64,000 bases of DNA from Chrysemys picta bellii (Eukaryota), in NCBI RefSeq assembly GCF_011386835.1, contig NC_088802.1, positions 41,850,001-41,914,000 on the forward strand. Direction: 5' to 3'. Below the pieces are notes generated by a model. That model searched no databases. It had not been told where the DNA came from and worked only from the letters and a program-made list of their open reading frames with translations. Positions within the stretch are counted from its first letter, which is position 1. Every line of letters starts with the position of its first letter. Below are positions 1 to 64,000 of this stretch, piece by piece. A program made the translations under genes and the position numbers.

Positions 1-1284
1 AAAAAACGCTGGTGCTTCCTCCTCTCCCGTTGCAGCCGTCCTATTTCTGTTACAATTTATTCCACTTGGGTAAATGCAGCCAAGAGGTCGAGATAATATA
101 GGGTCCTGTCATAGAACAGAGCCTGCAGTAAAGGCAGCAAATTGTGCATTCAAATGCCTTTCTCCTGGGCTGGCAGCTGGTTTAAAGCTTCCACATGCAG
201 GGGTGGTGGGAATGATTGGGCCAAATCAGACACTCGGCTCCTTCCCTGTATGCTCCGGATCTGGTAAGAAATGACTCCACATAGTAGCCCAGAGCCAGGA
301 GCATCCTATCTGAATGTCTTGGTAAGGTGGTGTGGTTGTTACCTTTCTAATCCGGGGTTTTGCTAATGAAGCATGTTGTGGCAGATAAGGAAGGCTGAAT
401 AAATACTCAGGGCCAAATTTTGCCGTATTCCACTGCTGTGAATCCAGAGCAACCACATTGGGTTCAGTAGTGTTACTGCCATGGTTGGCATCCACGGAAC
501 CGAGAGCAGAATCTGGCTCTACAGAACGGAGCTCCTGCTGGGTTTCATGGTACATGGAGAAGGCCAAATCTAAGGAGCCCTTGTGGAATAAATTGGGCAC
601 TGAGTACGCGGCCGCGAGACGTGGTGTCCATCCTCCAGCCTGCATGGCTGTCTGGCGGCTTTGCTGCTTGTGAGTCCCATTGCAGAGCTCTCTCCTGCCT
701 TGAGCGTGGGGCGTGGCACGGGTCTCCTAGCCCTGCTCGGGGCGCTCTGCATCTCTGCTTGAATCCATCTCCTGCTTCAAAGCAGACAGCATTACTCACC
801 TGGGGGAGATGGGGAATGCATACGTGAACCGCAATGGAGCACAACACCTTAAGGTTGCCTGTCCACAGATACGCACGGTCCCAGCCTCCTCACACGGACC
901 TGCCCGGTGTCTGTGGATCAACTAGGGGCAGAGGCTCTGTGCATGTTCTGAGCCTGAGTTTCCTCTTCTCAACTTGTTCTCCAGTCTCTGACCAACATCC
1001 CTCCTTTTCCCCTTCCCCAGAGTGACTCCTAACCTACTCTGTAGAGCTCTTCATGAAAGCCAGCTGGCTTAACAGGGGCTGGGTTTTCATTTTACTCCAG
1101 GATCCAATCCTTTATTCTCCCCCTACCTCCTTAGTTCTGAGTTTATTCTATGGGTTTCCTTCCTACAGTGTTTCTTTGGTGAAAAGTTGACTCCGATAAT
1201 AGATGCTGAGGGTAGGTAGCGTCGATAGAAATACAAATCTCTAGAGATAGATAGAGGAGGTGCAGATGGAAGGGAAGTCAGTCC

Positions 1285-1677
1285 AGAGAGAATTGGGTTT
1301 ATTTAGTCTGCAGAAAAGAAGAGTGAGGGGGGATTTGATAGCAGCCTTCAACTACCTGAAGGGGGGTTCCAAAGAGGATGGAGCTCAGCTGTTCTCAGTG
1401 GTAGCAGATGACAGAACAAGGAGTAATGGTCTCAAGTTGCAGTAGGGGAGGTCTAGGTTGGATATAGGAAAAACTATTTCATTAGGAGGGTGGTGAAGCA
1501 CTGGAATGGGTTAGCTAGGGAGATGGTGGAATCTCCATCCTTAGAGGTTTTTAAGGCCCAGCTTGACAAAGCCCTGGCTGGGATGATCTTGTTGGGGTTG
1601 GTCCTGCTTTGAGCAGGGGGTTGGACTAGATGACCTCCTGAGGTCTCTTCCAACCCTAATCTTCTATGATTCTATGA
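1285..1677 (+). mobile_element. CR1 LINE 3' fragment
   Basis: End of RT ([25 protein letters not shown]), CR1 3'UTR and TTCTATGATTCTATGA tail. Confidence 0.93.
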
Positions 1678-3183
1678 GAGGAAGTTATGTGATGAATCAT
1701 GAGGTGAGTGATTCCTGATGGAACAGATGATTCATAGTAGATCTAAGGCCTGATCCAATGACTCCCATTGATTTCAGTGGACATCAGCTCTGGCCTTTAT
1801 TGAATAGGTTATTGAATCATCAGAGAAAAAGAGCAACTCTTTGCAGTACAGTACAGGCATGCCTAGGCCAGATCCTCCGCTGGTGCACAAGCTCCACTGA
1901 AGTCAGTTTCCCACCAGCTGAGGATCTGCCCCACCTATATTCAGGTGTCGATCTTGATGCACAAAAAGAGGTGGAGACAATGAGAAAAATGTCCTGTTTC
2001 TTTATCAGTTTCAGTCTCTATTTTATAATACCCCTTCTGCTGTGGGGTTCGCTCTGCTGCACCCATCCCAACCCTGGACTGTCTTCTCTCTGCCTTATGC
2101 ACCACCAGCAGCAAGAGCTTGGTGTGCATTTAATCTCAATGAATTACCTATTCCAATTTACTTTGCATTGAAACAAAACTGACCTTGAAGACAGCTACGT
2201 TTTTTGGAAAGAGATGTGGTTTGCATTCCACACATCCACCTAAAAATTGAGATCATGGATGCAGAAAGCAGCACGCACAGCAAGAAGCAGCCAGCTATTC
2301 AGAACAGGGAAAACCTGAGCTTCTCTTCTGCAGATTCAATGCACCCAGCCGCTGTCATAATGTGCACGTCCAACAATTTCAGGAAACTTGCGTGGGCAGC
2401 TCTGATTGCGTCCAGGTTACTGGAGGCGATTGAAAGCCGTGACCACGCTACTGTTGAACTGTGTAAGGCTTTGTCTGTCACATTCATGGGGTTTGTGACA
2501 AAAACCTTGCCCCTTGTGGTGGTTTCACAAGGCATTGTGGTCTTTCCACCTCCAGGCAGCGCGTGGCTGAGCAACGTTCGGTCAGTTCTCATCAATGTGA
2601 ATCTGTAAACATCCAGTGTTGTGCAGCATCCAAGAATGACCTGGATTTTTAAATGGTGGAATTTATTTTTTTATTGAAAGATAAAGAATTTTGCCCAAAA
2701 CGGTGTTGACCCAGGGCTCCCCTCCCTGTGTTTTCTGTAATTTGGGGTGTGGGGGTTGGAGGGAGGCTGCCATGTTAAACCAATGACTTTTTTCAATGAT
2801 AAATGGCCAGCCTTGGAAATAATACATGAAAGCAGAGACACTTGATCACTCCTTTCACTGCTGTGGATGTCTTTCTAGAGGAGAATTAGGTAGAAGCATC
2901 CTTGGAAAGATCACAAGGCAGCATCCCTCAGGGAGACTTGATACAGCACAGGAGGGTCTCGGTTACGCTGCCGACCTCACAGCGGGGACGAGGTTTAAAT
3001 AAACGTGACAGGCTATTCTGTATCTTCAGCAGATTTAAAGTCAGGCCAGAGCCCTTGTTGTAATTATGCAAGGTACTAGAAGCGTAAGCATTTTTGCAGC
3101 AGGCTTATTTCAAATGGTGAACTTCTATTCTGCATGCTCTTCCAAGAGTTAGTCATTATGGATCTGATCAAAAGACCATTGAA

Positions 3184-3533
3184 GCAAGAGAAAGACGGAG
3201 GAAAGGGTAGGCCATCAACTGAGCAGGGAAGGAGAGCTAATAACCGATGACATCAAAAAGGCTGAGGTGTTTAATGCCTATTTTGCTTCAGTCTTCACTA
3301 CGAAGGTTAATGGTGACCAGATACCCAGTGTAATTAATATTAACAACAAGGGGGTAGGAATGCAAGCCAAAGCAGGGAGAGAGCAGGCTAAAGAAAATGT
3401 AGATAAGTTAGATGTATTCAAGACAGCAGGGCCTGATGAAATTCATCCTAGGGTTATTAAGATACTAGCTGGAGCAACCTTGGAACCATTCGGTTGAGGT
3501 CCCAGCCAGTGCTACGTTTCTGTGATTCTATGA
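3184..3533 (+). mobile_element. CR1 fragment: early ORF2 segment joined directly to the 3' tail
   Basis: KAEVFNAYFASVFT...GPDEIHPRVIK, then TGAGGTCCC...TTCTGTGATTCTATGA tail from ~3495. Confidence 0.8.
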
Positions 3534-4016
3534 AGTCGGGGTGGTGTGGGGAGTGTATGTAATCAATACCATATTTCTCTGTATCAAGTCTCCCTGTGGA
3601 ATGCTGCCTTCTGATCTTTGAAGGACTCTCCTCGCTAATCCAGTTCTATATAAAGAGCTATCTTAGTGACGCAATGTCTAGTGCCTCATGGATTTTCTCA
3701 TCTTGTTAATTGCCCGTCACCTCTGGGACCTGGAGATTTATTTGTGTAGCTCAACCTCGAAATGAAAATCAGTTAACATTAGAAACCTAGAATTCCACAA
3801 AATGGCACCAAATCTTTGATGCAGAAATGCTAGAGCATTGTAAAGTGAGTGTAAACAGTGTGATGTAAAGGGGATTAGTGTAAATCAGAATTGGGCCTCT
3901 AATGTCAATTAGCAAAAGATAACTCTGCTATTGGGGAATGATTTGAAGGTACTGTATTACTGACCAAAGCCAGCAGGCAGTTTAAATGGACACACTTTGT
4001 AATATACGGTGTTCAC

Positions 4017-4351
4017 CAGGGATCGGCAACCTTTGGCACGCGGCTTGCCAGGGTAAGCACCCTGGTGGGCCGGGCTGGTTTGTTTACCTGCCACGTCCGC
4101 AGGTTCGGCTGATTGTGGCTCCCACTGGCCGCGGTTCACCGCTCCAGGCCAATGGGGGCGGCAGGAAGCGGCGGCCAGCACATCCCTCGGCCCACGCCGC
4201 TTCCACCAGCTCCCATTGGCCTGGGAAGGCGAACCACGGCCAGTGGGAGCCGCAATCGGCCGAATCTGCAGACGTGGCAGGTAAACAAACCGGCCCGGCC
4301 CGCCAGGGGGCTGATCCTGGCGAGTTGCATGCCAAAGGTTGCCGATCCCTG
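4017..4351. mobile_element. Palindromic non-autonomous hAT element (MITE)
   Basis: TIRs CAGGGATCGGCAACC / GGTTGCCGATCCCTG. The whole element is an imperfect inverted repeat. Degenerate 8-bp TSD GTGTTCAC/GTGTACAT. Confidence 0.9.
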
Positions 4352-4408
4352 GTGTACATCTCCGTGAAATTGGGACCTTATTTTGCAGTGTGGGTGTCCA
4401 GAGATAGC

Positions 4409-5047
4409 CAGGGCCAGGTGCAAGTTTCCCGCCCTAGGCGAAACTTCAACCTTGCACACACACACACCCCCCGCAGCCCTGCGGCAGCTCCCCGCCTCCC
4501 CCCTGAGGCACCCCCCTCCCCGGAGTTCCCCTCCCCGGGGAGCCGTGCAGCAGCTCCTCGCCCCAGCCCACCTCTGCTCCGCCTCCTCCCCGAGCACGCT
4601 GCCCCCGCTCTAATTCTCCTCCCCTCCCAGGCTTGCGGCGCCAAACAGCTGATTGGCGACGCAAGCCTGGGAGGCGGGAGAAGTGGAGCGGCAACAGCGT
4701 GCTTGGGGAGGGGGCGTAGCAGAGATGAGCTGGGGTGGGGAGCTGCCGCGGGGGGGGGGGGTGCCTCAGGGCGGGGGAGGGAGCTGCCGCAGGGCTCCCC
4801 ACCCCAGCTCACCTCTGCTATGCCCCCTCCCCGAGCACGCCGCCCCCCGCCGGCAATGACAATAATTGCATGGAGCGGCCGCTGCACTGGGAGAGGGAGT
4901 CTGAGCCGCACGTGTCAGCGCGCCGCCTGCAGACCAGCCCAAGAACGCTGTAAAAAAAAAAAATTTGGAGGCACTGCTTTTTGGCGCCCCCAAATCTTGG
5001 CGCCCTAGGCAACCGCCTAGTTTGCCTTAATGGTAGCACCGGCCCTG
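4409..5047. mobile_element. GC-rich hAT MITE
   Basis: TIRs CAGGGCC(A)GGTGC / GCACCGGCCCTG. Perfect 8-bp TSD GAGATAGC (4401-4408, 5048-5055). Internal inverted repeat at ~4697-4842. Explains the long Pro/Ala/Gly-rich ORFs here. Confidence 0.93.
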
Positions 5048-5948
5048 GAGATAGCAACCTTTATTAAGGGCTTACATTTTCCAAGTTGCTGATCAAGGGC
5101 AGCCTCCATTTACTGCACTGGGAAGAAACTGTGAGTGCCTCAACACCTTTGAGTAATGCATCCTTTATTTAGCTCGGAAGCCTGGTAAATTTTGGCCATT
5201 GGGCCCAGTTCTGAACTCCTGTCAGTACAGATCAGATGTGACTCCTCTGAAATCAATGGGAATACGCCCACGTCAAACTGCACTGATGTGAATTCAGAGT
5301 CAAGGTCATACGGTTTCATTTTGATTGTTGTTTACTTTCAGAGTAATTCACTCCAGTAGGTACACAGCACAGCCCTCCACAGAAAGCTGCCTGGTGGTAG
5401 CACACGCTGTTTACATGATGCTTATGTAAATTTACTTTCTGCCATAACACTTCTTTCAGCAAAGCATAGCTACATTAAAGGCCAAGAGCGTGTGCTTAGT
5501 AAATTGCCCAGTATTATCTTTGGACATTGCAATATAAAATGAGAATCCAGCAGATCTCGTATGGACAACTCTCTCTTGGGTAAACAAGGCTGAGGTATTC
5601 TCTTCCTCTCCGGAAATATGTAATATTGCAGCTCACTGTTTTAAAAGCTGATCTGTTTGATCCCAGTCATAGCTGTCATAATATATGAAATCACTGTCTT
5701 AAGCAAGAGCCATTTGTTTAAAAATATTAATAATAAACTATTACAAACTCAGTTCCAAACAAACAGGCTTTTACCCAACTTGAGTTCTAGCTTTGTCGTC
5801 TTTGTTTACCAGGGCCGCTCCCTGTTTGGAACACTATACAGCACAGAGACATCTAAAGGCTGAATAATATACTCTAAGTAAGCATATTATTAGAAGGGCT
5901 GCAATTCACTGATCAGGAAAAGGGATCCTTGTGTCAGTGCTTCTATCA

Positions 5949-7687
5949 CGGGGTGGGCAAACTACGGGCCGCATCTGGCCCCTCAGGGCTTTGAATCTGG
6001 GCCGCGGGATTGCCATCCCCACACCACTCCCAGAAGCGGCCAGCACCACGTCCCTGTGGCCCCTGGGCGAGGGGGAGTAGAGCGCACTGCAGGCTGCCCT
6101 TGCCTGTGGGTACCTCCCCCAAAGCTCCCATTGGCCGTGAATGGGGAACCGTGGCCAATGGGAGCTTCAGGGGAGGTACCCACAGGCGTGCAGAACCCTC
6201 TATGCCCCCTCCCCCAGAGGCCGCAGGGACGTGGTGCCATCCGTTTCCCGGAGCAGCGCGGGGCCAGGGCAGGCAGGCAGGGAGCCTGCCCTGGCCTCGC
6301 TGGTGTTATACCAATAAAAACTAGCAGGATCTTATTAAAGGGGACAAGATAAAGATGCCACATTTATTATGATAACAATTTGATTTATGACCAAAACTAA
6401 TATCTTAATCCTTATACACACACATTATACCTAATACCTACACACACACATATATATATATCCATCAGATGTTCTGCAGCTGCTGCATAGTTACCAGTCC
6501 TGCTTCAGTCTGTGGCTTGAGTTTGCAGCTTGGGTTCATAGCTTGTGGCGACTAACTGGCCAGGAAAGCCGGGCACAAGGACGAGCTGGGTCTCTGTTGG
6601 GCATGCACCGATGCCCTTCCATGTTGGCAGCAGAATGTTACCCTCCTCCAAAGTTTTCCATCTCACCCATCCTTTTTGTAGGCTTTAGTTTGAATTCAGA
6701 GTCTATAGGTCTTGCTGTGTCACGCTGCCTCTGGGTTTGGTGATTGATCACGATCACCCGTCAATTGCAGACATGACTTTCAGCCTTGGACCGGGCTTTG
6801 ATCTTCCTTCTATTGTACCTTTTCTTTTTAGGGTGGATTCTTCTTACTTTGTTAGGGCTCTTGTCTGCATCTTCAGCCGTTGGTGTTTGAACTCTATTTA
6901 ATTAGGACAGGCTGGGGCTGGAGGTTGATTCCATCATCCATACATACCTCATTCACACATCTAAACTAATAAGATTACAGCAGGGTTTGCAAAAATGAAG
7001 GTTGCAGCAAGCCCTTACAAAATGGAGTAAGCATTTTAAAATGGGGTTTGAATTACAATATGGACAAGTATAGTGGATGGCAAACAGTGACCAGAAGTTA
7101 CACTGTAGGCAAGTGTAATAAATGGTGAACAGAAGTTCCAATACTGAAACAGTGCAAGTCTCAGTGATTTAAGCAGGAATTGGATTGATAGTGAAACCCA
7201 CAAAGGCAGCTGACTGAACAGCTATGGCTCTTAACAAGCATCTTAACTGTTAATTAGCCAGTTATTGGGGTAACCGGCCCTATGAACGAACATTGTTTCA
7301 CTCACAAAACTTTCCTTATGAAGCCACACCAATAAAGTAAACAACCAAAAACAATTTCATTCATGAGTCCTACACTGGATGCCGCTGCCACCCCAGAGCC
7401 GCTCCAAGTAAGCGGTGCCGGGCTGGAGCCCTCACCCTGAACCCCTCCTGCACCCCAACTCCCTGCCATGAACCCTCTGCCTGCACCCCGCACCCCTGCC
7501 TTGAGCCCCCTGCCGCAGCCTGCATCCCAACTCCCTGCCCTGAGCCCCCTGCCTGCACCCCAACCCCCTGCCGCACTCCACACCCCTCCCGCAATCCAAC
7601 CCCCCGCCCCAGCCCTACATTCATGGCCCTGCAAGCAATTTCCCCACCCCGATGTGGCCCTCGGGCCAAAAAGTTTGCCCACCCCTG
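5949..7687. mobile_element. hAT non-autonomous element interrupted by a solo LTR
   Basis: Termini C(A)GGGGTGGGCAAAC / GTTTGCCCACCCCTG. TSD TTCTATCA/TTCTAGCA (7/8). Confidence 0.85.
6304..7374 (-). mobile_element. Solo LTR (ERV1- or Gypsy-type), ~1.07 kb
   Basis: TG...CA termini (TGTTATACC...GTCCTACA). 4-bp TSD CTGG (6300-6303, 7375-7378). AATAAA on the minus strand near 6363. Abrupt shift from GC-rich flanks to AT-rich interior. Confidence 0.75.
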
Positions 7688-8993
7688 TTCTAGCATGTGG
7701 TCCTACTTCTATTTAAGTGAGTAGCAATAGGATCAGGCCCATAGTTTCTCAATCACTTTGGGGTCTGTGGTGTAATACATATACTATAATACATTGTACA
7801 GACAAGTGTTTGACTACTTAGTGCCCAGGGTCCGGGAGAAAATGGCCCCGAGGCACTTCACAAACAAAGGTTTTCCCAACAGTGGATTTTCCCAGAGTAA
7901 TTCCAGTGGCAGAGGACACGAGAGGCTTCCTGGGTATGTATTGTCAGAGTTCCATGGGAGTTGGGTGCTGATCTCCCACTCAAATTCTGCAGGATTTGGG
8001 CTTCTACCTACGTTAGGTCCTTTGAAAACACCAGCCTAAACCCTCTTGGACCACTTGATCCCTACACCTTGCAGGCATCCCACACAGAAAGTCTGTGGAG
8101 TGTGAACTCCATGGGGCTAACTCTGTTTTCATTTACACTGGGTTAAATCAGGAATATCTCTATTGACATCAGTGGAGATACACTGGTGCAAAACCAGGGC
8201 AGGTGCGATCAGAATCAGGCCCACTGGGTTTGGTGGCAGGAATGTTCAGGGTGCAGCTGCATCCAAACGCTCCCAAACCAGAAGTGAGCCCAAGCTGTGT
8301 AATCTTTTTTCACAAGGACACATTTGTTTTTCTCTTTGGCAGTCGGGGACAGATGTGAGGGAGCCATGCAGATCCCGGGGATGGACAGGAGTTTGGGAGG
8401 AAGAACTCCCAGTGGGGAAGTCTGTCTCTCTCTTTATAAAAGAAGCTTGGCTCGTAGACGTGAGCTGTCCAGGCCCTGTCCTCAAGACTCATCTTTTGCG
8501 GTTCTCTCTTCCATTAGATTTAACCGTGCACTCATGTCTGTGGTAATCGGTGGAGAACTCCACTGTAAACTGGGGCGTTTATATGCTGTGAACATGCCAT
8601 TCAGCTTGTAGAGTGGAGTGGTAATGCCGTGCTAGAACGTGTGGCTTTGATGGGCTTTGTTTCCCAATCCAGCAGTTTTAATGGCATGACGTGTGGAATA
8701 CAATGCCCGCTGGGTGCCACTTCTATCCCTTCCGCCCAGTAGGGAGCCAGGGTGGGTTCCTTCCATTTCTCCCATCACGGCCAACTCAGATGGTCTCTAA
8801 GGAACATCGTCCGAGCTGGAGCACGGTGCCAGAGCCTTGTGTTAACTCAGCCGGGGCGTGGTGGGGTTTGCATGGAGAACCTCCTGCAGTGATACAAGGA
8901 TCACAGAGTAACGAACCTCCTCTGTATTGCTGTTTCTGTTTTGTGCGTGTGTCTTTTGTTCACCATTTGCTTTTGGTCTTTTCTACTGAACAG

Positions 8994-9034
8994 CCGCGGT
9001 TCCGGAGTCCTGCCCTATAAACATTGACGAATAG
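8994..9034 (+). CDS. RNF157: RNF157 alternative (cassette) C-terminal exon, (A)AVPESCPINIDE*
   Basis: Long polypyrimidine tract + CAG acceptor (8991-8993). The 41-nt exon is phase 1, like the terminal exon, and ends in TAG immediately followed by donor GTATGA (9035). The peptide aligns gaplessly to the remembered MGRN1 short tail ALGPDSCSVGIDE*. Confidence 0.75.
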
Positions 9035-9886
9035 GTATGAGATACGCAAAGTCCGAACAACCCTCCCTCTCCTTTTACTGTTTGATTCTTTTTTTTTTAG
9101 ACTTCTCTTGATGAGCAAAATTGCCCCCAGGCCACAATTAATGGGGAAAAAAATCTGGCCCCGCCCCTGTACGCCTTGATGGTGAGCCCGTCCCCTTGAG
9201 AACATGAGGGGTTTTCCAAACCCGGTGAGCCTGGATCTCCACTGCTCTGCACCTGGGGTTGTCACTGACACCAATGCACAGTGGGCGTCAAACACTCCTG
9301 GAGCAGAATGTTTCACCCACTTGGCACTGGCATAACGGATGCCGCAAAGTGCAGGACAATGGAGAATGGGGCCCGCTGCTTGGATTCAGCGCGAAAGACC
9401 GGTCGTATGTTGGGGGGCTTATTCTGAAGCTGGGCTGCTCTCCTCCGGCCCCCGCCACTGGCTGTGGTTTAAAAACAAACAGTGAAGGCTTTGGTGAGTT
9501 CTGCCGGCGTGTGCTACCCATCCACATGCAAAGGGAAAAAGCCACTCCCAGTGCAAAAAACCAACCAACCTAAAATAATACCCTGGGGTGGTTTGTAGGG
9601 GAATAAATTACCCCTCCATGGCATAATGGAATATTGCTTTGGATGGGGAGGGCAGGTTCTGGTTCGTGTTGGCAAAATGGTTTCTCCCTGGAGAGATCTT
9701 CCAATTCATACTCCGTTTGGCCTCGTTGGGGCTAACTAGCCCAACAGGGGACGTGTCTCTGTTAATGTTAACCTCTTATTTTATTATTTACATTGCAGTG
9801 AGGCCTGAAGACCCCTAGTGTGCTGGGTGCTGTATGTACACACAGTGAGAGACAGTCCCTGCCCCCAATGACCTGACCATCTAAAT

Positions 9887-10080
9887 CAGTGGTTCTCAAA
9901 CTATTGTACTGGTGACCCCTTTCACGTAGCAAGCCTCCGAGTGTGACCCCCCCTTATAAATAAAAACACTTGTTTATATATTTAACACATTATAAATGCT
10001 GGAGGCAAAGCGGGGTTTGGGGTGGAGGCTGATAGCTTGCGACCCCCTGAGAGGTCCCATCCCCAGTTTGAGAATCCCTG
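9887..10080. mobile_element. hAT MITE inserted in an older L2/MIR-type repeat (~9790-10310)
   Basis: TIRs CAGTGGTTCTCAAAC / GTTTGAGAATCCCTG. Perfect TSD ATCTAAAT. The flanks join into a MIR/L2-like sequence. Confidence 0.9.
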
Positions 10081-12097
10081 ATCTAAATAGACAAGGCACA
10101 CAAAGGGAGTGTTATTTTCCACTGTTCACAGATGAGGAGCTGAGAGCTGGGCCCAGAGGACTAGGCCTGATCTGGCGCTATTGAAGTCTAAGGGTTCAGT
10201 GAGAGCAGTGACTTTCCCAAGGTCACACAGAGAGTCGGTGGCAGAGACTGGAACTGAATCCAGGTCTCCTGAATCCCAGTCCAGTGCTTTAACCCCCAAA
10301 TCACCCCGCTTCCCTTTTCTAAGCAGTTCCTGTGGGGTTTGAAACCATTTCTCTCTTGTGGACTATAAGGACCAGCGTTTTATAGGTAGTTAGGTGCCTA
10401 TCTCCCATTTGAAATCAATTGGTGATAGGGACTTAAATACAGTACCTTTAACAATCTGACCTTAAATCGCTGTGCATTGCTTTGAAAACCTAGGGTTGTA
10501 GGTCTGAACAGAGCCCTCCTACTCCCCATCCAACATCCCCATTTTATAGCCTGAGAATCCTGTTGACCTCTTTGTGTGCATTAGCAGTTAAGGTCTTCAG
10601 CCTCCCCAAACCTGCTGGATTTGACTGATTTCTGTTGACTTTATGCCGTGAGAAAGTACATATGAAGTCAGTGACCTTTAATCCTGAAAAAATCCCATGT
10701 GTACCTAGAGCAGTGATAGGCAGCCTTTGGCTCTGGCCCCACGTGTGGCTGTGAGAGGCCAACAGATCTAAGAGGAGCATCTTATGCCCTACCTAGTCTT
10801 GGGCAGGTGGCCCAAGTCCTCTCCATAATGCACACAAAGTGGTGGGGAAAATGCTAAATCCTGGGATCCCTCTCCATCTTCCCAGCAGCCAGGAAGGAAG
10901 GGGCAAGCAGTTGATAGACCAAATTCATCCCTAATGTAATTTCATGGCAGTCAGTGGAGCTACACCCTGGATTTGCATGGCCCAGTATTTGCAGGCACCT
11001 TGCCGACAGCCAGAAAACAATCCCAGGTGCTCTCCTGACGCTGCTTCTCCATGGTAGCTTTCAGCGGTGGCATCAGGCTGGGATTGTGGTGGCCCCACGA
11101 TGTGACGTACACATTGCCCTTTCAGGATTAGTTTTGTGTCTCTGCAAGGCCTGCTGCTGCTGAAGTGGATTTCCAGGTCTCAGGGGCAGAGCGGTGGGAG
11201 AACCCCCTTCTTCTGGGATGTTTCTTCGTTCTGTCAGCAAATAAACAAACAATGGGGGTGGTGCCCTTTTGATTCTGGAGCAAAACACTCCAAGGCTTGT
11301 GAACCTTGATGTAAACTCACGGGAGTTAGTCGCCTCGTTTAGCATTGTGCTGTAGGCAGGCTAAGCACCATAAATTTCCTGGGCAAAAGTGTAATGCCTT
11401 TGGCCTAAATTAACACAGACACACGCTTCCTGCACTAAGCAAAAATCCCGTCTCAGCACGGCGGTTATGTTTTTAGTTTATCTACAGCTGCAGGCTCTGT
11501 TCAGAAGCCAGGTAATTAAGACATACAATGGATTGTTGTTGCCATTGTACATTTTGATTGAAGCGAGCACTAGCGTATCCCAGTCATTTCCACAACAAGG
11601 AGCCTGGACGATCTTTGTCCTGCCGCAACCAGCCCCGCTTTGAGGCAGCAGTTTTCCGTCTGGTGGAAGCCAGTTAGAGTGAAGTCATTTTTCCCAGCAC
11701 GGGTTGCTGTAAGATGAGGTTCTCCCCCTAGCTGGAATCCCCACGGGTAGTTTTCAAAGCGCTGAAGCAACTTGGGACTCATTGGAGCGCCGCTGTCTGT
11801 GAACTCACACGTCTACCTGAAATTCTGCCCCTGGCTATGAACTTCTAGAAGTTTGGCTAAAATGGGGCCCAGTGAGGAGACCAGCCCGCTGTAATGTTGC
11901 AAAAAAGAGTCCAAAACCCAACTGTTAGCAGAGCTGCTTCCCCAGCTCCCTGCAGCTGTCCCATCCTTCTTCAACTATAGGGCAATTCCACGCTGTGCCC
12001 AGATTTAAAATATCAAGTGGTATCTCGGAGGTCCCCTGCTCTCTGCTGACAGTGGGCACCGCTGTGCAGTGTGTAATCGCTGTCTTCTCTTCTCCAG

Positions 12098-12225
12098 GTA
12101 TCAAGGGGTCAGATGACAACGCCCTGACCCGCAGGCCAGCCCAGAGGCACCATCTGTCTTCCAGCAGCATCAACCTGGAAGAGGAGGAAGATATGCAGTG
12201 CATGATGGGCCCGCTGGCTGTCTGA
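12098..12225 (+). CDS. RNF157: RNF157 (E3 ubiquitin ligase) terminal coding exon, (G)IKGSDDNALTRRPAQRHHLSSSSINLEEEEDMQCMMGPLAV*
   Basis: Acceptor TCTTCTCTTCTCCAG at 12097. Translation matches the remembered human RNF157 tail (DDNA..AQRRRLSSSS..GPLAV*). Position upstream of FOXJ1 fits synteny. Upstream RNF157 exons were not found in the window. Confidence 0.9.
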
Positions 12226-14147
12226 AGAGACTCCACCCTCTCTGGGACTGCATGCTCATTTCAGCATCACACTGGAGGGAGGGCAAAGCCCCCCACCCAC
12301 CACACTTCCCCAGCACTAAAGAAACACAGAGCAGCAGCTCTGTGGGCATTAACACCTCAAATCCAGCCGATGTAGCGATACTGATTTTTACACAATTGAA
12401 CCTGGACGTCTCATTGCTCCTCTCTGTGGACCCTTTCCCGATATTTATGCTAAGACAAACCGGGCTCACCGTGATCACAGCAGAACCGGTTTTGTTTGAA
12501 TTAAGGAAGAGTGGCTACCCGGGTCTGAGGCTTTCCAGTCTCCTCCTGACATCTATCCACGTGCTGTAGCCAAGGGCTAGTTGGTTCTCTCTCCGCCCAC
12601 TCCTGTCCCCTTCAATGTGGTGACCAGGGAATAGGGGAGGAAAGAGCTGATGTTTTGCGCCCTTCCTCCACTCCTGCCTCTTCTCTACAGTCTTCACTGA
12701 TAGTTTGAGCTCTAGCTTCTCAGCTGGGCCCCAGGGCAGCGCTGAAAGGTCTGCGTGCATGACCCCGCAGGAGATGTTCCAGGGTGGGAGGTCTGCATGA
12801 CAGCGAGGGCCTCCCGCCGGGGAAGTGGGGGAGGGGAACGAGCGTTCGTCTCCGGGTTGGAGAGGTGGGCGCCGCCTGCACTTGGCGGTTGGTTAAGAGA
12901 GGAGCATGACTGGGAGCAAGCCTAGCTGCCCATGGGCAGGCTCTCCCTCCCGTGTCCATCTGCATGTAGCTCACATTCATCTACCTCGCAAGCGTGCAGT
13001 ATCCACCTCGCTCGCTCAGCTACACGCACTCTGCCGGTGTAAATTTCCCTAAGGCCTGAGCCATGTAAGGCTAAATCCTGATCTCATTAAAGTCAATGGG
13101 AACGTGGCCATTGCCTTCAGTGGGACCAGGATTCGGCTGCCCGTGCTCGTGATGATCCTCCGAGGGGCAGGCTCGCACACACCCATGGGGACATCTGTGC
13201 TGGTGCATGCAAGCAGGTGAGCTTACGAATGAGGGCTGGCATACCTGAGTAGGTGCACTTAAGCGTGCAAAAGACCATGCATATGTAGGCTTATGTACAT
13301 GCCAGCATGCATGGACCCTGAAGCACGTATGTGCACGTGGGTGTGAGTGCATATTCACATTTGCTCAGCCCTCCCTTGCCCTGCCAGTTGGTGATATCTT
13401 TACCCCGACACCGACACGTGAGGATCAAGCCTCCAAATTCGTGCTTTAAATGCGGCTGATTTCACACCTTCAAAATATCCCCTCGGTCCCCCTTACCCTC
13501 CTCCCTCTGCCATCCTGCAGCTCCAGGCCTTTCTTCCTGCTGCAAAACCAACCCAAGCAATAACCCAGCTCCCCTGCTCTGAGCCATGACTCAGCAAGAG
13601 ATCAGAGGAAGGGCAATTATTGGCCTGGAAGTGGGGGCTCACTTCTTAATCTTCAGCCTTTGCTTCTGTCTGGTATTTAACTAGAGGATCTGGGGCAGGG
13701 AAATGGTAACCTAGTTCCCTACAATGAAAGCCACAGCAGGGGCCCAACAGCCAGCCTCTCAGAGATGGTGAAGGGACTTTTCCACATCCTCCAAACTGCC
13801 GCCATGCTGGCTCCATTCGTCTCAGCTGGAGGGGGCTCAGCGCCAGCCGACGCCCCTCTGTCCTGAACAATTGCAGGGACAAACTCAGCCCCTCTCTTTG
13901 TTCCTTCTCTCTAAAGCACCTTGCAGAGAGCGTCGGCAAACAAGGACGTGTGCGCTGCGTCGCCCCCCGACCTCCGACCGCTGGTACCGTTCCTCCCACT
14001 CCACCCCCACTTTTCACTCCTCGGTTTTTCTTTCGATTTCTGACCTGTTAGTCTTGGAGCAGCGTGGCGAAGGGCACAGATTGAGCCCGGGGGGGGCTTT
14101 AAGAATGCAGGATAAGGCGGGGCAAAGCATAGCAGACCCTCAGCGGC

Positions 14148-14560
14148 CAGGGCCGGTGCAAGGAAGTTTCACGCCCTAGGCGAAACTTCCACCTTGCGCC
14201 CCCCCTGCCCCCCAGCCCTGCGGCAGCTCCCCACCCCCCTCCACCCTGAGGCTCCCGCCCGCCCTGAGACGCCCCCCGTGGCAGCTCCCCCCCTCGCCCT
14301 GAGGCACTCCCCCGCAGCAGCTCCCCACTCCCCGACACGGGGATCCGTGCGGAAGCTCTGACCCAGGGGTTCCCCTGGGCTGCTGGTGGCGCACTGACCC
14401 AGGGGAACCCCTGGGTTGCCTGCCGACAGCTCAGACGCCCTCTCCCTCCCAGGGCAGTGGCCGCTGTAAAAAAAAAATTGGGGGCGCCGCTTTTTGGCGC
14501 CCCCAAATCTTGGCGCCCTAGGCAACCGCCTAGTTGGCCTAAATGGTAGCACCAGCCCTG
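14148..14560. mobile_element. hAT MITE (same family as 4409-5047) inside the predicted RNF157 3'UTR
   Basis: Shared ends CAGGGCCGGTGCAAG..GCCCTAGGCGAAACTT and GGCGCCCCCAAATCTTGGCGCCCTAGGCAACCGCCTAG. TSD TCAGCGGC/CCAGCGGC. Confidence 0.92.
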
Positions 14561-15220
14561 CCAGCGGCCTGTGGAGTGAAGTGATCAGCCTCCAACCATT
14601 CAGCTTGCCCTTGGGACAGAGGGAAGGCCCGGGCTTCTCCCGCAGTTACCAAGGGGCCCTTTGAGAAGCCCGAGGGCAGGTGCAGACGGGATGCCAGGAA
14701 TCATCTGAGTCTTTGTTATATTTCCTACCCGAAATACCCCTCAATAAAAACACTGCCGCAATCGACAGTAGTAGTAGTCGTAGCTTTTTGGGAGTTGGAG
14801 CCTTTTGGCCCATTGCTGTAGAATCCGATAGATGAACCAATAGCAGACAGAACCCCCCTCTCCCCTCCCCCCCCCCCCGTGTCTTCTCTATGCTCTGTTT
14901 TCTCCATGCTACAGCTGTGTCTCCAGTGCGGGCTGAGCGTGATGGACCCCACGTTTCTGGGGCCTCGGCTCTTTCCCGCAGGAGGAGGAAGGCGGTCAGA
15001 CCCGAGGTCATGCATGTCTGTGACTCTCACCATGCAGAGCCCAGAGTGATCCTTGGAGCAGAACGCGGGTGGCACGATCCCAACCTGCAACGGCAGAGTG
15101 ATTCTATTCCTGCGGGTGCATGCACCAGGGTGGGGGGGATGTACACCCCGTATACACACCGGTGCACTTGGCAAAGGCCGTGATGCAATATGTACTTATT
15201 GCTGCATGGTTCTAACAGTG

Positions 15221-15226
15221 AATAAA
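15221..15226 (+). terminator. Probable RNF157 polyadenylation signal (3'UTR ~12226-15245)
   Basis: AATAAA with upstream TGTA (15191) and downstream GU-rich TTGTGGGTTGTGTTTG (~15261). A second AATAAA lies at 14743-14748. Confidence 0.55.
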
Positions 15227-18200
15227 CCTGTTTACATGGGAGGTGCAGCCACTAGTTGGAATTGTGGGTTGTGTTTGCACAGGGAAGGGGTCCGTTGCCT
15301 TTACAGTTTTCTGGTCCATTTTTACCTTTTCTAAGACGCCGGGCCAGGGCTCAGCCAGTGCTACTCCTGCTTCCTCTGGGCAAAGAGCTCTTATCCCTTT
15401 AGGCTCTTGAAATCTGCTGAACAGCTGCACGTTCCACTGAAGCCAATGGGGGCTGCAGGTGTTTGGAATCTGGCCCTTAAGAAACAGCTTCCATGTTGCA
15501 TTTCTGTGGCAGGATTTCCCCTTGGCCTGAGTGACCAGCTAAGGGGAGGGGATCCCCAATCTCTCCAAAGGCTAAAGATTCTGCCTGACAGGGGCAGCCC
15601 AAAGCACACAAATTGTAACTTGTAGTGCTGGGCAGCACGTCCCATCGGTGCAGGTTAAGGCCAAAGCTGACCCGCTGCAGGGTAATATGGTAAACTCAGT
15701 TTCTGTTGCTCTCTCAGGAAAGATCCCAGTATGGGAACTCTGGTTTTGGGTTTGAATTTTAAAACTCAAGTGGATCTCGAGGTCGGTTGAGGGCTCCTGG
15801 CAAGCTGCCATGGTGGCCCTCTCTCACCTGGTCAGTTTCTGCCCTGCCCCATACTCTCCAGCTTTTGCATCCGGCTCTAGGGCAGATTTCCTGTTCTCAC
15901 CAGTGAGACAACACTTCAGCCTCCTTGGTGGAGACTCACGGGAGCCCAGTCTGAGCAGCCATACCAGAGCTGGGTGCTGGCTGGAAATCAAGAGTCTTAT
16001 CATTGAGCAGATGGTAAAGACCAGGGCTGGCTCGGTTGTAGCATAAACAAGGTGACCAAGTCAGGGGTTTTCCACTTTATCTGCTCTAGGACTCTCAGGT
16101 CTCCTGCCTCCCACTGCTAGTGTGTGTCCCAGAGAGACTGGGGAGGGGTTACCAGGCCAGATTCCTTGGCTGCAGCATTCTTTCTAGGCAGTGCATGGAG
16201 CAGGTTTAGCAGCCATTGTTTATTCTGCTCTGCCAGTCAGAATTGAAGTGACACATAGTAATTACAGTATAAGGGGAGGGTAGGAGGGTCTGGGTCATAT
16301 TAGCTGGTTAGATGATTGAGTCATTACACCAGTGGAGTAATTCCACTTCAATTGGTGGAGTAACTCCAGATTTGCCCTGGTGGAATTGAGAGCATCATAT
16401 GGCCCACTGGATAATGAAGCTTTTTGTTGCTGGGAGGAAAAGCCAGCCCATTCAGGGGAACCTGAGGGTTTCTGCTTCCCAGCATCCCTGCATTATACGC
16501 TAGCACCAGCGTACTTGGAAGGATAACAATGAACCTAGGATGGCTACATTACATGCTTACCAAGGCTTTCTCTCTCCTGGCTTAAAAGGGGACATAAAGA
16601 ACTCTTGGGGCCTGTTTCATCAGGGGCATGGAGAGCGGGAGTCCTGGTGCATTGCAGGGGCAGTTCTCCTGGACTGGGAAGGAATGAAGGGGTCTTTGCT
16701 CTTTGCCTTTTCTGACAACCAAGTTCTGGAAGAGAGTGTCTATTACGTTTAACAGAGACCGTTAAACCAGCTGAGCCTGTCTGAGCCACGCAGGGAGCTG
16801 CAGAACAGCAGCGAAGGAATAGGGAAATGGAGCTCCGCCTAAGGTACTCACATGAAGTGACTGCTTAAGCTGGTAGTATAGGGTGATTCCTCACTTCACC
16901 TTTAGCTTACTGCTATAAACTGAACGTGTGAATGAATCTGGGTGACCAGGTGGGCTGACGTATTGTAGCAACCTTCCCCCATGAGAGACGTGGGTTCACA
17001 TTCAGTTTGGCAGCATTACAGTAATTCCTACTGGGGAACTCTGTCTACCTGATGGGCATTTGGTGCTCAGCTGAGATCCTTTGGAAGAGCCATTTGGGTG
17101 ATCAGCATTACCCTGCTGGGTGGTTTGCAGGCAAGTGTCGGGCAGGCTGGCAGAGCTTTCCAGGGGAAGCTTAATGACCCCTTGCCACAAGTGAAGAGAC
17201 ACTCATCCCAGCCATTTCTAGTGGAGTGGTTCTCCAGCTGTGGACCAGGACCCACCGGTGACAGGGGGGCCCTTCTTGGTGGGTCAAAGAACAAAACATT
17301 TTGAGCTGCCAGCAATGGGCGACAGAGGTTTGGAGGAGACCTGGGTTCCTGGGCGTGGGGGATCTAACTCTTAGAGTACTTAACAAATAGGGAAAGTTGA
17401 AGAGCTAAGGCTAGCAAGGAGGTTCAACTCCTTGGGATGCACAGCACTGTCTTGATAGTGCTTGTGTCTCCTGGAGCAAGGTCCTAGTGCTACCAGCCAT
17501 TCACAGATGCACTTGCTGGTGCTCTTTGCTCACTGCTCAGCCTAATTAACCTAGATCTTCATCTGTCATGAATCTGAGAAGAAAGGAAACCAGTTCCAAA
17601 TCTTGCTTCAAGCATGTTCTTGGTGGTTAAAAGTATGTTTAATGAAAGGTTATTGGGCATCTGTTAAGGGCCAAAAATCTTCTCTCCGTGACACTGAAGG
17701 AAATTCAGAATAACTTTACTGACTTCAGCTGAGTTCTCCAGATTTACGGGGTGCAGTTGAAAGCAGGCTTGGGCCCTTGTATCTCAGCCAGGTCGCCAGC
17801 CAGACAAAACCTGCATGAGCCAGTTTTTCAATCACCTTTCTGTGTGTGGGCAGAGACGTTTGGCATTATAAAGAGACATGCAGCATGAGGGAGCACGAAT
17901 GGGGATGTTTTGCTCACCCTTTTCTTAGCTGTGACGATCAGAAAGCTCAGATAAGGAAGAAGCTCCTTTCCCTGTAAGCTCTGAATGGTTTCTCTTCCTA
18001 GCGATGAAATGGATCTAGAGGTTTTGGTTGGAACATCTGGTACAATGCTGTTCAGCAAGGCAGAATGCAGCTGACCCATGATGACTCAGCTGCCGGGTCT
18101 ATCTGCAGGTCTGGGTCACTGACAGAATGTAGTGATCGCTTACAATCAGCAGGTGGCATGCATTAGTCAGAAACATGGCCGAGGATTAGGCAGAGGATGA

Positions 18201-18519
18201 ACGGCCCCGCATTCTTGCACAAGGGGTCGAAATTATTCTACATTAGTCACTTCTCCCTGACCCAGAGGAGAGAGGGGACGCAAAAAAAGGAGTGTTATAA
18301 AGGGCGGGGAAAGAGCAAAAAAGAGGTTGAGAGCCCACAACGAAGGCTGTGATCAACTCTAAGTAAAGTATGACTGATGAAAGAAAACGAATGGAATGAT
18401 TCTGTGCGCGTAGGACAGGGGGAGTTTGATGCTGATGAGTAATTACTAAACCATACTTTGCATGTCTATAGCACCTGCCATCGATGGAGTGCAAAGCCCT
18501 GTAAAGGAACTGATGGATG

Positions 18520-18810
18520 TTACTTAGATTGTAAGCTCTTTGGGGCAGTGGCCCCAACCCGGGGGTGTGTGTTTGTACAGCGCCTAGCACAACGGGGCCC
18601 TGGTCCATAACTGGATGCCTAGAGATTACTGCAATACAAATAAATAATGATCATCCCAATATCCCTTTGAAGTAGGTCTGTATTATTATCCCACTTGTGG
18701 GGAAACTGAGGCACCGAGTGAGTAAGTGACTTGCTCATTGGTCACCCAGAAAACCTGTGGTAGATGAAAGACTAGAGACTAGATCCCTTTGAGTCTCAGT
18801 CTTGCCCTGT
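18520..18810 (+). repeat. L2/MIR-type relic (L2-like tail followed by CORE-SINE segment)
   Basis: GATTGTAAGCTCTTTGGGGCAG...GTACAGCGCCTAGCACAA, then ATTATTATCCC..GGGAAACTGAGGCAC. Confidence 0.65.
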
Positions 18811-19164
18811 TGCTTGGATACTGTATCACTGGGGGGAGAGGGAGTGAGCTAATCTGTGTGGCATTAACATTGTGTCTCCTTTTAAAGCTGGGCATTTTAT
18901 GTTAAAAGGGAAACGCTGATTATCATGCCCCACAGGAATGGGTTTCCTCTCTATTGATCTCGGAGACTGGGGAACAATCACATCAGGGCCAAATCTGGAG
19001 AGACGGGCTCACGATTTAACTTACTTCGACTCAGATGAGCTCCCATTAACTTCAGAGGAAGTTTCCCCTTCGTAGGGATGGAGCTGTTGCAGGGTAAGGA
19101 CGACAGGATTTCCCCTGTAATGACTGGCTGGGAATCCCCGGGAAGCAAGGCTGCCCGTACCCAG

Positions 19165-19415
19165 GGCTTGTCTTCACGTACAGTGCTGCCGAGGCACAAC
19201 TACAGTGCTTTAATAGAGATGCTACTATGCTAGGCATAATGAATCCACCTCCCCGAGAGGCGGTAGCTATGTTGGCGGGAGGAGCTCTCCAGTTGACCTA
19301 GTGCTGTCTACGTGGGGCATTAGGTGGGTATAACTACATCGCTCAGGGGGGTGAATTTTTCACACCCCCGAGGAACATAGTGATGCTGATGTACGTTTGT
19401 AGTGTAGACCTGGCC
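19165..19415. mobile_element. Non-autonomous Harbinger/PIF element
   Basis: Right TIR TAGTGTAGACCTGGCC followed by TAA. Degenerate left TIR GGCTTGTCTTCAC. Confidence 0.7.
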
Positions 19416-20359
19416 TAACAAACCCACCTGGTCTCTGGAGGTTTAAGGGCCTCCCTGATTCCTAGTGAAGAAGCACAAGGAATTAGGGTTCTTTATGGGG
19501 GACCAGGTACGTTCTGAGTGGCACCCGGAGTGTTGTGCTGGGAGCACAAAGGAGCATGGAGAAAAGCAACATCTTATTTAAGGAAGGCCCCGTATCATAC
19601 CCCCTCCTGGGTGGTTCCGCGAGCTCTAACCCGCCCCAACGTCCTGCTTGCTGACCACAAGGCAGTTGCTGTGGTGAAGCTCTCAGGTTGTCTCTGATGG
19701 AGCCAGGAAGAAAAATCATTTTCTGTAGGATTTGCATTAAGTATAAAGCAGCCACTCACAGGCTGTCTCCCGGTCCATGTGCTGCCCACCCTGCTGCAGA
19801 GATACATTCCCTGAGTGGCACAGGACACTTCAGCTGGTTTATTAAAAGCATTATTAAATTATTAAAACCCCAGAGTCCGATTTTGCTTAAACACAAACCT
19901 CCATTCCAAACTGCGTACGAACTTGAAAACGTTTAGCAGGGTGCCTTGGCTGCCCAGGTGCTTGGTAACTGCTTAGATGCCACGAGAAAGGACTGAGGCT
20001 TTGTGAGAACTTCCAAAATCGACTCAGTAGCGAGGTGCATAAACAAAGCGCTTTATTGATCACTTCTGTACTGCCTGCCTGTGTCTGCGTTCACTTTCCC
20101 CCCACACACACACCTTCCCACCAGTAGGAGCGCTAGTGTAGACAGGGCTGCAGGTTCTAACCCCTGTCTTGTCTAACCCTGCACGGAGCAGCTCTAAGGT
20201 GACACGGAGGTTAGAACACCCTCAGCTGCTAGTGCTTTGTTCACACTAGAGTGCCCCCTTTTGCTAGCATGGGTAGAGCTGGATCAACGGATGCAAAGGT
20301 AGGGAATTTTAGGGAGTGCAGGGATGGAGAAAACAGAAAAGACCTAAGAGCATCCACAT

Positions 20360-20512
20360 GAGGTGATGGAATCTCCATCATTGGAAGTTTTTAAGAGCAG
20401 GTTAGACAAACACCTGTCAGGGAAGGCCTAGATAATACTTCGTCCTGCCATGAGTGCCGGGGACTGGAGAAGTTGACCTCTCGAGGGCCCTTCCAGTTCT
20501 ATGATTCTATGA
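20360..20512 (+). mobile_element. CR1 3' end fragment
   Basis: GGAATCTCCATCATTGGAAGTTTTTAAGAGCAGGTTAGACAAACACCTG...TTCTATGATTCTATGA. Confidence 0.85.
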
Positions 20513-22649
20513 GCATTGGCATAACACCCAATGCCTCGCCCCAGCAATGCATGTGTTGTGCTCACTGGAAAACCTGAGATGGATTCTCTGCTGGGTCGCC
20601 TCCCCTTTGGTTGGTCCAGAGTCCTGGGCATGAGTATGGAGGGGATGGTCCTAGGCTATCACAAGGTGCTCTTTCAAACATGCTCCTTAGCTGCCGCTCC
20701 CAGGTTGTTCACAGGCTGCTTTGGAGGCCTGGGGGACCAGAGCTGTTATCCCACAGGGATTTGGAGAATCAAAGGATGAAAGTAAATTTACCTTACCCTG
20801 ATTTTCCTGCTTTATTTTTCGCACTGGGGCAGCACCTTGGGTGTCCCAGGGGAACACCCCCACCTCACACACACACACACTGCCTGCATGGTATAGCGCA
20901 ACCTGCACTGTTTGCTTGTGGGTAGGGTGGGTCAAGACCCCTCTGTGCCAGATCTGCAGATGGTGTGAGTCTGGTACAGCCCCAGCAGAGCAGTAGCACA
21001 TGCTTTTAGCTCTGCAGGCTCCCTGTGCGTCAGCCAAGATAGCAGCCGTCACATTCATATAGGAATGGGTTGGGCCCAATCCATCCCTGGTGGGACTCTG
21101 CGGCGCATGGCTGGCGAGGATGCATCGTATGATGCTGTTGTATGGAAGTCGCTATGCAAACCCCAGTGGTACAGCATTGGGGCGGTTGTTCTCCAGTTTC
21201 AGGAAGAGATCAGAAGCTGCTGATCACTATCACGGGACAAGGAGTGGCCGGCAAATATCAGCACTGACCGGCCTGCATCTCCACAGTAATTCAGTGAACT
21301 TCCTTGACACGGCTTAGGAGCTGAAGGAAAACCAGGGCCACACAGTCTCCGCCCTTCCCTCCCCTTCCAGTCCTTCACCGGAGGGGAGTTTTGTTTATCC
21401 CTTTCGCTTCCCCCATGGTGCAGCCCAGTTGCAGCGCTGAAATGACTGATTAAAAGGGATTTGGGCTGCCAGGAATGTGTGGCCATGTTGCCGTCCCATT
21501 GGAGGGTGGGCCCAGATGCAGAGCTGAGGGCCAGCAACCCTTGCATACTAAACTCCACCTCAGAGCTCCAGCTAACCTGGGGCAGTGCTGGGCTTAGGGA
21601 AGCGTCTCCCACTCACCCATGTTGGCTGTACCGGGGAATGTGCTGTGGAGAGCACTATGCTTTTCTCTCTTGAGCGGGAGTTATTTTTCATTAAGGACTC
21701 TTAGAATAACTGGCTTGTGGGGGCAGCGGGGCAGGGAGTCATTATGGGGGAATGTGACTGTAACTGTCTTAATTAAAGCATGGAAGAACCCAGCAGCCCC
21801 TTTGATTGAGGGGTCTGTCAGCCCCTCACCCCCCCTTCAGCTTTCTGCCTGAGCTAATGACTTCAGGTTACACACAGAGGTCACAGCTTCATAGAGCCCA
21901 GGCAGGTAAGTGGAAAAGGGGCCCATTTCCTCCCAGATGCCAACTCCACTGACTGCAACAGGGCTGCCGCAGGGGTGAATTGGGCCTCCAAATGCTTAGC
22001 AGCATGAAAGACTTGCTATTAATTCCTTCTCCAGCAAGGAGAGAGCCTCGGGAAGAGTGGGGACCTCTGCGCAGGAATGCTGCCTCCCCCCTTCATCCTC
22101 TCCCAGCAGCAGACAGGGTAGGCAATTGGAAAGAAGCCCCCTTCCCTGGGCAGCAAGAAGGGGCCGGTAAATGGAGTTTAACTGGGCAGAGGAGATCCCG
22201 AAATTTGTCCCCAGGGAGTGGCGAGCCGAGGGTTTAAATCATTCCCTTCTTTTCAAGGCATCCATCATTCTGGTTGTCAAGTTGGGGAGGTTTTGGCCGC
22301 AGTTTCTTTAGCATCCCGATGAAGAATAGGCATCTGTGAGCTATTTCAACTGGACTTTAATTTGTCTTAATGAAACTCAGAGCAGTCATCCCACCTGGCC
22401 CCTCTTTTGCTGCTACCGCGTAAATCAGTGGACGGCGATCCCCCACATACCAGCTCCATCCCCTTAGAAAACAAACCGGGCCCAGTCTCAGCTGGGGATT
22501 TCGATGGGTGTTCTTTCCTAGCCTCCAGATGTTAAACATTCCGATCCGCCAACAACAACTTACTAAGGAAAGGGGGAGAGGAAAGAGGGGGAAGAAGAAA
22601 ATAAAAAGTTTGGGCAAAGTGGCAGAACTGCAGATGAAACTGGCAAGTG

Positions 22650-22730
22650 ACTGAGCTCTCCATGGAGATCAGTGGGCCAATGGCAAGGATGGAAGCTGTT
22701 TATAGGGGAGGAGCGTCTCCATAGCATCCA
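22650..22730 (+). promoter_or_regulatory. Candidate FOXJ1 core promoter: X-box-like CTCTCCATGGAGAT (22656), CCAAT (~22676), TATA-like TTTATAG (~22699), X-box-like GTCTCCATAGCATC (22715)
   Basis: Motifs read directly from sequence, ~200 bp upstream of a strong donor CAG|GTAAGG at 22928/22929. RFX regulation of FOXJ1 is established. No TSS data. Confidence 0.45.
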
Positions 22731-22928
22731 GCGAAGCCTTTTTGAGCAGCTACTTAATGACAGTCATTCTGCTGCTTACAAATCACTGCAGCTCTGCAAT
22801 AAAGGAGCTCTGGCAGAGCTTTGGGTAATAATTTATCCAAGGGGGGGAAAAGTAGAAATTCCCTTTTTTCCAGAACATTCCTGCTGAGCTGTGAACTTTG
22901 GAAGCCGTGGGACTGTGATAAGGATCAG
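22730..22928 (+). other. FOXJ1: Putative FOXJ1 non-coding exon 1 (5' boundary approximate)
   Basis: Donor CAG|GTAAGG at 22929 pairs with acceptor CTTCCTGTTGTTCTTGCAG at 24116. An alternative donor GTAAGT lies at 23068. Confidence 0.45.
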
Positions 22929-24204
22929 GTAAGGACCCCAGACATATTTAGTGAGTTTGTTTTTGTGGCAAATGCATTTAGCTTTATTTCTGCAGCCCAG
23001 GACATTGGAAAGTGCAGATATTTTTTCTGCTGCTGAAGGTGTCATACCGGCTAACCTAATCAAGGCCGTAAGTAAGAGAATTTATTTGAAAGTTAATGGG
23101 TAACTACGCCATCGTTTTGGGTTTTTTTTTTACTTGCAGGTGTATTTAGACAGAGCATTTCTTTTTCCCACTGCACAAAAGTATTCTAGAATTTTAATGG
23201 GTTGGGGCAGTCACACCTCAGATTTTTGTTTAGTTTTGCACCTTTTGTGTGTTAAAGAGAGGGTGACTCTGTTGCAAATCGTCACTTGCTGGGAGTTCCT
23301 GGATTGTTACTTTTTTCTTTTTTTTTTAATTTCGAATCTCCAGCATTTTATCTTAGTTATTTAACAGCGACATTATCCAAATCAGACACCAGCAGAATTT
23401 ACCATTCCATCTGGCTGTTAGCTTGGCACAGAAGAGATGCTACACACCTCTTTGGCCTGAAATAACATTTGTATTCTAATCGGGACTGCATTTCTCTTTG
23501 GAAGAAATACACAGTTATGACTGCCAAAGCAGTCAAAGGGATTTAGATGCATCTTCCATTAAAATTAATTGCTGCTATACCTCTAAATCCCCTGGGTTGC
23601 TATACATATCTTTATACACCTGTTGTTTTCAAAGATGGCAGGGCCCTGCATAAAGAAAAAAATGAAATGCAACGAGGAAATGGAAGTTAGTAATCTAGGA
23701 AATACTCAGGGCACTTTGACAAATGCAGGAGGCTATTATTTTGATTTGTCACCCATGGAATTAAAGTCCACCAAGAAAAGTGTTAACACGCAGAAGGAGG
23801 TACAAGTCTCTGGTTTGGTGTAATACTCTCATGGTAATTCTAATACAATGTCAATAGCATCAAAGCTGCTTGGATTCTGGTGATTCAGAAGATAGCTTGC
23901 TGTAAATGGCACAAGTGAACTCCATCTGCCTTGTGTGGGAGGTTGAATGGAGAAGGGAGACTCAGCCATCCCTGGCGTGACTTTGGTGTCGTCTGCAGAG
24001 GCACACCAGGGATAAATGGAGCCAGGCTCTTTGTGGGCGTCAGGTTGAAAACCTGTTGACTATTGTGAGTTGCCTGTTTGTCAGGGATCTTGAATCTCTT
24101 CCTGTTGTTCTTGCAGGATCGCCCCTTTCCCCCCTCCCATCCCCCACCTCGGTTCACCCCACACCTCCTGAATGTTGGACCTGCCCATTCTGGCCTCCCC
24201 AGAC

Positions 24205-24705
24205 ATGGCTGACAGCTGGTTGAACCTCCAGTCAGAGGAAGAAAGAGGGCAGGAAAGCAGCATGGGGGACTCTGCCAACCTGGACGACAGCCTGACCAGC
24301 CTACAGTGGCTTCAAGAGTTTTCCATCATCAATGCCAACGTGGGCAAGTCTTCCTCTTCTCCTAGCAGCTCGGACCCTCATGGCTACCACAAGATCCCTG
24401 GCTCTGCTGCTCCTTGCTCCCCCTTGGCTGCTGACCCAGCTTGCATTGGGATGCCCCACACCCCCGGCAAGCCCATTTCATCTTCCACCTCCAGGACTAC
24501 TCACCTGGGGATGGGCATGCAGGCCCAGCCCTTGGACGACATAGATTACAAGACCAACCCTCATGTGAAGCCCCCTTACTCCTACGCGACGCTCATCTGC
24601 ATGGCCATGGAAGCCAGCAAGAAAACCAAAATCACCCTTTCGGCCATCTACAAATGGATTACGGACAACTTCTGCTACTTCAGACACGCTGACCCCACCT
24701 GGCAG
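24205..24705 (+). CDS. FOXJ1: FOXJ1 coding exon 1 (MADSWL...DDSLTSLQWLQEF...KPPYSYATLICMAM...HADPTWQ); the exon starts at 24117
   Basis: N-terminal half of the forkhead domain plus FOXJ1-specific LDDSLTSLQWL and PHTPGKP motifs. ATG in strong Kozak context (GACATGG). Phase-0 donor GTAGG at 24706. Confidence 0.97.
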
Positions 24706-24957
24706 GTAGGGATCCCAAAGAGCCACCGTCCCTCCCTCTCTGCATCTGTCCCTAAAGATAGGCATGTGCAGCCTGCTGGTGGGGTTGGGGCGGACTTGCC
24801 CTAGCTGATCAGACACTGCAGTAATGGTGCCAGTAGAAGAACATGGGCAAATAGATGAAGTCAGGTATTCCTCAAGAGCTCCGGCTCCAAACTGGCCCAG
24901 AGCAGTACAAGAAGGGTCAATGCCCACCATGTTCCAACATTGTGCGTCTAGCATCCA

Positions 24958-24959
24958 TT

Positions 24960-25014
<55 letters not shown>
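24958..25014. repeat. (TTTC)n microsatellite in the FOXJ1 intron
   Basis: About 14 tandem TTTC units seen directly. Confidence 0.95.
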
Positions 25015-25016
<2 letters not shown>

Positions 25017-28000
25017 AGGATGCAATTAATGACTTTTGGTGTGTTTCTTGCCCAGGTCTTTTGCCTTGAGTGAACATTCTGCAGCACACAGAAGCTGCTG
25101 TCAATGAGACCATAGCCCAATATAAACAGGAATTTACCCTTGTAAAAGTTAGCGATTATCTATCACTCCTCCAGTGCTGGACAGAGACTGAGATTGGCGA
25201 CAAAAGGACAAATTCTCCTCTGTTACATCAGCACACTTCAGTGGTGCTGCACCAGTGTACTGGAGAAGAGAATTTGGCTCAGAGAGCACAGAAAGGAGAG
25301 GAGAGGGACAGGGGGAAAGAAAAAGACAGTGGAGGGGAGGGGATGAGATTGGGGAACAATGACAAAGGGAGGATGGGAAAACGGAGAACGAGTTGAAGGG
25401 GGATTGTATCTGATGTGTTTAACTTCTATATCAGGATCAGAGACCCCAGGGAGGCTCCCTTATTCCAGAGATTAGAAACCCAACAGTGCCTTGAAAGGTG
25501 GCTTTGACCAAGCGAGCTATTGGCCGCAGTGAGATGCCCATTATCCCGCGATAGGCCACTGCCATTTTGATGATACTGAAAGGTACAAATTCTGCTGTAA
25601 GTGGTTGAAACTCCTCCCTGCCGCTTGACGGCGCTCCCATTGGGAGCATCTCCATCCCTGAGCACCACCTCCTTGTTCTCTTCAGACGTATGAGCTGGCA
25701 GCCCTAAAACTGAGGACTCGTTTCTTCAGTCCCCTGGTGGATCAGTGAATTCATCAGATCTCTGAGCCAGCAATTTCTACAGACACAAAGGAAAAGATCT
25801 AGGGGAAGGGTTAATACCTTCATGTAGAAAATCCCTGATCATCAGTGTTTAGATCTGCAAACACCATTTCTTTCCAATGTATAGCACAATGGAAAAGCTG
25901 TGCCCCCTTTCAGTACAGAGCATCGTATTCTCCAGGGGCTTGTGGCATGAGGAAGAGGAAAGGTTTCATCACTGTGATGAGAGCCCTGAGCCTCAGTGTT
26001 CCTTTGTCTTGCCTTCCTTCTGCCAATGGAAAAACATGTCCAGAGGCAGCTTCCTTTGCCTTCTGTTCAAAGGAGGAACAACTTCCCTAGATTGCTGGAG
26101 ATCATCATAACAAAGATAATGATAAGTAACACCCTGCACTCCTTTCAAGACTGAACCTTGCCCTAAACTGGCTGCAGCCTGGGAGTTAACCTGAAGATGT
26201 TCCCCAAGCTGGTGGGGGGAATCACTGGACCAGGTTCATCTCTGGTCACAAAGCCACTTTAGGCCCCCTAGGGAACATTTTCATCACAAGGACCTTCCCC
26301 ACCTACACTGGCTCCGTGCCCTCCCCTCCCTGGAACTCCTGGCACAGGAGGCGTTCCAAGGGTGCGTCATGTGCAGGAGGAGGCGTGGCCAGGCTGTTCC
26401 CACACCCTGGTTAATCCCAGGCTGCTGCAAGGGCCATATTGGCCATGGCAGGCAGGGTGCCAATTGAGTGTTGCCCTCGCCTGCGCTAGGGACTGAGGTG
26501 GCCCTGGCAACCCCAGGATAGGAGAGGTTCAAGCGCCTGTTGGAGCCTACGCTGGTCTCTGCAGCAGCACTGGAGTGAATCAGGCCCATCAAACCCGGGT
26601 TCTCAAGGCAGTGGGCACTGGCCAGTCACAGATGAAATGGCTGCAAAATCCAGTTTCCACGGTTCAGCTGCCTGCTTACCACATTAACGTGCCAGCTCCT
26701 TCCGGCTGTCGACCGTCCTTTTAAGAACTTCGCGAACAAGGAGACCAGACCTGCCCTGCTCAGGACCTGACTCCAGAATTGTTCTGGGTTTAAACAAAAT
26801 CAGTCTGACAAAACAAGGAGTTGCACCCAGGTGGAGGTTAGCTAAGCCTGGCAACAGCCATGGGACCATGCCTAGATCAACCAGTGCCCACTGCCTCCCA
26901 TTCAACCTCACCCGCTCTACACCGGAGTGAATCCTGGACATCTCCAACCTCCACCTTGTGCTTGTGCTAGCGCCCCAATCTCCATTGCGGGCTGGCACAT
27001 GCACCGCCAAATGGGAGGGAGCAGCAGTAACTGGTTCTGCTCTCACTTACTCCGTAAATTGGGAGCAGTTCTATTGGAGCCGGCAGGGTCACACTCAGGG
27101 TATGAGTGCTGGTAGAGTAGGGCGGAGTACAGTCACAAAGGCTGCGAGCACCAGCGATTGAGGGAAACTCACCTCGATAAAGAACCGCCACAAATAAGAG
27201 TTCTTGTCAGTTTACATCCGCTAGAATTAGCAAGTCAGCGGTCTTGGGCACTGGGGAACATATACAAGAGCAGGGAGGCAAGTAGTAGTATTTTGACTTC
27301 TCCTCCGAATTCTGGATAATTAGCATATTTTCAATTAAATGGGTTTATAAAAAAAAAAAAGTTCTCAATCCCTCTCCGCAAAGATGCAGGTGGTTAGCTT
27401 GCTTGTTGGAATGATAAATATGCTAACTGGCTGGGTAATAATCAACTGCAGGCAAGCCAGGCTGAATGAAATTTGGGGCTGGGGGTGGAGAATTTGGCTT
27501 GGAATTCTCTGACCTTTGTAAAATTTCATTAAACAGTAAATTCTGAATCCCTGGAGTCTGGAATGTTTGCTGGATTCCCCTCCCCCCCTTTCTTTCCTAG
27601 TCTCCCACCATAACTGTGTTCTCATCCCTCTACCCCAATTCCTGTAAGTGGAGACAGACTCAAAAGGTCATGCCACCCATACGCAGGGGGAGATGGATAG
27701 ATTCCTGTGGGAGCTGCATGCTTTGGAGAGGAGCCAACTTGCCCAGGGAGTTTCAGCCTGGAGGAGGGGTGTTGGTTTTTTGTAGTGTTTTTTTTTTTTT
27801 TTTTTTGTAAGGTCTCCAGGCATTCAAGCTTTGTTTTTGCTATCCGGCAATACGGATTATGGATGAATAAGCATAAAGATATCCAGGCAACATTTAAAAA
27901 AAAAAAGCCCTTCACCATATCCAATCTCTTTACACCCTCTTAGCTTTGTATAGTGTAACACAGCGTTATTTACCCAATAACTGAGTTTCCTTTCTGATTA

Positions 28001-28750
28001 TGCACATCACTCTAGACATTCATGTTTTTCAGAGCAGCTCGACGGGAAGCAGAAAGTCCCTTTTCTTTTTTGCAGCTGTTTTGATTTGTGTTTAGGAAGA
28101 TACGGACAGTGATTTCATACCAAGCTTTCCTAAGCCTTGCGGACAAATTCAGCAACGGTGCTCGAAATGGGAGCAATTAATGGGGGTGCAAATCCAATGC
28201 AAATGGGTGTCCGTGGCGAAGAGCAACCCCATGTCAGAGTAGGACTAATCAGCACATGGGCCTTTGCATTGAGGGCATTTCCGCATGCCTAAGTGGGATC
28301 TAGGTGCCGTGATGACACCAGAGGTAGTAGGGTATCTACACTTGGCTATTTTTGCCAATTGATTTCCCACTGTTGCTAACACTGGCACAGTTCACACCCC
28401 ATCCCGCCTTTCTATGGGACTGATCCAAATTCAAGAGAAAAGACTCCCGTTGAATTCAGTGGGCTCTGGATCAGGGCCCTTGGCTCTAGCTATTTTGGAT
28501 TGGTTTGGAATGGAGGTGGCTGCCTTCCCTTTGGTACTTGCACGGCTGGCCAAGGAGGTTTCTGCTCTGCCACACAACTCAGGATTTGGCCTGGGATGTG
28601 TTTTCCTGTTGCAGCCATCTCTGTCTCCCGATTGTCAGAAGCTCCCTGATGGTCCTATGTATCTTCACCCCACTGGAGGGGTTTATGTTTTGTAATGGAT
28701 CGTTTACAAAGTTGCACATGTCCAACCTTGCTGTTTTCTTTTGGGTTTAG

Positions 28751-29566
<816 letters not shown>

Positions 29567-30002
29567 GAGGCCGCTGCTGGTTAGAAGGATCAAGTTAAAC
29601 CCAGGTAGACTTTATCTATTAGCAAGATACTCCCAGTGCTGCTGGAGATTACAAGGGACAAGATCTCTAGAAACGGGGACATACACTTTTATCAGCTGCA
29701 AAGTATGGTTATTCACAGAAACTCCAGAAGAAACCCAGAAGATTTGGCTGGATATATCTGAAGGCAACACATCAGGAGAAGTCTCTGCCTCTTGGGTTTC
29801 CCTAAGAGAAGAAATAACTACTTATTTTGGGACTCTGTTTTTTTAAAGAAATGTAGATTATCCTATGTTTGGTGGGAATGGAAGGAGCATATGTTCCCTC
29901 TAGGACAAAGGAGAACAGTTGCTAAGTTACATGCAAGAGCTGAGATTTCCTGATGACTTTGGACATTGTAGACCATGTGCAATTTCCTTCTCCTTCTTCT
30001 CC

Positions 30003-30004
<2 letters not shown>

Positions 30005-30035
<31 letters not shown>
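30005..30035. repeat. (CT)n microsatellite in the FOXJ1 3'UTR
   Basis: Direct dinucleotide run. Confidence 0.9.
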
Positions 30036-30042
<7 letters not shown>

Positions 30043-30361
30043 TTTTTCTGTCCAGGGATATTCCCAGGCATAACATGAGATAATTAAGTAGCAGGTAAAT
30101 AAAAGTCCCTTCTGGGTTCTATAAGTTCAACCTCCCTCATGAATTGGGGCTAGGGAAGAAGACGAGATCTGTAAAATCAGATGCAAATCAGCAAGTCGGC
30201 CTCTTCAGCTGTTTTTGTATAGTCTATTATATATAAATATATATCTATTCAAAGAAACCTATATTTTTAGCACAATCAGTAGAGTAGCTTCTTGATGGGA
30301 CGGCAGTGGAAATGAGGTTTTTTTCTGTGCTGTATAAAGACTAATGTTAATTGTTCTGCAA

Positions 30362-30367
30362 ATTAAA
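30362..30367 (+). terminator. Candidate FOXJ1 polyA signal ATTAAA (alternative AATAAA at 30098-30103)
   Basis: Lies at the end of an AU-rich 3'UTR, with TGTA upstream and GU/U-rich sequence downstream. Confidence 0.4.
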
Positions 30368-31089
30368 AATGAAGCGTGTCAAATGTTTATTGTAACAAAA
30401 TATGCAAAGGAAAATTCCTACATCAGAAGCAATGAATTTCTTTAAGGATCGAGAAAAGGATGAAGACAGGAGAGAAGGAGAAGAGACTTGCCTTTCTCCA
30501 GATTGTGCTCTTACTTATTTTTGTATCCTGAACTCCTTGCCTTGAGTCACGAGCGACTGTATTTGCTGTAAGGCCTAGAATGGTGTCACTGTGAACCTGC
30601 AACATTTCTGAATGATTGACGAAACAATGTTCTATTTTCTGATCAGAAACTGTGAACCGAAAGCATCCCCTTCATCAGCCTGTATGTCAGGCTCTGAACA
30701 GCCTCTGCGACGATCCAGGAGACAAATCAAGTGATGGGTGATTAAGGACCAAGCCTCCTTCTCCCTCCGCGAGACAGCTGTGATCAAACGTTGCTTAATT
30801 GTTATGTTGGGGTTTCCCATGCAGGGGGATGCTCACCAGCTCTTGGTGATTTTGTATTTTATTTAAACGAATGTTCTTGTATGGGACTAACGAAAAATGA
30901 AATCTGGATCCGGGGCTCAGTCAGGGAGTAAGAGGCCAAAGACTGTGTGTGCAACAAACATTAGTTATGAACAAAAGCAGAGTTTAGAATCCCTTCTCTG
31001 CCTTCCCTAACGTGTCCCCTTTACTCTGCTCCTCTCCTAAAGTAATAATCAGGCTGACCACTTACCATCTCCAACCTGCTGCACAAAGG

Positions 31090-31220
31090 TTAACCAGTTA
31101 ATTCTCACAGCACCCCTGCAAGGTAAGTATTATTATCCCCATTTTACAGATGGGGGTGATGAGGCAGGGATCAATTAACTGATTTGCCCAAGGCCTAACA
31201 GCACAGCCTCGCTCCCAGTC
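31090..31220 (+). repeat. MIR-like CORE-SINE relic; similar relics at ~32870-33090, 34090-34320, 42030-42140, 44340-44630, 46310-46440, 54590-54930, 56760-57030
   Basis: ATTATTATCCCCATTTTACAGATGGGG...GAGGCA...TTGCCCAAGG core motif. Confidence 0.65.
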
Positions 31221-32036
31221 CTGTGACCATACTGCCTCTTAAAGGTGTGAAGGGGATGCCGGCAGGCTAAAGGTTTCTCCAAAGCAGGTAGAAAATAGAA
31301 AGGCAGAGCAAGGAGAGGCAAAGTGCCTGACTCCTTTCTCGAGACGTTTAACAACCTGGGACCAGAGCCTCAGCTGGTGAAAATTGCTGTAGCTCCACTG
31401 ACTTCAACAGAGCTATGCTGATTTACCTGCTGACGATCTGTCCCTAATTGGTTTGCTAATGGGAGTGTGGACAGGTATCTGCGAAATATGCATAGGCAGC
31501 AAAGAAATATTATGGTAGTTTAAAAATAAAAAATCTTGCTCAAACTTGAATTCAAGCTCTAGAGAATCAGATTCTAAGCCTCTCTGTTGGTACAGGCAAT
31601 ATAGTTAACATAAACTAGCTGCTAGTTAACAGAAAGACGAGGTTACTTTGGAGTGTGTTAGACTTGTTGAAAGACATAACGCTATAAACTTTTTTTGTTC
31701 GTTTGTTTAGAAACTATAGTAAGACTTTAGGAACCTTGATGTGAGCAAACTAACTTAGCTGGAGTCTAGTTGTCGTTTAAAAAAAATAGCCTGATTTAAT
31801 GCTGGAAAAGACAACCCTTGTATTAACTAATGAATTAACTTGCATTCAAGGTCACAGAGGTCGGAAATGCAATGCATTGCATATGGGTTTTCAGGTACAT
31901 AGGGCTAGATCCTCAGCTGGTGCAAATCGGCTTAGCTCCATTGAGGTCAATGGAGCGACTCACGCTTACAGCAGCAGAGGATGTTGACCCATTGATCTCC
32001 ATACAGGCGGCTGCTGGAGTGGGGTGGAACTCTTAA

Positions 32037-32303
32037 GGTGTGTCTACACTTCAAAAAAAGACCTGTGGCATGGCCCAAGTCCACTGGCTTGGGCTCAGGT
32101 GGCAGGGCTAAATATTGCAGCGGGAGCCCCAACTCTGAAACCCCATGAGGGGGATGGGTCTCAGAGCCTGGGCTCCAGCCCAAGCCTGAACATCCACACT
32201 GCAATTTTTAGCCTGACAGCAAGAGTCCTACAAGCCGAAGTCGATTAACCTGGGCTCTGAGACTCATTGGCGTGAGATTTTTTTGTGCAGTGTAGATGTA
32301 ACC
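32037..32303. mobile_element. Non-autonomous Harbinger element
   Basis: TIRs GGTGTGTCTACACT / AGTGTAGATGTAACC, with TTA/TAA-type flanks. Confidence 0.75.
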
Positions 32304-33189
32304 TTAGGGTCCATGGTTTAGACAATGCTCCCCTGGATCTGGCAGACAATCAAAAGATACAAGCTGCAATGGCTGCCAAATGGCTCCAGAGGGTTGGTCC
32401 CATTCGTCCTCCATAAAAATGAGGAAGTAGGGTTGGCATTTTAACCATCTCACGTACTTAGTGAACAACCTCCAAAAAACCTCTGCAAAAACTAATGGGG
32501 GTGCCCTCCACCAGCCGGCACTGCTCCAAGAGCTGGCTGCATTTCCACCTGGTGAGATATGGCTGCGTGGCTTTCATCTCCATTCCAAGGCTACTGGTGA
32601 TCAGACTGGGCCTACTCCAGTGTTTTGATTCTTTTTTGTAATGCTTCATTTTTTTTGTTTTTGTTTCTTTCTCCTGTTTTGGGGCCTGTTTCATACAGAT
32701 GCTGGAAGAACTACAAAGATAAGTGTGCAATTTAACCTTTTTCATGGAAAGTTATTTACAATTAAAAAACATGTTAAATGAAAAACTGGTTTTGCCTCCT
32801 TGTTTCCCTAATGCACTGATCTTGAGTCTCTTTCTGTCTAGTACTTATATGGCCCCCATTTACCATGGCAGCCAAACCCCTCACAATATAGTTAATGCAT
32901 TTATTCTCACAGCACTCCTGTGAGGTTGGCCAGTGCAGTTGTCTTCATTGTATAGATGGGGAATGGTGGCACAGAGAGGCTAAATAACTTGCCCAAGGTA
33001 AGACCGAATGTCTGTGGTGGAATAGGGACTTCAACTCTGGTTTCCCAAGTCCAGAGAGTGCCCTAACCATTGGACCATCTTTCTTCTCTTTTCATGGAAG
33101 TATAAGATTTTTAGGGATGGGAAAAGGACATCAATCTGAGGGATCAAGATGTAAAATGCAATATTATTATTATTATTTCTACTACAGTA

Positions 33190-33589
33190 ACTAGGGGTCA
33201 CAGAACATAGGGGTCACCCAATGAAATTAATAGACAGCAGGTATAAAATAAACAAAAGGAAGTATTTTTCACACAATGCACAGTCAACTTGTGGAACTCC
33301 TTGCCAGAGGATGTTGTGAAGGCCAACACCATACCACGGTTCAAAAAAGAACTAGATAAGTTCATGGAGGCTAGGTCCATCAATGACTATTAGCCAGGAT
33401 GGGCAGGGATGGTGTCCCTAGCCTCTGTTTGCCAGAAGCTGGGAATGGGTGACAGGGGATGGATCATTTGATGATTACCTGTTCTATTCATTCCCTCTGG
33501 GGCACCTGGCATTGGCCACTGTCAGAAGACAGGATACTGGGCTAAATGGACCTTTGGTCTGACACAATATGGCCGTTCTTATGTTCTTA
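33190..33589 (+). mobile_element. CR1 3' fragment (second subfamily, TTCTTATG tail)
   Basis: AGGGGTCACCCAATGAAATTAATAG...GGAACTCCTTGCCAGAGGATGTTGTGAAGGCC...GGCCGTTCTTATGTTCTTA. Confidence 0.9.
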
Positions 33590-36500
33590 ATGCCTAAGGG
33601 CTCTCATGGGTTGAGAAGAAAAGCTTGGAAATATGACCTAAGTGTGCCTGAATCTGCAGAGATCCTGCAATAGTAGCTCTGTGGAGTGTGAACTGCCTCA
33701 TTCATCTTAATGGGGTGTTAACACCAAGACTCATTGGGCTGGGAGGCCTGGCTGACTTTAACCCCAGCAGAACAGTGTGTGTGTGTGCGTGTGTGCATGC
33801 AAGGGCCACCAAAGTGTCACAGGCTCAGCCCACCCAACCAGGTATGCCTCAGTTACTGGGATAAGTCCTGGGAGATGCCCCTGCTGCTGCACTTGTCTGA
33901 GGGTGGGGAGAGGGGACCCCTGCAGGGAGCAGAAACTCCTGGGAGGGAAAGTAGGGCCCCATGCCACTGCTCCAACCTCTCTGGTTTGGATGAGGGGCCC
34001 CCATGTCACTCAAAGTGAGGAGATGGGGCCACAGCAAGGGGTGGAGCCAAAAGAGGTCCTGTGTCTTGGTGGGTCTAGGCCCCCGTATTGCCTTAATCTG
34101 TCTGTACAGTATCAACACGTAGTAAGAATCAGTGCTGAAGACGTTACCATCTAACAACTAGACAAAAGGGATTATTCTCCCCAATTTACAGCTGGGGAAG
34201 TGAGGCACAGAGAGGTGAAGTGACATGCCCAAGATGATAAAGGGAGTCTGTGGCAGAGCTAGCATCTGAACCCAAATCTCCTGAGTCCTAGTCGCATGTC
34301 TTAGCCCCAAGAGCACCCTTCCACCCCACCCATTCCTCTTCTCCTGATAGGACCTGTGCTCCTGTTGATGTCCAAGGCCATCAGGGTTGCCTGTAATTAG
34401 AGGTTCTGCAAACCCACGTATGAGATGTCTGGGTTTCATTGCTCCAAGGGGAAACATTTTCACCCACTCTGGTCTGGGGACTTTCACTCCAGGGGAGAGC
34501 AGAAGAGGCAACTTTCCAAACACAAAGAGCTAGGGCCCAAAGTCTTTACACAAGCAAACTTCCATTGGGTCAAATCCTGAGGTCTTTTAACTCAGTCCTT
34601 CCTCTGTTGGAACATCCACTGACCTCGAAGAGACTTTCACCTGAGTGATTTGGCCCACATTTTGCGCACACATATTTTTGAGACACCCATGATGCCCAGC
34701 ACTGGAAACTAATCTCTCAATGGTCAGTTCATTGAGGGACTCACCCAGCTGGCTGGAAGTACCATATAAACCTTTTTCTTTTAATACTCTAATGGAGAGG
34801 AAGGACCATAGATGGTAACCAGGAGATCTGGACCACCAGGAATATGTTAAAGATGTCCATGGAGCAGCGGGATGGCCCAGTTTTGGTAGCTGTAATGATG
34901 TTTTTCCATCTAGACGTCTTACAGTACAGAGATGTGTGACTGTTTATTGGCAGGGGAATTGTAAGACACTTGGGAGCAATATGACTAAAAACACTTTTAA
35001 CAAACAATAGTTCAGACCAGAAGATATTATATGTCCTTATTGAGTTCAAACTGTCTCCTCTCGGTCCCATAGCTGCCACCAGGGAGGAGCCATTCAACTT
35101 AATACTAAGGGCTCCCTCTGAGTTTTGCCCTGATCCCACTTTGTTTTGCCAGGGTAGAGAAAGGAGCATTTAGTACCCCACATCCTCAAAAATTAACTGG
35201 ATGGAAGTGGGGTTCAGGGGTGAGGCTCTGATCCCCTTGAAAGCAACTGGATCCACAGAAGCCCGTTCTAAGAGCGGTTGTGGTGGAAAACGCTTCCTGT
35301 CGCTCAAAGCCAGCCGGCCCTTCAGAGCAAAAGAAAAGCCCCAGCAACCCAGGGAAGGAGGCCATGAGCTGGGGAGGGTGGGGGAACGGCACAAAAGAGA
35401 CGGTAACAGATGAAACCACTTGAGGTTAATTACACTGAGAAGCAATTGGCTCCACAAGGATGTTAGAAGCAGGGGGGAAAAAACTTGAAAGGCTGGGGAG
35501 GGTGAACTCTTCATGACCTTGGAGGTGTGCAGAGGCAGGTTATTCGGGGAGCTGAGCCCAGCACATGGTGGGGATGGTGAGGCTCTCTTTACCTAGGGGC
35601 AGAGGAATGGGACAACAGTGGGTGAGGGAGCACAGCCAGCCACAGAGAGCAAAGGGACATGGATGATTTTGCATAGAATGTTTTCAGTATCATTTCAATT
35701 TGACCTGGCCCCATTGGCTGCTGCCTGATCCCTAGGGCCTGATGGCCCCAGGGGTTGCTGTCTGATCGCTTGGCTCAAGGTAAGATTTTTTTTTACTAGC
35801 TGCCCTCTAGGTTGGGTCAACCTGAGGGCATCCTGGCTAATGCGTCCCTGAAGAGCAATGGGAATTAGAGCCAGGAGGAGGGTGACACGGAGAACGAGTG
35901 CCTTCGTTAAAAACAACGCGCATCAGCTGCATCAGCCCACAGGCGAGGAACAAAAAGCAGCCGACGGTGAAGAGGGAAGGATGAGGCCGAGCGGCTCAGC
36001 ACTGCCGTGCAGGTAGCCCGGGGCTAGGTCTCTAGTCGAGGCCTGGGAGCACTGGAGGCACGTCCAGTTGCTCAGCCCTGAGGGGCTCCAAAGGGAGCCA
36101 GGGTCGTGCGCCTAGAACAGAAGGCAGGCGTTTGTTACAGAGAAGCCTTGAGAACAGGGGTATAAAAGCAGGTTGAGGGGACATGAAAGGGTGCCTGTGT
36201 GCCCTGACAGAGATGGGGGGGCCCTCCCCACCCCCCAGAATACACTGAAAGCCCAAAGTCAAGGGCAAAGGCAATATTCTTTATCCTTTAACATCGAAGG
36301 ATCCTAGAATGTTTTCCAAACAGCCTGGGATGGCAAGCACAGCCTGGCCTGTGTAATAAACAGCCAGTGTCTCTTTAAACCTGCCTTTAAAAATCTGTGT
36401 TCCTGGTTCTTTAAAAAAAAAATCTATTGGGTGCATAGATGCAGGGTAAAGGCCCTTGACCAGAAACCCTTCTGCCACCACCCCCTTGATCTTTGGCACT

Positions 36501-36900
36501 AACTCTCTCTGCAGAGCCAGTGCATTAGCACCACCCATAATGCACCTGCACCAGCTAATCTCCCAGCACCACCAATCCCTGCACCAGGGCCCTGTAGAAA
36601 GATAGCAGCTTTTACTACCAGCAGCCCTCCTCCTAGTGGGAAGGGTGGAGCCTCCTCACCATTGACCGCAGTTGATCCCCCATGCAGCAGAATCAAAACT
36701 AGCATCCAAGGTAGGTGTCCTGGTGGGGGAGATAAAGGCTGTGCATGTGTTGGACACTGGTAAGAGGGCACTAAAAGAGAGAAGGCGCGGAGGGTCTTTA
36801 ACCCGATTTGGAGGGAGTGCAAGGCAATGGCTCACACACCGGATGACTTAAGCCACCATAGCCTGCCCCTCTGTTCATCTCAAATGGTCCTGAAGCATGG

Positions 36901-36975
36901 ATCATAGAAGGGATCTTGAGAGGTCATCAAGTCCAGCCCCCTGTGCTAAGGCAGGACCAAATAAACCTAGACCAG
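36901..36975 (-). mobile_element. CR1 3' tail fragment, antisense
   Basis: ATCATAGAAGGGATCTTGAGAGGTCATCAAGTCCAGCCCC..GCAGGACCA is the reverse complement of a CR1 tail. Confidence 0.7.
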
Positions 36976-50575: not shown

Positions 50576-52325
50576 AATGTCTGCAAAGTGCCATCAGAGC
50601 CTTGGATGGAAAATGCTAGAGAAGTATAAAATATTAAAATTTCTACCTGCCTCCCTGTGCCTATGACACTTGCTATTGTAACCTACCTTTAAAAGTTGTA
50701 TCTAAGCTACGGGGCCCTTTAAGTAGCCCGACAGTGGTGACTGTTTTGAACCAGACTGCATGATCAGAGCTACTGAGCCCTGATCTGACCACAGCATCCC
50801 AGGCAGTGACGTTTTCAACATATCAATTCTATCTTTGTTCAACACGCCCTGCAAACAAAATCGTTACTCTTGCGCAACGGGTGCCCCTGGCCAAACGATA
50901 CCGAGGAACAGATTCTCATTCAGAACCATTTTCTCTGTTTACTTCCTCCTGTTTCCCAACGCTGCCGCTTCGGCTATGCGTGCGCACGGTCACCTGTCTC
51001 GCTGCTCTGCAAGTGACACTGGAAAGCTCTGCTCCCTGCACCGCAATCAAGCAACCACAGAGGCCCCACAGTATTATTATTCAGCTTAATTGGACTAGTC
51101 TGCCCCGACTCCTGCAATAACAAGGAGGGCTGCTCTTTCCCTCTCCCCCTCATGCTGCCTGATAATAAGGAGGCTTCCCCGATGACTTGGCATTCTGCTG
51201 AAGCCCCCTTGCTGACATCCCCTGGCCAATTCTGAATCAATGTGTCTCCTACTTTCATTCACTCTGCAGAAAGGTTCCTCTCAAGTCAGTATCAGTTGCT
51301 CTACCGGACTGGAAGAGATGCCTGGGGGAGTCCTGCCCCCTGCAAAACTGCAGGACAGTTTTCATGGAGACAAAAGTAGTCTAAATACCGCAGCTCGTTA
51401 CTGAGAAAATCCTTGGTGGAAAAAAGTCATTAGGATGCAATTGATCAATCTTGCACTGAAGATGGGAGTGGGTTCTAAGGATGTTCCCAAACTAGAATGC
51501 CACAGCTGTTTGACCCACAGAGGGACTGGAAATCGTTCCAGAGGAGGCACTGGTACTTCCTGCTTCCCACTGGTGGCCCAGGGTACCTGTGTGGTCATGT
51601 AGGGTACTGCTCATACAGGGACCCCAAGTTCAGCCCCCAAACAGTTACCAGCTCCAGTAGAAGAGGCTGCCAACTCCCTCAGGCCTCTAAGTGGACCCAG
51701 GGGCTGTGCGGAAAGGCCATTGCCGGTTCATTGCCACACACTAATATGTGGATCAAGCCCCTTGACCTCTAGACCACTCTAGGGCATATCCTGCAATGCC
51801 CCCTCCGGTTATGGAAGATCTGTGGCTTCTCCATGACTCTTAGAGGGGCCAGCATGGGGGCACTCAATTTCCGCTGACTCTCCACCCCTGACCTCCCATT
51901 CCTACAAGCAACTGCAGTTTCGTTGCTGGGGCACCAGCAAGAATTTGGCCTTTATAGTGTTTCCTCCTCCTTTAAGATTCAAGAAACATGTAGGCCTTGC
52001 TCACTCCTCCCCCTCCCATTTCCCCAGAGTTACCGCCCTGCATGTCTCTCCTCTGGAGACAATGGATCCAAAACAGGCTCAGCCTCATAACTGTGTTCCT
52101 GGCCTTCCACCTCCTTCCCCTTGGCCAAGCAGGTAGAAGCTTGTGGTCAAGAAGTTTCCCTCTCTTGGGTGGTTTGGCAGGTTGGTCCACGCAAGAGATT
52201 GGAGAACAAAGCTGAGGAGAGGCAGAGAAAAGGGGCTAGGGCACGGCAACAGGCGGCCTTTGCTCTTCTGCCTTTTTTGAATCCTTGCCTGCCAGTTGGA
52301 CTCAGCCCTGCCACTGGCTGGAGAA

Positions 52326-52675
52326 CAGCAGAAGCCAAATACTCAATGGGGCCTGGAGACTGAACACCCCTCTCAGACCAGGGGGTCCCCCAGGGTCAGG
52401 ACTGCGCAGGTGTTAAAGAAAGGGGGCGCAGTGGGAGAAGAGCTCCCATTCCTGGTCTGAAAGCCCTGGTTTGGGGGAGCGGTGCATCCCCACAGCTCCC
52501 CCTCCTCCTTGGCTGGTGCAGGGAGAGCTTCCCTGCTTGTCACTATTTCCTTTAAATAGGCCAGCATGGGGGAAGCTGGCACTGCTGCTGCCCTGCCCTG
52601 CCCTGCCTGTTTTGTGGAGAAAAGAGTTCCTTCTCCAGGTCTGTCCGGCAGGCCCCTTTCACCAGCACGAAATCC
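52326..52675 (+). repeat. LF-SINE-like 3' half, interrupted at ~52445-52560
   Basis: GGAGACTGAAC.CCCCTCTCA...CAGGGTCAGG and GGGGAAGCTGGCACTGCTGCTGCCC...CTGTTTTGTGGA...CCTTTCACCAGCAC match the remembered LF-SINE consensus. Confidence 0.6.
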
Positions 52676-55398
52676 AGACACAGCACTTAATCTGCCTGTA
52701 TGTGCTGGTTGCAACAGGGGTTATTGTCACTTTGCTGGGACCCTTATATTTAACCCCTTGAAATCTTTTCCTTGGAATTTCTTGCATAGTTTAGGCTGCC
52801 CCACCCAACATGCACCCAGGGGGTTCAGTCCTCATGGGCCCTGCAGTCCTTGCTCTCCCTGCTAAGTTGGACAACAATTGACAGTAGTTTGGTTTGTGGG
52901 GGGGGGGTCACCTCTGCACCAGGGAACAGGACTGAGACTCATTTCACATAGGCCACAGAACAGCCATCGAAGGTGACAGCTTTCAGTCATTACCAGTGTG
53001 GGACGGATTGAATCTGGAGGCCTGGAGATGAAATCCCCTAAGCGACCCAGTGCCCTGGGCCTTCATATTTTAATTTCAAATTTTTTAGAAATTACTGGTG
53101 TTTTTACTAACTCCTTAGCTGTTCCTTCAATGAAAGCATGTTTTACCAACACTCAGTGTTTGATCTGAAGTCTTATCTTTGATGTGGCGCTATATCTGTG
53201 ATTTGTGTTTGGACTGGTGATTTATCGATGATTTGTGATTATCTGGTCATTGTACGTTTATTGACTACGCTTGCCTGATTATGTGCCCAATTGATTATTG
53301 GCAGGTGCTTCCTAAGGGCTTTGTGAAAACAAGATCAGCTCAGAAGCTCCAAACCCTCCATCCCAAACTCTCCAACACAAATTCAATTCCTTCCTACAAG
53401 GAAAACAGCAAGCTTGCCTGGTAAGGAGGCCACGAGAAGGGGGCAGGGTCGGCTCCTGAGAAATGGCCTATGCCGCTCTCTCTGGCATCTGACCCCAGCT
53501 TCACCTCTTTCCCTTAATGGGCCAAGTAATTCCACAGGGAGTGAGCAGAGCCTTTTCACTGGTCTTTCAGGACAGACATAAAGCTCTGTTCAGAAGATCC
53601 TCAAACAAAAGGCTGATGTCAAGGGGGCCACAGTCTAGCCAGCACCTCTAGCATCCAAGTCCCTTAGTGGAGGGCAGGGGGAAGGCGGTGGGACAGTGGG
53701 AGGGGAGCAAACATACAGTAATATCATTGCATGGTGCAGAAAAAAGATGGAACTTCGAAAGCTCTCATCAGTAGCCCTTTCAGCTTGTGCTTTCCTTTGG
53801 ACGAGACTGGAAGCTTTGACATAAAGGATGCTGCTTATGCAGCCAGAGCGGCAGAAGGGCTGTTATCGACAGCAGCCATTTGGGGGGAAAAGGAACTGAT
53901 CTGACATCTCTGTGTTCCCATTAATGTCTCAAATATCTGTAGGACAAAGCTTGTCGCAGAAGCAATATGAGGTATCTGAAACCTGATGCGGGCACCAAAC
54001 CAACGCAGGGGGATCTGGAGAGAGGTTCTTCTCCATACACACATAGGCCAAAGTCTCCAAACTAGGAACCTCAGCAGAACCTGCACACTATGTCTGCATG
54101 GTCACAGCTGGGTAATTTCACAGGCAAAACACACTGTTGTACACATCCCATTCAGTGAAGCGGGTGCACAAACACAGCTGTCTGCAGCAAGATAAGGTGC
54201 TCTGTAATAGATGCTGAAGTTGTCGTTGAACAAAGACAGCCCCTGGTTTACTTTCAGCTCCATCCAAAACACCGGGGTGGGGAAATCAATGTTTGCCAAC
54301 TGAAGGAATAAGGCAAGGGGACTTTTCCCTTCTCCCTCAAGATTCTAAGAGGGTTTTACTAGCTGCAAATAAAATAAAAAAGCAAACAACCAAAAACGAC
54401 TGGATGGTGTCCTGATGAAAGGGCAACGCCCCATAAACGGCAACATTCTTGGTTGCTGGGAGCAGTATGAGGGCAGCAAGTGAGTCTGGTGCCAACAGTG
54501 TGGCATCATCTGTGCAAATAAATCTAACTCCCCTACCCAGCTCCCTGTGGAGCAGAGAAGATGGATGCTCATAGGGGCAAGGTGTCCTTTCTGCTTGGGA
54601 GGTAATGCTTTCTAATGGTTGGAGCTGGGAGGGGTCCTCATCTCTGCAATTGACTTGCTATGTGACCTTGGGCAAGTCACTTAATCTTTCTCTGGCTCTG
54701 TTTTTCCTTCAGGAAAATAGGGACAATAATTCCTACCCCCCCAGGGGCCTGACATACTCTGTGATTTATTTGTAAAGCATTTTGAGATGCTGTGAAGGGC
54801 AAAATATTATTTTTTATTTTATTGTATTACAATTTTGTATTGCCTAGAAGCCTCCCCTAGGTCATAGCCCCATTGTGCTAGGTGCTGTATAAACAAATAG
54901 TAAATTACAGTCCCTGCTCCAAATCTGATTTAATAACAGAAAACACCTCAGACTTCCTTCTAATCATTACAATACAGCTCCCTTCCCCAGTAATGGATTC
55001 AGGGAACTGGGCAGTCCATGATGTGCCGATTCATTTATCGGGGACCAAGGTGGGGAAATTCCCCTCTTTATGCTATGTTTCTAGCTGCCAATGACTTCTC
55101 AGCCAAGTAATGTAGTTCCCACTTCCCTGTATATTAGCATTATTGTTTGCTAAATAGCTTACGACATAATATTTACCTTGATCTGTGACATTAAGACTTT
55201 TCCCTCCATCCCCCAAAGGAATGTCTCAAATAAATTACAGTTGGCACATGCTGCACATGAGCGGTGAAGGGTGTTGGAGGATTGGCTTGGCTTGGACAAG
55301 TTGCCCAAAACAATATTCCCCCTATGGCTGCTCTGGCTAATAGCTGGAAATTCCTCTTTTGTTTCTTTGGTTCCAGGCTAGCCCTAGAGACTCTACTG

Positions 55399-56003
55399 TA
55401 GGGGTTCACAAACTTCATTGCGCCACGACCCCCTTCTGACAACAAAAATTACCACATGACCCCAGGAGCCAGGGGCCAAAGCCCGAGCCCCGCCACCCTA
55501 AAGGGGTGGGGGCAAAGCCAAAGCCTAAGGCTTCAGCCCCAGGCAGGGGGCCTGTAACCTGACCCCCACCACCCAGGGCTGAAGCACTCAGGCTTCGGCC
55601 CTGGCTGGTGGGGCCAGGGCCGGCTCCAGGTTTTCTGCCGCCCCAAGCGGCAAAAAAAAAAGCCACGGCAGCGTGATCGCGCCGCTCCACTCTTTGGTGG
55701 CAATTCGGCGGCAGGTCCTTCGCTCCGAGAGGGACTGAGGGACCCGTCACCGAATTGCCACCAAAGACCCGGACGTGCTGCCCCAATAGCAGCTGGAGTG
55801 CCGCCCCTTGGTATTGCCCGCCCCAAGCACCTGCTTCTTTAGCTGGTGCCTGGAGCCAGTCCTGGGTGGGGCTCAGGCTTTGGCCCGGGCAGTGAGTCTG
55901 GGACTCGGGTTTCGGCCTTGGCCCCAGCAAGTCTAATACCAGCCCCATTAAAATGGGGTTGCAACCCACTTTGGGGTCCCGACCCACAGTTTGAGAACCG
56001 CTG
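55399..56003. mobile_element. hAT MITE with a nested MITE at 55615-55864
   Basis: Outer TSD CTCTACTG is perfect, with termini TAGGGGTTCACAAAC / GTTTGAGAACCGCTG. Inner TIRs CAGGGCCGGCTCCAGG / CCTGGAGCCAGTCCTG with perfect TSD GGTGGGGC. Confidence 0.92.
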
Positions 56004-56575
56004 CTCTACTGTATAACTCCCCCTTTTTCTCCTCTACTAAGCAGCAAAAGGAGGAAAGCTGGTGCTTGGGGACATCTGGTGGATGTGCTGCATTTTACAC
56101 GTAGTTCTCAGACTTTAATGGTTCTGGGAATTCATTGCATGTGGCTGATCTTTTGTCCCATTGAAATTGCTCTTCTCATTATCACAGCGCCAGTATTTGA
56201 TGTGTGTTTCTTGTATGGCTTTCAGTTTGGAAGGCTCCGAAGGAATCAAGACCTGCTGCTAGAGGCCATGAGATGCTCTTGGGAGATGCTGTCTATCTGT
56301 CCTTGTATGTGTGCTTTCGCTAGGTTCTTTTGCACCCCTCCTCAGCATAGTATCTTATGAGCATCTCTGTATCAGGCAAGCCAGTCAGGGAGGAGAATTA
56401 TCAAGAGAAGGTGAGTGTGCTGATGCGAACTCCCAAAATGAAAGAGAATGTCTAGGGACTTACTCTCATCTCCATGTGGAGGGAGTACAGTGTGTAACCC
56501 CCATAAATTGGCATTGTGTGCCTCCGTGGCAGTAGCCAAGCCCTGAGGGGGAAATCCTGACCCCTGGCCTTTAGC

Positions 56576-56703
56576 TAAAGTGACCGTCCAGATGTCACAA
56601 TTTTATAGGGACAGTCCCGATTTTTGGGTCTTTTTCTTATACGCTCTCCTATTACCCACCACCCCTTGCCCTGATTTTTCACACTTGCTGTCTGGTCATC
56701 CTA
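56576..56703. mobile_element. hAT MITE, uninterrupted relative of the outer element at 50179
   Basis: Shared body CAGATGTC..ATTTTATAGGGACAGTCCCGATTTTTGGGTCTTTTTCTTATA. Perfect TSD CCTTTAGC. Confidence 0.88.
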
Positions 56704-57399
56704 CCTTTAGCTGACGATTTTGTAGCTGCAGTGCCACAGACAACTCACACACGGTGATATTAATAATACAGCTTTGCACTTTGACAGCGCTTTCCATCCA
56801 CGGTTTTCGGAGAATTAAAGAGTATTAATGAATCTTTGTGACGTGTCTGTGAGGGTGGTATTATACCCACTTTGCAATAGGGTAAACTGAAGAACAAAGC
56901 AAGAGGTTGGGTAAACAGAGCCAAAAGCAGATCAAGTGACTGCGCCCAAATAAGTAGCAGAACTAGAAAAAGAAACCAGGAGCCCTAACTCCCAGATCCC
57001 TGCTATAATCACTAGTCAACATTTCTCCTCCTTACTTTCAACTGGTATTTTAAAAGGGAAGGTTGCCTGATCCTAAAACATCTTAATAGTCACATAACTG
57101 CCCCCTGGAACTGCAGAGAATGTTAATTGTGTAACAGAAGGGGACACGATCTTTTAAAAATGGGCACTGGCTTTTGAGATCTATGCAGGATCTTTTGAGC
57201 CTAATCCCCCCACTCCATTACGGTGGAGAAACTGCACTGGGGTAGTTAAACTGGTGTAATGGAGTGGAGACTATAGGTGCAGGACAGTGATCTACCACAG
57301 CCAATCACGCTGTTAGCAGGAGGCGGAGTGATATGGTGCAGGGGGTCGGGATGTAATACGTACCTCCTCCTAATTCCTATCCCAGGCATTAGTGATAGC

Positions 57400-57960
57400 A
57401 AAAGAGACCCAACATGCCACTCCCAACATGGCGGTCTTTGAAAAGCCATTCCACTGCCTGCCACTCTTAATATGGCGCCTATTGGAGGAGCGCATGCGTA
57501 TTGCTGCTCGGGAGGAGCCACCCCGTAGGGTCCTCCAGCTGCGCATGCGTACTGATTCCCACCACTCTCAAGATGGCTGCCTGTGGAAGGGCGCCGGCGC
57601 ATCACCGTCTGCCACGCTCAACATGGCGGGTTGGCGCTGACGGCCGTGGGCGTGAGGCGGAAGTGGGGGGCGGGGAAGCTGATAGCGGCGGGCGCGGCAG
57701 TGTTCGGGGGTACTTGGCAGGCTGGTGCCCCTTGGCTGTTCCCAGCAGTCCCGCGGCAGCGCCGGCGCCAGGGCGGGGTAGGATGATCCCTCCGGAGGAG
57801 GCCTCCGTCCGCAGGAGGGAGATAGAGGACAAGCTCAAGCAGGTAGAGGCGGGCGCTGGGCTGGGCCCGTCCCGGGGAGTCCCGGGCACCCCCACCTCAC
57901 TCCCCGGCCAGCCCGCAGGGGTCCGGCTCTCTGTGGGCCGCCACACATCCCCCGGAGCCT
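57400..57960 (+). promoter_or_regulatory. EXOC7 CpG-island promoter: YY1 x4, NRF1 x2, ETS/GABP
   Basis: YY1-type AANATGGC cores within 57417-57434, 57461-57478, 57562-57579 and 57612-57629. GCGCATGCGT at 57490 and 57541. CGGAAGTG at 57658. High CpG density. Confidence 0.8.
57783..57842 (+). CDS. EXOC7: EXOC7 (Exo70) coding exon 1, MIPPEEASVRRREIEDKLKQ
   Basis: Near-identical to the remembered EXOC7 N-terminus (MIPPQEASARRREIEDKLKQ). Phase-0 donor GTAGAG at 57843. Confidence 0.95.
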
Positions 57961-58296
57961 CTGGAGCCCCCCGGACAGCTCCACCCCCTCCCTGAGACTC
58001 CCCCTGACATACCCCTCCCCGATCCTCCACCCCCCCAAACTCCTCGCCCCTGGACCGCTCCAACTCCCCAGAGACACCCCCTGAATAGCCCCCCATTGAA
58101 AGACTCCCTCCCTTAGAGCGTGACACACACACACCCCGTGCAGCTGCAGCAACCCACCCCCCTCCTCCCGGCACTGCCCCTCTCTCGGACAGCTCAACCC
58201 GCTGCGACTGACCTGCGCTAGGGAGACTCCCTGGGGAGCCCCCTGAGCCCTGCCCTGGACAGCTCCGCTCCCTAGGAACAGCCCTTCTCTCTAGAG

Positions 58297-58719
58297 CAGT
58301 GGTCCCCAATGCGGTGCCCGTGGGCGCCATGGCATTTATGTGCACCCGCCTAGTGCCCAGCCGGGGAGAGAAGCTGCAGCCCTGCGCCTACCGGGGACAG
58401 AGAACTCCGGGGCTGCAGGCTGCGGGCGCTGGTGTTCTCGGTCCCAAGCCGGCGCGGGGCTACGGCTTAAGCTGGAGAGAAGCCGCGGCCCCGCACCTAC
58501 TGGGGATAGAGTACTCTGGGGCGGCGGGCGCTGGTGTTCTCTGTCCTCGCGGCTTCTTTCTTCTCTCTGGATTCATATATTATGCAATATTAAATATGAT
58601 GTTTTTTCGTATTATTTAATGTACAAATACAAAATAAGCCTTGAAAAATTGTTGGTGCCCGCCGCACTCTTCTGAAAACATGAATGTGCTACAGGCCACA
58701 AAAAGGTTGGGGACCACTG
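58297..58719. mobile_element. hAT MITE in EXOC7 intron 1
   Basis: TIRs CAGTGGTCCCCAA / TTGGGGACCACTG. TSD poorly conserved (CTCTAGAG/TCCTGGAC). Confidence 0.75.
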
Positions 58720-59467
58720 TCCTGGACAATGACAATTGACAGTTCAGTTTCACTCTTGTTCCCCAGCCTTGTTTCAGGCACAACTTGCAGTGGTTTAATT
58801 AAGATCAGTTAAACCAGGGATAGTCAATAGGTGGGCCGGGGCCAAACCTGGACTGCCAGATGCTTTTGAAAGAACCACAAAATGTTGTTGTTTACTTTAT
58901 TATTATCATCATTATTGTTATTGTTTTCTTCCCTTGACAAAAAAAGAATGGTTTACCCTGGAGTTAAACCAGTTTAGTTAAACTGGTGCAAACCCCTGTG
59001 TGGGCAGAATTTTATCAGATTAAAAATGGTTTAATTTGTGTCTGTTGCCTAAATTTACAGGTGCAAACTAACTTGATAAGCCACATCTACACTGCAAACT
59101 TTGGTTGACACAAGTTACATCAGCTTAAAGCCACCACAGTTAGTATATCTTTTTTGTGCTGGTGTCATCACTGCACATACTCACCCAAGAGTGCTTGGCT
59201 CGATGCACAATGTGGTGCACCATGGACAGGCATCCCAATATGCAACTTGCCATCATCCAGCTTGTTGTCTTTTGTGAAATTGTGGCAATACGTGCTGGGG
59301 CAGAAATGAGTCATGCAGAGGTGGCTGGGAGCAAGGGGTCAAGTTTCCATCAAGCAACTTTCTCCAGCCCATAATGCCATCCATATCCCATAATTTTCAC
59401 GCTTTTTTTAAAAAAATCCCACAAACCCATGCGGCACTTCTCACTGTCCATCATCGCTGATGGAAGC

Positions 59468-60670
59468 ATGGAGCCCACGCAGCTCTGCGCTGTTGTCATG
59501 AGCTTGCAAACCCAGGATGAACGATCCTCCAGTATTTGCAGAGCTTCAGAGAGAACCACACCAACGGGGGGCATGACAGTTTGGTGGAAGACAAATTGCT
59601 GTGGAATAGATTGAACATTCATTCAGAGTTGTTAGCGGTGGTCACGAAGCAGCTGCAGACAATGGAGTGCCGCTTCTGAGCCTGAGAAACAAGCACTGAC
59701 TGGTGGGAGCTCATTGTAATGCAGGTTTGGGATGATGAGCAGTGGCTGGCTGCAGAACTTTCAGATCCAAAAGGCCACATTTCTGGATCCGTGTGCCGAG
59801 CTTACCCCTGCTCACCAGCGCAGGGACACTTGAATGAGAGCTACACTGACAGTGGAGAAGTGAGTGGTGATTGCTCTGTAGAAGCTTGCAACGCCGGATG
59901 GCTACCAGTCAGTGGGAAATTGTTTTGGATTTGGAAAAATCCGCAGCAGGGGCTGTTGTCATGCAACTGTGCACTGTCATTAACAGTCTCCTGCTACTCA
60001 ATGTGCAGGACATAGATGGATTTTCAGCCATGTGGTTCCTGGACAGCAGTGGGCAATAGACAGCATGCATGTCCCTATTTTGGCACCAGCTCACCTTGCC
60101 ACAGAGTAACTCAACTAAAGCATTATGCAAGCATTGGTTGATCATCAGGGACACTTCACCATCATCAGTGTTGGCTGGTCAGGGAAGGTGCTTGACGCTC
60201 GCATCTTTAAGAACACAGGACTGTTCAGAAAGCTGCAGGCAGGGACATTCTTTCCTGACTGGCAGATTACCATTGGCAATGTTGAAATGCCAATAGCGAT
60301 CTTGGGGTCGCAGCCTTCGCCTTGCTCCCCTGGCTCATGGAGCCACACACCAGCCACTTCGACAGCACCTGCAAAAGATTCAGCTACTGACACAGCAGGT
60401 GTAGAATGACTGTTAAATGTGCTTTTGGTAGATTGAAGGTATGCTGATGTTGTTTACTGACAAGATTGGATCTCAGTGAGAAAAATATCCCAGTGGTTGT
60501 ATCTGCATGTTTGTGGCCTGTTGTGTATAGCAAAGAGGGAAACGTTGCCACTGGGGTGGAGATAAACTCTGCATGCCACTGTAACCAAACACAACTGCAG
60601 TTAGAAAACCTATGCAGAGCTATGTGGGTGAGGGAGGCCTTGTAAAGAGCACTTTAACAGTCAGTAACAG
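59468..60670 (+). pseudogene. Harbinger DDE transposase (HARBI1-like), disrupted
   Basis: Segments MEPTQLCAVV, STDWWELIVMQVWDDEQW, GAIDSMHVPI, LVDHQGHFTIISVGWSGKVLDARIFKNTGLFRKLQAGTFFP, RMTVKCAFGRLK, spread across several frames with stops. Confidence 0.88.
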
Positions 60671-61075
60671 TAATGTGGTGTGGTGCCCTGTGCTAGTTTG
60701 TGGGGCCAGGAAGGGCCCCACAAGTAGGAATTGTGTGATGTTCGGTGTACAGCTATGAATATAACACTATCTGTTAATGCACCTATTAATTTTATGGTGC
60801 TTGCTGTACATTTATAATTATTACACTGTCATTGAATCTGTGAGTTGTGTCACCCTGTACTGTAAGAAGTAGTGGGTGCTTTCATTAGCGCTAGGCATTC
60901 TGTAGCAGATGTTGTGAATAGATTTTGATTGCATACCAAAATCAGTGCAGAAAAACAATATGCAATAAAAAACAAGTACAATAAATACTTCTAAAATAAA
61001 TTAATGGAACAGAATTTAACAAGGGGGAAAGAACATTCATGTCCATTTTGGCTACACAAACAGCAACCATGACTC

Positions 61076-62728
61076 TCACAGGTCAGTGTAGGTGAAGCTA
61101 TGGTTCTCCTTACTGTCCTCCGGTGTTGAGTGGTAGGGGTAGGGATAAGTCCCTGAAGTGGAATGTTGAGGGAGGTGTAGGGAGGTGCTAAAGTTGAGTT
61201 CCCTGTTGGTTGCAAAAGGAGGCAAGCCCTGTAGGTCCACCAGAGTCTGCAGCATTTGTGTTTGCTGCCGGAGAAGCCCCATTATTCCTGGTGCACCTGC
61301 CTCTCTAACTTCTGCACCTTTCTCCTGTCTGCTCTTTCCCTCTCCCGTACTGTCTGCAATAATCACCCTCCACACACTCTGTTCACAGTCCAATGCAGTC
61401 CTGGCTTGCAGGATCTCGCTAACATGTCCTTCCGTGTCCTCCTCTTTCTCCTTCTTATCATGGTCGGGTGTTCCCAAGTGTGGCCTTGGGGACCCCTCAA
61501 GGCCACAAAGGGAGCAGCTACACATAAAGCACACACAAGTATCATTTGTATTTATAATCACAAAGGAAAGTGAAAGTTAAGACTGAGAACTCCCTCCCTT
61601 TGCTCCCCCAAAATTTTAATCAAGACATGCTTATTGACACTTCGGCTTTGGAATGCTGCGGCCCAGTGCTGCTGTGTGGGGCCAGCCATTGTTCGGTTAC
61701 TCGAAGCACTAAAATTTCAGCCCGTTTCCCTGGGTGCGAGTGCAGGGCAATGGCACTGTTTTCAGGCGGTGGTTTTAGCTGCTATCTTGCTCCTGACGGT
61801 AGCAAAGGCACAGAGAGCTCAGCTGTCCCGAAGCTGCCCAGGCCCACATGACACTAGCCTGCAATGGTGCCTGCCGAAGTCACTGCGGACTAGCATGGGA
61901 AAGCGCCCTACCGCAGAGGAAAAAAGACGGCTGCCATCCCTAGAAACATTAGGAAGAGGATTGCAGAGAACCTCCATGAAAGTTTCATCAAGATGGCTCA
62001 GCAGGATTCAAGGGACATCCCTGTGTACATGAACAAACTGCTCCTCAGGCCCCCCGCTCCCAAACCAAGAGGGGAATGAAAAGCAAATAACAACTTGACC
62101 TCTATTGAACCGCTACCTCTTCTAGTATGAGTAAATTAATGGAAAGTTGCTACCTGTGTCCTGCTACATTGGGGTCAGGCACCATCTGTTCGTTGAAAGA
62201 TTGTAATGGGAAATACATTTACACACTGGAGGTTTCTTCCCCTGCATCAGGCTTGCCCATGCTTGGCTGCCAGGAGTGACTAGTCTACAGTGAAGTCTCG
62301 AATGGCTCCTGGCTTGCGGCATAGCAGGACCACCAGGTCACATGTCCCCCATCCTCTTCCTCCTCCTCTTTGCCGGTCATGGTAGGGGTTTGTGCCTCAA
62401 GCTCCACTGAGGTATCCATGGTGCTCTGCAAGGTGCTGATGGGTCTCTGCCAAGTATGGCTGCAGCTCATTGTAAAAGCGGCAGGTGTGCAGCTTGGCAC
62501 CAGATCCACTGTTGGCCTTCTTGGCCACTTTGTATGCCTGCTTCAGTTCCTTTGTTTTCATGCAGCACAGCTGCTGATCCCTGTCATACCCCTTCGCCTG
62601 CATCCCCAGTGTCCACGTTTCTACGGCTGCTCCAAAGCCTTCACAGCCTCTTCTCCTCACCGGCCCAGGAGATCCAGGACATCCTGTCTGCTCCAGGCAG
62701 GAGTGTGTCAAGCGTGTGTAGCCAGCAT
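61076..62728 (-). pseudogene. Harbinger Myb/SANT-like DNA-binding protein, disrupted
   Basis: PAWSRQDVLDLLG, MQAKGYDRDQQLCCMKTKELKQAY..TCRFYNEL, and C-terminal EILQA..GLLRQQTQMLQTLVDLQ. Frameshifts and stops present. Confidence 0.85.
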
Positions 62729-63508
62729 GTTCACTTGGGCAGTTGCACACAACAAGGGAGAGCTGCTAGGTTTGCTTGCCAAGCTGGGTGTTCAGGGAAA
62801 GGCATTTTGAAATACGTGGGATTTTAATGTGGGGATTCTGGGTCTCTGTGCAGTAGAGTTCACAATTGTGACTAGAGCGGTCAATGTCAAGCATTGTGGG
62901 AAGCTGCTGGAGGACTGTTAAGATCGATATAGGTCAGGTGGTGACTACGCTTGCACTGTCGACCACAATACATTGACCATGGCTCAACGCCATTCAGGGA
63001 GGTGGTGTTTATTGCTTTGTCGTAATGGGGTGCTTACATTGGTGGGAGACAAACTTGAGTGTAGTCATACGCACAACGAGGTCGATGCAAGGTGACTCGC
63101 ATTAGCCTAAATTTGTAGTGTAGACCAGGCGTAAGACAGGTATAAATTGAATTAACAGGGTTTGCTACACTGGGTTAATTGATTTTAAACAAATTAAAAC
63201 CTATAGTTAATCAGTTGATTCTCACCCACTAGCACTATTTTGTTGGGTTTAAGTTCATAACACCAGAGAGAAATGTCTAAATCCAGGGTACCTCTTTATT
63301 GAAATAAAAAAAAAAGTTGTATCATGTTAAGTTTTCTGTTCTAATTAAAGGCGTGTGGTTTTAAACTCAACCTAAATTACTTGCCATTTTCTTTAACAGG
63401 AGTTAGAAATGCACAGAAGTATTCTTTGACCCTTTTTGCACTTTTGGGTAAGGTTTGAAATTCACCTATCATGCAGAACTGATGAATTCTACTTTATTCC
63501 AATGGCAG

Positions 63509-63574
63509 GAAGAAGAAACGCTGTCCTTTATAAGAGAGAGCCTTGAAAAAAGTGATCAGCTCACAAAAAACATG
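63509..63574 (+). CDS. EXOC7: EXOC7 coding exon 2, EEETLSFIRESLEKSDQLTKNM
   Basis: Acceptor CAG at 63508 and donor GTAGGT at 63575. Continues exon 1 in frame and matches EXOC7. The gene continues beyond the window. Confidence 0.95.
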
Positions 63575-64000
63575 GTAGGTAGAGTCCCATAAATTAAGTT
63601 AAAAAGATAGGATATGCTTTGCTTGGTCTCTGATTCTGTTGCTTTTTCTGCTGAGAGTTTCTTTGGAAGCTCTGGTTGTGCCAGTTTGAGGAACTTGTGG
63701 GTTCAATAGGTACTTTCCTCAAGATATCTAATCTAAAGAAAGAGGAAAGGTTACAAAGTGTGTTGGGGCACAAGCTTGTCAGTTCTGGAAACGTGGGTTC
63801 AAATGATCCTTCAATCTGATCTAATCTATCTAGGTTTACATATGGTTCTCCTCATCTCAGTATTTTAGTGCCTCCCAAGTATACGACAATAGAAATAAAT
63901 TCTCTCCAGCCAGCGGGGAAAACAGCTAATGTTCTGTGTGTCAGGGCTGAGGGGTGAAAGCTATTGGAAAACTAAGTTGAAAAGATGAGTTTTGCACTTA

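Follow-up and report, generated by a model that had tools for sequence, protein, structure and literature searches.

An alternative coding exon at the 3' end of RNF157

The window analysed here, a stretch of 64,000 nucleotides from Chrysemys picta bellii, very probably contains at 8994-9034 a conserved protein-coding alternative exon of RNF157, flanked upstream by the last constitutive exon and downstream by the terminal exon at 12098, with skipping yielding a long C-terminal tail and inclusion yielding a short tail and leaving the terminal exon as 3' UTR. Exon use, conservation and phase were assessed by sequence comparison and with RefSeq-type gene models. The exon itself is already known, since public RNF157 models end in it and Chrysemys X8 has the identical peptide; the new points are modest, namely the parallel with MGRN1 and the occurrence of the long, degron-bearing tail outside eutherians. 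The coordinates of the turtle features and of their bird counterparts are collected in Table 1.

Table 1. Features of the RNF157 3' region (turtle positions are those of the window; bird positions are those of each locus).
Feature	Position	Strand	Reading or signal
41-nt alternative coding exon of RNF157	8994..9034	+	phase 1, (A)AVPESCPINIDE, last three bases TAG
Acceptor region	8949..8993	+	polypyrimidine tract ending acag; UGC at 8968-8970 (-26)
5' splice site GTATGAGA	9035..9042	+	adjoins the stop codon directly
Terminal exon, coding part (long tail)	12098..12225	+	phase 1, (G)IKGSDDNALTRRPAQRHHLSSSSINLEEEEDMQCMMGPLAV then stop, preceded by ...ttctccag
Stop codon of the long tail	12223-12225	+	
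Further alternative C-terminal exon, start	2009..2028	+	phase 1, (V)SVSIL then stop
FOXJ1 forkhead exon	24172-24804	+	
FOXJ1 last exon	28775-29566	+	
Duck homologous exon	L001 4884-4924		41 nt, AAVPDSCPIDIDE then stop
Pheasant homologous exon	L003 7276-7316		41 nt, AAVPDSCPIDIEE then stop
Tinamou homologous exon	L005 6479-6519		41 nt, AAGPDSCPIDIDD then stop
Pheasant upstream exon	L003:4277-4387		...CDNNNDLSIAHVKALDNKLCSEACLP, ends ...CLP+G/gtgagt, phase 1
Duck terminal exon	L001 5586-6533		
Pheasant terminal exon	L003 7671-7767		
Tinamou terminal exon	L005 about 7014-7046		

Direct reading of the plus strand across 8994-9034 gave ...ttttctactgaacag/CCGCGGTTCCGGAGTCCTGCCCTATAAACATTGACGAATAG/gtatgagat (slashes mark the exon boundaries), with the 41-nt block flanked by acag on its 5' side and by gtatga on its 3' side. 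Read in phase 1, the block encodes a tail of 13 residues, (x+CC)=A and then A V P E S C P I N I D E, followed by TAG, and each of the remaining two frames contains stops. The frame of the cassette is set by that of the terminal exon because the same upstream exon precedes both. Re-reading revealed that the preliminary description had been exact in the exon's coordinates, phase, peptide, terminal TAG and GTATGA donor. By a crude position-weight score, the donor ranked within about the top 4% of the plus-strand GT sites and the acceptor within about the top 3-4% of the plus-strand AG sites. In addition, the exon region is single-copy within the 64-kb window, in which a degenerate DNA pattern for the short tail had one match, and the same pattern had 0 matches among metagenome contigs.

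The possibility of a chance intronic pseudo-exon was considered in view of the 96 exon-like AG...GT pairs with equal or better scores in the 64 kb (41 on the plus strand and 55 on the minus strand), four of which also have an in-frame stop at their end; the sequence features of the exon are by themselves not beyond chance, and its significance comes from the cross-species data. A chance origin was rejected as having a negligible probability, as the length, phase, stop and donor are exactly conserved in birds, an identical peptide is annotated, and the tail is homologous to that of MGRN1 (see below).

Gene identity and neighbouring exons

The terminal exon was identical (42/42) to the tails of C. 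picta bellii X2/X6 and Trachemys X1 (P0185, P0183, P0206), and it has LSSSS and GPLAV in common with RRLSSSSLEDSETRPCVWGPLAV, the C-terminal peptide of the human protein as given in PMC5582827. FOXJ1 was located on the same strand, 12 kb downstream of RNF157. In duck and pheasant, the gene ending shortly before FOXJ1 carries RNF157-like_N and RING domains, and RNF157 exons are present at the tinamou locus. The terminal-exon identity, the human peptide match and the FOXJ1 neighbourhood thus identify the locus as the 3' end of RNF157, and both marks by which an orthologue was recognised, a terminal exon matching RNF157 C-termini and FOXJ1 as the next gene downstream on the same strand, were found. 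A search of protein representatives with the 41-aa terminal exon gave 0 matches, and a homologous-protein search with region 57-98 of the 98-aa open frame around this exon gave no candidates. As an observation on the neighbouring gene, turtle FOXJ1 was absent among the best 120 matches of the FOXJ1 search, though FOXJ1 records exist for Macrochelys and Pangshura. A 163-member protein cluster that includes P0191 mixes FOXJ1 with RNF157 records, which looks like an artefact of bookkeeping and not like biology.

Scans of positions 1-8993 of the window gave no match to the upstream constitutive exon; the last constitutive RNF157 exon, ending ...KLCSEACFP+G in phase 1, is located 5' of the window. 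The preliminary description had named a different phase of this exon as a finding that would count against it; the phase is 1, as read directly in the pheasant upstream exon (Table 1).

Two further sources of C-terminal variation were observed. A third alternative C-terminal exon of RNF157 starts at 2009, where the plus strand reads ...ctttatcag/TT TCA GTC TCT ATT TTA TAA (2009-2028), and the resulting (V)SVSIL tail is identical to that of C. picta bellii isoform X5 (P0191). A second AG lies 6 nt downstream, and its use (exon start 2015) would give (V)SIL, identical to the tail of Natator depressus X3 (P0207), the starts at 2009 and 2015 forming a tandem-acceptor pair. Moreover, a 111-nt penultimate exon (...GAFLGLRCDNNND...KLCSEACLP) is skipped in isoforms of several turtles and geckos (P0198, P0220, P0225, P0226, P0227, P0219), in which ...SPTQED is joined straight to either tail, with the frame preserved because 111 is a multiple of 3.

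Elsewhere in the window, non-coding blocks at 21754-22844 (about 21.7-22.8 kb) had conserved counterparts in gecko, anole, birds and a frog, and these likely represent the FOXJ1 promoter/5' UTR region. A 50-nt block at 17604-17653 showed 84% identity to duck L001 7262-7309. The plus-strand segments 1251-1650 and 3183-3494, with open frames resembling the ends of CR1 ORF2, are CR1-type LINE fragments, as would fit a turtle genome.

Conservation of the exon in birds

For the comparison with birds, loci with 10-kb flanks anchored on FOXJ1 orthologues were taken from the duck Oxyura jamaicensis (L001), the pheasant Phasianus colchicus (L003) and a tinamou (L005), and single exons or existing protein records served as search queries; at the FOXJ1-anchored loci of the anole (L002), gecko (L006) and spadefoot toad (L004), the 10-kb flank stops short of RNF157. 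A homologous 41-nt exon was found in all three birds (Table 1), preceded in each by a pyrimidine tract and AG, and ending in TAG followed directly by GT (gtaggag, gtatgag and gtaggag for duck, pheasant and tinamou, respectively). The order of the upstream, 41-nt and terminal exons is common to turtle and birds, with the bird terminal exon (GPEAAN...) lying 0.35-0.66 kb 3' of the cassette (from L003 7671 and L001 5586). When window positions 8000-24000 were compared with the bird flanks by blastn, the cassette was among the very few segments aligned, the block showing 84.6% identity to duck over 65 nt and the terminal exon remaining unaligned. The 41-nt block, whose absence from related species had been set beforehand as evidence against the exon, is thus kept in duck, pheasant and tinamou, and its peptide is kept in other turtles and the alligator.

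Among the four exon sequences, 10 sites were variable, eight of them at third codon positions, one at a first and one at a second (binomial P ~0.004). Such a third-position bias marks selection acting on the encoded peptide rather than on a splicing element alone.

The bird sequences also bear on whether the 41-nt exon might be an alternative last exon, polyadenylated within the intron that follows it, and not a cassette joined to 12098. The pheasant gene record, which has a 658-aa product, ends exactly at the stop codon of the exon, and AATAAA/ATTAAA hexamers occur in the turtle intron at 9602, 9959 and 11240; however, the pheasant range may be CDS-only, and the nearest hexamer is about 570 nt off and unconserved. 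Furthermore, the GT right after TAG has been kept in the turtle and the three birds over roughly 250 My, and the first 10 intron bases after the cassette show 60-80% identity between turtle and birds with little identity beyond them, which makes an alternative last exon unlikely and argues for a cassette spliced to the terminal exon.

Short-tail isoforms in public records

The RNF157 record set was obtained by a penultimate-exon search, using as query a 394-codon stop-free frame of duck L001 in which residues 33-72 were scored, the long frame allowing full-length proteins to fall within the accepted lengths; this search returned 76 RNF157 proteins. Thirty of the fetched RNF157 records carry the C-terminal motif P[DE][SP]CPI.I[DE][DE], and 27 have the long tail. 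The exact short-tail match was C. picta bellii X8 (XP_008162103.2), which is identical in sequence to Malaclemys terrapin X2 (XP_053903841.1; both as P0202) and whose ending ...KLCSEACFPAAVPESCPINIDE is identical to the window peptide; at other extents, the C-terminus of P0202 reads AAVPESCPINIDE and ...CSEACFPAAVPESCPINIDE. Short tails were recorded in turtles (Chrysemys X8/Malaclemys X2, Mauremys X4, Emydura X3, Pelodiscus X5/X7 and Carettochelys X2/X4), in Alligator mississippiensis X3, which ends AVVPESCPINIDE, in lizards (Sphaerodactylus, Paroedura, Heteronotia, Gekko, Tiliqua and Hemicordylus) and in birds (Lonchura, Colius, Centrocercus, Apteryx and Patagioenas). All of these RefSeq/GenBank short-tail models are computational predictions. 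Chrysemys, Pelodiscus, Emydura, Carettochelys, Sphaerodactylus, Paroedura, Heteronotia and Lonchura each have annotated long-tail and short-tail isoforms, so that in the models of those species the exon is an alternative one and not constitutive. The mammalian RNF157 records fetched, which were from Bubalus only, had long tails and no short tail. A literature search found no paper discussing the C-terminal isoforms of RNF157, and full-text searches with the peptide strings returned nothing relevant.

Correspondence with the short tail of MGRN1

A profile of 14 RNF157 short tails (alignment A1) was searched against 177,635 distinct PDB sequences with E values up to 10, and its sole match was chain D of 9qru, 'Isoform 4 of E3 ubiquitin-protein ligase MGRN1' (E=0.58). 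Residues 516-530 of MGRN1 isoform 4, LPALGPDSCSVGIDE, aligned to lPAavPeSCPInIde without gaps; nine residues lie beyond position 530 in 9qru_D, which we take to be a tag. Weak by itself, this E value derives its weight from being that of the only match, from the match being a paralogue, and from the position of the aligned segment at the native C-terminus, in register with the LP/A junction. The MGRN1-type tail pattern LP-A-x-x-P-[DE]-S-C-x-[IV]-x-I-[DE]-[DE] was found at the end of the native MGRN1 sequence in 9qru_D (516-530). When MGRN1 ...LP/ALGPDSCSVGIDE was set against RNF157 ...LP/AAVPESCPINIDE, 7 of the 13 residues after LP were identical, at equal length and with no gaps. The MGRN1 short tail ALGPDSCSVGIDE, which had been named in the preliminary description, is therefore real, and it has the same LP/A junction and the same length as the turtle tail. 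Two other searches of the PDB, with the 13-mer X-padded to 20 residues and with the C-terminal 204 aa of P0202, gave 0 matches each.

MGRN1 produces alternative C-termini via splicing of the last exon region, its exons 12 and 17 being alternatively spliced (PMC7599452), and its long tail is unrelated to the SSSS/GPLAV tail of RNF157 (PMC5582827). The 41-nt exon is probably ancient because MGRN1 has the same tail, and the simplest reading would be that this tail arose before MGRN1 and RNF157 were duplicated. Regulation of Smoothened has been reported to need the disordered C-terminal region of MGRN1 (bioRxiv 10.1101/2025.09.11.675358). Together with the retention of the same 13-residue ending by both paralogues, this suggests a conserved short linear motif, one that merits testing.

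The long tail in turtles, geckos and birds

RNF157 is reported to be expressed mainly in the brain (cited in PMC5582827). CDH1-driven degradation of the human protein depends on D-box II (R656/L659), and the Ser660-663 cluster, which is phosphorylated in response to PI3K/MEK/CDK2 signalling, enhances CDH1 binding (PMC5582827). The tail carrying D-box II and Ser660-663 has been described as eutherian-only (Dogan et al. 2017, PMC5582827). The turtle terminal exon encodes R-H-H-L followed by SSSS and ends in GPLAV, and a tail with RxxL, an SSSS-type cluster and GPLAV was found in turtles, with geckos more diverged (P0183, P0185, P0188, P0177, P0229, P0234). The long tail is thus clearly not eutherian-only, being present in turtles and geckos, with a diverged replacement in birds; older non-mammalian RNF157 models probably ended in the short tail.

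The bird terminal exon starts with GPEAAN(N/T)..., homologous to turtle GIKGSDDNAL, has no SSSS cluster, and ends ...AAALPV in annotated isoforms. Two observations concern individual birds: the tinamou retains a relic, ...EDPHCFWGPSAS, without a stop, and the duck GenBank model runs through to a stop at 6533 to give a 960-aa product. As for the extreme C-terminus, the -L-A-V end common to turtle, buffalo and human fits the hydrophobic-x-hydrophobic class II PDZ pattern, and geckos end in -LCPL and birds in -ALPV; a role of -LAV as a class II PDZ ligand is at best weakly suggested by this fit.

Sequence signals that may regulate the exon

The preliminary description had connected the upstream GCATG motifs and a TGC in the polypyrimidine tract with neural control of the RBFOX and SRRM4 types. 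The motifs themselves are present, but the GCATG coordinates had been misplaced by 1-2 nt: they lie at 8684-8688 and 8870-8874, not at 8685 and 8868. Relative to the exon, GCATG occurs at -310 and -124 in the turtle, -297 in the duck, +210 in the pheasant and +188 in the tinamou, with none in common, and no GCATG was found within 400 nt downstream of the turtle exon. RBFOX-type control was therefore not borne out, the motif being positionally unconserved in birds and missing from the 400 nt downstream in the turtle. Upstream RBFOX sites usually favour skipping, and downstream ones promote inclusion.

For SRRM4, a UGC motif near the 3' splice site, the sequence criterion applied, was present: it lies at -26 in the turtle and at -28/-27 in the duck, pheasant and tinamou, inside a CACCAyGTGCCTTCTG-like stretch. 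SRRM4-type control of the 41-nt exon is suggested by this placement, with which an ordinary branch-point/pyrimidine region would be equally compatible. Most SRRM4 targets are 27 nt or shorter.

Proposed consequences of exon inclusion

With the exon skipped, the protein ends in the long tail with the RxxL motif, the SSSS cluster and -GPLAV. With the exon included, translation stops at its last codon, 13 residues past the constitutive exon, the protein ends ...FPAAVPESCPINIDE and should keep the engager and RING domains, and the terminal exon is left as 3' UTR. The earlier claim that inclusion removes RHHL-SSSS and -GPLAV and puts the last exon into the UTR follows from the reading of the terminal exon. 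The short isoform should lack the degron and the phospho-switch because it is the turtle long tail that keeps R-H-H-L and then SSSS; inclusion would thereby remove the part on which, in human RNF157, CDH1 binding and degradation and PI3K/MEK/CDK2-dependent phosphorylation rely. Because alternative splicing removes the D-box II/Ser660-663 tail, work on RNF157 stability should name the isoform used.

The stop codon lies 0 nt from the junction at 9034. Under the 50-55 nt rule, a stop this close upstream of the last junction does not elicit EJC-dependent NMD, and translating ribosomes would clear the junction complex upstream of the stop. EJC-dependent NMD should therefore spare the mRNA if the 9034 to 12098 junction is the last one, and it is plausible that the short-isoform mRNA is NMD-insensitive. 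This position of the stop also bears on the view that the block is a non-productive 'poison' exon that lowers RNF157 output, its peptide being irrelevant. Stops in all three frames and good splice sites on either side of a short block would suit a poison exon, but the stop is the last codon, placed where EJC-dependent NMD is least likely to be triggered, the peptide has been kept while third positions vary (8/10 variable sites), and the same end motif occurs in the paralogue MGRN1, in a protein that has been expressed and solved; a poison exon is consequently very unlikely. A coding role of the exon is the reading preferred here, and the conservation of its peptide argues that the short-tail product is made.

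A wider scheme is put forward tentatively, as a possibility more doubtful than credible at present: the choice between short and long tails would predate the MGRN1/RNF157 duplication and, in RNF157, would act as a regulated on/off switch for an APC/C-CDH1 degron and a PI3K/MEK/CDK2 phospho-cluster (RxxL + SSSS), the cluster being amniote rather than eutherian and lost in birds.

Comparison with known systems

The RNF157 exon resembles the neural microexons controlled by SRRM4 in its UGC near the 3' splice site, its shortness and the reported, mainly brain expression of RNF157, but at 41 nt it exceeds their usual size. The short-tail isoforms of sauropsid RefSeq/GenBank models contain the same exon as the window, with no difference. 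The short ('S') isoforms of MGRN1 have the same tail ending as the short form of RNF157, but they derive from a paralogous gene and were compared at the peptide level. Finally, the long tail of human RNF157 (PMC5582827), RRRL-SSSS...GPLAV, is like that of the turtle, RHHL-SSSS...GPLAV, with the difference that the human tail has the basic RRR context of an Akt-type site where the turtle has RHH.
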